A stretch of 62,489 nt of DNA, counting the filler, from Asterionella formosa (taxonomy: Eukaryota), in assembly GCA_002256025.1 (NCBI GenBank). It is 15 parts of 15 records of this genome, joined end to end, with 100 filler letters (N's around TTAATTAATTAA, not from the genome) between each part and the next. Parts side by side here need not be neighbours in the genome. Positions count along the whole stretch, not along the records: positions 41,756 to 45,825 come from NKIB01013739.1; 14 more parts are not named here. One strand, 5' to 3'. Shown here one piece after another: positions 1-62,489 of this stretch. The position numbers and the translations under genes were made by a program. A model generated the notes under the pieces. That model saw only the letters and a list, made by a program, of their open reading frames with translations, had not been told where the DNA came from and did no database searches. The stretch's first letter is position 1; every line of letters begins with the position of its first letter.

Positions 1-157
1 ATGATGATGATGGAGGAGGCAGCTGGGGAGCTGCAAAAAAGAAAATGTCCTTCGTCTGATTTTTGTTGAAATCGGCATTTGAGCTGTCATCATTTGCTTT
101 GTTCGATTCAATCTTAAATCTTCATTTCTTGCCACATTGTGCTACTGTGATACTAAT

Positions 158-3100
158 ATGGGTGTTCCAAAGGTGAGACAGTATACAGAACAAGAAAATC
201 AATGGGATGTGGAAAATAATGTAAACGATGGAACGAAAATGTCGAGGCTGATTGATTCTGACATCGATCCGTTCGTGGTTTACTCACTCCGTGCATACAA
301 CTCTTTTGCCGCTCTTTTGTCATCGAAACGGAATCATATCATGCATGCAGTTCTATCGATGGATCTCGGAGCGTTACCCGAAGATTAATCAAGTTGTGAC
401 GGATTCAGCCTTGCTACCAGAGTTTGACCATTTATATTTGGACATGAATGGAATCATTCACGGTTGTACTCATCCCAGTCATATGGATGTATCGGATGTC
501 CTAAGTGAACGTGATATGCTCCTGGGCATTATGCATTGTAAGTCATGATTTTGGCGGAGCACTGTGATCGTCTGTATGTATATTATGCCTTTGCATGACC
601 AACTCATCTAACCCGTCCCTTTTTTCTAATTTCAACATCGTAGACCTTGACCGCATCATTACTCAAATCGTAAAACCCAAAGTCAGTGTGTACATGGCCA
701 TTGATGGAGTCGCTCCCAGAGCCAAACTTAATCAGCAACGGTCGCGACGATTCAGATCTGCCAAGGACATGGCAGAAGCCACCAAGGACATGCCAGACAG
801 ATCCTCCGCCCAAGTTTTTGATTCAAATTGCATTACACCAGGAACTGAGTTCATGGCCCGTGTCTCGGACGCCATTAAATACTTTATTCGAAAGAAGCTC
901 AAAGAAGATCCTCTATGGAAGAATCTGAAGGTTGTCTTTTCAGGACATGAAATCCCGGGAGAAGGAGAACATAAGATCATGCAGCATATTAGGGAAATGA
1001 AGGCTGCTCCAGGGTATCAGCCCAACACGAGACATGTCATGTACGGGCAAGATGCTGATTTGATCATGTTGGGACTAGTTACTCATGAGCCGCACTTCAC
1101 CTTATTACGGGAAATTGTCAAATTTGGCATGGGCTTCGGGAATAACGAAAGTAAGAATTCACTCAAAACTGTCATGCGCTTTACAAAGGAATCGGACTTT
1201 CAGTTGTTGCATTTGAGTGTGTTAAGGGAGTATCTGGAGATAGAGTTTTGCAGGGATGCTACTGGCGTTGACTTGGAGCGGGCGATTGATGATTTTAACT
1301 TTTTGACATTCTTGGTGGGAAATGATTTCCTTCCTCATTTGCAGTGCCTTGATATTGGAGATGGTGCATTTGATTTGATTTTCAGCGCCTACAAAAGAGA
1401 ACGCGAAACCTGGGGTGCAGGCCACTATCTAACGTATTTGGGAGAGATTTCTGATGCCAAACGTTTGGAGTCCTTCTTTTGCGTCATTGGAGCAACCGAA
1501 ACAGAGATTTTAGCCGCAAAGGAAGAGGATGAAGCTGTCTACACCAAGAAAAGGCGTAAGTGGGACAAGCGCGACGGAAAGGCTGACGGGCCTTCTGACG
1601 CCGAGCTCCTCGCTGCGGAAGATTCAAAGCAAAATGACTATTTAGGCATGGTCGAAACTATCCTTTCAAAATATACTGACAAAGATTTCGTCGATGGTTG
1701 GACTCCTGTTCATGAAGCTGGCGAGAAGGACTTTAAAGGGCGTTATTATTTCGAGAAGTTGAAATTTACCCCAGTTGACAAGAAAGCGCATTTTGATTTG
1801 CGAAAGGCGTACATTGAGGGTCTTCAATGGTGTTTGGCGTACTATTACAAAGGATGTATTTCTTGGGGTTGGTTCTTTCCCTACCATTACGGGCCAATGT
1901 TAAGTGATCTCAGGAATCTTGAGTCTATCTTTGCTGATATTAAGTTTGAACTTGGTGCACCACTCAAGCCCTTTGAACAGCTCATGGGATGTCTACCTCC
2001 GGCCTCTGGTATCCTTGTTCCTACCCGTTATCGAAGGCTGATGACTGATCCAAATTCTCCTATCATTCAATTTTATCCTCAAGACTTTGTGGTTGACATG
2101 AATGGCAAGAGAAACCCATGGGAGGGCGTTAACCTTCTACCTTTCATCGATGTCAAGTTGCTAAAGGATACAATTGCTGCTCTTTGTCCCGACAAATTGT
2201 TATCGGCGGATGAAGTGAAAAGGAACTCGCGTGGAAAGGTCCTTCTTTACACTCATGATCCAACCGCCAACGAAACTTTCCCTTCACCGAATCAAAAGAT
2301 CGGCTTAACTGATATCATTCAGTGCAACTCCAAGGTTAGTAGCATTGATGCCCCTGATAGGCTTGATATTTGCTTCAAACCAGAGTTACTGCCTGGTACC
2401 CTGATCCCATATCCTGGATTTCCGTCATTGAATGTGCTGCCAGTGGAGCATACAGAGTTGACGAGAGTAGGCCTCAATTGTTTCGGCTCGGCTTCAAAGT
2501 ATCCCAATGTTATTTTGTTTTTACACAAGATGCCTGAACTTCCGCCTGTTGAGCAAATGGCAGACAACATCATAGGAAAATCGTTATACATTAACTGGCC
2601 AATGATGCACGAAGCTCGTGTTGTTGCTATCTCGGATGCCAGCTGCGAAGTTCGACTAGAGAACAAGAAAAAAATTGTTAAGAAGTTCAAGGAAAAGGAC
2701 GCTGAAGACTGGCAGAGCGAGAGTACCGCAATGGAGACAAAATATTTGTGTGGGTATGGGTTGCCTGGATCTGGTGGTTTGAACATTGGAGAAATTCAGT
2801 ATCGCCTTAAACTCTTACCTCTCCAGGGAATGAGAACCAATCAAACGACAGGGGCATCTAAAAAGGTTTTTGGAGCCGAAGAAGCGGACGTTCCTTTGCA
2901 AGTATGCCTCTGGCGAGCTCCCGCTCCTGACCCAAGATTCGAAGAGCATGGTCCATTGACGATTGCTGATAGATTTCCACCCGACTGCAAAGTGGTTTTG
3001 ACAAAGGGAAAGCTCCGTGGTTGCGTGGGAACAGTCATTGGAGCAGCAGATGACGGTAAAAATGTTGGAGTCAAGGTTCAAACTGTTAGTCCCGAGCCCC

Positions 3101-4079
3101 CTTTCGGTTTGGCTATTGCTCGTTCGGTTCAAGAATCATATGTTTCTTCAATGGACGCTGCTAAGCTCCTGAAGCTCAATCCTGGCCTCTTCGGGAAGAT
3201 CACTGGAAGTTTGTTTTTTGAGCCTGGACGATACGATATTGGGTTAAACCTGAAGTACACCGAGGGTCTTTGTGTTGTGGGATATAGCCGAAAGGCCATC
3301 GACAGCAAGCAACAGGAAGGAAAAATCGGAATTAAAGCGGCATGGGGAGCCGGTGACTCACTCCTTGTTGTCGGAAGCAAACGCATGGAAGATTCAGGCG
3401 ATGAAAACGGAGAGAAAATCACTTGGCAATACACACCCAAGGCTATTCGCTTAGTTTCGCTTTACCGTCAAAAATTTCCACAATTGTTCTCTATCTTGAG
3501 CAACAACCCCAATGAGAAGAAGTATACTGCTAACATGCTTGGGCGAAATGGCGAGGCAACGCTTTCAGCAATTCGTGATTGGCTGAACAATATCGAAACC
3601 GCCAAGCTTCCTCGGACTCCCGTCTCTACAATTGCCATGCCAATGGAAGCCATCCAAGCTGTCCAAAAGGCAGCTGACGTCCGTACCAATGCCTTGAAGA
3701 AAGGCGAACGATTGAAAGATTCACTGATCAAGATTCCTGCCTATGCCTTGTACCGCGAAGGTTCCACAAACGCTACGGACGTCCTCACAGCGGCAGATTT
3801 GAACGACGACGAGGCCCCGGAGCTTGGAGATCGCATTGTTAATATATGTGCCATGGGGCTTCCTTTTGGAGCGAGGGGTAGCATCGTAGGGATCCATGAG
3901 GCTTCTACTGGATGTGTGGAGGTTGTTATGGACGAGGAGTTTATTGGAGGTGGAAACTTGCAGGGTGCTTGCGGCAACTTCCGAGGAAAGCTATGTATCT
4001 GGGCACACTTGCTAAAGATATCGCCTTCAAACAGCGATGAATTGGTCGACAAGCTCGTTCCTAAGGGTTCTGGAAAGGC
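158..4079 (+). CDS. XRN1: 5'-3' exoribonuclease 1, 3'-truncated; join(158..172,351..537,644..>4079)
   Basis: Spliced start [15 protein letters not shown] with GT-AG introns 173-350 and 538-643. XRN motifs [66 protein letters not shown]. The C-terminal SH3-like region ([28 protein letters not shown]) favours XRN1 over XRN2. Confidence 0.95.
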
Positions 4080-4179
4080 NNNNNNNNNNNNNNNNNNNNN
4101 NNNNNNNNNNNNNNNNNNNNNNNTTAATTAATTAANNNNNNNNNNNNNNNNNNNNNNNNNNNNNNNNNNNNNNNNNNNN
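4080..4179. other. Artificial contig spacer, first of 14 (others start at 8259, 12438, 16616, 20796, 24969, 29142, 33314, 37486, 41656, 45826, 49993, 54160, 58326)
   Basis: Identical 100-nt N44-TTAATTAATTAA-N44 blocks giving stops in all six frames; contig lengths run from about 4080 down to 4064. Confidence 0.99.
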
Positions 4180-4181
4180 AA

Positions 4182-5453
4182 ACTTCTGGCGCTGATGCAT
4201 CCAATCTAGTGTGCAGTGTAGAACGATTCCATCCCAACCAGAACCTTGAAGGAACGGCCTCACGAGTACTCTTTTCCCTTCAGAGCAAGAACATTCAGGG
4301 TATAGTTGACACAGCTGGAAATCCGACCAATATGGTTGGAAAGTACAACTTGTCCTATGCAGACTTGCTTCACAACGGATGTCTCGCTGCCACGAAATAC
4401 CTTCGCCGAGACAAATTCAGCTCTAATAACTCCATCAATTATGAAGCACCTTCCATGTTATTTGGTCGCAAAGATGCATGTCGTTATAAGTGGAAGGAAG
4501 GGAAGCGAAAGGCGCTTTGTGGTCCCACCGAGCTGTTGCCTGGCTTAGCCTTAACAACGAAGGAATCCAATGATTGGTTCATTGATCGAGGCATGACTCC
4601 GTGTCAGTTTATGGCGTTGATGTGGACTCACAGTACTTTGGCCCCCATGGCAGACAATGTGGGTAACACATGCCCACTGACAAAGCTTCCCTGTGGAGAA
4701 GAGTTGGATTACTTTACGGCCTTCCTGCAGCCAGGTCAGCACCGTGTGGCAAGCGTTGATGCTATAGAAGAAGACAAAGAGGCTCCAAATTGCAATTGGA
4801 CGATGGGGGACACTCCAGCTCGAAGCAGAGGACTTTCCCAACAACAATTCGATCACGGTCAACGAAGGCTGAAAAAATCAACACAGATATCTTCTACCAT
4901 CGAGGTTGAACGAAGCCTACAGATGCCGAAAGGTGCAGCTTCCACGAGCAAGAAACATGGTCCACAACATCATCGGAACTTGGCAAAAAAAGCAAGTCAC
5001 GCTCCTTCTCAAGGTGGCAATGTACAGATGCCAGTTGTAAAAAAATTGAAAAATCGTCGCCCAAAGATTTCAGGAACCAGTGGGAATCTTGATGAACAAC
5101 TGCCAACGATTTCAACGGGAGTAAATATGTCAGACAAAACTCAATATAATGGGGAAGGCGAACTGAAGACATGGCCTCTGACGGCTATTGATTGCACCTT
5201 ATCATTGGACGTGACATCGAGAGCCGCACTTGATAATCCGACGGATGAAAATCTCCGAGTCCTCAAGGATGTAATCCAGAATTTTCATATGAATTCTCCA
5301 GAACAGGTGTTGATTTGTGCCCTCCGCATGCTGGGGGGTAGAGGGGATTCACATGATTGTGACGACATTCCCGGCTCAAAATCTTGCACCGAAATAGGTA
5401 CTGACAAGGTTTCAAATGACCATATGTTTGGCGGATACTATGGGCATCCTTAG
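4182..5453 (+). CDS. Non-animal heme peroxidase-like protein, 5'-truncated by the contig edge
   Basis: Frame is open from the contig start. SGADASN..ERFHPNQN resembles GGADGS..E..P.N. Also SYADLL, FGRKDA, LLP, F..RGMT..FMALMWTHS (candidate proximal His) and LTAIDCTLSLD. The distal His region is missing from the contig. Confidence 0.7.
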   Translation, partial: TSGADASNLVCSVERFHPNQNLEGTASRVLFSLQSKNIQGIVDTAGNPTNMVGKYNLSYADLLHNGCLAATKYLRRDKFSSNNSINYEAPSMLFGRKDACRYKWKEGKRKALCGPTELLPGLALTTKESNDWFIDRGMTPCQFMALMWTHSTLAPMADNVGNTCPLTKLPCGEELDYFTAFLQPGQHRVASVDAIEEDKEAPNCNWTMGDTPARSRGLSQQQFDHGQRRLKKSTQISSTIEVERSLQMPKGAASTSKKHGPQHHRNLAKKASHAPSQGGNVQMPVVKKLKNRRPKISGTSGNLDEQLPTISTGVNMSDKTQYNGEGELKTWPLTAIDCTLSLDVTSRAALDNPTDENLRVLKDVIQNFHMNSPEQVLICALRMLGGRGDSHDCDDIPGSKSCTEIGTDKVSNDHMFGGYYGHP

Positions 5454-6014
5454 TGCTTGTCCCTTCCATTGCTATGAACATTAATAGAGTTGTTACTAAA
5501 AAGTGTGAATGGCAGCGTATCTAATTAATACACCATCAAAGTAGGAACAGGCAAGGTTGTCTAGAGGTTAGGATGCGAATTCACTTACCGATGGGTCTTA
5601 TATTAATACACATGCTATCTGGAAATAGATGTTTCAAATACTAAAAAAATATTCAGGACACTTAGCTATAGAAAGTACTTTGCCATATGTACTGTACATA
5701 GTTCGCTGCATTCAGTATTCGCTAGCTGTTGTTTTCATTGATTTGGAATCAAACTTTCTCCAATAGTTCTTTGACTTCCAAATACTTGCGACTGTATTGA
5801 AAACTGTGATAAATTCATGACCAGCATGATCACTAGCAAAAGGAATAGTCTCGATCACTAGTTTGATTGTCACGACCTCCATGCGAGTTGGAGTGAACAA
5901 ACGAAAACTTGTTGAAAACTTCTCTGGGTTATTATCAAACATCCAGACTCCACCCACAATCTCCCTAATCGATTATCACTCCTTGTATTTGAAGAATTGC
6001 AAGGTGCAAACATC

Positions 6015-7220
6015 TCAAGGCGCCGAACTAATAGCGTCTCGCCTCAAACACTCATATCTTGTCCTTCGGTCCAGATCCAACTCAATCAATCGATCTAGAC
6101 ACTCCATAACCCCATCTTGGTTCTCTTCCATCCTCGATAGAACATTGTACAAACCCAACCAAATCCATTTGCTTTCCTTTTCATCTGCCACCAATTCCTG
6201 TAACATTTCCTTTTCTGCCACGAGCTGATCCTGTGACAACAACCCTTGCGACAACAAATATTCCAAATACCACCATGCTGTTTGATCATCAGGCTCTGTA
6301 AATATGGCACTATGAATCAATTCCAATTCCTGTTGAATAATCGTAGGCGTATAATTGTCTCCAATAATGCTCTGATGTTGCATAATAATGTATGGCAACA
6401 ATTTGCTTCGATAATGAAAGGCCGATCCATTACTAAAGTTTTCATTGATTTTGGTGGTTGTAAATGTAAATTCCGACTGAATTAGAGGTTGCAGTTGTTC
6501 CCTTTGTTCTTCGGAGATGTTGTAATTATTTTCTTCCAACTTGGCCGATGGAGAATGCCCCACTTGACTACCCATCATGACTGTCGTGGCAGTGGTTGTT
6601 TTTGTCGTCCACCATGTCCATTCCCCACCACCACCACCACCACCACCACCACTACTACTATCACCACCACCAGTACTACTATCACTTAAGATAGCTGAAC
6701 CATGGATTCCAATAATGAACCTTCGATAATTCCAACAATGAAAATTTCGTTCATCCAATAGTAAGAATTGTGTTGTCAAATCCAGTTCGTTATGTATTCG
6801 GTTCTGATCTGTATGACAATACGTTCCCATCAACCACTTTCTATGAAACCAAACACTGTATGCTTTTGGATTTCTTCCTAAGCATTGTTGTGTCAATGCC
6901 AATTCCTCGTCCAACATTGTAGTAGTCGTAGCAGTGGTATCTGTATCAACTGTTGTGTCTGATTTAGGATTCTCCAGCTGTTGCGGCGGAGGCAGTTCTG
7001 CCAGTAAAATATCCCTACGATGATTCCATAAATACATGGGATCTGGATTGACTAATACTAATTTGGACAATACGTCGAGTCGATCCTTGTTGTTTTTCGT
7101 TGTTACAGAGACGATAAGTCCTGACAAATGAAACCATTGCGATGCTTTTGATTGCAATTTGGCAGCCAAAATGGGATCACGAGATTTCATTTTATATTCG
7201 TTTCGTTTTTGACCGTGCAT
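6015..7220 (-). CDS. RABGGTA: Rab geranylgeranyltransferase alpha subunit
   Basis: Starts MHG.KR; prenyltransferase-alpha repeats NPD..LWNHRR, NPKAYSVWFHRKW, DERNFHCWNYRRF, NFSNGSAFHYRS, AIFTEPDDQTAWWY; C-terminal D..R..RY. Confidence 0.92.
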   Translation of the reverse strand: MHGQKRNEYKMKSRDPILAAKLQSKASQWFHLSGLIVSVTTKNNKDRLDVLSKLVLVNPDPMYLWNHRRDILLAELPPPQQLENPKSDTTVDTDTTATTTTMLDEELALTQQCLGRNPKAYSVWFHRKWLMGTYCHTDQNRIHNELDLTTQFLLLDERNFHCWNYRRFIIGIHGSAILSDSSTGGGDSSSGGGGGGGGGEWTWWTTKTTTATTVMMGSQVGHSPSAKLEENNYNISEEQREQLQPLIQSEFTFTTTKINENFSNGSAFHYRSKLLPYIIMQHQSIIGDNYTPTIIQQELELIHSAIFTEPDDQTAWWYLEYLLSQGLLSQDQLVAEKEMLQELVADEKESKWIWLGLYNVLSRMEENQDGVMECLDRLIELDLDRRTRYECLRRDAISSAP

Positions 7221-8064
7221 GATGATGATAGTTGGATGGATGGATGGATGGATAGATGGTCAAAAGGAGTACTAATGGATGGATAGTGCCAATGAGAGAG
7301 AGATAGTACCGGTAGATCAATTCAGTTGATGCAGTCAATCAGGGTTTGGAAATCATTTCTATTTTTATGTTCATTTGATGATTTTTTTTGTTTTTGCTGC
7401 CGCCACCTGTCGTTCAGGGACGATCTGCTAATCATGTGGTATGTCAATGCTGTTGGTAGTTGCTAATTATTACCTGTATATAAATCACCATTCTTTATTT
7501 GGAAGCCTACATAGGTAATGTCCGGAAATAGAAACATCTTTGTTTCTTCTAATGTAGAAATGTCATTTATTATGCATGCAGTACTGTTAGATAGACTCCA
7601 CCTACGGGAGGGCAGTACCTGGTACCAACTATGAACAGGTGTAATGCAGCAGACCAAAGGGTGGAACAATACCGGTACATCGTCTAACCGTACTACATAC
7701 CGGTAACAGGTACCACTATGTTGTCAAAAATATCAGATGACATGTGCCAGCAAATATTATCTAAACATGTAGCAACACAAAGCAAGAGGCAATAAATAGA
7801 AAGATGATGAGAATTGCAGATTCCCATCTTACCTCTGCAGCCAAGGACTCGAGCATACCAAACCTATATATCAATGCCTTTGAACAAAACATCAACAATA
7901 AAGTTTCGTCAACTCGTCCTTTTGAACTGGCTTAAATACTGCCGTTGGGTGGACACCGCCCTGACTGCTTAGGTATAGCAAAATTCCAATGCTACTCACT
8001 CTAAATTTTCACCATTGATTGGTTTAATTTCTTTTAAACTAACCATCGACATCCTCTGCCTTCC

Positions 8065-8258
8065 TTATTCGTCTTGCATCACCCACGTAGGACATCCAAT
8101 CGCTGGCAAATTCTCCTGCGGAGCGGCACAAGATGCCATCTTCTCATCCCACGTATTTTGAACACAATACCACTCTCCATCCTTGCATGCAGAAATCAAT
8201 GACTTGGAGTCCATCACCCTCAACAGCGCTCTCCATTTCCCACACGATGGATTACAGC
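8065..8258 (-). CDS. 3' end of a gene with a CW-type zinc finger (not in the ORF track)
   Basis: Hand translation from the contig edge: CNPSCGKWRALLRVMDSKSLISACKDGEWYCVQNTWDEKMASCAAPQENLPAIGCPTWVMQDE*. This fits zf-CW C..CGKWR..W.C..N.W....SC..PQE. Confidence 0.85.
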
Positions 8259-9251
8259 NNNNNNNNNNNNNNNNNNNNNNNNNNNNNNNNNNNNNNNNNN
8301 NNTTAATTAATTAANNNNNNNNNNNNNNNNNNNNNNNNNNNNNNNNNNNNNNNNNNNNTGCTTGATCAAAAAGACAAACAAGGATGTAACCACCATGACT
8401 CAAACTACCAGTACTGGTAGTCAAAAACGTCACACTTTTTCTGAAATCCTTGCTATTCCAGTATAGCCATGATACTAAAGTAGGAGAAACAAAGGATGAT
8501 GTCAATAGATTGACCACTTATTACTAAGTAAAATATTGGTGTAGTTTCTGATACTGTATGTTGTCCTGATATCAAATTGAGAAAAAGCATAAGATCATAT
8601 TCTGATGCCATTAATGATTTCTTTAAAAATAGTTGAAAAAGAGATTGATGGAAATGCTAGAACAAGAAGGAGCCAAGAGCAATCACAGACAGTACAAAAT
8701 GCCTGTGACAACAACATCTTGGTTCCCTCCTTGTCAAAAATCCTGCCAGCAATGATATCCAGTCACACTATCCCTCCCACTTCATACATGAATTTCTGAT
8801 AGGCCGCTCTGTTAAAGATGCAATGATGAACAGAGAGCATTGTTATCATACAATCTCCGATTCCGAGATGTGGAAGGGCGAAAAATTCGCAGACAACATT
8901 GGTGGGAAACTGGCAATGTTCAGGAAGGTTGGCATAAGAAAGCAAGGAATCCGTTGGGGTCTCCTGGATCTCCTTCATTGTAGAAGTGTAATCAAATAAA
9001 TGTTTTGGTGGAATCATTATATGGATGATCAAATGGGGCGACAAACTGGCATCTGTTTTCCAGGGGAGTGAACGGCCTACTCATCAAGCTAATTGGGCGC
9101 TATCGCTTTGATGCTATAATCTGTTACCTCCATGTCGAGACCCGTCCTGCCTGTTATGGCGGGCCTCTCTCAACTCATGCTGGCGGGCGGCGATTACCAG
9201 CTCCTTCAGGAAATCGCCACCATGCACCTACCCAACCCAACCAACACAACT

Positions 9252-9528
9252 GCTATGGCCTAAAAATGGGTGCCGAGACCAGCATACCGGTCTCGGATTC
9301 GGCCTAGTAAAGCCATAATTACCCATAGCTGTGTACCCACGCTCGCATTTATGACGACTAAAGTCGCCCTTTCCATGGCCTTGTCTTGTCACGTGCTAGG
9401 AGTAGGTAAGGAGATTGTACGTGGTCACGTGCTAGGAGTAGGTAAGGAGATTGTACGTGGGTACACAGCTTTAGGTAATTTTGGGTTAGGGTTACGGTTA
9501 CAGAGCCATAGCGCCACTACCGGTAGTG
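9252..9528. repeat. Nested foldback with a tandem duplication and a telomere-like tract
   Basis: GCTATGGC 9252 / GCCATAGC ending 9512; CCGAGACC-N8-GGTCTCGG 9273-9296; 25-bp IR 9317-9341 / 9456-9480 with 2 mismatches; 36-bp direct duplication 9388-9459; GGGTTAGGGTTACGGTTAC 9483-9501; palindrome CACTACCGGTAGTG 9515-9528. Confidence 0.85.
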
Positions 9529-9918
9529 CGTTTCAGTAAAAAAGTGCTGCTCTTTCTGATTATATAATATACATGGTGTGGATATATATACATGGCTTGC
9601 AGTTAAGGCGTGGGTACATTTGTTCAGTGGAAAACGTGTTTTTAACTATAAATGGTATCAATATATTTATGGCTCGCGGTTAAAGCGTGGGTATATTGCT
9701 TTAGTCGAAAAGTGTTGGCTTTTTATGAGTCTATATATATCTGGTTTGAATATGTATATATGGCAAGCGGTTATATGTACATATATATTACTCCAATATA
9801 TTCGATGTGCAATTCCTCTCCCATCATACTGTTATCTGTTGCCTATATGGCGTGCTATTGTAATGTACGTCCTGTTACTAAACCCTTACATAGGAGGTAT
9901 CCTTATCCTTTCTTGTAT

Positions 9919-9972
9919 TGTTTATTTAAGGGCAAGTGTTTATTTAAGGGCAAGTGTTTATTTAAGGGCAAG
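9919..9972 (+). repeat. 18-bp tandem repeat x3 (x2 in the other contig copy)
   Basis: TGTTTATTTAAGGGCAAG repeated three times. Confidence 0.95.
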
Positions 9973-9993
9973 AAATGGTCGTTTGCCTGTGGC

Positions 9994-11530
9994 AACACTA
10001 TTCGAATTTGGTTATGATCAACTCAAACACAACCTCCAAATATTTTCAAAAGGTCACATCAGGTGCAATAAGTTCCAACAGTGGTACGCATTTTAGTGAA
10101 TTTGTTACATCCATTGTCGAGCTCCCATCATAATGAATCGTAAGACAAAAGGTAAGCATCTGGATAAGGAGGATCGTTATGAGAAACCGCAAATTGACAT
10201 GACTACCAAACCAGCCATTGACGCGGCCACTACCTTGACAGCCTTATCGGCAAGGCGATTCAATCCCATTCCTCAAAAGCGTGCATTCATAACTAAAACG
10301 CCGCGTATACAACGCGCCCTCAGGAGTGATGGACCGGTCCAAACACCGGAGTCGCTAAAAAAAATACCAGGAGAGAAAAGGAAATTTCGACCTGATCCGG
10401 CTGAGGCAGACTCTGGATCATTGAAAGTTGCGCCATCGAAGGAGGAGGAGGAGGAGGAGGGTGTTCCAGTGCTGCGGGAAGAGTTGAAAGCAATACGATC
10501 TGATATGGCGCAGATGATGGGTGTGTTAATGGGTGCTATGTCTAACTTTCAGCCTCAGTGTCAGGATGAACTTCAAACATTAACAGAAGCGGTATTATCT
10601 CATGAATCAAAAGCCACAGTTGGACCAACACAACAGTTGTTTGAACCTGCACTGTGTCCTGTTTGTCAGGTGCAGTTAAACTTTCTGTCCGCTGCCGCAG
10701 ACCTACAGCTTCCTTTCAAAGCCGGCGTCGCCAAAGCGATGATGACACATTCCTGTAGGTGGCATAGAGAAGCGCCTGTATGGAATGCTCTTCCCAAGCT
10801 TGACTTGGATATGCGATCCTTGCATGGTAGGTCTAAGCCGACAACTGCAACAGTATTAGGTTTGGTTTCCTACAGTTTGGCATCCTCGGCTCGAGCAATT
10901 CGGTTGCCCAAAACAGATGGTTGGATTGACCGATGGAATGACGTCAAAAACAAGATAATATATCGCATTGGTTATGCCCAACGCTTATGTTCAGAATGCC
11001 CTATCTATCTGCGAGGAAGGACAAATTTCTTAGGTGCAACTGGAGAAACTCTCACGGCTCAGCAGCTGTGGTTAAAGAACGAAGCAGCAAAGTATTTGGA
11101 CAACCTTTGCATCAACACGGAGAGCTCTCCCCCAAGTGAACATTGGTATTCAATAACAACAGCTGCTAGAAAGCGGAATCTAGTCCAGATCTTCTTTCTA
11201 GACGCACAGTTCCATCGTGAATGCAGATTATTACCTCCTGAGACGTTACCCCCAAGTGAACACTTTCGAATCAATAGATCAATATAAGATATAGACAATT
11301 AACAAAAAGATTAGTAGATGCTAAAATATGAATTGAGATAGATCAATATATAATAGGAACAAATCACAAAAGCATTAGCAGATGTTTAAATATGAAATGA
11401 GATAGATGATACACAAAGTTACAATTGGGAACAATCAGCACCATGTAGGGTATAGATTAAAAAATCCGGGTTGTGACATGTAAATTGGAGGTTGTGTTTG
11501 GGTTGATCATAACCAAATTCGAATAGTGTT
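9994..11530. repeat. 46-bp inverted repeats (9994-10039 and 11485-11530) enclosing the 384-aa ORF
   Basis: AACACTATTCGAATTTGGTTATGATCAAC(T/C)CAAACACAACCTCCAA, 45/46 identical; no flanking target-site duplication. Confidence 0.93.
10133..11287 (+). CDS. Hypothetical 384-aa protein (basic N-terminus, poly-E, coiled coil, CPVC / HSCRWH / CSEC motifs); probably element-borne
   Basis: Long intronless ORF, GC-richer than its flanks and open in both contig copies. No family recognised. Confidence 0.7.
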   Translation: MNRKTKGKHLDKEDRYEKPQIDMTTKPAIDAATTLTALSARRFNPIPQKRAFITKTPRIQRALRSDGPVQTPESLKKIPGEKRKFRPDPAEADSGSLKVAPSKEEEEEEGVPVLREELKAIRSDMAQMMGVLMGAMSNFQPQCQDELQTLTEAVLSHESKATVGPTQQLFEPALCPVCQVQLNFLSAAADLQLPFKAGVAKAMMTHSCRWHREAPVWNALPKLDLDMRSLHGRSKPTTATVLGLVSYSLASSARAIRLPKTDGWIDRWNDVKNKIIYRIGYAQRLCSECPIYLRGRTNFLGATGETLTAQQLWLKNEAAKYLDNLCINTESSPPSEHWYSITTAARKRNLVQIFFLDAQFHRECRLLPPETLPPSEHFRINRSI

Positions 11531-11775
11531 ATGGATTGCTCCAATATTGATGAAGTTATTGACAAGTCAGTAGTGGTAATAATCATCACCATGTAGGGTG
11601 TAGGTGAAAAAATCCCGGCTGTGACATGTAAATGATGAGTAGCATTGATCCATTGTGAATCAACGGAATACCATCTTATTCGGTACTATCTTCCAATGAG
11701 ATGAGTCGTTCTTAGGTATTGATTTCTCCAATATTGATGAAGTTATTGACAAATCAGTAGTGGTAACAATCATCA

Positions 11776-12437
11776 CCCATCTAAGCCGCGTATTACGTGA
11801 AGTGACCATCACGTAAATAAGCCTAGTTGATTTTGAATGGATCACATGAATTAGTTGAATACATCAAAATGCTTACTTGAATATATCTATATATTATCTG
11901 AATACATCACGTTAATTATTTGATCAGAGTATCATGCATGCATTCCTGATCATCACTATATTACGTGATCACCTTCACATAATTATTTGAAATACTTCAC
12001 ATAATTATTTGAAATACTTCAATTAATTCTGTAATTCAGTTCACATTGCCTTAAATTTTTGTTCACGTAATTCTATAATATGGTTCACGTAATTTATTAA
12101 ATTTTTTTACGTATTTTAAAAGTACTATCAAATAATGTTGATTACTAATTCAACAACCGGTATTTCACATTACATGGGAAGCAAATCTCGATATGCAATC
12201 AAACAAAGCAGTTCTTTCAGAATGGCATCTTCAGTCTTGAGAAGGCAGGCATTATGAGAAGTCTGTAAGGACAATGCAAGACAAACATAAGCCATGCATT
12301 CTGAATGAAGAAATCATTCATTCTTGAAGAGGCATTATTGCACGAAGTTGCAACATGAATGCATCACACACTGGCTTCCTTCTTGTCCTTGAAATGACTT
12401 GCTTCTTCATTGACCTGCAGAGATTTTCATAACAACA
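11776..12437 (+). mobile_element. DNA-transposon terminus (CMC/EnSpm-like) with subterminal TTCACGTAAT-type repeats
   Basis: Starts CCCATCTAAGCCGCG; about ten ATCACGT/TTCACRT motifs follow in both orientations. The same ~138 bp occurs in a different context at 41517-41655. Superfamily is inferred from the CCC start. Confidence 0.55.
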
Positions 12438-12537
12438 NNNNNNNNNNNNNNNNNNNNNNNNNNNNNNNNNNNNNNNNNNNNTTAATTAATTAANNNNNNN
12501 NNNNNNNNNNNNNNNNNNNNNNNNNNNNNNNNNNNNN

Positions 12538-12736
12538 CAGTGATCAACGGCTGTATCAGTGATACAGCATTGGTCAGGGGTCCAAAAACTGTATCAGTGA
12601 TACACCCATGATACACTGGTGATCAGACCAAAAAAACCGTTGGTGATACACAAAAAAAACCAAACCGCCATTTTTGTATCATATTTCGGCGATGATACAC
12701 CAATGACAACAAATAACAGAATGATAAGAACGGCCC
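12538..12736. mobile_element. End of a PIF/Harbinger-like non-autonomous element
   Basis: Repeated TGATACA/TGTATCA subterminal motifs ending ...AACGGCCC followed by TTA, which fits a GGGCC terminus and TWA target. Confidence 0.45.
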
Positions 12737-13078
12737 TTAGTCTGCAGTCTGTATGCATGGCTGTGTTCAATTTTTGGGGTCTTGAGGTAGACACCGTACA
12801 TAGAACTAGTATTTGCAAACCCCCTGACCCTGCTGTATATAATATTTTTCGCCTAAAAACCCTTGTTACAATCTCCCCCCCCTCAGAGTTATATCAAATA
12901 CATCGGAATTCAATAAAAGAGAACTCGACTAACATCCATTCTATACTTTGATGTCAGTTCAGGAAACGATTTGTATATAAGGATTAGTTAATAAGCTTAT
13001 ATATTCAACTAATACTTCTACTTCTAGTTAGATACTTCACTTTGAATTCAAAAAGGGTCGAATAAGAAGACAACAAAC

Positions 13079-14704
13079 ATGGCAATGTATGCAAGGGTTC
13101 CTGTGATTCCTTTGATCAAAGACTACAATGTATTGACTATCAAGACTAAAACATTCAGAGTTGCTTTAACCGGTGGAAGGTTTGAATTGTTTGATCAAGA
13201 TATGATCGATGGAAGCTCGGTGGAAGAATTGTTAATTGGAGTGAGTCAATTTCGTGGCAGGGCTAACACATGTGCCTTAAGCCCTGCAGATACCTTTTCC
13301 TACTCTAAAAGGTGTTTGACCGACATTGCCTTATCGGATTGGTTGAATGTGGAAGTACACCCAGAAGATCAATCTTACAATAGTTTTGATGAAGCGATGG
13401 TTTTATGGTTAGACGATTGTTTACCAAACGAGAGTTTTCAACGTCAACGAGAATGGATGCTACGTTTTTTATCTAAACCGTTTTCTATGTTGGTAATGGA
13501 TTTCGGAGCTCGTATTAAAACTTTAAACAGGCTACTTCAACTAATGCCTCATCCAGAAGATCAAAACGGATTGTCAAAAGAAGATATGCGGATTATCATT
13601 ATCCGTTCTATGCCCAATGAGTGGCAACAAGAGTTTGAATTAAATCATGCGAAGACTTCAGACCAATCGATTCGCTCGGTTCTCGCTTCCTTCGAGAGTC
13701 AACAATCGTTTAAAAACCGAAACAAGCATCTTCCCAAGAACAGTTTTCAAGCAATCACACAAAATCGTCTTCGTATTGCTGAAAGCAATCGTGTCATGCG
13801 TCAAGAAAACGAGCGTGTCAGTCGTCAATTCTACAACGATAATTTTACTCCAAGTGGTCGTGGAAGAGCGCGTGCTATTGTCAATGCAGCCGGACGCGCA
13901 TGGGATCGTCAGGCGACTGTTCGTCATCAAGCTCTACAAGCCAGTCGTGCGTACCATGATTATCGTGGTCCTTGCCCGGTACATCCTGAAGTTGCACATA
14001 CTTGGGGCAATTGTTTCCACAATCCTCGTACTCAAGGTGGTCAAGCAGGTCGCATGGCTGGTCGTCATAATGGACGTGGCTGTTCCAGTTTCGGTAGACA
14101 AGGACATTTTGGTGGTAGTGGAGGCGGTTCACACAGCAATCCTACGGAAAGCTACCATACTGACACTGCTAACCCTGTGCCTGTTCCACATGCTCGTATG
14201 TTAAATGCATGGGGTCATAATACTCATCCATCCGGTTGGGGTACCATGCCACGTGCCGATCCTACCGAGAATACATCTGCCCAGAAATTTTCAGTGGTCA
14301 CGAACCCTCCTGCTGGTCAGATAGTGACTTTTGTCCCTACTACACAACATCAGATTGCTGATCGCCATCACAGAGGTATGTGCGATAATAGCGATGCTAT
14401 TTGTAATGACTCGTTGAGTATATCTCACGTTAGTCATCAACTGAATAATATTGTTTACTTACAGGTTGAATACACTATGGATACCGCTGTTAATGTAACG
14501 CGGGACATATATAACTGTATTGATGGACATGACATTCCACATACATATCAGGGCCCAATTCCGGTTTCCTGTTTTACTTCTAAGGATATATTAACATCAA
14601 TTGATTTGATTCCGATGTCCTTTTTCGCGCCACGATTGGTGGATGATATACCTATGCATAAAATACTACGACTATTATCAATAATGGAGGATCCTTATCC
14701 TTAA
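13079..14704 (+). CDS. gag: Gypsy Gag running into a frameshifted protease
   Basis: SMPNEWQQEF; zinc knuckle variant CPVHPEVAHTWGNC; RG-rich tract; begins 40 nt after the LTR. Confidence 0.8.
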   Translation: MAMYARVPVIPLIKDYNVLTIKTKTFRVALTGGRFELFDQDMIDGSSVEELLIGVSQFRGRANTCALSPADTFSYSKRCLTDIALSDWLNVEVHPEDQSYNSFDEAMVLWLDDCLPNESFQRQREWMLRFLSKPFSMLVMDFGARIKTLNRLLQLMPHPEDQNGLSKEDMRIIIIRSMPNEWQQEFELNHAKTSDQSIRSVLASFESQQSFKNRNKHLPKNSFQAITQNRLRIAESNRVMRQENERVSRQFYNDNFTPSGRGRARAIVNAAGRAWDRQATVRHQALQASRAYHDYRGPCPVHPEVAHTWGNCFHNPRTQGGQAGRMAGRHNGRGCSSFGRQGHFGGSGGGSHSNPTESYHTDTANPVPVPHARMLNAWGHNTHPSGWGTMPRADPTENTSAQKFSVVTNPPAGQIVTFVPTTQHQIADRHHRGMCDNSDAICNDSLSISHVSHQLNNIVYLQVEYTMDTAVNVTRDIYNCIDGHDIPHTYQGPIPVSCFTSKDILTSIDLIPMSFFAPRLVDDIPMHKILRLLSIMEDPYP

Positions 14705-16615
14705 TACATGAACGGGTTATGCCGCAAGGTATTTCTTTGTCTAACGAGATTTCCCAATTAATACATACCATAGCTGGTACTTATTCATCTCATGCCAGTG
14801 TCATGCTGTATGACCTGATTTTACCAGAATTTAATCGATCCGCTCATATTTTACAACAAAAATGTCAAGTCTTCAATGGTCTATGCACATTTGATGTTAT
14901 TTTAGGACGTGATTTCCTCCGTCAAGTTGGTTTAACCATTGATTTCTTAAATAACACCATGTCCTGTATGGATATGATTGTTCCTTTGCATCCTCTCACA
15001 TTCTTTGATGATGGAGAACGTTTACGAGATGTATTATTATTTTGATGCACCTATGATTGTGGAATCTTCATATGCGCTGGAACTTAAAGCTGCTGAATAT
15101 AATTACGTAAATATTGATACAGCGGTGGATAAACAGACACATTTGACAACAATACAACGATCATGTTTACGAACTATGTTGGTTAAATATCAAACATTAT
15201 TTGATGGCAAATTAAAAGTCTATCCTCATAAACAGGTACATTTGGAATTATTATCAAATGCTGTCCCTCGTCATCAACGAGCATATCCGGTCGCTCACAT
15301 TCATTTAGAAGTTTTCAAAACCGAATTACAACGATTATGTGATATTGGAGTCCTACAAAAATGTGGTGCTTCTAAATGGGCATCTCCCACATTTATTATT
15401 CCAAAAAAGGATGGAAGTGTCCGATGGGTATCAGATTTTCGTGAACTTAATAAAGTCATCAATCGCAATATATACCCTTTGCCTCGAATACAAACTATTC
15501 TCACTAAACGTGCTGGATATGTATTTTTCACCATTTTTGCATTGGATGTGGAGAGTCAAAACTTGTGCATTATTTCCACTCCATTTGGTTTATATAAATA
15601 TTTACGTCTCCCTATGGGGGTAAAACAATCATCTGACATTGCCCAAGGAACCACCATGGAAAAGGTTTTTGGTGATTTAGATGACATGGACATTTATAAT
15701 GATGATGAAGGTTGTTTTTCAATGAATTTTTCGGATCACCTTCATTTATTGGACACTATTTTAAATCGTTTACAGACAAATGGTTTTAAAATTAATCCAT
15801 CTAAGTGTGAATGGGCCGTCCAAGAGACAGATTGGTTAGGCCATTGGTTAACTCCTAATGGACTGAAACCTTGGTCTAAAAAGGTCCGAGCATTAATTAA
15901 TATGTCTTCGACTACCAATCTTAAACAAGTTCAATCATTTCTCGGTGCGATTACCTACCATCGAGACATGTTTCTTCGACGCTCTGACGTTCTCGGAAAA
16001 TTCACGGATTTAATTGGAACTGGTCCATTTGTCTGGTTACCTATCCATCAACAAGCTTTTGAAGAAATGAAGGCATTGTTAGTTGCAGATACACTCATGC
16101 ATTATCCTGACCATAATCTTCCTTTTCATATCTTTACTGATGCCTCTGATTATCAATTAGGGTCGGTCATTATGCAAATGATCTCCCAGTTGCTTATTAT
16201 TCTCGCAAATTATCTGCTGCTCAAAAGAATTATACTACTATTGAAAAAGAATTACTTTCTGTGGGAGAAACTTTCAAAGAATTTCGCTCTATGTTATTGG
16301 GCGCAGTTCTACATGTTCACGCTGATCATCGAAATCTTATTTATAATACATTACATACACAACGTGTTCTACGATGGCGACTTTACATTGAAGAATACCA
16401 TCCTACTTTTCATTATGTGAAAGGGACTGACAATGCTATTGCAGATTCCATCTCTCGCCTCCCGAGGCTTGAGTCTTTGGTGGAGGATGATATTGATATT
16501 GGACCGAAATCTCCAACATCAACTTCCACTTCTACTTTTTCAATTGAATTAGATGATGAACCTCTGCTTACATGTTTCCTTAATCATCCCATCTTGACAG
16601 ACAATATTCAATATC
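14680..16615 (+). pseudogene. pol: Gypsy pol, frameshifted
   Basis: Protease FDVILGRDFL; RT WASPTFIIPKKDGSVRWVSDFRELNK, YPLPRI, YLRLPMG, active site decayed to YNDD; RNase H FTDASDYQLG, DHRNL, RVLRWRL, DNAIADSISRL. Confidence 0.92.
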
Positions 16616-17144
16616 NNNNNNNNNNNNNNNNNNNNNNNNNNNNNNNNNNNNNNNNNNNNTTAATTAATTAANNNNNNNNNNNNNNNNNNNNNNNNNNNNN
16701 NNNNNNNNNNNNNNNCATATTTGTATTACTCTATGTATCTAATGATGATGATCCCCTGATCATATTTTTTCAATTTATCATATAGCACAATAATTATCAT
16801 TGTAAATAAAATTGTAACTGTTTCGGCTATTCATTTACAATTTGCGTTTGCAGTTTGTTTACCATTGGATTGGTTGCAACGAATACCGGGCTTCCTACAT
16901 GGTTATATTGACAACATTATGAAATAATCAATTTTGGTTTGGTTATCTATACTAACGTCTGATTTTGGGAACAGCATACCTGTACACTCAAATACTCAAA
17001 TAGAGAGACTTGTAAGACTGCAGTAATCGTAGTGACCTCATTGGAACTAGGCAGGGCATCGACTAATTTCGATTCATGGTTGTACGTAGTCGCATTCCGG
17101 TAGACTCTCGGAATTATCTCTCAACATACATACCGGTACGAATG

Positions 17145-17517
17145 TGTCAAGAATATATAATCAATGGCTATGATGAGTCACAAGGACTGTGGACTTAGTC
17201 TAATGAATCAAATGGTGCGTTCCCATCTGAAGAAGCTTGCTAACAAGATTTATGTCTTAGATCAATCAGAAGAAGGTTTGCATAAACGAAAAGGGAACAC
17301 AAAGAACAGGTTCTCAAAGTGTGATAAATGGGATTGAAACTTAGTTTTAGTTTAAGCTTATAATTAAGAAACAGTGAGAATTGACAGAGTAAGGTCAAAA
17401 GCGAAAACTAGCACAAAGGCTAGCAGCAGATAGAAGATAACAATCCTACGGTAGTAGTACAACAGGTCATGTAAGAGGATACCCGTCAGACGGGAAGGAG
17501 TATGAGACCTTTTAACA
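17145..17517. mobile_element. Solo LTR (373 bp)
   Basis: TGTCAAGA...TTTTAACA ends; flanks cGAATG / aGAATG (imperfect TSD); homologous to 25069-25445. Confidence 0.65.
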
Positions 17518-17584
17518 AGAATGGAGTATTTTACCCACCGCTGAGCAAAGTATCTACCGGTAACACCAAGCAAGGTGTTCTTGG

Positions 17585-17712
17585 CTAATATTGCCCATCA
17601 TTGAAGAATAATTGTTTTTCCTCTGTATGTCAGCATTTCGGCAAGACAATTTACACCAATTGCCCCTCGATTTTCCAGCCCTCGTCTTGCTGAAATCGGC
17701 AAGGGGTCTACT
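17585..17712 (+). repeat. Dispersed repeat end B (hairpin plus GGGGTCTACT); also at about 43740-43870
   Basis: Shared CCAATTGCCCCTCG.TTTTCCAGCCC...TTGCYGAAATCGGCAAGGGGTCTACTT, then abrupt divergence. Confidence 0.85.
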
Positions 17713-18042
17713 TTACTGCGGCCCTCGGCTTAACCCTAGTTTGAAGAAAACGTCGCTAGGGTTGTAAAATCGGCATGGAACAGGGAGTTTGCTGCTATGA
17801 GTTCCCATGATTTGACTGTCCATTTGAATAATTGAATTAAATAGGAGTCGGCGCCAGACAGATAGAATTCCATTTTAAACAAAAGAAAATGATATTTAAA
17901 TGTTTAATTCCGATTGCAATATTTTGTCGACTGTTGAAAAAGCCGATCGGGTCGACTTTTTGGAAGAGGATTGCTCTACATCTACGGGTTTTCATGACGA
18001 TTAAAATAGATAGCCGTGTACCCTATAGCGTCAGGAGTTAAC

Positions 18043-18162
18043 TTCTGGAGAGAAGTGGCAGTTATGTATCGTAAATTTTTTGAAAAGCTTCGTAGCCCCT
18101 TTTTTGAATACTTTAGCGGTAGATATGAATCTATGATACATAACTGCCACTTCTCTCCAGAA
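18043..18162. repeat. 120-bp MITE-like palindrome
   Basis: Perfect 28-bp IR TTCTGGAGAGAAGTGGCAGTTATGTATC at 18043-18070 / 18135-18162; no clear TSD. Confidence 0.85.
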
Positions 18163-18225
18163 ATGGGGTCCTTACCATATCTTTATACATAGATCATACC
18201 CCTAAGTTGAGCAATGACAGTATCA

Positions 18226-19117
18226 AGTGGTGAGTATAACAGTGACACACTGGATCAGGAATGTAGATACTATTTATCCAATTTGAGATTTGATTGCTTC
18301 CACGTTCCATTGTGATTGCTTCCTTCATTGTTTGTCATTTTGTACTGTCGTGTTGGTTTGATTGTATCTATCTACACAAGGGCCGAAAATTTACCAATGC
18401 CTAATCTTTGAAGATGAATTGTTGTTGATCTTATTTTTTGATTTGCATAGTCACTGACCATGATATCAATATTGCTGCCAAGCATTGATTTTCTTGTCCT
18501 AATGCGCTGTGCTACATTTCTAATCAGAGTTTATATCACATGATACATATCAATACTCAGCTAGGTAGATTCGATAGCGAAGCAGCCTGGCAATCAAGCT
18601 TGCTCAGAATGGAATGATTGGAGTTGTTTGGTGGGAGGAACAACTGTGGGCGGAAGGACTTCTGTCAGGCTATGGCTGTGTGCATGGTTGCAGCAACCAG
18701 ATTATCTACACTATATAACAATGCAGACCTCAATTGGGTTCAGCCTTTTCTTCTTTTCAGTATTATTTCGCTCTTCTGTTGTGTCATGGAAAAAATTCAA
18801 TGTTTCCTGTGTAAGTACTGCAATTTAATTTACCATTTGAAGCTGCTTATTATATTGCATATCAAACTTTGGTTGCTCCAAACATCATGTTCAATTTTCA
18901 TTGATATTGTATGTTGCAGTAATTCTCGTGTGTTTGACACTTGTTTTACCATTTCTATGAATATTACCGTTATTTGGCTGTCATGCTAAAATATGCCATT
19001 TTAGTGCCAAAAAATTCGAATTGCCCCTAATTAAAAATTGTTTCTGAAATTATTTAGAGCTGAAAAATTGCTTAGAAGTACCCGAGTGGCAAGATGATTG
19101 CTGGAGCGGGAATCGCT
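18226..19117 (+). mobile_element. Diverged non-coding repeat ending in end A; homologous to 44537-45507
   Basis: Colinear similarity over about 0.9 kb (e.g. CTTTGGTTGCTCCAAACATCATGTTCAATTTTCATTGAT), ending GCTGGAGCGGGAATYGC. Confidence 0.8.
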
Positions 19118-19213
19118 TTAGTACACCTACATACTGTGCGTATCTGATTCTGAATGATAACACGCATTCCATGATATGTGTAACAATTGATATACCGGTA
19201 TTAGGACTATTTA

Positions 19214-19405
19214 TTATCATTTTGGATAGGGCATCATATTATTTGACAAAGTATCATGCAATGGCTACTCAATTTAAACGAAAATTATTCATTCTCCACA
19301 ATAGAGCCCCCGTTCTTATCATTTTGGAAAGGGGATCACATTTTTTGGAAAATTATCACGCAATGGCAATTACTTGATTTATACTGAAAATATTAATTCT
19401 CCACA
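19214..19405 (+). repeat. Degenerate ~103-bp tandem duplication
   Basis: Two units TTATCATTTTGGA...TATCAYGCAATGGC...ATTCTCCACA. Confidence 0.7.
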
Positions 19406-21390
19406 TTAAAAAAATCGTGTCACCCAAAAGTGTCGAAAATTCAATGGTTACAGGCTGGCTACAAACATGTGCTGCTTGTCACTCCAGACCATTTTGATAA
19501 TCCAGTACTCAAACCATGTAGGAAATCTACGCATATGTGGACAAGTATAGAATCTATGTAAAGTGGAAAGTACTGGTACTTTAATCTATCTACATCAATC
19601 TACTTGCACATGTAAACACATAGAATTTATGCATCAAGCAATCTGTTAAATTCTTGATTGGCGATGTAACATGCTCTGGCATAAGTTGAAACACATATGC
19701 AAGAACCGTCAGGTTGTTATGCACAAGAACTTTTAGGTTGCGTATGCACTCGCCTGAATTCACCAGTATCACTGATAATGTCTTTGGAGGGAGTCCAAAA
19801 TGGTATCATTTTTGTATCAATAAAACTGCATTGATACCATTTTCTTTCCATTGCCAAGGCCTTTGCCTACTACTGCACCGGATAATAAACCATGACTCAC
19901 ATTTTTTCCGAAAACCGTTGTTGGCCATTCCTTGCCACATCGGAAACTTGTGTGTTTTTCGGGTTTTGATTTCCCGAAACTCAAAATATTTTAAGTCACA
20001 TCCGAAAATCGTCGATTTCTTTGGAAACTTTAGTCACATTCGAGAAATTGATTTCACACCCAAAGCACTAGATAGAATAACATTAATAATAGATTTCGAC
20101 TAAACCAACTCTTCATCTATACATAAAAACCAGTACAATTGCAATCAACAGTCACTCACTCATCTACCATGGCCTGCTTGTCCTCCTTGCAGTCCTCCCA
20201 GAGGGATTATATTGATTGTCCTTGGCAAGATATTGTCTACAATGCCATAGTCAATGAGGCATTGAACTTGATTGCTGAGGATAACTCAAAAGATGAAGAA
20301 AAGACATTGGCACTGAAGAAACAAGCATCAAGACCTCCAAGAAGTAAGTGATGACCAGCAGACTGGATATTGTTGCACATCTTTGTCCACCAGATCTCAC
20401 TCAATTGTCCATTATTCGCTCCGGGTACCCCTTCTTTCTCACAAAAGCAGCAATAACAAGCAATGATAATAATGATACGAGGAATGGGTTAATTTGCAAG
20501 AAAACTGGCGAAATGTTTTGAACGGTCCTGTAAAACTGATATTTATCATCAGTAATGTTTGTATGTCGTATGTAGCTCAACGAAAAGGCGCGCCAAAAAT
20601 ATTGGAACGAAACGAGGACGAGCTGTTGGGGCAAAATATTATTACTCTTGAATAATTTGTATCGGTATGACACAAAAAGATAACTTCCCTTTCTTCCCTT
20701 GACTGTATTGCTTATCACATGAGCGAGCCAATTGATCTTGGCCTGGACTCTGACGAGGATCACCCTCGTCGATTAATCGCCCTGCCCGGAGACGANNNNN
20801 NNNNNNNNNNNNNNNNNNNNNNNNNNNNNNNNNNNNNNNTTAATTAATTAANNNNNNNNNNNNNNNNNNNNNNNNNNNNNNNNNNNNNNNNNNNNTCCGT
20901 TTAAATGTAATTGGGCAGGTTGCATTGGGCATGCATTCGACCATGCTTGCATTTTATGACACCATCATCGTTAAATGATAACATCGAAAACAAGGATGCT
21001 GATCAAAGAAGTCTTCATTTATTTGCGCCTTACATCTGCCGGTAGTACGGCCGTTGGTAAGCAACCGAGGACCAAACAAAACCCAAAAACTTCTTTTTGG
21101 ATTGGTTTTGGTCAGTCTGACGCAAAAATGATGCTAAATGCTTCCTGAAATTTCCTGAAAGTCATTGTAGAAAAAACATTGAAATTCAATGGAATTTACT
21201 GAATGTATTTATCTTTTGCTTCCTGACAGCAAGCAAGTCTTTTTACCAATGTTTATAATTATATCCTCTTCTTCGTTTTTGCCACTGTAGGAATCTGGCT
21301 ATCTATTTCGCTGAATCATGCTACTAAGTGAAGATTTTCTATGCGTACACATATTATGAAATTAGCACCTGTCCGGCGACACGTTGTCCG

Positions 21391-21512
21391 TTCAAGAAAA
21401 TGACCGCAACTTGCTTGTAGCTTTACCGGTATATGAGAAGACTTTGAAGTTCTTATTTCAAGAAAATGAGCTTGTAGCTGTACCGATATATGAGAAGTCT
21501 TTGAAGTTCATT
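21391..21512 (+). repeat. Tandem duplication of about 60 bp
   Basis: Two copies of TTCAAGAAAATGA..GCTTGTAGCT.TACCG.TATATGAGAAG.CTTTGAAGTTC. Confidence 0.8.
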
Positions 21513-21983
21513 TATGATACAGTATACCGAAATAATGGCAATTTTCGGTATAGTATACATTTTATTTGAACATGATACATCAAACCATTACAGCCTCCTA
21601 CGTACCGGTAATTGATATATCGATTTGTTCTTCTCCGCTCTTGGTTTCCTGATTTTAACTCATCAAAATAAATTTAGTATTCTACCCGGTTCAGTGCCTG
21701 GTGCTACGATGATGCCGGTATATACCGGTATGAGAAAAAGAAAAAAAAAGAGTACCAGTAGGTCTATGGTGGTGCAATGTGGTGCAGCGACAATATGACG
21801 TCAGCAAGTAGTGCCTTAGTTCAAAATTCATTCCGGTATACTTGATAACGATTTTCATTTTTCGTGAAAGAATATTATGCTTCTCTCCGAAGCTCGAACC
21901 ATATCCGATTCCTCTGTTTGCTTTTTCCTACTTCCTCTTCTACAGCAATTTGTGCCACATTTGCGTATAACCTCAACAATCCC

Positions 21984-22718
21984 ATGATGAAAGCCTGGAC
22001 TTGTCATGGTCGGACTCAAAAAGAACTCGTACAGCAATTGAAATCTGCTGGGATTATATTTTCTCCACAAGTCGAGAATGTCATGACTCGTGTGGATCGA
22101 TCATACTTTACTTCTACATCCCCATACCAAGATGCGCCTCAACCAATTGGCCAAGGACAAACTATATCGGCTCCACACATGCATGCTCATGTGTTGGAAC
22201 TACTGGTACCACGACTAGTGACAGCAAAACCTCCATTGGCCGTACTTGATGTTGGGTGTGGAAGTGGATACCTCACAGCCTGTTTGGCCGAATTGGTACA
22301 TGACAAAGGAAAGGATACCGGTAGTCAAGTTTATGGGATAGATGTGTGGCCCAACTTGATTCAAATGAGTACCCACAATATCAACAAGTATAATCCTGAG
22401 TTGTTGAAAAGTGGAACTATTACACTATCTGTTGGTGATGGTTGGAAGGGATTCCCAGAAAAGAGGTTTGATGCCATTCATGTAGGTGCAGCTGCGAGTG
22501 AAATTCCGCAAGCATTGTTGATGCAACTGAAATTGGATGGGATTTTGATTGTTCCAGTTGGCCCTACCGGTGGTGTGCAAGTGTTGTATCAAGTTGAACG
22601 GGTGCACGAATCGTCTGTGTTTCAAAACAAAGACTTTCTGATAAAAGAATTGTTGGGTGTACGCTATGTTCCATTGATTCATCCAGAAGATTTATGTGTC
22701 ACAGACTTACAAGAGTAG
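21984..22718 (+). CDS. PCMT1: Protein-L-isoaspartate O-methyltransferase (true start may lie upstream)
   Basis: MKAW.CHG.TQ.ELV..L; YQDAPQPIGQGQTISAPHMHA; VLDVGCGSGY; GDGWKG; FDAIHVGAA; VRYVPL. Confidence 0.95.
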   Translation: MMKAWTCHGRTQKELVQQLKSAGIIFSPQVENVMTRVDRSYFTSTSPYQDAPQPIGQGQTISAPHMHAHVLELLVPRLVTAKPPLAVLDVGCGSGYLTACLAELVHDKGKDTGSQVYGIDVWPNLIQMSTHNINKYNPELLKSGTITLSVGDGWKGFPEKRFDAIHVGAAASEIPQALLMQLKLDGILIVPVGPTGGVQVLYQVERVHESSVFQNKDFLIKELLGVRYVPLIHPEDLCVTDLQE

Positions 22719-25068
22719 CCATTCAGGATTAATGTGCAATAGCTATGAATGTTGAGAATATGCTTCATGTTCCTAAGTAAATGTTCGTCTTGCATTTCAT
22801 AATGGTAAATATTCAATTCTGAAACTGAAATTTTTCCAATAATCAAGTTTTGTGCATCTCATCGCAACCGACCTTGTTTGCCATCACAGTTCTGAATTCC
22901 TGCAAACTTTCCAAAAGTCCAGTATCAAAGGAGGGGGCTCATTCTGCTCTGACGAGGTGGTCTGACTGTGCTGGTTTCGGTTCTGTCCACCAGGCGGCGT
23001 GTAAGTTAAGCCATGCAAGTTTTGACATGATAAAAGAATGTTTTTATTTTATACACTCCATCAGATGAATTCATACTCTCAAGTTATCGATTGTTTGGTC
23101 CAATTGACAAGAAGGCTGGCAATAGTAGATATGGTAGTTGTTTGCTGCCGTAGTATCATGCTCAATAGCGAAAGTATTGATTTTAATCTATAAGAAGAAC
23201 TGCCGTGAGCTGTTCTTGTTGCTTTAGTTTATGTATGTGAAAGCAGACGGAGCACCTCCTTTGCACCAATTAACTTTAGAATACACATGCTTAGCTATCA
23301 CTGGAATGTCCACAGAATTTCGCCAGCACTCCATCTATATTTTCCTATCAACCCATACATCAAAATTTGTGTTCAAAACTAGTATGTGTTGCTTGACATT
23401 TCGTCTTAAAATTGCTTTCTGTATTCTTTAAGGATACGTCAAGGACCAAATCGGTTGTAGATATGAAGAACAACGGTTGTTTTAAATCGATTGAAATCGT
23501 TCCTAAAATATTTTACAGAATTATGACGAGTTTTAGATGTTGATATTCTTTTCGATTCATTTGATTCAATTTGTATATATGTAGTTAATTTTCAAATCGG
23601 GATGTCTTTTAAAATAATTTCTCCAAGAACAGAATTGATATGCTGTTATGCTGCCTAAGCTTTACCTTCGTGTATTATTGTTCTGTGAAAACAATTTTTT
23701 AAAGTACATAAAAGCTAATAATCGTTCTTTCGCCTCAAAGAGGGTGGTTATTAACATGGCCTTTACCAGACCCTAGGACGTTGTCCTTTGATTGCCTGCT
23801 AGTACTATAGGGAAAGGCTGAGCCGAGCACTGTTCTTATCTAGTAAATCCGTTTGTGTTTGGATTCCAAGCCTATATTGAAGTCTCCACAGTTACAATCC
23901 AAAGTAGCAAGGAAAACTGAAAGAACAACGCTTCAACACACACCATGATGATAAACCTTGCGGCTTAGAAGCAAGGATTGAAAATGGAAGAGAAAATGGA
24001 ATCTAGCTACTATGGTATGTGAAGAGTACATGCCAAGGTGATCAATTGTTGGGTTACAAAATGATTGAAGGGAGGCAGGAGGCATGCATCAAGAGCATTG
24101 AGACAAGAATAGAAAAGGGGAACATTGGCTGTTTAACCACACAAAATGATGAAAAACAAATCTTTTGCAACTTCATTGTTGAAAAAGCTTGTCAGATGCT
24201 GGGTCATTTTCAATGGCAATATTGTCAGTGTCAAGAACTGGGCCAGCAGTACACAGTATCACTTCACCTTCTGCTGCCTCCTCAAATAAATAATCGCCTT
24301 CATCATAGTAAAAGGTGTCTGGATCACCATCGGAAATGATCCAGAAGTGATTTTCAAGGGAATACAGCTCAGTCATATCAACATCATCTACAGTCCTGGG
24401 AGCAGTGGTGACCACCATGGCAATCTCATCCCTACCTCTGATTTTCTTGAGCTCCCTCTGCTGCTGAACTGTCTTTCTTTCAAGTCGATGATCTTTTGCG
24501 ATGTTCACATGATGATTTCGGACCCACAGAGATGGGTGAATTTACTTGGAAAGCAAGGCATGAAAAGATGGAACCTTTGCCCATTGTCAAATTTTGTTTT
24601 TGTGCCATCCTGCACAGATATTTTTGAGATTTTTTGGCAGGCAGACTTCAATTTTTTTAATCTATATAAGCTTATTGCCATTCATACCTCCAGAAACATA
24701 CAGTTCTGTAGATTTAGATAAACTTTTCAGAAATGAAATATCCGTTGAATTGAGCTGGGGGCAAGGGATTGAAACCCAGACTGAATCCAGTCTATTAGAC
24801 TGAAATCAGTCTAGCCGGAAAGAATCCGATATGAATACATATACATATATTCATATACATTAAATAAAAATGAAAACATTCCCGATTTCACGACAACGAC
24901 AGGTCGTGGCAAGACAAGCAAAGCACCATTGCCACCATGTCATCTGAAAGTACTCCTTTGATTCCTTGNNNNNNNNNNNNNNNNNNNNNNNNNNNNNNNN
25001 NNNNNNNNNNNNTTAATTAATTAANNNNNNNNNNNNNNNNNNNNNNNNNNNNNNNNNNNNNNNNNNNN

Positions 25069-25445
25069 ATTGTGGACTCGATTGTAATCGAACGAGTCGA
25101 ATATTGCATTGCCACGTCAATCAGCTGTCTAACGAGATCAAAGATTGATGATTTCTATAGAAATGTTAAGTGGAAACTCGAAGAGAGTCTTAGAATGACT
25201 TTGCAGGAAGCAAAGATGCATGGAAAGGAAACATTTAGTTTAGCTTATAATTTAATTTGAGTTTTAGATTATCAACCGAGGAAACAGTGTGTTAATTGAC
25301 AGGAAGGTCAATTAGTCTATCTAGCAGGAAGGCTAGAAGCAGAGACAAGAGAGAAAGTAAGTGGTACTAGGTAGTACTACGATCACGTAAGAGTCGACGT
25401 GAAGAGAGACCCAACCCGCGGGAAGGAGTACGGACCATTTCAACA
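25069..25445. mobile_element. Partial LTR, same family as 17145-17517
   Basis: Shared blocks GAAACAGTG..AATTGACAG..AAGGTCAA, CTAGCA..AAGGCTAG.AGCAGA, CGGGAAGGAGTA..GACC.TTTYAACA. Confidence 0.6.
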
Positions 25446-26072
25446 TCCCATATGCTACCAGGGGGTACCTGGTACCAGCTAGCTACCGGTATCTGGGATC
25501 TGGGACGGAGTACAGTCCCTGGTACCAGTTACCTACCGGTACCAGGTACCAGCTGTATACTATTATTGGCCGAACAATATATCCCGCTACTGGTACATAT
25601 GTGCAAACGACGACAAATGATTCACAGGATCAAACAAACATGCGGTTTGTTCAAGCGTCCTCTTTCCTTGATAGTACAATTTTTGGGGAGACAAAACTCC
25701 CCATTTTTCTGCCCTGATTAAGCAGCCAATTTCTATCTATATACCGGTATAATAATCCATTCACATGTGTCACACCAGATGAACGACCACGCGGTGCAAA
25801 TTCTGTGGTATCAGGTACCGGTAACCGGTATGCTGCTTGGCCTTTAGGTTGTCCGTAATAATGGATCTACCGGTAGAAATTCTTATCAACTACATAAAGA
25901 TTTAGCTGGTTTTCCTTTTCTTATTGAGGAGGATGGCGACATGGTGATTGATGGGACAGGCAAAGCGTATTTCCTGTGTTGCACATCAAACACAACTGCA
26001 CCACATATTTGATACATTTATTCTTCATTTCTTCCCTCCGCTTACACCGATTCCCGCTTTTCAACGCACATT

Positions 26073-26711
26073 ATGGTTCTTAGGTATAAGATAACAGTTG
26101 CTCTTGCAGCCTCGATTTTGGGAACAACGGAAGGATTTCTGTTGAAATCTGCCCCCCATCTTTTTCTAAGCCAAAGTTTTGGGATGTTGTTTGTGAGAGG
26201 CGACGGTGAGGAAGAATACGTCTGCGATCAAATACCGACAACTCCACAGCTTTGTCCCACACACGAAACATGCGTGATTGCTATGGGATGCTTCTGGAGC
26301 CCACAGCTGGAATACTCTGCTATGAAGGGAGTCAAGCGCGTGGTTGTGGGCTACACTGGTGGCGTCGAACCTAATCCTACATATGTCACCATCAAGGACT
26401 CGTCCGAGGCTCTGTTGTTCGAATTTGATCCATACGAGATATCATACCAAGAAATCTTGGATAAATGGTCTACAAGCTTTGCATTCTTCCGATCCAAGCC
26501 AAAGTCCACTCAATATAGGCACATTTTGTTTTACAGAAACGAAGAACAAAAAGAAATGGCAATAGCAAAGTTGGAGGAAGTGAGAAAAGTTGCGACAGCC
26601 TATGTTTCCATAGAACCTATGGATTCGTTTGTGTTTTATCAAGGCGAAGATCACCATCAAAATTTCTTTTTGAAGTCCAGAGCCAAGGTAGCTGCATCAC
26701 AGGTGCAATAG
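26073..26711 (+). CDS. msrA: Peptide methionine sulfoxide reductase A, likely plastid-targeted
   Basis: AMGCFW, VGYTGG..PNPTY, FDPYEISY.EIL, QYR, FYQGEDHHQ; signal peptide ending TEG-F. Confidence 0.9.
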   Translation: MVLRYKITVALAASILGTTEGFLLKSAPHLFLSQSFGMLFVRGDGEEEYVCDQIPTTPQLCPTHETCVIAMGCFWSPQLEYSAMKGVKRVVVGYTGGVEPNPTYVTIKDSSEALLFEFDPYEISYQEILDKWSTSFAFFRSKPKSTQYRHILFYRNEEQKEMAIAKLEEVRKVATAYVSIEPMDSFVFYQGEDHHQNFFLKSRAKVAASQVQ

Positions 26712-27118
26712 TGACGACGAATAAATACAGGAAGGATACAATGTTATTTCCTCGCTGAGTGGCAAAACGATGATTCTTCTCCAATTCGGAAATGAAAATG
26801 TAGTATCTCGTTCCCTTCTTGCGAATTCTGCTGTTCCACCGCACAACAAGGAAGCTCGTGTATGCCATCCAAGCAAACGTCGAGTGGACCAACAATCTTT
26901 ATTTATGTCCTCTTATGATAAGTTTTCAATATTTATATTTTTTATAGTTGCTGAGAAACTAAGGAGAAGGGTATATTGCACAATTTTGGGGAGAGTGAAT
27001 GTTAGTTCAGACGTTACTCTTAATATTTGCAATCTTCGCCCGTATAGGGCCGCCTGACACTTTGTAGTTTTATCTTCGTTCCGTATCAGCCATTTATTAA
27101 ACTCAGATTCATTCGAAT

Positions 27119-27860
27119 TTACATCACAATGCTCACAGCGTCACCCAGACTATCGACCGTCTGTTGAACAGCGACCACAGCAGTATCCGCCTGTGGCGTC
27201 AAAAAAGGCAACGAGATGTGAATTTCTTCCCATTCTCCTGAAGCGTATTTGGGTTCAATAATGGTCTTTCGTACATATCCGAATCCGGCGCCACCTACAA
27301 TCCATGCAGCATAAGTAGCTAATGTCTTTGGGCTGGACATTTCTTGTTCGGCCTCTGCCCTCAGGTCTCGCCCTTCCTTTGTCTTTTCGAATCGAATGTA
27401 GGCCGTAATCATTTCGGCATCCAACAAAAACTTGTTAACTTCTTCTTCGGCGCGCTGTCTAGAAAATCCCTTATTGTCCCTTAAGAGCTTTGCAATAATT
27501 TCCTCTTTTCTACAAGTTTTCGTGAATTAAAAAGGACGTTTGGGGTGAGCCTTACAATTTACATCAACTGACACCTCGACGATGAAAGTTCAAATACTGC
27601 ACTCACGTTCCCAACCACTGAAGTACTTCGTTGATATCGATTCCAAGGGCGACCTTTTCAGCAGGCGCACCGAACCGATCATAGGCCGTCATTTGCATGG
27701 CAGATCCAAAATCATTGTTGGTGGCCTTGTCTTCGACCATGAAAAATGCCGGTGATGGTTCGTTGTTCGACATGAAGCAAGCAGGTGATCGTCGCGAAGC
27801 ACTCGACGGGCAAAACGCTTCCACCGATGCAAAGGCAATTACCAAAATAGTAAACTTCAT
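27119..27860 (-). CDS. Hypothetical plastid-targeted single-TM protein; complement(join(27119..27509,27607..27860))
   Basis: Signal peptide plus VEA-FCP (ASAFAP-like). A GTGAGT..TTGTAG intron (27510-27606) joins two ORFs in frame (QWLGT-KEEIIAK). TM segment LATYAAWIVGGAGFGYV. Confidence 0.85.
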
Positions 27861-29727
27861 GGTTCCTCCTTGATGCCCTGAAATGAATCAGAATGTTTGA
27901 AGTAACGAAAGTGGGAAGAATACATATAATAATATATGTCCATATGCTAACAAAATTAGCCCATGAGAAGACCAAGGCGTGGTGACAAAGAAGGAAAAAA
28001 ACTACCATACTATACATAGTCGGGTTCCAAGTGTCACTCTCCATGAAAAGATTGCCAAGTTGAAGTACCGTACCGTTAATAATTTTGTTGTTGAAAAAAA
28101 AGGTACGTAGAATCATGTTAAGTTCATGCCACCTGCAAGTTGCGGTCATTATGCTTAAACTAACATTATAATCTGGGATGAAGAAATCTAAATCTTTAGT
28201 TTCAGCAAAATTACCGCAACTTGCTGGTACCAGGGACATTCGGAAAACGAGCTTGTACACATCGAAGTGAATTCTTAATACAGCACATTTCAAAATTTGA
28301 CACAAAACCTTAAGGCGTTAAACTTTAATGTCATTTTCGAGGGGCTGGCATGGAGAAATGCATTCATGCCAGCCTTCCCACCCCCAAGAAAACTTTCAAA
28401 TTAAGCGAGAAACTGACATCTTGCTTAAACATAAACAAAAAAGTAAACCTTGCTTAATCTTAAGCTGCAAATATCAATCTTGCTTAAACTTAAGCAGCGA
28501 ACGAACTTCTGATTACATTAGGGTTAGGGGATGTCTTTTCAGCCCACTGGTAGCTGGATGGAGGGGAGCTAGCTATAACAACGATGGTGTGGTTCAGAAG
28601 TAAAATTTTCTCCCAGAAAATCTAAACGATGTCAGCCACCCATCAACTGGTACATAGGACGACAAAAATTAAATGAAAAATGTAATTATGTCAGCAACAA
28701 CTACAACAAATTGCTGAAATTTTGACGACAATGATCATGCCATCTTCCCCTCATTGTCATTGTATACTACTAGTCAAACCAATACAATCAAATAGTCACT
28801 AGCGAATTGTACATGATTTTAATTGTAGCTACTAAATTCATTTAGATATAGCAGAAAGGGAATTGGCTGAGTTAGTTAGGCATGTTGCCTTTGATTTGAA
28901 ATTGTGTGGATCGATTCCCGCAATTTTTTGAGAAGCAATTTTTGGATACGACTACCACATCCCTCACCTTCCTGCATGGTCGTGCCTGGTGTGCAAGGAA
29001 AAGTGGATTGCCCCCCCCCCCGCAAGCAGTGTGCCACCTTCCTAGGTGGTAGGAGTTTCCCCTAGTGCTGCAGCTAAGACAATCACCTTTTGCTAAAGAT
29101 AGTTGGGGAATCCCCTATGCTAACAAAACTAGGGAAGCACANNNNNNNNNNNNNNNNNNNNNNNNNNNNNNNNNNNNNNNNNNNNTTAATTAATTAANNN
29201 NNNNNNNNNNNNNNNNNNNNNNNNNNNNNNNNNNNNNNNNNACTTTGTCTAATACAGATTTATAATATTACAAATATTCGTCTCAAACCGTGTGATTACC
29301 CCGTTTTGTTATGACTATCAGTACAAAACTGAAAGTTTGTATGACTCTCAGTTTTTAGGTGGTACCTGTTACTAGGTACCAGGTACCTTATACTAGACAT
29401 AGACCAAGCAAAGCGGTGGACGATCCAATGTACTGTACATCACCACTATTCATACATGAATATGAATCATAGGACCAGTGAACGATCCAGTAAAAGACGG
29501 TTTCGACTTTTGTGAAAAGTCAGTTTGTCAAGCGATTGCTGTATGCATGCTAGGTACCAATTCCCTGGTATACCAGGGACTCACGTGGCTCGTGATATAA
29601 GGCGGTATGAAATCCAGAAATACAGACGAGACGATTCGTATAATGAAAACAAGAAGGCATCGAACAGATCCGTCTGCTCCCAAAATGACTTTCTCGATTC
29701 TTCCCGGCATCTTCGCTTTGTTCGACC

Positions 29728-31110
29728 ATGTCCGATCCAATATTTGCTCCGCTCGACCTCCCTTCCACCATTGATGTCACACACGATGCTGGATTAGCAT
29801 TTCAGTCATCAGGTGGGCCTCACTTTTCACAACGGCAGCATTCGTTCCACACTTTGGACAACCCACACAGCTGGACAGAGCACCAGACACATGCAAGCTT
29901 GACTTGGATCAAGGTGCTCAGCATTTTATCGCTAGCCTTGTTCATTGACGTTATTATTTTGACGGTGTATGTATATCACGGGACAGAACCCAAAGGATAC
30001 AGAGATGCTGTTTCTGCTTCCCATAATGTATCAGGAGTACCGTTGGCTCAGTGGCTTCCGCCGCCCAACGCTTCGGAGACCGTCACAAGACTGGCTTTTG
30101 GCAGTTGTAGCAACCAATATCAACCTATGCCCTACTGGGATACTCTTATTCAGTTCAAGCCGGATGCTGTGGTGTTGACTGGGGATAACATCTACGGAGA
30201 CTGCATCACCAAAGAGTGCAACGAACTCACACAGGCCTACCAAGACCTGCACAATCACGCTTCCTTCCAAGGTGCCAAGAAGAATCTTGTGGTGCTGGCA
30301 ACTCTTGATGACCACGACTATGGTAAATCAGATGCGAATGGAGACAATCCTCATAAGGACATGGCTAAAGCTCTCTTTCTTGATTTCTTCAATATTTTCG
30401 ATGAACGACGAGACCGAACCAATGAAGGAGTCTACAAATCGTATTCATGGGGATCGCACAACCAAGTTGTCCAGCTGATCCTTTTAGATACACGGTATAG
30501 TCGATCGCCCTTTTTGAATAGTGACGAACCTGGTTTCCCAGGTAAGGAAGTGTACATGCCTGACTTTGTCGATCATACGAAACAGATGCTGTCGCACGAG
30601 CAGTGGGCTTGGTTAGGAAATGAGTTGGAGCAACCGGCAAATGTTAGGATAATTGTCAGTTCGATCCAAGTCTTGGCAAATGGACACGGATTCGAATGCT
30701 GGAGAATGCTTCCTCATGAGCGCGATCGGTTCGAGTCCCTTTTGAAGGAAACGAGCTCAAATAGTGCCATTGTAATTGTCAGCGGCGATCGCCACATGGG
30801 AGGATTCTATGAAATTGAAGGAGTTGTGGAAATTACAGCATCGAGCTGGACGCACACGATTCCTTTTGGTACATTTAATGACTGCAAGAATGCCAAAGAG
30901 TGTGACGAAAGAGATGACCGACGCCTTGATGACCTTGTTCGAGTAAACAACTTTGGCTCCGTTGAAATTGATTGGGAAACTCGCAATCTGACTTTGTCAC
31001 TACGAAGAACAGATGCAACTCAGATGTATAGGTATAAACATCGTTCGGGTACAGATGCTGGACAAGCAGTTCAAACTCAGTCATACCGCATTCCTACGGA
31101 TCAATCTTGA
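29728..31110 (+). CDS. phoD: PhoD-like alkaline phosphatase/phosphodiesterase with N-terminal membrane anchor
   Basis: AFGSC, GDNIYGD, DDHDYG, LLDTRY, QWAWL, SGDRH, NNFG. Confidence 0.93.
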   Translation: MSDPIFAPLDLPSTIDVTHDAGLAFQSSGGPHFSQRQHSFHTLDNPHSWTEHQTHASLTWIKVLSILSLALFIDVIILTVYVYHGTEPKGYRDAVSASHNVSGVPLAQWLPPPNASETVTRLAFGSCSNQYQPMPYWDTLIQFKPDAVVLTGDNIYGDCITKECNELTQAYQDLHNHASFQGAKKNLVVLATLDDHDYGKSDANGDNPHKDMAKALFLDFFNIFDERRDRTNEGVYKSYSWGSHNQVVQLILLDTRYSRSPFLNSDEPGFPGKEVYMPDFVDHTKQMLSHEQWAWLGNELEQPANVRIIVSSIQVLANGHGFECWRMLPHERDRFESLLKETSSNSAIVIVSGDRHMGGFYEIEGVVEITASSWTHTIPFGTFNDCKNAKECDERDDRRLDDLVRVNNFGSVEIDWETRNLTLSLRRTDATQMYRYKHRSGTDAGQAVQTQSYRIPTDQS

Positions 31111-31177
31111 GAAATTTTGAAAATATACTAGAGCTGTATTCATGATGTATTGAAGGCAAGGTTAGTATGTTCCAAGT

Positions 31178-32596
31178 CTATTCTGAACCGTATAGAAGTC
31201 CTTTCTCTACCAGATCTTCTAGGAGCCCTGAGATGGCTTCATCGTCACTTAGAGAAGCTGCTGTTAACTCTGATTCGTTAATGATTGATACAATTGTGGC
31301 TTCTGAGGAAGAAATCGATGCCCGGACTTCGAAACATTCCCCGTTGGCAAAAAGTCTAATCACAGAGCCTTCTTTTGAATAGGCAAATGAAACCCCTTCG
31401 GCACGGAATAACGACCCTTTGCCACTCAATACAGACTTAACTGCCTGCTTTGGATCAGCCCAAATGCCCAACTCTGCAAGCCAACCTGGATCAGCATCAG
31501 CAAGCGGTAAAGGATATGAATACCTTAGCCGCGTCGGCTCTGTCAAAATTTCACCTACTAGGGTATCCCACTGACTCTCGTCTTCCATGAAATTGTTCAT
31601 CGCGTCCAACACAAGTTTCTTCATTTGCTTCTTCGTGTCGGGTGATATCTCACCATCATGTCGATTATTACTAGGTAAATTATGAAGCAGGTCAATATCT
31701 TCAAATCTCCGAACAACATCTGGAGCAACGCTATCCGTTAGACGTTCAGCTAACCTTGAAATCAAATCAGACGCAGACGGCGTTCGACAACCAACGCTAA
31801 GAGTCATGCAATCATCGGTCAAGGCTATCCCACAATGAGCAACTCGTGGTGGCAAATACAAAACATCACCTGCCTTCAATACCAGTCTTGTTTTCTCTCG
31901 ATCGTCCCAATCCTTAATGATTCTAACGTCAATACCTTCTACCAAGGACTCCATTTCCTCCTTGACAGATAACTTATGCTTGCCAATGATCCATTCTCGT
32001 TCTCCGCTGACTTGAATTAAAAATACATCATAGTTGTCCACGTGAGGTCCAATCCCTCCACTCCGAGGTGCCAAACTCACTTGTCCATCATCACGTCTCC
32101 ATCGTGGAAGGAACGAAAATTCCTGGTCCATCCATTCAGCAAGTGGTGGATGAAATCGATCCACATCATTAACTACCAACGTCCATGCGCCACAGTCGTC
32201 AAGACGTTCCTTTAAGTGGTCATCAAATGGCCCCACCTGAAGTATATACGAGGACAATGTACCTGGAGTGTGTTGAATGATTCTAGCATCAGCGTCTTCC
32301 TCGCATGCCATTTGAAGGACGTTGTCCCAATTAGGCCAGCTTTGAGTTTCCAACAGGTGGCTGGAGTCAAATCCCTTTCGAATCAAAAGTGGGTCTTGAC
32401 CCCAAAATGGAGTCATTATATGAGGAGTCAAGGGGCCTGGGAGAGTTTGAATAGCAAACGCTCGTATAGCGGTTTGTTGGAATCGGGTGGTTCGATGATG
32501 GAGGACCATGAATCCATCCGCTAATGTGGCTTGCGTGATGATGAGAGTTGCCCAGAGGGTTGCCAGAACAATGACTCTTGTATTCCGCAGTATCAT
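31178..32596 (-). CDS. JmjC ribosomal oxygenase, RoxA/YcfD-like (ORF open to 32683)
   Basis: FLPRWRRDDGQVS, GGIGPHVDNYDVFLIQ..G.R.W, GDVLYLPPRVAHCG, CMTLSVG.R; signal-like N-terminus from Met 32596 ending ADG-F. Confidence 0.88.
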   Translation of the reverse strand: MILRNTRVIVLATLWATLIITQATLADGFMVLHHRTTRFQQTAIRAFAIQTLPGPLTPHIMTPFWGQDPLLIRKGFDSSHLLETQSWPNWDNVLQMACEEDADARIIQHTPGTLSSYILQVGPFDDHLKERLDDCGAWTLVVNDVDRFHPPLAEWMDQEFSFLPRWRRDDGQVSLAPRSGGIGPHVDNYDVFLIQVSGEREWIIGKHKLSVKEEMESLVEGIDVRIIKDWDDREKTRLVLKAGDVLYLPPRVAHCGIALTDDCMTLSVGCRTPSASDLISRLAERLTDSVAPDVVRRFEDIDLLHNLPSNNRHDGEISPDTKKQMKKLVLDAMNNFMEDESQWDTLVGEILTEPTRLRYSYPLPLADADPGWLAELGIWADPKQAVKSVLSGKGSLFRAEGVSFAYSKEGSVIRLFANGECFEVRASISSSEATIVSIINESELTAASLSDDEAISGLLEDLVEKGLLYGSE

Positions 32597-33188
32597 TGCA
32601 AACGGCTGTTCCCGGCGTTTCGCCATGTGTGATCCTATCAGGCTTGACGAGCGAAACAAGTGGGCTATTTCTTGTTCTCCCATGTGCCTTTGTTTCGTTT
32701 GATAGAAGTAAATACCGGATTCTTATTTGCATTTATGAGCCGATGGTCGAAGCCGTATTTTTTTGTTCCCGATGTGGCCGTCGGTGTTAATTATTTGGAT
32801 GATCATGTCTGATGGCCACATGATGGTTGAGTAAAAACATACCGTTAATAAGTATATGTATATACAATATATAAAATAAATGTATCTAGACTACCATAAG
32901 TGAATCATTAATTAATATCATAGTATACCGGTAGTTAAGAGCATAATGCCGTTAAATCACAATTTCTTTAATAATGCGAAACCATCTACCGTTACACACC
33001 CACTATAATGTAGTCTACGAATGATGGAATTTTATTTTATATTTATATATATATACATCTAGGCATCATGATAAAATAATAGCTAAAATATAGATACCGA
33101 ATGTAGAGCAAATACTAGGAACGACACCACTCGATCTGCCATGATTAAATGCTAAAGTTAGGGTTAGCTTGAATTTTCTGTCCGTATA

Positions 33189-33313
33189 CCGTATACTTCA
33201 TTGTCCTGGACCCCCCAATGTACACTGCCGTGACTGAATTTGACTGATTTTACTTAAGGGGGGCCCAGGACAATGAAGAGATTTCCCTTATAATGGACCT
33301 AAGTAAATTTCTT
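33189..33313 (+). mobile_element. Left end of a pogo/Tc2-like MITE
   Basis: TA|CCGTATACTTCATTGTCCTGGACCCCCC with an internal inverted copy at 33258-33278. Confidence 0.65.
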
Positions 33314-33413
33314 NNNNNNNNNNNNNNNNNNNNNNNNNNNNNNNNNNNNNNNNNNNNTTAATTAATTAANNNNNNNNNNNNNNNNNNNNNNNNNNNNNNN
33401 NNNNNNNNNNNNN

Positions 33414-33559
33414 TACTAGTGCCTACGAGGACAAAAAGAATTATAGCACGTTACTTTGTCTATGACAAGAAAATTATTGGGTGTTTGGTTCCACCTCGAG
33501 AAAAATGTACAGGGGGGTCCAGCAACCATAGGGGGGGTCCAGGACAATGAAGTATACGG
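33414..33559 (+). mobile_element. Right end of the same pogo/Tc2-like family
   Basis: GGGGGGTCCAGGACAATGAAGTATACGG|TA, the exact reverse complement of the 28-bp left TIR. Confidence 0.65.
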
Positions 33560-34357
33560 TAATGTTGAGTAACAAGGTAACAAGATATGCCTGATGGGTG
33601 AAGTGTAAAATGAAATGCTACACCATAGTAAATATGGTATGTGTATACCGGTATGTATGTCACGTCACATCTACCTGCGGGCAACACCTATTGGTCGTGC
33701 TGGAGGGATAGTATCATTGGTGAACCTTGAGTTTCAGGTAATTTGTACGTATATGTATTCATAGTATTCTTGCGTTGCATTATACCACATTGTGTACACG
33801 GACTGCTCCTATGAATGATTTGCACGGTGGTAACGGAAGTATAGTTGTTGTACACGTTCGTGGGTGGTGTTTTTAAGCCGAAAGTAAAACCACAAATATA
33901 ATTTTAGATCATGTGGAACAGGGGTGTCATTCCCTCATGGAGCTTCAATGATAAAGAAAAAATGCGTTGTATATTGGTTTTTATAGCCCATTGTACCTTG
34001 TACTTGCCTATTTCTACTAGGCTAGTATATAGTGTTCATTTTGCGAAGACATGCCCAGTGCTTGTTCATTGGTTTTTGTTTGCTGTGTAAATGAGTCTAC
34101 AATCACCTTTCACAGAATCTAGGCATTACAGCTAGCTATATTACTGTCTTTGTGGAACCTTTGAATGTCTGAAAAGGCGAGGCAAGCCCATGTGTGGAAT
34201 GGCAAGCCATGTTGGAGTTCTTGAAGCCAAAAAATAAATATGTGGGAATCAAACCTTGAAACCTTGTATCAAAGTCAACATACTTAGCAGCTACTAAGCC
34301 ATTTAACTTTCATATATCTTTCATTTGCTGACAAAAGAGTTTAAAAAATTACATTGC

Positions 34358-36252
34358 TTAGAAAGGCTTTTTTGTTGGCTTGGCAGTAGTTGGCTTTTTG
34401 GTTGCTGGGATTTTAATTGGCTTTCTTGTAGGTAAAGGACTTGGTTTTTTGGTGGGAACAAGAGTAGGAGGCAAAGTCGAAATAGGGCTTTTGGTGGGTG
34501 CTGCCGTTGCTCCAGGACATGTAGATTTCTGTGTTGTAAGGCGAATTGAGATGATCATGTGCTTTGGGATCAAGCCATTTTCGACCACCAACCCACAAAT
34601 ATCAATGCTGAACAATCCACTCATAAAAGTTTGTCCAGCTGAGAATCCACCTAGAAGATTTGATTTTGAAGTGCTACTTGTAGCTGCTACAATAGTTACC
34701 TTGTTTGCCTGTTCAAATACTTGAAAGTTGAAGCTCTCAGCAAGGTTGTATTGTATGTAAAGTTGGCCAACAACAATGAGGACATATGCATCATTAAGTG
34801 TAGATGCTTTGGGATAGTCTACAAATGACACAAGCTTTCCTGACCAGGCACCATTGGTTGCTGGGTCAACAGTGATTTGATAGTCAGAATACCATCCAAG
34901 GAGATAATTCTTCTGGGCATTGAAGCAAATAGCTGGAAATGCGAGAGAAAAGTAGTCTGCCCCCATCATGCAGCTTCCATCACCGTATTCGTCACCAGCT
35001 TCAGTTGAATGTTGAAGGCCTAGATTATGTCTATGAGGAAACGATGAAAGTGAGAATGCTTTAAAAGGGGTAAAAGCGCTATAAACATAATGGGAGCACC
35101 AAGTCCTCTGCTTACCCAATTTCATGCATTGTTGTTATAGTACTCGAACACCATTCTGTCAACGAGATAAAGAAAACAAGACATGGGATTAGCCAACTGG
35201 ATGTACAGGGTGAAGATTTGCAGTACTGAGACTGCACTCACGATGTTTATAATATGTATATGGGTTGTTCAGATATGCATAAGCAAGGGTAGTAGAATCT
35301 GAGGTGAGCATGGCACCTTTTGGCATGCAAAACATAATGTTGGAGAAACTGCTATCAAGGTTATTTGTGATATTGAGTGCATTCTTAACAGCAATTTTCA
35401 TGGAATTTTCAATGGTTTGAACATTTATGTTGACAACGGAGGTAGGAAGGACTAGGTCAAGAACCCCATTGACAATGCCTGAATAGCCATTTGCAGGAAC
35501 AAATGCGATCTTCCCAAACGAGCATGAGCTGTACTGGCTAGCCATGGAGTGCTGTTCACCTCCAATCCCAAAGATTGAATTTGTCATACTTATAGCAGAA
35601 GTGGATTGGGGTGAGTTCGGGGCAGTCACACGTACAACAAGAACTGATCGGGTTCCACTAGTCTGAGCTAAATGACGCTGACCACCAGTGGCACGACTTG
35701 CAACAAAGTGAATGTGAGCATTTGTCGGAATAACAATGTAATCAGGTTTTCCAAATTCCGTGCGAATGGCAGCACCACCCATGATGCAAATACTGGACAG
35801 TCCGGTTTCAAGTTTAACCTTGTTCGCCTCGACAAACGTTGATGGGAGGTTGATAAAATAAGACATGTCCGACTCTCCGTCGCCTTCCTGGGCCGAGTCA
35901 GTGAGACATCGGTAGTAACTTGACCCGGCTACTCGATTGTGATCAGCCATCATGACATGCACGACAGCGACTTGGCAGTGAAGACATGCTCCAACTTGCT
36001 TTTCAACTCCAGGGAGGCCCTGCAGCCAATCACCAAGCGAGATACAACGATGGGGAGGGAGCAGTTAACTCATGTTTCTGTACAGCTATAGAAGATTGAT
36101 ATGGCTGCTTTGATTTTGCACAAATCGCCAAAACACAACAAACGTACCTCTCTTTTCCGTCCATTAGCTAGAACCGCAGAAATAGGCTGTGACAACACCC
36201 CGACCGACAATAAAACCATCAAGGCGCAAAAAAGGGCGAAAGGAAGCTTCAT
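34358..36252 (-). CDS. Secreted M11 (gametolysin-like) metalloprotease; complement(join(34358..35030,35116..35155,35242..36019,36148..36252))
   Basis: Splicing rebuilds MHEIG|HNLGLQHS (HExxHxxGxxH); EYGD..CMMG Met-turn; CFNAQKNYLLGWY; GTRSVLVVRV; signal peptide; PTKKP-rich tail. Confidence 0.9.
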
Positions 36253-36806
36253 TCTGTCAACCGTCTATTATGCTGTGATGAAGCTGATGAATGAACACGC
36301 AATCAGTGCATCTGCAGCGGAGAATCCAGAATGTATGATTGGTAAATTCTGGGTATATATGTCAGGGTGTCTCAGGCCTATGCTCAACGGGGAAACCGTT
36401 AGGTGTATTCCTGCGAGGTCTGTCTTGTGACATGCAGGCGCCTGGTACTAGCGGCCTGTATGACCAGCGTGCATTTTGGTCATCCTTGAGTGGGTAATCC
36501 TTGTCTGGAATATGTCGAGTTTTTCCCATCCAACAAGTTGTGTTGGATATTGCTTTGTGATTACTTCTTTTATGTGGTACCCTTCGATAGCGCTAATTGC
36601 AACATTAGGTTCAGTATTCTCCCCATCGCCTGTTTGATAGGAGAATTAGTCGGTTTATCAGACCCACGTAGCCTCTTCAGTAGCCTTCATCGGTTGATTG
36701 TTGTAATATTCGAAGGGAAAACTGCTGGCCAGCGAGCAACGTTTGTTTCGGCGTTCTGGGAGTCCGCTTTTGCGCATCGTTGTTCAGTGTTGGGGTCATT
36801 ATCATC

Positions 36807-37485
36807 ATGTCATCAAGAACCAAGCAGAGGGTTCGACAGGGTGGTAGGGTCTCGAAGCGTGTCATTGCAGCTCAACGAGCAACAAGAGCGCAAATTCGAG
36901 CAGCCCAGGGAGAAGATGAGCTTCTGGAGCCGCCAGATGACATCGTTGAGGCGGAAGGAGTTGTGGGAATGCGGCCTGAAGTGATTCAGGAGGTCCGAAT
37001 CCCCGCACCAGACCTGCAGGCAAGTGATCGGAGTCAGAGTGACAGTTCCTCTGGACCGGCAGACAACCCCAGCGATAGCTCAGGCGATAGTGGAGGCAAC
37101 GAAAGCGACGATGATGATGACGATCCGTCGGGCATTTCAGTTAGTGATCAACTTGCCATGGCGCAAGTGTTCATTGAGTTTAATGGTGTGTTGGCAGAGC
37201 CGCAATTTCGAGAGAAATTGATCACCTTTGGACTCACCCCAGCCCAAGCAGATATCGTGATAGAGAATGGGGCGGTTTCAGCGAAATCTTTTGCACGCCT
37301 TTTCGATAAAGATGCCTTGGACAAACTCTTTCATTATGAAGGGTTGACAGGACTTCGAGTCCTGGTTATTCAACGCATTAGGGTTTTACATCGATGGCTT
37401 CGACAGCAACAAGAGGCAGGTAGAAACCTTGGCCTCGTGAATCTCACCAAGTTTGATGATGACGCTCTCGCATCTTTACTCGATC
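36807..37485 (+). mobile_element. Probable N-terminus of a diatom Copia-type (CoDi-like) Gag, truncated
   Basis: Basic start, acidic linker, then L..FGL...A..I..NG....F and IQRIRVLHRWLR....G....F pattern; possible LTR end CCAACA at 36535. Family assignment is from memory of CoDi Gag. Confidence 0.5.
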
Positions 37486-37855
37486 NNNNNNNNNNNNNNN
37501 NNNNNNNNNNNNNNNNNNNNNNNNNNNNNTTAATTAATTAANNNNNNNNNNNNNNNNNNNNNNNNNNNNNNNNNNNNNNNNNNNNAGTATTTCTGGCTCG
37601 CTATTCTAGTATTTGATGGGTCGATTTATATATTGCAGCTAAGTACCCACAAAGTTAGTACTACACAGACTACATATGGAGAAAGACGAAACGGACGAGA
37701 CGGTAATTGTGTCGAAGTTACTTCGTCATAAGTACCGGGTAATGATAAGTTTCAACGCAAACCGGATCAAGGTCCATAGAAGGCTCCTCTGATTCCGTCT
37801 CTATTCCCCATTAGTCAAGAAAGTCAATTCATAATCTACACCGGCTTTTAACATC

Positions 37856-37867
37856 ATGGCTGATAGA

Positions 37868-37904
<37 letters not shown>

Positions 37905-40713
37905 ACCATGGAACAAGGGACGAGGAGGACGAGGAACCACCCCGCCCGCGCAGTTCGTTCCGCCAAGCCGATGATGGGATCGCAAGCTCGGCACCTGCTT
38001 CTATTGCTCGTCCATCATCAACAGCGTCGCGTTCGTCAGCCCGCAACGCTTCTGCCATTGACAATCGCATTAACGAGAAGCAACGCGCTCGCGGCCCACG
38101 TGCGACTCGTCCAGGCGCAGTTGCGGAGATGGAAGCAACGTCAGTTCCTGGCAGCAGCGGCCATTATGAACCAGGGGCTGTCACGACGACTTCCGCTGCC
38201 GTGGCACGTGCAGAGCAAGACACAAGATCCAAGAACAGGTCCCGTCGTACAGGGAATACTGACGCAGTTCCGGGAGCTGTCATGGAACGTTCATCTCAGG
38301 TTGCTCGTACTTCTGCTGGAGAAGCTACTGCGTTGGATCAGTTAGAGCAAGATGCCTTGGCCAAGGCGATCTCATCCCGACCAGGAGCCGTGGCATCGGC
38401 TGGAGGAAACCAGGCAGGCAAGTCAAGTAGGAAGTCCTCTACACAATCCATTGCAGCTCGTCGTACCGCTTCTACACACTCAGCAGGGTCGGCAGGATCC
38501 AGCGTCGGCGCTGTGTCAGCGTCCGGTGGAAGGCAGCAAATAAAGGCGAGTGGCCGCTCGGCGGCGCAATCTCAAGCTGCCAATATGGCCGCTGTTTCTG
38601 TTGCAGATCAGAGATCGACCTCCCTTCGGAACATGGAAGCTGATGTCATTGCAAAAGATTTGGCTCGCCCGAGATCCAATGCATCCGCTAGCAGTATGGT
38701 TGTTGGTGCCGGCATGACTGCTGCTGTTGCCGCGACTTCTAGAGGAGCGGCTAGCGATTTAAAGGGTGCTCCTGATGCGCTTAACAGCATGCGTCGTGTT
38801 GAAGCAGATGTATTGTCCAAAGAAACAGTGTCGAATCAGTCAACTTCGCGATCTTCAGCTCGACCGACCGCAACAGCTGTCAACGATGATGGATTTGGAG
38901 ATGCAACTGTATATCAACCTCAGCAAGACATGCGGGCCGCTGCTCACATGGCGCCAGTCGCTACTGCCACCACCATTGCTACTGGTGAAGCAAGCACTTG
39001 GGATCAAGAGGCACTTGTGGAAACGGCTCCGGCGGCCGTGTCGTCTGGTACGTATGCGGGCGCGATTCCTCTCGGAGCCGGGCCCATTGATGGTGGGATC
39101 GAAGCGTTTGTCGCGGAACAAGTCCTTAGTGCAACTGGTGTCGCTGTTGTTTTAACTGATGAAGAGGAAGAGCTGCTTGAACGAAAGAAGTACCGCAGGT
39201 ACATGTGCTATGGTGCATTTGCGTTTATTTTGTTGGTAGTTGCTATTGTCGTCCCAGTGGTAATCTTGGCTGGTGGACCTGCACCCGAACGTGTGCCTAC
39301 AACATCACCAACGAGTTTCCCTACACATTCCCCGTCTCTCTCGCCGACCACTGTCAGGCTTGATCAAGCCATTGCAATGTTGTCACCAATTTCAGGTGCT
39401 CAAGCGTTTATCGACATTTCCACTCCTCAGTACCAAGCGGCATCATGGGTTTCCGATGAAGATGAATTGCAGCTACCCTTGGATAGCCCTCAATTCTTGC
39501 AGAGATACTATTTGGCGACCTTTTATTTTGCCATGGATGGAGAAAACTGGGTTCAATGCGGCAGAAGAGACCCCACTTGTGGTGGTGACCTGAAGGCCAA
39601 GTCATGGCTCCTTGGTAGTGAAAGTGAATGTGATTGGTTGGCAATTGGATGCAACGACAACAGAAGCGTTGAAAAGATACAATTCCTTCGAACGGCTGGG
39701 AATAATCTTCGTGGTGTCCTTCCCTTTGAATTGTCATTCTTGACCGACATTGGATTTTTTAGCGTTTACAACAACTATATTTCAGGAACTATCCCTTCGT
39801 TCTTGGGAAGCTTGACGAAGTTATCCCAACTTTTTCTTCTTGGAAATCAATTCACCGGAACACTGTCAGAGGATATCTTCAAAAATTTGAACTTGTTGTC
39901 TGTCCTTCAGCTTGGTTTTATGACCTTGAATGGCACGATCCCGTCCTCATTGACTGCCTTACCCCTGTCAGATGTTCGCTTGGAAAGCAATCAGTTCACG
40001 GGAACAGTGCCTGCGGCATTCGGATCGATTTCGTCATTGCGTAAGTTGCAAAATGTCAATTTCGGTATTGGTGCAAAGATGCTATGTCATTTCTTCTTAC
40101 ATATTCTCTGTTCTTGGTTTCGCAGAATATTTTGAGTTCCAAAGTAATAGGTTAACCGGTTCCATTCCTGATGCATTGTTAAGCAGTCAGACTATCAAAA
40201 CGTTACGATTGCATAACAACGAAATCACTGGAACTATTTCGTCTACGATTGGAGGAATGACCATGTTGCAGGACTTTAGGGTTGGGTCTAACAGGCTAAC
40301 CGGAACCCTGCCGACCGAAATTTTTAGTCTCCCATTACTTTATACTTTGAATGTTACAAGCAACATGCTCATGGGTACGCTATCCGAAGACTTTGCCTTT
40401 CTTGCAAATAGTACTCGCAGCATTATTTTGGATCACAACAATTTTACCGGTCCAATCCCCGCAGCTTTTGACAATTTTTTGTACCTGAGTAAGTTTATGT
40501 TGAAAATGTGATATTGACACACAACACCCCTGCCCCAACTCACTGTTTCGATTCAATCGTTTAGACAAATTGACTCTTGACCACAACCTCTTAACGGGTT
40601 CTATCTCCGATGCCGTTTGTGCCCAGGTTGGTCCCTCGCTCTTTGACATTGAGGTGTTGACCGCAAACTGCAATGAAACTATCTCTTGTGGTTGCTGCAC
40701 CATGTGTTATTAG
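37856..40713 (+). CDS. Diatom-type LRR transmembrane protein; join(37856..40040,40126..40488,40565..40713)
   Basis: PGAV repeats, one TM, PT-rich stalk, PQYQAASW, LQRYYLATFY, ECDW..I.C, plant-type LRRs (N.LTG.IP), terminal C.CC..C; two GTAAGT..AG introns restore the frame. Confidence 0.92.
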
Positions 40714-41516
40714 ACACACACATTTTTTTGTAATTTACAAGAAGTGTGCATGTGCCCATGTTGCTCGTGAAATCCCACTCAGTATTTTACAATGCCAGCT
40801 GGTATTATTCAATATATATTAGATTAGATAATCTATTTGTCTCCACAAGTTCTTGTCATTGTTAGCAAACATCAGCAAGTCCTAGTTGTAGTCAACAAAT
40901 TCTAGTCATTGTCAGCAAGTTCAAAATGTAGAAAGAGATCATTCTGAAGCTAGAGGATGGTTTGCTGAACTGGTTCATCAGTCAGCAAATCCGAGTTGTG
41001 TTCAGAGACTGATTCTGCAATTGCTATTGTTCAATATGAGTAACGTTTTCCTAAATTACTTAAAGATAATTTCTATCGAAAGCTGGCCTATCTCGCCAGG
41101 AAGGCATGAGAGTGGGTCAAAACTGGAAAGGTGGTGCTCAACAAATGTGCGTTACTGGACCTTCCTGTGGCTTATTGTCACTGTATATGTGTATTGGGCC
41201 TGGTCAAGGAGACAAAACGAAGTCATCATGTGAATGCTTGCTATTAATCTTTCTTTCAAAAGCAATTCCATTATGGCCATGCTTGAAGACCTTCAGAGAG
41301 GGTATTGAGTTGGTGCCGAGGTAAACCTTCCAGGATAGATAGGGAACAGGAATTCCAACATTTTCTTTCTTGACTTGGCAAAGGATGACTCTTAGAGTAA
41401 AGGTTCCACATTTAGTAATTTGGAGGCCACATGTGCCTCTTTCATCAAGACATTCATTCTTGATGGCACACACCAAATTGACACAATTTTCCTCTGCTCA
41501 TTTCCCTGCAAAAGGA

Positions 41517-41655
41517 CATCTAAGCCGCATATTACATGAAGTGACCATCACGTAACAAATTAGCCTAGTTGATTTTGAATGGATCACATGAATTAGTTGA
41601 ATACATCAAAATGCTTACTTGAATATATCTATATATTATCTGAATACATCACGTT
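41517..41655 (+). mobile_element. Third copy of the CATCTAAGCC transposon end
   Basis: Near-identical to 11778-11913, with CpG-to-CpA changes. Confidence 0.85.
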
Positions 41656-41755
41656 NNNNNNNNNNNNNNNNNNNNNNNNNNNNNNNNNNNNNNNNNNNNT
41701 TAATTAATTAANNNNNNNNNNNNNNNNNNNNNNNNNNNNNNNNNNNNNNNNNNNN

Positions 41756-42505
41756 CATGTTTGAAGCAATAATTGAATTCATAATTGCCTGAGTGGGATT
41801 GGCACTGTCAGTGGAGGTGGTTGTTTGAGATACCCCATGCTGATTCAACAATGATGCCATGATTGACATCATCATCATGTTCATCATGTTCTGTTGCTGC
41901 AGTTGTTGCTGCTGTTGTTGTTGCTGCTGCAGGTTATCAGTATCAGATCGAGTAGCCTTGTGAAGCAACTGTGTCGAAAGAAGAGAAAGCTTTTTTTCAA
42001 CAGGCCCAGTATTGTTTGACACTGCCTTATCTCTAAATCGAGGGGACACCATAGGTCGAGGAAATCTTGAACCAGAAAAATTAGCATAAGCGGCAGATGT
42101 TGCTCCACCATTGTCTTCACTCTCCTCAGAAATCGCTATAAAATCATCATCAACATTTGGCTCATCAATATTGGGCTCATTGGGCTCTCTCTCTATTCCA
42201 AGATCAGTGGATTCAATCTCAGCACTTGCACTTGTATCTGCTCGTTGCTCGATTCTTCGAAAAATTTGTTTGGCATATTTCACCTCAGCAGGGCATGTTG
42301 GGTCCCCAGTTGGTTTCTTAACTTTGTGCAGTTGTGAAAACTTTCGGCGAAGTGAAGGTCCTGTCCGTTCTTTGTCTGGGAAATTCTCGTTGTGCTGTGA
42401 TGCAACAACTTCCCATTCATGGGACCCAATTGGCAGGTGAGTAGAAATGGTTTCCAGCAATGAGAGAATCTCATTGATCCTGAACTGTTGACCCCGACTC
42501 TGCAT
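41756..42505 (-). CDS. Myb/SANT-like DUF6818-type protein, 3'-truncated; start uncertain
   Basis: RG..F...E...LL......LPIG..EWE.VA..HN..FP...RT..SLRRKF..L...KKPTGDP.CP..VK.AK.I; poly-Q and Met-rich tail. Confidence 0.8.
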
Positions 42506-43279
42506 GCTTCGGCGAGCTCTTGGAAACGTTGGTGCTCGCCTGGCAGTTGCTGTTCTTGAAACTGAACTAGTAGGAGCACGTGAAAAATCGTTGTTGTTCC
42601 TTGATGGGGACTGAGTAACCCCAGAAACACCAAATTTGGTCAACACAAACACAAATTTTGGGGTTATGGGTACAACGATTTGTGTTATAATACACATGAT
42701 ATAATAATTTTTTATTATCAGAGCGCGCCCACTACCAGCACCAATCAGCACCAACACCCAACATCTACCACTATCACATAATTGTCTTCACCACCACAAG
42801 TCATCATTTCCAGCACCCGCTCCTTAAGAACCGATTAATTTATCAGTTGCTGCTCCTCCAGGCCCGATCTGAAAATTTCTGAAATTTCGATTTGACAACA
42901 ACAAAAAAGTGTGTGTTGACAAATGTTAATGAAAATGCATTGACAAATTTTCACATGATTTTTCTGCTGACCCATTATCTTTTTCACTATTTATTCTTCT
43001 ACTCTCTGTTCTTCCCTAGTTGTCATGTCTTACCTTTTGTTTTCCAGTTCATACTTTGGTTGCTGAAAAATTTCAAATTTGTTGATACTTGTTACATGCT
43101 TGTCTGGCTTTTCATGCATATTCCTTCATTTTTGGTGCTCCTTGCATTTTCGATGTGGTATCGATTTTTAACATTCTGATTCAATATTCAACTCCATTCG
43201 ATTTTCAAACATTCCTATGGAAATTCTACTCATGACATGTTTTTAACCATCCCTGCTCATACCTGAAATTGAGTGACTG

Positions 43280-43870
43280 TCGAAAAATCCACTGTGCCCC
43301 TCCCCTATATTGCCCCTAAATAAAAAGATTACTTAGAGATACCAAAACTTACTTAGACACCCACAGTTCTCATCAAAAAGCAAGACGATAGCTAGGGTGG
43401 GAATTGCTGAAGGCAATACACGCCCGAGGTGGTCTCTTGCCTGCAAGTATACATGTGTTCGAGGCTGGGTGGTGTGAGTAGGTTGACCATACAAGTGGCA
43501 CCCCGGCGCTGCGAGAAGGTCACCCTACGAGTGCCATCCCAGTCAAGTACACATGGATACGAGAAGGCAAGTAGCCGCCGAGAAGGGTATTGTTGAGGCA
43601 ATTCCCGCTCTAGCTATCGTCGCGTCATTCGCTTACCTACTGCCCACAAATTTAGCATAAATGTCAATTTTAGCCTACTATTGCCCATCATAAAAAATAT
43701 ATTTTGGATATTTCCTATCTTCACCTCGAAAATTGCCAAAGGTCCGATATTACCCATCATTAACATATATTTTGCTTATTTCCTATCTTTGCATTTTGGC
43801 AAGACAACAGACGCCAATTGCCCCTCGGTTTTCCAGCCCAGGGATTGCCGAAATCGGCAAGGGGTCTACT
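43280..43870 (+). mobile_element. Composite repeat end: end A, rod, inverted end A, end B
   Basis: 43280-43408 matches 49204-49328; 43597-43621 is the inverted end A; about 43740-43870 matches 17585-17712. Confidence 0.7.
43384..43621 (+). ncRNA. Candidate rod-like structured RNA (or ssDNA hairpin), unclassified
   Basis: About ten stacked helices with 13 G-U pairs on the + strand and purine-rich internal loops. Expression is unknown. Confidence 0.5.
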
Positions 43871-44536
43871 TAAGGAAACCATTTTATATACTAAACAGAT
43901 TTTGATAATTTATATCTAGAATTCACCTCGTTTTTGTTTGTCTCCTGAAAAGTGGACTCCGGCAATTCACCTTTCACCATGCCAATCGTCGTCCATCATG
44001 ACCGGTTTGAAGCGAAATCAGTTCCATGATGACACCAGTAGCGATTCTTTGTCTAACGGATGCGGTTGGTTGTTGAATTGCTTGTCTTCTCGAGGCATTC
44101 ATGTAGTCGCATCGTCCATATTTCGTCGGACGAACGATGATATCGATACATCTGATGTTGTTGGCAAGTTTTTGCTCCGGTCATGTATGTAATGATGCTT
44201 AACGGATATTCTACCGGTTACCGGTAGTCATCATTTCTACATAGGTACTAAAAACAACCATGCATGGTTTAAGCTACCCGGTATGCTTTAACGCTTACTT
44301 TGAACACGTTATAATATTATCTCTGTAGACTCGGTATTATTTTTACGAGACCTGAAATGTTGAATTATATTGTTCACATATTCATTGATTTTACGTACTG
44401 TATGCCCGATTTCGTCCTCACAAATATAGTTCTCACTCTATCTTGCCTGCCTTTGCTCTATTCAGGCTTGCAATAGGCAACGTTTGTCTTTCTTTGATCC
44501 CATCGTCTGCTGCTTGTTATGCTAGTTGAAGCGGAT

Positions 44537-45507
44537 CGGTGAGTACAACAGTGAAACACTGAATGTGGATTGTAGATTGTATTTATCAACTTTCCGATTT
44601 GATTGCTTCCGTGGTTTGTTTTGATCGCTTCCATCGTTGTTTGTCGTTACGCACTGTCGTTTTGTTTCGATTGTACATATCTACATAAGAACCAATGCTT
44701 TTATCAATGACTACTCATTGAAGATTGCCGTTGTTGATTTGTATAGTCATTGACAATGATGTCAATATTGCCACCAAGGAATGCTTTTCTTGTACTAACG
44801 CGCTTTGCTACATTTCTACTGCGAGTTCGTATCAGAAGCTACATGAATACTCAGCTAGAGAGAGTCAATAGTGCTGGAGCAGCATGGCGATCATGCTTGC
44901 TCAGAATGGAATGATCAGGGTTGCCTGTTTGGTGGGCGGAGAGGAATGACTGTGGCGGAAATACTTCTACTGGTGTCAGGCTACTACAGCGATGCGCATG
45001 GTTGAAGCAACCAGACACATTGACGATAAATAACGATGCAGGTCTACATTGGGTTGAGCTTTTTTTCTTCTTCTTTCGGTCTTCGATTGTATATGGTGAT
45101 GGAAAGTTAATGTTGCCTGTGTAAGTACTACAATGATTCACAATGCATACATCTCCATTGGAACTCTTATTTTTTATTTCATTTCTAACCCAAAACAATT
45201 TTTTCTATTTCTCATTTGATGCTACTTATTACATCGCATTTCATACTTTGGTTGCTCCAAACATCATGTTCAATTTTCATTGATGTTGCATGTTACAATC
45301 ATTCTCGTGTGTTTTACGCTTGTTGTACCATCTCTATGCATATTACCGATATTCTGGTTGTCATGCTAAAATCGGCAATTTTATTGCCGAAAAATTCGAT
45401 GCGCCCCGTATTGCCCATAAATAAAAATTACTTATGAAATTACTTAGAGCCTAAAAATTACTTAGAAGTACCCGAATGGCAAGACGATAGCTGGAGCGGG
45501 AATTGCC
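44537..45507 (+). mobile_element. Repeat homologous to 18226-19117, ending in end A
   Basis: Ends GGCAAGACGATAGCTGGAGCGGGAATTGCC. Confidence 0.8.
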
Positions 45508-45673
45508 GGTATGATGGTGAATGGTGAAAGGCATATCATTTCGCTGAGCTCTGAAGAAAAACGTTTAGCTGAAATGACGTAAAGATCGTGGTACTGGTAC
45601 GGTACCTGGTACCAGGGTAGCGTAAAATATGATTCGCTCAATCCAAAAACTCAGGTTGCTGCAGAAAGAAACC

Positions 45674-45825
45674 ATGATGAAGTTTATTCTCTGGTATTTC
45701 GCTTCCTTTTCTGTTGTTTCTCGGGTGCCGGCCTTTTCGACCCAATGGTCGAAAGAAACGTTGCTTTCTTTTGCTTTGCAAGCGAAAAAGAAGACAAAGG
45801 GTACCAAATTAGCATCACCTACAGG
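45674..45825 (+). CDS. 5' end of a probably plastid-targeted gene
   Basis: MMKFILWYFASFSVVSRVPA-FS..ALQAKKK, open to the contig edge. Confidence 0.55.
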
Positions 45826-45925
45826 NNNNNNNNNNNNNNNNNNNNNNNNNNNNNNNNNNNNNNNNNNNNTTAATTAATTAANNNNNNNNNNNNNNNNNNN
45901 NNNNNNNNNNNNNNNNNNNNNNNNN

Positions 45926-48114
45926 ATGCCATCCGAACTGGAATAATGATTCAAAGGCAGGAATCTCTGGTCGTGAATGGTTTGACTGGGTTGAAGTGAA
46001 CTGGGAGAAGGGAGATGGATCAAGTTCCTACACAGTTCCTGCAAAACTACTTCTTTGGGGAAATGTTATTTTCTCCAACACAACAACCATTCTCTTAGCG
46101 TGTATTCGTTCCTTGAAAAGTTCAACTGAAATGAAAATTCATAAACGTATGTTTTTTGCAAGAGGAGACACCTTATGCAATGATACAACTGAATTGAGCG
46201 TTGTTGAATTTCATAACATACTTTCGGCAGCATTTGTTGTTCGTGCTTTGAAACCACAGAGATCAAGGAAATCTCTGAAACCGCAAAAATTTTTGGATTT
46301 GTTTCAACATTTTGTCAATTTTGATGCATCCAGAAATTTTGCCAAGAGGTGCTTGATTATACCATTTGAAGGGAGCAAGTTTGTCATTACTTTTGTTGTA
46401 TCATGGATTTTATGTAGACAACTTCATCCTTCTTGAAAGAAGAGTTGCAAGGAACTCGTCCAAATACTTCGTTCAACATTTTTAAATCTAAATAGGATGT
46501 CAAAATTTTGTCTATACAAAATTGAAGAACAGTTATTTCCAACTGAAACATATCCTCATGAGAAAATGCTTGTCGTTGTCACTTGAGGGCAAACTGTTCC
46601 AAGATGAAAGTATGTTGACTTGGTTGGTGGGTCAGATGTAATGGATAAGAAATCGTCTGTTCGATCTGTTGCTACCACCTGACGCTTTAAAGCTTTCCAG
46701 GACTCAGTCTCCTAACGGAAATGTGCCCGTTTGCCAAGAAATTTGGTTTTGCCATTCCTTTCTAGTTGCAATAGAATTTCCAACACTTTCACAATTGTAA
46801 AAGGTCCACATGACCATCCAATGTCATATTCTGGTTGAAATAACATGGAATCATGTTCAGTGGCCATACTGATCTGCAATGGTGCTTTGGTGCCAGTATA
46901 GAAAGATTCCGAGAACCCAATTTCTTCAGGTATATGGAATTCTTGTGGAAGATATCCTGTATCGGTGCATAACAATTCCAATTCTTTTCTGCATCCGGGA
47001 ATGATTCAATACTTACGGGCAAGGTGAAATACTTGATCATAATGTTCATCCACACTTGCATCTTTTCCTGGGTCACGGACTTGACATAATTCATCATTTA
47101 TAGCGAAAATTTAATGCACAAAATGATTGTTTTCCTCCTCATCTGATCTTTTGCAATACACAATTAGCACATAGTTACTTTTGTGATGAAGTGGATGACA
47201 ATCACCTTGGTATATATATATGGATTGTTATTACCATTTTCTGGGTTCTCATCCAGATCAAATATAACCTTTACATCACTTGGATGAAGTTCATGAATTA
47301 TATAATGGATCATAGAGGTACTTGTTCCAAGGTCCCAATATGCAAGATCTTTAAAATCTGAAGATGATTTTTTGATACCTTTGACTCCATAAAATACTGA
47401 GGCGTAATTGCATATATCTTGCGAGGTATGAGTGTACAACTCTTTCCACAATTTTAGTTGTCCATGCGATTTCGGCAAACTCACCGTTTGCTTTGGCATA
47501 ATAACTCTACACATTTCACATGCCGACTCTTCACAAAAGTAGCTGCCTTCTGGATTGTTTTCAATGATTTTACAAAGAAATTCTTTTTCTTTCATGTATG
47601 ATTTGGAAAAAGATTCAATTTTGTGTTTCTGACTTCGTTCCCTAATCAGAGCATCAACTGCCTTAGCCAGCATCACATCTCTGTCTGCATTGATTTTCTT
47701 AAATTTGAGGTCTTGATCAAGCGCAGAATTTTTCTTGAATATCAATTCTTTTAGAAATGCAATAGTTTCTTTGCTTTCATGATGTTCATCTTGATGTTCT
47801 GGACGGATAGTGACATATGTTTCTTGGTTTTGCAACTTTTCAACCATTTCTACTTCTGAAGTGTTGTCTGCCACATTTCCGCCGATGTTTTCATTCATCG
47901 CATGATTTTTTTCATCAAATGAATGAGAATCACTGAGTTCTTCTTCATTATCAGCGATTTTTGGTGAATGAGCAAAATACGACACTGGATGGTGGAACTG
48001 TGACTCTGTACAAATAGAGTCTTCATCCACGAAGACCAACTGCTTGGGTTTCCTCTTCGAAAGCAATCTTTCCTTCTTTTCAATCTCAGCCACTATTGTA
48101 TCGGCATACTTCAT
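45926..48114 (-). pseudogene. Decayed large element-borne gene with a possible Ulp1/C48 protease-like region
   Basis: 316-aa ORF, then KYFTLPVSI...NW and FQPEYDIGWSCGPF (like Q.D..CG.F) in different frames; the last frame continues to the contig edge broken only by TGA/TAG stops. Confidence 0.45.
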
Positions 48115-48559
48115 TATTTTTCTGGGGTATTATGAATCTTTTCAAATTCATTTGATCTTTGAGTGTATTCAAAGGAATCTTCGATTGATTTCATAAGTTT
48201 CTTCATCTTCTTTTCCAAAAACATAAAGTCGTGTAGTGTAAACAATGGAAGTAAGTCTCTTTTTTGTTTGACTGATCCTTTCCATGAAATCCGTGAAATG
48301 CCATTTGGAAAGTTGCCAAAGGGCCAGAAGACAATGATGTTTAACAGTGGAAGGGAAACGCGGAGCTTTTTGCGGCGCTTGCGGAGGTGGAACTGGTGTG
48401 ATGGTAACCGAGTGTAGTAATTGTTGAACAGAGCATAGTGTAATATGCATGTTCCGCCAGCGTAGTGTTTACACAATACACATGCCGGCATATATATAGC
48501 TAAAACAACGAAAGACGACACGACAATTAACGTGATGGCTGGTTGTTGAGGATACCGGT

Positions 48560-49023
48560 ATGTGATATGCATCAATCCATGTCACAAATCATATTATAGC
48601 GATGTACATATCAATGCATCTGTATACTTAGATCCTATCCACTGTATAATACTATCATATTAACTGTTAACTGTATACATTAAACGACAAACATATATAT
48701 TAATTATCATACTTTATGATTGCTTAATTTATTTTCTCTGATGTCTTGGTAACACTTGCGTACATATTTTATCGTACTTTATTGTCATTGTACTATTTTA
48801 ACATAATCATATTTTGATCAAAATTATATCATAAACATTTGATAAAATCATCATAGTTTTATGATCAATGTATCATAGCTATGTGATGTACTTTATTCAA
48901 TATTACGTGTCATACTTTGGTGATGTATGCATCGATATAACCCTATCATGATATCACATTATCATCTTATCAATCATGATGAGATGATTGGGAAGCAACT
49001 GTATTCTGCATTGTGCTATGGGG
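48560..49023 (-). mobile_element. Possible CMC/EnSpm-like terminus with ATCAT/ATGAT subterminal repeats
   Basis: Minus strand begins CCCCATAGCAC, followed by dense ATCATGAT-type motifs, upstream of the decayed gene. Confidence 0.4.
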
Positions 49024-49203
49024 TATATTATTATATCACGCAATTTAGTATCTAAGTCACTCCGCCTGTAATGTACAAAAGTCGACAGTGCACATACTCA
49101 CACGCTAATCAGGTTTGAGGTGGTCCATGCATTTTTGATGTGTCTAAACTTTTTCCCATGAAAATTCTTCTCCTGACGTTGCTCGATGGTCCCTGCTGCT
49201 CAC

Positions 49204-49328
49204 TGCCGAAAAATCCAAGATGCCCCATATTGCCCCTAAATAAAAAAATTACTTAAAGAAACCAATAATTACTTAGACACCCACAGTTCTCATCGAAAAG
49301 CAAGACGATAGATAGGGTGGGGATTTCC
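49204..49328 (+). repeat. End A copy (same subfamily as 43280-43408)
   Basis: TATTGCCCCTAAATAAAAA..TTACTTAGACACCCACAGTTCTCATC.AAAAGCAAGACGATAG.TAGGGTGGG. Confidence 0.85.
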
Positions 49329-49362
49329 TTTTTTTAGACAACACACAGTACCAGGTACCTGG

Positions 49363-49992
49363 TGAAGTATCTAACTAGAAGTAGTAGTATTTGTTGAATA
49401 TATGAGCTTATTTGTTAATCCTTGTGTGTAACTCGTTCTCCAAGTCGACACCAAAGTATACAATGAGGGTTAGTCGAGTTCTCTCATTATTGAGTTCTGA
49501 TACATATATGATATAACACTAACCCTATATACATCTGTATTGATGCGCAAGATCGCTCACTCTCCCACACCAAGGGAAAACCTTTTACCTTTGAAAAGGT
49601 TTGATGTAATGGATATTAATTCGTTCCGTTGTATGCATAGTTTGTTGAAAAGTAACTGTACCATAGGATTCGATAGTGATGTAGGAATAACAATACGTCA
49701 AGTATCTCCTGGATTCTTTACAAAATACATGAAATGTATATGATGAAAATTGATAGAGGGAAAATTTAACAGATGTGTTTGGTTTGTTGATTGAGAATGA
49801 GATGAGTTGTTTGATTGAGAATCAATTGTATATCCAGCAATTGTCTATCATGTATTGAGTAATATTCCAGAGGATATTGAATATTGTCTGCCAAAATTGG
49901 ATGATTGAGGGAACAGGTAAACAAAGGTTCATCATCTACTTCAATTGAGAAAGTAGAAATGGATGTTGATGCTGAAGATTTCGGTCCAATAT
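49363..49992 (-). mobile_element. Gypsy 3' remnant: pol fragment, PPT (49560-49571), 197-bp 3' LTR (49363-49559)
   Basis: IGPKS..STFSIE.DDEPL..C.LNHPIL.DNIQY overlaps the end of the contig-4 element; GTVT...TERINI..IKPF; GGGAGAG|TGA...TCA. Confidence 0.85.
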
Positions 49993-50732
49993 NNNNNNNN
50001 NNNNNNNNNNNNNNNNNNNNNNNNNNNNNNNNNNNNTTAATTAATTAANNNNNNNNNNNNNNNNNNNNNNNNNNNNNNNNNNNNNNNNNNNNTAGACATC
50101 CCTTACCGTACCAGCTACCAGGGTACGATTAATTAACATGCCGGTATTTTATTCTTGTATGAAAGGCCGACAGGATGGTGACATTTACATACCGAAATAT
50201 TTATTACAAATAATTTTAGTCTTCTTTCAGACATACCGGTATCAGAATACCCGTATATTCATTCACACATATAGGTTGGCAAAAGATCACATCCATTCTT
50301 ATGACAGCTACCCGAAAGCAAGGCCGGAGCAATCGTGGATTTCAACACAATACCAGGTACTGGATGGTACCAGCTTTAGAATTAGTAATAGCTACTAGCA
50401 ACTACCGGTATTTAAAAGTCAGGAGTACCGGGTATGTTCGGGTAAAATACATAACATCTGATTAAAATTAACCGTCACTGTCCTGTACATCTTTATGCAG
50501 CTTTACTCAAGAATATTATAATTTAAATACATATAAATAACCTTAAGACTATATAATACAGCGATCGAAATACGGTACGGTAACGTCATGGAAAATAAAT
50601 CAAGACAGGCAGTTACTTCTGGTTTCCATTTGACACAAGAAGACACCATCATTCTCCTTCCGTGACCTCCACTGTGCCTTCTCCACGCTTTCCCTGCAAG
50701 ACCACCGAGCAGTCTTCACACAAAACACCATC

Positions 50733-52045
50733 ATGCCCGTGTCCATTGGGTTCATGCCTCTGCTTCGCTTCGCTCTCGTTGCCTTGGCGGTACGACTGAG
50801 TTCAGTGACAGCCATGGTCTCTGTGCAGACCAGCCAGTTCTCGGCGGAGCTCTTGTCCATGCCAGCCGTATTTGGCATGAGATGGCAGCCTGGCATAGAA
50901 TATTACGCGCATTTGCAGTTTCTGCCAGATCACATTTTCCTTTGCAACAACGAAGACATTACTAGTTTGTCATCGGACGCGAACGGGAGGCTTCTGTCGC
51001 ACCGCAACAACCAGACCACTCATCCCACCTCCGATGGATTGCCCGTGGTACTCCTAGTCTCGAGAGGAGGGTGCAGTTTTGAAGAGAAAGCAAGGAATGC
51101 CATGAAGATAGATCTTGTCAAGTATCTCATTGTCTGCGACGATCGCGTCAGACCTAGTCCCTTCACCAAGTTGGTGCCCATGAGCGCGACGAACCCAACA
51201 AATGTTGACGTGGGAATGTTGTTTGTTTCGTACACTTCAGGAATGAGTGAGTATAGTTTAATTGAAATTACGGTAATGACACTGGAATGAGAGTGGAAAA
51301 GGAACAATAATACTCTCCTACTGGGCACTTTCTCTCATCTGCGCGCACTGTCTCTCTCCTCACAGAACTCATTACTATGATTCACGATCAATTTCAGAAC
51401 GTGACAGACGCTGGAGGCTTGGTCATCAAGATGGACTCAGTTGCCCCTAATTTACCATACGGACCGTCAGAGGGACAGCAGTGGGTACTTGCAGCAATGG
51501 CTGGATTCTTTACATTTTTGGCATGCTTTGCTTGTTTGCTCATGTGCGTCCACGCAGGGATTCTCCCGTCGGACAGGAATCACGGCACCTTTGGAAGGTT
51601 AGCCCGCACAGGGTCTATCCTACTTTCAGAGGAACAGGTTACTGCATTGCCTCTACAGGAATACAAGGCAAATATTGAAGCTGGTAATCAAACTTCATGT
51701 GCTATATGTCTTGAAGAATATGAACAAGGGGAGAAGTTGAGGCAATTGGCTTGTGGCCATTGCTTCCACCATGATTGCATCAAGCCTTGGTTGACAGAAC
51801 GTAGTGCTAGTTGCCCGTTGTGCAAGCTTGAAGTTACGGTACATGGATTGTCCGGAAATGTCGGAGCATCTTTCACAGCAATAAATCCGTGGTGGTGGCG
51901 AAGGTCGAATTGGACGTACAGAAGCATTTTGCCCTTGTCTTTTGACAATGAAATACCTAACAATCCTGCTGCAATATTGGAGACAGTGCAACCTGATGCG
52001 ACCACGCCATTGCCCTCGCAATCAGGAGGACAACGGTTACAGTAG
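50733..52045 (+). CDS. PA-TM-RING-H2 E3 ligase (RNF13/RMR-like); join(50733..51246,51366..52045)
   Basis: Signal peptide, MPAVFG, LVSRGGCSFEEKARNA, TM, CAICLEEY..GEKLRQLACGHCFHHDCIKPWL...SASCPLCK; GTGAGT..CACAG intron. Confidence 0.92.
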
Positions 52046-52186
52046 CCTGTTGCTTTCTAGATGATTTCATTTCGCACGAACATGGTGATTCTCCAAAGGA
52101 CAACGTTTGTAAAAGTAACTGAGATGTTGTATAATAAAATATAGTCGGATATTCGCATAAACTAAAATATTCCACTAAATATTCCT

Positions 52187-53614
52187 TTATCGCTTCGCAT
52201 GCGCTACACTGACTCCATTAAATAATCTGTTCGCCTTCTTGTCCATTTTGTTGATGGGCAACAATTGTCTGTCTTGAAATCGCTTTCCCCTGGCCTCATC
52301 CCGAGCTGCCTTGGCCACAACAGCCTTGTACCTGTAAAGCGAAAGTGCACTATAACCCCCTCCAGCTGCCTTGACCAAGACTCCAGCACCAGATCGTCCT
52401 TGCGCGGTCCCAGGAGTAATTCCAGCCCGGAGAAGGACCAAAGAGTTCTCGTGCTTGACTTCTTCTGTACCAGTTTGGTAGACGCGACCGCGGTAGAGCC
52501 GTTCTCCAGCTGCCCGTCGTGCAGCGGCAACAGCAGGGTCTTCATGGTCGGGACGGAAACGCTGTCTGTAGTATCGACTAAGGGTACGGTGACCGATAAT
52601 CCGTCCGTCCGGCAAAATGAGCTCACCAAGAGGAGTGACGTCAAATCCATATTTTGCAATCTCTTCTTGGTATCCATCATACAAGCCATCGTATAAGCCA
52701 TCATCGTCAATCTCTTTCCTTTCTTCCATCTCCTCGTCGTCACTAACATCTTCCCATTCCCCCTCGTCGTCACCATCATCACTACCTTTTTCTTCCACAT
52801 TGTCCATTTCAGTATTTTCCACGGCGGCGTCCTTGCTATATTTTGCCAAGAATTCAGCATCGGCTTCCGAAAAGTCATAGAATGGATCAAATTCCTCCAT
52901 ATCAATCCCACGTTCGTATCTCAGCTTGGTGTGTCTTGTGCTAATCATATGCTTTTGACATCCCTGCCAAGTGGTAAAAGTTTTGTGGCAACAGAGACAA
53001 ACATGACCCAACTTGATCTTTTCGTGACAGTAGCCCACCAGACCTTCCTTGTCAATCAAGTACTCTTGATCCGGAATGAAGAATCCATATTTGCGGTGCA
53101 TGCGCTCCACGTTGGCTTCGATGCTGGCTGAGATGTGCTTATCAAAGAGGCATTGGTAAGGATTTATTTCTGGCGCCTCTTCTTCCACCTCCACCTCTGT
53201 CGCCTCCTCCGTCGTCTCTGCGGCTTCGTCAAGAACCATGCGCTCGCCCTCCTCCTTTGGTTCGCCTGTTGCAGTCTTCATATTCTCATAGGCAGCGACT
53301 TGAGAGACAGCCGTGGCTCCTCCGAGTTTGGATCCCCCCTGATGCTTCTTCTTACTTTCTTTTTGTTTGTTTTTCAAATGATTCGTTCCAGTTCGCTCGT
53401 CTCTACCTTGTCGTTCCTGGCGAAGCGCCAGAGCAGTTTCGAGGCGCATTTGAAATTCTTCTTCCTTCAAGAGTGCCAATCCTGCTTCCCGACGTTTGAG
53501 ATTGTACTTGTGCCAATCCGATTTGTAATGATTCGCAATGTCGGCCCGCGACGCAAACACCTTCCCAGGTGCTGTCGTTGACGTGAGGCCGTCTGATGGA
53601 CACGATGTTGCCAT
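52187..53614 (-). CDS. ZNF622: Pre-60S maturation factor Rei1/ZNF622
   Basis: HYKSDWHKYNLKRR, CLFD, HMH-like RMHRKYGFFIPDQEYL.D.EGL, CLCC...CQKHM...H, ELILPDGRIIGHR.L.RYYRQ. Confidence 0.93.
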   Translation of the reverse strand: MATSCPSDGLTSTTAPGKVFASRADIANHYKSDWHKYNLKRREAGLALLKEEEFQMRLETALALRQERQGRDERTGTNHLKNKQKESKKKHQGGSKLGGATAVSQVAAYENMKTATGEPKEEGERMVLDEAAETTEEATEVEVEEEAPEINPYQCLFDKHISASIEANVERMHRKYGFFIPDQEYLIDKEGLVGYCHEKIKLGHVCLCCHKTFTTWQGCQKHMISTRHTKLRYERGIDMEEFDPFYDFSEADAEFLAKYSKDAAVENTEMDNVEEKGSDDGDDEGEWEDVSDDEEMEERKEIDDDGLYDGLYDGYQEEIAKYGFDVTPLGELILPDGRIIGHRTLSRYYRQRFRPDHEDPAVAAARRAAGERLYRGRVYQTGTEEVKHENSLVLLRAGITPGTAQGRSGAGVLVKAAGGGYSALSLYRYKAVVAKAARDEARGKRFQDRQLLPINKMDKKANRLFNGVSVAHAKR

Positions 53615-55717
53615 GTTTACAAAGGACAAAGAAACAAGATCAAACTTTCCTTGTGTCAAAGCGGATGATGTGGATTATTTGCCAAGCCTCTCTCTGTTGA
53701 CACTTTCACGGGGAACAAAACTGAGCTCGTATTGATAATCAACAAAATAGAGACTATAACAAGGCAATGTAATTGATTCGGTGTGGCAGATGATGAAGGG
53801 AATAATTAAACAAACGAGCTATATATATAGATGTATGTATAGATTTAGATTTGCAGTGAGCAAAGGATGAAGCAAGCAAGCAATGCGAACAAAGTGCCAT
53901 TCATCGTCATATACTGGGAACATATTCTGTGAAAATTGGAATACGACACCCCCGCCAGGATAAAACAAAAAAGAAAAACACAACGATTCTATATATTGGT
54001 CATGATTAAAATATGTGGTGGTGGCCGCGACACAATTGACTCAGTTCTGCCTGTCCGTCGCCACGGCAGTCCCACACGAGGTCGTGCTATCAAAATAGTT
54101 TATTACTAGAGTTTGAGCGAACATGATCGATTCCCGAAACAACTTGATCATGTTTTTTTNNNNNNNNNNNNNNNNNNNNNNNNNNNNNNNNNNNNNNNNN
54201 NNNTTAATTAATTAANNNNNNNNNNNNNNNNNNNNNNNNNNNNNNNNNNNNNNNNNNNNATGGTTATTAAGAATCACTGGGGACTCACAAAGATCATAAT
54301 GGGAAGGTTCCCATCACATACTAGGTGTCAAGAGTACTAGTAGGAATTTCTTGAAGCAGTCTGGGTCCGTGAGCTCTATACTTAGTAATAGAATTTAGCC
54401 TAGAATTTTTGTTGTTTAATCTACAGGTAGTACATATGCAACAATAGTTATGACTTAGTCATATTTAGGTTGTTTGCACTTGAATCATGTGTTCCCTCCG
54501 CCTCTGTTCTGGTATAGTTGCAATGTGCTCGTCAGCAACTAATCCAGTTCGATCCAAGTACTTTCAAGAACCCCGCTGTAGAAGCAATATGCATTTTCTA
54601 CACGAAAAGATGCAGGCGACAGGGCCTCAATTAGATTTGTATATTTTGGCGAGTAAAACGCGAAATAGCAATACATGTGGATCACTTAGGGCTACGGATT
54701 TTTGTTGGCCAGCTTATTTACTTGTTTTGGCCTGTGCCCTATCGACCATTAATACCAAAGAGAAATGGCTACTAAATAAGTTAACGAGCACGCGTTTCTG
54801 GACAAGAAAAAATTTTGTTCTATAGACGTCAAAATACTATAGTTTCAGTTTTGTGCACGCCTGGCTGGATTTATGACATGCTGGCCATCTGCCCATGTCG
54901 ACAGTCTCATCAGCCTCGCTTTTGAGGTTGCGAAGCAAGCAATCAATAAAGTATTGTAGCTGTTCTGGTGTTAAATCCCTTATCAACTGACTGTTGGTTA
55001 GCGAAGGCAGGGTCAACAAAAAGGGGGTCTGGAGCATTACGAGAAATGCGCAAAAAAATCGAGGTCAGTCCCCTATTTCGTCTAGAATGCGTGGGAAATA
55101 TTTTTACCATTCAATTTGGAATAAATTTTTATTATGAAGGGCTGTTAGCCTGAGAATGGTTGGAACTTTTGCTTCATGAAAGCTCACATTATCAAAGTTG
55201 GTAGATTCTATACCAGAACAGAGGTAGTATGTACTAGTTATGAATTGCATGCAAACCTGGAGATTTCTGGAATAAGGAATCTTGACACTCAGAACTACAA
55301 TTGGGGGGGAACCCCATCCCCCCCCCATTGTAGAAAGGTTCCTCAGGATATCGTTTTTCAGATCATTTTTCTTTGAACTTGATTTTGATTTATGTATTGA
55401 AATTAATTGGGCAGGCACAGATTTTAAAGATATTCCTAATGTTGTTCTAATTTTACCATTGAAGTTGAATTTGAGTGTCTGTCTGGCACCACATTGTACT
55501 GCAAGTAAAATGCAGAAAGTTGAAGCAACAACAGGCAGGCCACATCGTCCCCCATCACAAGCAAAGTAGACTATGAAGGTAAGCACACAACTACAAGAAC
55601 AAAGACATTAAGGAAGGAGCCTAAGGTGCAAATGCTTCCTATGAATACGAGTTCAAATCTCAAATGTGTACTTTGTTGTCCATCGAAAAGGGCGGGATAT
55701 AGTTAAGCAAATCACCG

Positions 55718-57910
55718 TTATAAAAACTCAGAAAACTGGTGTTCGAGATGTTTGCATAAAGCCTCCCTGTTACCGTCTGGATGCGCGGTCATCCAGTCCT
55801 CTTGCTCATCCATCACTTCTCTGAAGACTGGCCCGCGTGGAAGTTTTGGTAAAATATTCTTCTTGATTTCCTCACCGTCCAGCAACGGTTTTCTGTCCCA
55901 AATACCTATTAGGCCAAGTTTCTGAAGAGCACAAGCAAAAACATCATATCTGTCGACCACTCCTTGATGAAGCTCCTCTTGACTTTCACTGTAGAAGTCC
56001 CCTTCGATCGCATAATCTGCCAGTGTCTCGCAAGATTGAAGCTGCTCACACAGCGAGAGGACAAGTGCTGGGCGCCAAAGCGAACCTATTCGCTGCAGCA
56101 CTTTGGATGTCAGAAGGCGGAACTCCATCGCGTGTTCCCACAATGGGTCGTCTTCTGACTCGCAATTGACAAGTTTACCTTGCATCTTGCATATCAATTG
56201 CTGGCTTAACGCATCGTGATTTGCATCCTTTGTGTGACACACTTCTATCCCTGATAAAAGAATAGATTGGGCGGACAGGTCGCACCCACTGTTGAGAAGT
56301 TGGGTAAAGTCATCTGCTGCCTTCATAATTTTGCAAACAGACTCAGCGTCACGAGTTGGTCGTTTTAAAGCCTCCACGAGAAGCTTCGAAACTAGAGATC
56401 GATTCGCTTTCTTTCCCTTATTGGGACTGCTCATATTTTCATCAAAAAGTTTCGCATTATCCATGAGCGGCTTCAAGAATGCGGAATACCATAACAGTCG
56501 CCTCGATTCTTCATTATTTAAAAGAGTGTCTTCCTCAAAGCCATGGGTCGTGCGAGCTAACTTGGACTCACACCAAATGGGCGGGTCAACCTTGCAATCA
56601 CACAAATGATCATGGGTCGTGGATATTAGATCAAGTCCCTTAGTGAACAATGAGCGTTCAGCTGGACTTTTGTTGGGTAAAACATTGCCGACGGCAAACA
56701 CAGTCTCGACCAAATTGAGATTTATAAGAAGTCGCATAGCTCCGACAGGGTCAGGCGATCTGAGCATCAAATCCACTTCTCCTCCAACTCGTTCTCGCGA
56801 AACCTTTTGGGCCAATGCGTCGCGCACTCGGTCATCCATGGCAGCCTTGACAAGCGCTTCATCCATAGTAAATCGCAAGCGCGACGCAAAACGTACTGAT
56901 CTCAAAACACGCAAGGGATCATCCATGAAGGTGGTCAGCGGAGCCAATGGCGTTGATATGACACCTCGTCGAAGGTCATGGAACCCTCGTCCCGTGAAAT
57001 CTTCTACTTGATGAGTATTGATATTGTAGAAAAGTGCGTTAATGGTGAGATCTCTTCGATATGCATCTTCAGCCGCAGTGCCAATTCTCATGAGATCGGG
57101 AATACGGCTATCTTGCGTATACTCTTCTGCGCGCAAGTTGACAAAATCAATCCAGAAACTTCCAACCTTCATTGTAGCTGTTTCCAAGTGCTTAGATTTT
57201 TCTGGGTTCTTCAGCACAACCCCGACAGAGACAGTCTTTTGACCCTGCCTAGTGAGATAATCATTGAGATGGTCGGCAAACTCTCTTCCAAGCATATCAT
57301 CCAATGCAATATCAATGTCCACTGGTTGGTTAATGTCTTCAACGACTACTTTGGTGCCCTGGCGCCCCATGGATGCTTGTGTTGATTTCTTGAACTTGGA
57401 CGTCAGCCGCTGTTCAGCTGTGGAAAGATTCCTCTGAAACTCCGGTGATGCCAAGAGCTTGTCTCGGACCCATCCACCGGCCACCCGAAGCGTTGATTTG
57501 AGTCCTGTCTTGCCTGTAACTTGTCGTAGTAGTTCAAATAGTTCTGCTTCATCCTCTGTCAGGTTTATTCGAGGGCCAGTCGACTTGTTTACGTTGATTG
57601 AATCGTCATTGTTCCCATCCGATGAATCGTGTCCTTTTAGTGGCATGGATCCTATCAAGGTAGATGTTCCAATAATGTCAGAGCTACAAGAAAAGAATCT
57701 GAGTTCTCTGGAATCTGTTGCCATCATGGAAGGCATCAGCATTCTTCGTCTGGACAAGGCTCTTTGTGCCACTGAAAGCCTTGCAGATGGGATTGGTAAA
57801 AGACCACGAACCAAGGCACCATTGCCAGTAAAGAGGACGGAAGCCAGCATGATTCTACCACTCAGTTGCTTTCTCTGATAGGTAGCGTCGATTCTTCGCC
57901 GCTGCGACAT
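55718..57910 (-). CDS. CCA1: Class II tRNA nucleotidyltransferase (CCA-adding-like) with N-terminal targeting extension; start 57910 or 57850
   Basis: LRVAGGWVRDKLL, DIDIALD, NPEKSKHLETA, DFVNLRAEEY, EDAYRRDLTINALFYN, DDPLRVLR..RF, KVSRERVG.E. Confidence 0.92.
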   Translation of the reverse strand: MSQRRRIDATYQRKQLSGRIMLASVLFTGNGALVRGLLPIPSARLSVAQRALSRRRMLMPSMMATDSRELRFFSCSSDIIGTSTLIGSMPLKGHDSSDGNNDDSINVNKSTGPRINLTEDEAELFELLRQVTGKTGLKSTLRVAGGWVRDKLLASPEFQRNLSTAEQRLTSKFKKSTQASMGRQGTKVVVEDINQPVDIDIALDDMLGREFADHLNDYLTRQGQKTVSVGVVLKNPEKSKHLETATMKVGSFWIDFVNLRAEEYTQDSRIPDLMRIGTAAEDAYRRDLTINALFYNINTHQVEDFTGRGFHDLRRGVISTPLAPLTTFMDDPLRVLRSVRFASRLRFTMDEALVKAAMDDRVRDALAQKVSRERVGGEVDLMLRSPDPVGAMRLLINLNLVETVFAVGNVLPNKSPAERSLFTKGLDLISTTHDHLCDCKVDPPIWCESKLARTTHGFEEDTLLNNEESRRLLWYSAFLKPLMDNAKLFDENMSSPNKGKKANRSLVSKLLVEALKRPTRDAESVCKIMKAADDFTQLLNSGCDLSAQSILLSGIEVCHTKDANHDALSQQLICKMQGKLVNCESEDDPLWEHAMEFRLLTSKVLQRIGSLWRPALVLSLCEQLQSCETLADYAIEGDFYSESQEELHQGVVDRYDVFACALQKLGLIGIWDRKPLLDGEEIKKNILPKLPRGPVFREVMDEQEDWMTAHPDGNREALCKHLEHQFSEFL

Positions 57911-58425
57911 GAGTATTTGTCTCGATAGCAATAGCAGCGCACAACTTGGAAGGTATTGATCGTTGCTGTTTGCAAGCAGTCCGGGTTCAGAGTTAATCTT
58001 TTGTCGTTGAAAGTAATTGTGGCACACGGAATGTACTCTTTGATTCCACAACGATGTCGTTGATTGAAAATGCTGCAGGCGTTTTTGTTGCAGTTGCTCG
58101 CGATGTTTCTACCTTTGAGCAGATTGTAGTCTGCAAATGCCTCGGTCCGAATGAAGTCAACACGATTATTACTCACAGTGCAGAAGAGGCCAAACTAAAA
58201 AGTAACTCCGTGCGATCTGTTCGCTTGCCGTATTTCTTACTCCACCATGAGAAATGGAGCTACAATTACTTCAATTATGCGTACGTTGTGATCGATGAGT
58301 ACGCCGTCAAAACGAATCCCCTGCANNNNNNNNNNNNNNNNNNNNNNNNNNNNNNNNNNNNNNNNNNNNTTAATTAATTAANNNNNNNNNNNNNNNNNNN
58401 NNNNNNNNNNNNNNNNNNNNNNNNN

Positions 58426-61400
58426 TGTTGTTATGAAAATCTCTGCAGGTCAATGAAGAAGCAAGTCATTTCAAGGACAAGAAGGAAGCCAGTGTGTGAT
58501 GCATTCATGTTGCAACTTCGTGCAATAATGCCTCTTCAAGAATGAATGATTTCTTCATTCAGAATGCATGGCTTATGTTTGTCTTGCATTGTCCTTACAG
58601 ACTTCTCATAATGCCTGCCTTCTCAAGACTGAAGATGCCATTCTGAAAGAACTGCTTTGTTTGATTGCATATCGAGATTTGCTTCCCATGTAATGTGAAA
58701 TACCGGTTGTTGAATTAGTAATCAACATTATTTGATAGTACTTTTAAAATACGTAAAAAAATTTAATAAATTACGTGAACCATATTATAGAATTACGTGA
58801 ACAAAAATTTAAGGCAATGTGAACTGAATTACAGAATTAATTGAAGTATTTCAAATAATTATGTGAAGTATTTCAAATAATTATGTGAAGGTGATCACGT
58901 AATATAGTGATGATCAGGAATGCATGCATGATACTCTGATCAAATAATTAACGTGATGTATTCAGATAATATATAGATATATTCAAGTAAGCATTTTGAT
59001 GTATTCAACTAATTCATGTGATCCATTCAAAATCAACTAGGCTTATTTACGTGATGGTCACTTCACGTAATACGCGGCTTAGATGGGTGATGATTGTTAC
59101 CACTACTGATTTGTCAATAACTTCATCAATATTGGAGAAATCAATACCTAAGAACGACTCATCTCATTGGAAGATAGTACCGAATAAGATGGTATTCCGT
59201 TGATTCACAATGGATCAATGCTACTCATCATTTACATGTCACAGCCGGGATTTTTTCACCTACACCCTACATGGTGATGATTATTACCACTACTGACTTG
59301 TCAATAACTTCATCAATATTGGAGCAATCCATAACACTATTCGAATTTGGTTATGATCAACCCAAACACAACCTCCAATTTACATGTCACAACCCGGATT
59401 TTTTAATCTATACCCTACATGGTGCTGATTGTTCCCAATTGTAACTTTGTGTATCATCTATCTCATTTCATATTTAAACATCTGCTAATGCTTTTGTGAT
59501 TTGTTCCTATTATATATTGATCTATCTCAATTCATATTTTAGCATCTACTAATCTTTTTGTTAATTGTCTATATCTTATATTGATCTATTGATTCGAAAG
59601 TGTTCACTTGGGGGTAACGTCTCAGGAGGTAATAATCTGCATTCACGATGGAACTGTGCGTCTAGAAAGAAGATCTGGACTAGATTCCGCTTTCTAGCAG
59701 CTGTTGTTATTGAATACCAATGTTCACTTGGGGGAGAGCTCTCCGTGTTGATACAAAGGTTGTCCAAATACTTTGCTGCTTTGTTCTTTAACCACAGCTG
59801 CTGAGCCGTGAGAGTTTCTCCAGTTGCACCTAAGAAATTTGTCCTTCCTCGCAGATAGATAGGGCATTCTGAACATAAGCGTTGGGCATAACCAATGCGA
59901 TATATTATCTTGTTTTTGACGTCATTCCATCGGTCAATCCAACCATCTGTTTTGGGCAACCGAATTGCTCGAGCCAAGGATGCCAAACTGTAGGAAACCA
60001 AACCTAATACTGTTGCAGTTGTCGGCTTAGACCTACCATGCAAGGATCGCATATCCAAGTCAAGCTTGGGAAGAGCATTCCATACAGGCGCTTCTCTATG
60101 CCACCTACAGGAATGTGTCATCATCGCTTTGGCGACGCCGGCTTTGAAAGGAAGCTGTAGGTCTGCGGCAGCGGACAGAAAGTTTAACTGCACCTGACAA
60201 ACAGGACACAGTGCAGGTTCAAACAACTGTTGTGTTGGTCCAACTGTGGCTTTTGATTCATGAGATAATACCGCTTCTGTTAATGTTTGAAGTTCATCCT
60301 GACACTGAGGCTGAAAGTTAGACATAGCACCCATTAACACACCCATCATCTGCGCCATATCAGATCGTATTGCTTTCAACTCTTCCCGCAGCACTGGAAC
60401 ACCCTCCTCCTCCTCCTCCTCCTCCTTCGATGGCGCAACTTTCAATGATCCAGAGTCTGCCTCAGCCGGATCAGGTCGAAATTTCCTTTTCTCTCCTGGT
60501 ATTTTTTTTAGCGACTCCGGTGTTTGGACCGGTCCATCACTCCTGAGGGCGCGTTGTATACGCGGCGTTTTAGTTATGAATGCACGCTTTTGAGGAATGG
60601 GATTGAATCGCCTTGCTGATAAGGCTGTCAAGGTAGTGGCCGCGTCAATGGCTGGTTTGGTAGTCATGTCAATTTGCGGTTTCTCATAACGATCCTCCTT
60701 ATCCAGATGCTTACCTTTTGTCTTACGATTCATTATGATGGGAGCTCGACAATGGATGTAACAAATTCACTAAAATGCGTACCACTGTTGGAACTTATTG
60801 CACCTGATGTGACCTTTTGAAAATATTTGGAGGTTGTGTTTGAGTTGATCATAACCAAATTCGAATAGTGTTGCCACAGGCAAACGACCATTTCTTGCCC
60901 TTAAATAAACACTTGCCCTTAAATAAACAATACAAGAAAGGATAAGGATACCTCCTATGTAAGGGTTTAGTAACAGGACGTACATTACAATAGCACGCCA
61001 TATAGGCAACAGATAACAGTATGATGGGAGAGGAATTGCACATCGAATATATTGGAGTAATATATATGTACATATAACCGCTTGCCATATATACATATTC
61101 AAACCAGATATATATAGACTCATAAAAAGCCAACACTTTTCGACTAAAGCAATATACCCACGCTTTAACCGCGAGCCATAAATATATTGATACCATTTAT
61201 AGTTAAAAACACGTTTTCCACTGAACAAATGTACCCACGCCTTAACTGCAAGCCATGTATATATATCCACACCATGTATATTATATAATCAGAAAGAGCA
61301 GCACTTTTTTACTGAAACGCACTACCGGTAGTGGCGCTATGGCTCTGTAACCGTAACCCTAACCCAAAATTACCTAAAGCTGTGTACCCACGTACAATCT

Positions 61401-62489
61401 CCTTACCTACTCCTAGCACGTGACCACGTACAATCTCCTTACCTACTCCTAGCACGTGACAAGACAAGGCCATGGAAAGGGCGACTTTAGTCGTCATAAA
61501 TGCGAGCGTGGGTACACAGCTATGGGTAATTTTGGCTTTACTAGGCCGAATCCGAGACCGGTATGCTGGTCTCGGCACCCATTTTTAGGCCATAGCAGTT
61601 GTGTTGGTTGGGTTGGGTAGGTGCATGGTGGCGATTTCCTGAAGGAGCTGGTAATCGCCGCCCGCCAGCATGAGTTGAGAGAGGCCCGCCATAACAGGCA
61701 GGACGGGTCTCGACATGGAGGTAACAGATTATAGCATCAAAGCGATAGCGCCCAATTAGCTTGATGAGTAGGCCGTTCACTCCCCTGGAAAACAGATGCC
61801 AGTTTGTCGCCCCATTTGATCATCCATATAATGATTCCACCAAAACATTTATTTGATTACACTTCTACAATGAAGGAGATCCAGGAGACCCCAACGGATT
61901 CCTTGCTTTCTTATGCCAACCTTCCTGAACATTGCCAGTTTCCCACCAATGTTGTCTGCGAATTTTTCGCCCTTCCACATCTCGGAATCGGAGATTGTAT
62001 GATAACAATGCTCTCTGTTCATCATTGCATCTTTAACAGAGCGGCCTATCAGAAATTCATGTATGAAGTGGGAGGGATAGTGTGACTGGATATCATTGCT
62101 GGCAGGATTTTTGACAAGGAGGGAACCAAGATGTTGTTGTCACAGGCATTTTGTACTGTCTGTGATTGCTCTTGGCTCCTTCTTGTTCTAGCATTTCCAT
62201 CAATCTCTTTTTCAACTATTTTTAAAGAAATCATTAATGGCATCAGAATATGATCTTATGCTTTTTCTCAATTTGATATCAGGACAACATACAGTATCAG
62301 AAACTACACCAATATTTTACTTAGTAATAAGTGGTCAATCTATTGACATCATCCTTTGTTTCTCCTACTTTAGTATCATGGCTATACTGGAATAGCAAGG
62401 ATTTCAGAAAAAGTGTGACGTTTTTGACTACCAGTACTGGTAGTTTGAGTCATGGTGGTTACATCCTTGTTTGTCTTTTTGATCAAGCA
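58426..62489 (-). repeat. Reverse-complement copy of 8359-12437
   Basis: Same ORFs and repeats mirrored; 46-bp IRs span 59333-60872. Confidence 0.97.
59576..60733 (-). CDS. Second copy of the hypothetical protein (385 aa)
   Basis: Differs from 10133-11287 by one extra E, S>L and E>K. Confidence 0.7.
   Translation of the reverse strand: MNRKTKGKHLDKEDRYEKPQIDMTTKPAIDAATTLTALSARRFNPIPQKRAFITKTPRIQRALRSDGPVQTPESLKKIPGEKRKFRPDPAEADSGSLKVAPSKEEEEEEEGVPVLREELKAIRSDMAQMMGVLMGAMSNFQPQCQDELQTLTEAVLSHESKATVGPTQQLFEPALCPVCQVQLNFLSAAADLQLPFKAGVAKAMMTHSCRWHREAPVWNALPKLDLDMRSLHGRSKPTTATVLGLVSYSLASLARAIRLPKTDGWIDRWNDVKNKIIYRIGYAQRLCSECPIYLRGRTNFLGATGETLTAQQLWLKNKAAKYLDNLCINTESSPPSEHWYSITTAARKRNLVQIFFLDAQFHRECRLLPPETLPPSEHFRINRSI

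Follow-up and report, generated by a model that had tools for sequence, protein, structure and literature searches.

The rod-like fold at 43384-43621 in Asterionella formosa is a head-to-tail junction between two copies of a high-copy non-coding mobile element

The window analysed here is a stretch of 62,489 nucleotides from Asterionella formosa, composed of 15 non-contiguous pieces joined end to end. On the + strand of one 4.07-kb piece, a complete repeat unit of 2,099 bp (43408..45506, E-right) directly follows the 3'-terminal fragment of another copy, which belongs to another subfamily (43276..43407, E-left). E-right was delimited by comparison with the colinear copy at 17585-19116 (74-84% identity) and with L001, one of four short contigs (L001-L004) found by a pattern scan of metagenomes. 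L001 matches both ends of E-right with 90-95% identity. The unit is ~2.1 kb long and non-coding; none of its five ORFs of at least 70 aa matched a Pfam family. From 5' to 3', it comprises an imperfect hairpin of 189 nt (43408..43596, +), recognised by its folds and its CGAG/CGAG G·A loop modules, a subterminal inverted repeat S of 24-40 nt (43597..43636, +), and the 3'-terminal inverted repeat S' (45468..45507, +), which is complementary to S. S is located 189 nt from the element 5' end. S and the reverse complement of S' agree at 34 of 40 positions (85%), and at 23 of the first 24.

Two other members of the family were recognised in the window by homology, both on the + strand. The diverged copy at 17585..19116 has the same type of 3' end and an unrecognisable 5' hairpin. 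The 3'-terminal fragment at 49202..49325 is of the E-left subfamily and adjoins an LTR-type retroelement. A diverged mini-hairpin upstream of 17585 was dismissed, as its alignment is gappy and unconvincing.

The rod is a segment of 238 nt at 43384..43621. Folded as RNA, its + strand has a minimum free energy (MFE) of -135.6 kcal/mol, against a mean of -77.7 kcal/mol for shuffled sequences (z = -12.54; 0 of 200 shuffles as stable), and its - strand has -105.8 kcal/mol (z = -7.81). Under DNA parameters, the + strand reaches -61.7 and the - strand -50.3. The fold proposed in the sequence-only reading is therefore far beyond chance. The + strand MFE structure contains 87 pairs. Thirteen of them are G-U, the same number as was counted in that reading, and the - strand structure contains four. 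The accompanying ratio of 13 G-U to 1 A-C did not stand, because it shifts with the alignment of the loops. Plain alignment of the arms gives 10 G·T and 4 A·C oppositions, with 15 purine·purine and 4 pyrimidine·pyrimidine mismatches. The repeated loop motif CGAGAAGG does start at 43512, 43560, and 43579, and the rod is indeed richer in G+C (55%) than the 4.07-kb piece that contains it (41%). That the rod resembles no RNA class was borne out by Rfam: no family was found over 42000-45000 with E up to 1, and the sole match, at 42698-42719, is a chance one (20.9 bits against a cut-off of 65.5).

The element boundary lies inside the outer helix of the rod, at 43407/43408 (TTGC/TGAAGG), beside the GAA/GA bubble. 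E-left shows 86% identity to 49202-49325 (80% when aligned globally), but just 64% to the E-right 3' end. Its last 24 nt (43384..43407, +) are its 3'-terminal inverted repeat and the outer 5' arm of the rod, and S is the outer 3' arm. Homology of the other copies stops at the same terminus, at 45506, 49325, and 19116. Loose contig ends are present before 43403-43405 in all four sequencing runs examined (X1, X2, X15, and X16). In X1, they lie before 43404 (22 contigs), before 43405 (32 contigs), and behind 43407, where 26 contigs continue into unlike DNA; the agreement of the loose ends is low (0.36-0.45). In X2, they lie before 43403 (16 contigs) and before 43405 (20 contigs). Summed contig depth climbs steeply from about 43289, within E-left. 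RNA/DNA depth ratios were left out, as contig depth cannot rank the parts of a stretch. In X1, the letters behind 43407 begin CGGTATAAT, like the flank after 45506, and no model here accounts for them.

Three of the four metagenome copies (L002, L003, and L004) diverge completely upstream of TGC/TGAAGG (alignment A1). In the window copy and in L001, an element 3' end is present upstream of this point. The upstream part of L001 is 95% identical to 45079-45506 and unlike E-left, so L001 represents a second, independent junction. Both junctions are joined at the identical nucleotide. Head-to-tail junctions account for two of the eight element ends examined (one among the four 3' ends of the window and one among the four loci). 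The trinucleotide TGC at 43405..43407 is common to these sites. It ends all three solo 5' flanks, and each of the two junctions has a single TGC. The solo flanks end in AATTGC, ATTGC, and TGC, which match the final 6, 5, and 3 nt at the 3' terminus. Three of the five 3' termini end in TGC (E-left, E-right, and L001); two decayed copies end in CGC and TCC. Each copy in the available DNA shows at most one of its two flanks.

In the rod, one copy of a non-coding mobile element of very high copy number meets the next head to tail. The full rod forms solely where a 3' end abuts a 5' end; there, the S'/S helix forms and stacks on the hairpin. The sequence-only reading was right in placing the fold in a repeat terminus, and this terminus is located within the rod itself. 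It was wrong in taking the 238 nt as a single unit, since in its outer 24 bp the subterminal repeat of one copy is paired with the 3' end of the preceding copy. There is little doubt that a transposon terminus and its junction give the rod its identity. Two other arrangements were dismissed. One took 43276-43407 and 45385-45506 as LTR-like direct terminal repeats; these stretches are 64% alike, and three of the four metagenome copies begin at the hairpin. The other was a Penelope-like partial tandem with a ribozyme; there is no hammerhead match, and the two 3' ends are of different subfamilies.

The hairpin is present in all five copies compared, in full length in three and shortened in two. 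Its outer 39 and 75 nt are invariant across the five copies, and the flanks and the apex are variable. About 100 nt of the apex is missing in L002 and L003, and the apex is also missing in 11 of the 15 joints listed. L002 and L003 share a common apex-less hairpin within different flanks, indicating the mobility of such variants.

Part of the variation is explained by CpG decay. The rod of L001, a near-consensus copy, contains 21 CpG, against 13 in the window rod. At seven rod positions, the window has A/T where the family has G/C (six majority calls and 43489), and all seven are CpG>TpG/CpA changes. At 43556, the remaining majority difference is a G>T transversion. The pairs 43473/43533 and 43475/43531, which are G-U in the window copy, are C-G in the family majority, and thus represent decay of the window copy. 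Three other G-U pairs lie in the outer helix, which joins the ends of two different element copies. Thus, at least five of the 13 G-U pairs are of trivial origin, three due to the subfamily difference across the junction and two due to CpG>TpG decay. In the sequence-only reading, the strand bias and the non-palindromic loops pointed to selection on a single-stranded fold; the strand asymmetry is found family-wide. Origin by C>T deamination applies to at least two of the G-U pairs; 10 CGAG and no CTCG are not expected from the decay of a palindrome. Among 73 pairs compared in three copies, none showed a compensatory change, four were altered on a single side, and five were broken. Because these copies are 90-95% alike, covariation is uninformative on the conservation of the structure.

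The strand asymmetry is not restricted to the window copy but is a property of the whole family, as seen in fold energies, mismatches, and CGAG counts. In all five copies compared, the + strand forms the more stable fold. The MFE values (+/-) are -135.6/-105.8 for the window, -150.3/-121.7 for the L001 rod, -110.4/-90.8 for L004, and -42.3/-36.5 and -39.2/-36.4 for the apex-less L003 and L002, respectively. The 10 CGAG of the L001 rod are spaced by 15-21 nt; in 5,000 shuffles of this rod, CGAG occurred 2.1 times on average and 7 times at maximum. They oppose each other, constituting five G·A/A·G loops at intervals of ~16 nt. Mismatches in L001 are purine·purine in 14 cases versus pyrimidine·pyrimidine in 4, and G·T in 6 cases versus A·C in 2. 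Among the 17 variant rod positions listed, beside which 18 more differences exist over 801 bases, seven are at paired positions. A standard pair is kept in all seven on the + strand and in three of the seven on the - strand. Four of these variants are G-C>G-T changes, all C>T and three at CpG, and the retention on the + strand could also stem from a C>T mutation bias of that strand. The asymmetry was inherited from one master copy, and therefore it is one observation, not thousands.

The element is among the most abundant repeats of its host. Contig pieces matching the 801 bases number 28,493 in X1 and 1,481 in X2, both DNA runs. RNA libraries constitute six of the 24 listed runs and account for 24-30% of the words sampled. 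Listed runs with small word shares, outside the four examined, carry no weight here for habitat or expression. The hairpin is covered by contigs in both RNA runs examined, a 383-nt contig over 43418-43798 in X15 and an 873-nt contig over 43432-43644 in X16. Such contigs give no strand, ends, or level, and are no proof of transcription, as DNA carry-over is possible. In X15, two low-depth contigs run from the outside flank into the element, a pattern that read-through or DNA would produce. Candidate subfamilies with hairpins more than 20% apart are the S variant and a diverged variant among the RNA-library contigs.

The Pfam scan of the 104 ORFs of the window, which covers 62 kb in non-contiguous pieces, detected no Rep, helicase, DUF6570 (a marker of the Rep-helicase transposase of Helitron-like group 2), or other transposase. 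Of the partner genes suggested by the sequence-only reading (Fanzor/TnpB, HUH/Rep, RT, or DDE), none is linked to the element in the available DNA. The only reverse transcriptase in the window, at 14978-16615, is accompanied by an aspartyl protease and is of the LTR type. The reverse transcriptase element at 13-16.6 kb was dismissed as a partner; the two are on separate ~4.07-kb pieces, homology stops at the spacer, and the protease-bearing element is LTR-type. A protein search with the 102-aa ORF across S returned three small unnamed matches, which are uninformative on the host range. Pattern scans of viral contigs and of prokaryotic genome contigs yielded 0 matches each. Among the papers listed in literature searches, none describes the present repeat family.

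The terminal hairpin most likely serves as a signal in the copying or joining of the element ends. The chances appear about even that the rod core is a single-strand end-recognition and end-joining signal of a Helitron-like group 2-type element. Assigning the enzyme to the HUH type is a tentative step, a little short of even. Of the two possibilities raised from the sequence, a transposition or replication signal suits the anatomy better than a free-standing ncRNA. The hairpin and S would act in cis as a signal recognised in single-stranded form on the + strand of the window. If this strand were displaced or excised, S would bind the 3' terminus, and both ends would then lie next to each other as a nicked helix, open to cleavage or circle joining. 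This short pairing or the nick motif would also select (A)(A)(T)TGC targets, and the placement of new copies directly behind old 3' ends would follow from this choice. The + rod may be stabilised, and the - rod weakened, by the G·T pairs together with the five CGAG/CGAG G·A modules, and these features would then mark the strand. The machinery would most likely be a rolling-circle transposase of the Rep/HUH type, like that of Helitron-like group 2.

The closest layout, as far as the cited passages describe it, is that of the "reverse" elements of Helitron-like group 2, FoHeli3-5 and the Phytophthora proto-Helentron (PMC3627910, PMC4067079, PMC5148889, PMC11417382). Helitron2 is described with asymmetric terminal inverted repeats and a hairpin, and the pairing of the repeats was proposed to set the replication endpoint (PMC3627910). 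Helentron/HINE elements have a terminal stem-loop and subterminal inverted repeats (PMC4067079), and tandem insertions and joined-end circles are reported for Helitron-like elements (PMC5148889). As in these descriptions of group 2, one inverted repeat of the present element is terminal and its partner subterminal, and a stem-loop lies between the subterminal repeat and the adjacent terminus. As in HLE2-reverse, the 5' stem-loop is followed by the left inverted repeat, and the right repeat is at the far end, where there is no strong hairpin. High-copy non-coding derivatives are a feature of HINE/DINE-1 as well, and tandem copies are shared with group 2, in which joined-end circles are known. 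In contrast to the palindromes of 5-10 bp in the same descriptions, the 189-nt hairpin has ~90-bp arms with five regular G·A modules, and the inverted repeat is 24-40 nt long instead of 8-16 nt. The flanks are TGC instead of T/T; flanks ending in ..AATTGC, ..ATTGC, and ..GTGC and 3' ends in ..TTGC do not correspond to the T/T insertion site of group 2. No RepHel partner was found among the window ORFs, and the host is a freshwater alga.

It is possible, but doubtful, that the family represents an undescribed eukaryotic element group or a strongly derived rolling-circle lineage, with the ~90-bp strand-coded rod as a splint and guide. Such a rod would hold its own 3' and 5' ends together for joining, and the tandem G·A pairs of CGAG/CGAG, recurring every ~16 nt, would punctuate it. 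It would pick (A)ATTGC targets by base pairing, in the style of IS200/IS605, in an algal nuclear genome. In IS200/IS605 (HUH, Y1), the end and the target are reportedly recognised by base pairing beside a subterminal hairpin. These elements are prokaryotic and have ~20-nt hairpins at both ends and 4-nt guides. By analogy, the strand-specific imperfect hairpin at one end and the candidate cleavage or target sites just 5' of it resemble IS200/IS605, and a guide pairing with both element end and target would fit the AATTGC, ATTGC, and TGC flanks. The present element differs in its single 189-nt hairpin and its pairing of 24-40 nt. Replitrons, with a eukaryotic Y1 Rep, are comparable in having short direct terminal repeats, a hairpin close to one of the ends, and oriented insertion into a short target (PMC10288648). 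Neither asymmetric inverted repeats nor a long hairpin is described there, and Replitrons are reported to be absent from diatoms and oomycetes (PMC10288648).

The main rival of the Helitron-like explanation is a DIRS-like complementary region. The element would then be a non-autonomous retroelement moved by reverse transcriptase and tyrosine recombinase. The 3' arm of the hairpin and S would be the internal complementary region that splints or restores the circle junction in single-stranded cDNA, and integration would occur by recombination at the shared TGC. We consider this unlikely. To our knowledge, there are no high-copy non-coding DIRS derivatives, which counts against it, as does the non-coding nature of an element with no linked RT or tyrosine recombinase in the window, where the only RT is the LTR-type one on another piece. 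The geometry, on the other hand, is the same as in DIRS-1, where one uninterrupted internal stretch complements the two extremities when they lie next to each other, and is described as essential for retrotransposition (PMC7192593). In the window, the sequence around 43503-43621 is complementary to the junction at 43384-43502, and together they are the rod itself. The same passages describe a species-specific trinucleotide at either end of DIRS elements and their preference for inserting into their own copies (PMC7192593). The TGC found before all three solo 5' ends, at three of the five 3' termini, and once per junction may be such a trinucleotide, and the head-to-tail junctions may likewise reflect insertion of the present element into copies of itself. 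The complementary regions of DIRS are, however, described there as tens of nt long (88 nt in DIRS-1), near the right end, and not fused to the 5' terminus (PMC7192593). Here, the region is ~120 nt long and is fused to the 5' terminus, forming a hairpin. The coverage of the element by RNA-library contigs of X15 and X16 would agree with a retroelement but, as stated above, does not prove transcription.

The same contigs, in both RNA runs and with the share of RNA libraries among the listed runs, also agree with a function at the RNA level, in which the transcribed hairpin would act as a structured ncRNA or, as a long precursor, give rise to small RNAs that silence the family. The G-U-tolerant + strand fold (z = -12.5) is in its favour. 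This function is very unlikely, however, considering the contigs that span the outside flank and the element, the possible DNA carry-over, and the lack of an Rfam match over 42000-45000. It would also leave unexplained the match of S to the element's own 3' end and the copy boundary inside the stem, and the apical 100 nt are dispensable for spread. Alternatively, the hairpin could be a passive palindrome, a one-off inverted duplication in the master copy that hitch-hikes with the element. Its asymmetry would then result from mutation bias and chance, and the head-to-tail junctions from recombination between copies. The absence of covariation, the single ancestral state inherited by all copies, and the plain CpG decay of the window copy agree with this, and apex deletions are common, as unstable palindromes predict. 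Yet it is quite unlikely, since decay is not expected to produce 10 regularly spaced CGAG against no CTCG (0 of 5,000 shuffles). The invariance of the outer 39 and 75 nt, the location of S exactly at the foot of the hairpin with its match to the 3' end, and the two independent junctions at the same nucleotide also argue against passivity. The outer 24-25 bp do resemble terminal inverted repeats around a short palindromic body, and the 5' start of the hairpin is like S at 16 of 23 positions, as in a cut-and-paste (DDE) transposon or a 238-bp foldback MITE with 25-bp terminal inverted repeats. This identity is hardly credible. Homology of the upstream copy runs unbroken into the left "repeat", and the solo copies begin at TGAAGG, within the presumed MITE. 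The actual 5' and 3' ends of the element do not form an inverted repeat, at both ends the subterminal motifs (ATTGCCC and ATTACTTAG) are in direct, not inverted, orientation, and none of the five copies contains a 238-bp unit with its own flanks.

End recognition and end joining in Helitron-like group 2 are still hypothetical, built on repeats of 8-16 nt and tiny stem-loops. The present family shows the group 2 layout in an exaggerated and strand-coded form, with its long pairing, its one-strand hairpin, and its boundary at a helix junction, and therefore makes the pairing model directly testable. It also calls for caution, as a striking rod-like RNA can be a composite of two transposon ends. 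The element recurs in freshwater metagenomes of 16 studies and thus affects the assembly and annotation of such data.

The rod at 43384-43621, a 238-nt fold, forms one long structure on the + strand. Its RNA folding energy is -135.6 kcal/mol (z -12.5); shuffled sequences average -77.7, and none of 200 folds equally well. The - strand has -105.8 kcal/mol (z -7.8). DNA parameters give -61.7 (+) and -50.3 (-). The single rod-like fold claimed by the sequence-only reading is thus borne out. Its three copies of CGAGAAGG were found starting at 43512, 43560, and 43579, and the GC-rich segment inside AT-rich DNA is confirmed by a G+C content of 55% in the rod and 41% in the surrounding piece. The + structure has 87 pairs including 13 G-U pairs, while 4 G-U pairs form on the - strand. 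The claimed excess of G-U pairs stands, but the ratio of 13:1 is softened, since a plain arm-to-arm alignment gives 10 G·T and 4 A·C.

BLAST in the window indicated that the rod interior is single-copy, and that the outer 24-25 nt recur as a repeat end at 45506, 49325, and 19116, with homology always leftward. The rod is built into a repeat terminus, as had been proposed. The subterminal repeat S (43597-43636) pairs with the 3'-terminal repeat S' (45468-45507) as an inverted repeat of 40 nt with 85% identity. Thus, the right rod arm is the inner half of an inverted repeat, whose outer half ends the element ~1.9 kb downstream.

A single pattern scan of metagenome contigs matched element copies in four short contigs (L001 to L004). 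The DNA ahead of TGC|TGAAGG is unrelated in L002, L003, and L004. The L001 hairpin instead follows a stretch with 95% identity to 45079-45506, which makes L001 a second head-to-tail junction, with an upstream copy different from that of the window. Contigs of two DNA sequencing runs were aligned to 43100-43900 (X1, 28,493 pieces; X2, 1,481). Many of them diverge from the window ahead of 43403-43405 or past 43407 (agreement 0.36-0.45). The solo copies, the L001 junction, and the contig breaks at 43403-43407 place the copy boundary at 43407|43408. It lies within the outer helix, one pair from the GAA/GA bubble, and the rod is a composite, not one unit. Head-to-tail junctions account for two of the eight element ends examined. 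The solo 5' flanks end with AATTGC, ATTGC, and TGC, and thus resemble the element 3' terminus; these flanks are complementary to the start of S. Behind 43407, the unlike letters in 26 X1 contigs have the consensus start CGGTATAAT, near the downstream flank at 45507-45515 (CGGTATGAT). CGGTATAAT behind the 3' terminus might mark a conserved extension of the 3' end, or else a preferred target's right half.

The downstream copy, E-right, is one unit of 2,099 bp (43408-45506). It is composed of the hairpin as its 5' part (43408-43596), S directly after it (43597-43636), an A+T-rich body, and a 3' end. This end is complementary to S at 34 of 40 positions overall, 23 of them within the first 24. The body has no detectable coding capacity; no Pfam family was matched by its five ORFs of at least 70 aa. 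A diverged copy at 17585-19116 is colinear with E-right. The upstream copy, E-left, is represented solely by its 3' portion (43276-43407). It belongs to another subfamily: its identity is 80-86% with 49202-49325 and 64% with the 3' end of E-right. The two copies are therefore not one duplicated insertion. ATTGCCC followed by an A-rich run is seen near both element ends (43309, 43680, 43818, and 45410), in direct and not inverted orientation. ATTACTTAG is a subterminal motif repeated three times in direct orientation ahead of the element 3' end (45425-45466), and a 43-nt direct repeat is present inside the element (43679-43721/43748-43789). These motifs and repeats may be protein-binding sites. 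A subfamily with another S core, ...GGCAATTCACAAACTAGC... at 43604-43610, was observed in 24-25 X1 contigs and 7-9 X2 contigs.

The strand bias claimed for the rod proved to be family-wide. In all five copies (the window and L001 to L004), the + strand folds more stably, with an advantage of roughly 3-30 kcal/mol; it has 5-13 G-U pairs, and the - strand 2-4. The rod of L001, which is near-consensus, contains ten CGAG at a spacing of 15-21 nt and zero CTCG; in 5,000 shuffles of this rod, CGAG occurred 2.1 times on average and seven times at maximum. The CGAGs lie opposite one another, each pair forming C-G, G·A, A·G, and G-C. In the CGAG/CGAG context, tandem G·A has unusual stability, in DNA as well as in RNA. 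On the other strand, the mirror CTCG/CTCG would produce pyrimidine mismatches. L001 has 14 purine·purine versus 4 pyrimidine·pyrimidine mismatches.

The window copy is without 8 of 21 CpG, with CpG>TpG or CpA at 43445, 43473, 43475, 43489, 43493, 43500, and 43545. All seven positions inside the rod where the window has A/T and the family G/C are of this kind. X1 supports six of them by majority; the exception is 43489, where X1 has G as a minority call although L001 and L004 carry it. The remaining majority difference, 43556, is a transversion and breaks a pair. The outer helix, formed by two different subfamilies, holds three of the 13 G-U pairs. The origin of the G-U pairs by C>T deamination, raised in the sequence-only reading, holds for the two pairs created by CpG decay in the window copy. 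Nine G-U pairs are common to all three full-length copies.

Across the five copies, the hairpin shows no variation in its outer 39 nt and 75 nt, while the flanks and apex are variable. Inside the rod, 17 variant positions were listed; 18 more differences over the 801 aligned bases are not among them. Seven of the 17 are paired, and a standard pair is kept in 7/7 on + versus 3/7 on -, a pattern that a C>T bias on the + strand would also produce. Paired positions are under-represented among the listed variants (Fisher p 0.004), with the caveat that the loops are CpG-rich. The comparison of three copies is uninformative on compensatory change, with 0 of 73 pairs altered on both sides, 4 one-sided, and 5 broken. 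The apical ~100 nt is dispensable: L002 and L003 have the same apex deletion in different flanks. The apex is skipped, by 39-170 nt around it, in 11 of the 15 listed joints.

The boundary is in the stem, S pairs with the 3' end of its own element, the design is strand-specific, and head-to-tail junctions recur. The structure is real, and is best read as a composite: the ends of two transposons meet around a terminal hairpin that is strand-coded and exceptionally long. In a single-stranded copy, S would capture the 3' end. Both termini would then be adjacent on the rod as a nicked helix, which could lead to cleavage, circle joining, or recognition as a replication end. The same recognition would steer insertion behind ...TTGC, making old 3' ends the best targets.

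The layout matches that of Helitron-like group 2 in the relevant passages of PMC3627910, PMC4067079, PMC5148889, and PMC11417382: one repeat is terminal and one subterminal, with a stem-loop separating the subterminal one from the opposite end. The nearest match, in PMC11417382, is the "reverse" form with a 5' stem-loop, seen in Fusarium FoHeli3-5 and Phytophthora proto-Helentron. For Helitron2, a passage of PMC3627910 proposes that pairing of two repeats sets the replication endpoint. However, the T/T target of this group is not seen here, and the sizes here are several-fold larger. The element is a candidate member of Helitron-like group 2. The main rival is a DIRS-like logic for the element ends. 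According to the sections of PMC7192593 on DIRS-1, this element depends on an internal region that is complementary to its two extremities placed next to each other, and integrated copies are flanked by one trinucleotide, with their own copies preferred for insertion. Counterparts of the complementary region, the trinucleotide flanks, and the self-insertion preference are all seen here, but the element has no linked RT or recombinase. The Pfam scan of window ORFs found no RepHel either, so the linked transposition genes envisaged earlier did not emerge. Replitrons share short direct terminal repeats and were not found in diatoms by their describer, in the part of PMC10288648 concerned. The paired ends around a terminal hairpin are best seen as a variant of a known terminal signal type, for which more than one enzyme family is a candidate.

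Part of the stretch is present in 20 of 24 listed runs (16 studies), labeled algal or freshwater. Six are RNA libraries, each containing 24-30% of sampled words. The hairpin is covered by contigs in both RNA runs examined: a 383-nt one in X15 (43418-43798) and an 873-nt one in X16 (43432-43644; 20 differences from the window). Two low-depth X15 contigs pass from the outside flank into the element. As contigs carry neither strand nor ends, transcription into a discrete hairpin RNA is a possibility.

The 15 pieces of the window, ~4.07 kb each, are separated by spacers N44-TTAATTAATTAA-N44 (4080-4179, 8259-8358 ... 58326-58425). Homologies stop at the spacers, and thus neighboring pieces are not contiguous DNA; the true genomic context of the rod is 41756-45825 only. 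The host is a eukaryote, as the proteins encoded in the window include Xrn1, a prenyltransferase subunit, JmjC, and RING, among others. An ORF of at least 344 aa (41756-42787, - strand) with DUF6818 (E 6e-14) and a poly-Q tract is cut by a spacer and lies ~500 nt upstream of E-left. LTR-type retroelement pieces with aspartyl protease, RT, and RNase H are at 13046-16615 (+) and 49362-49992 (-). The latter directly adjoins the E-type 3' end (49325), and a GTACCAGGTACC-type motif found at its end also occurs beside element copies (45590-45615 and L004). The pieces 8359-12437 and 58426-62489 are reverse complements of each other (99.4% over 4,082 nt) and may be a single locus included twice, a pair of alleles, or an extensive inverted duplication. 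A 139-nt repeat with 95.7% identity is found in three pieces (41517-41655, 11778-11913, and 58950-59085), one copy ending at a spacer. Two imperfect palindromes are unrelated to the rod: one at 11974-12032 (56 nt, 82%), and one at 12538-12618 (84 nt, 74%), which adjoins a spacer and has GTGATACA-like repeats.
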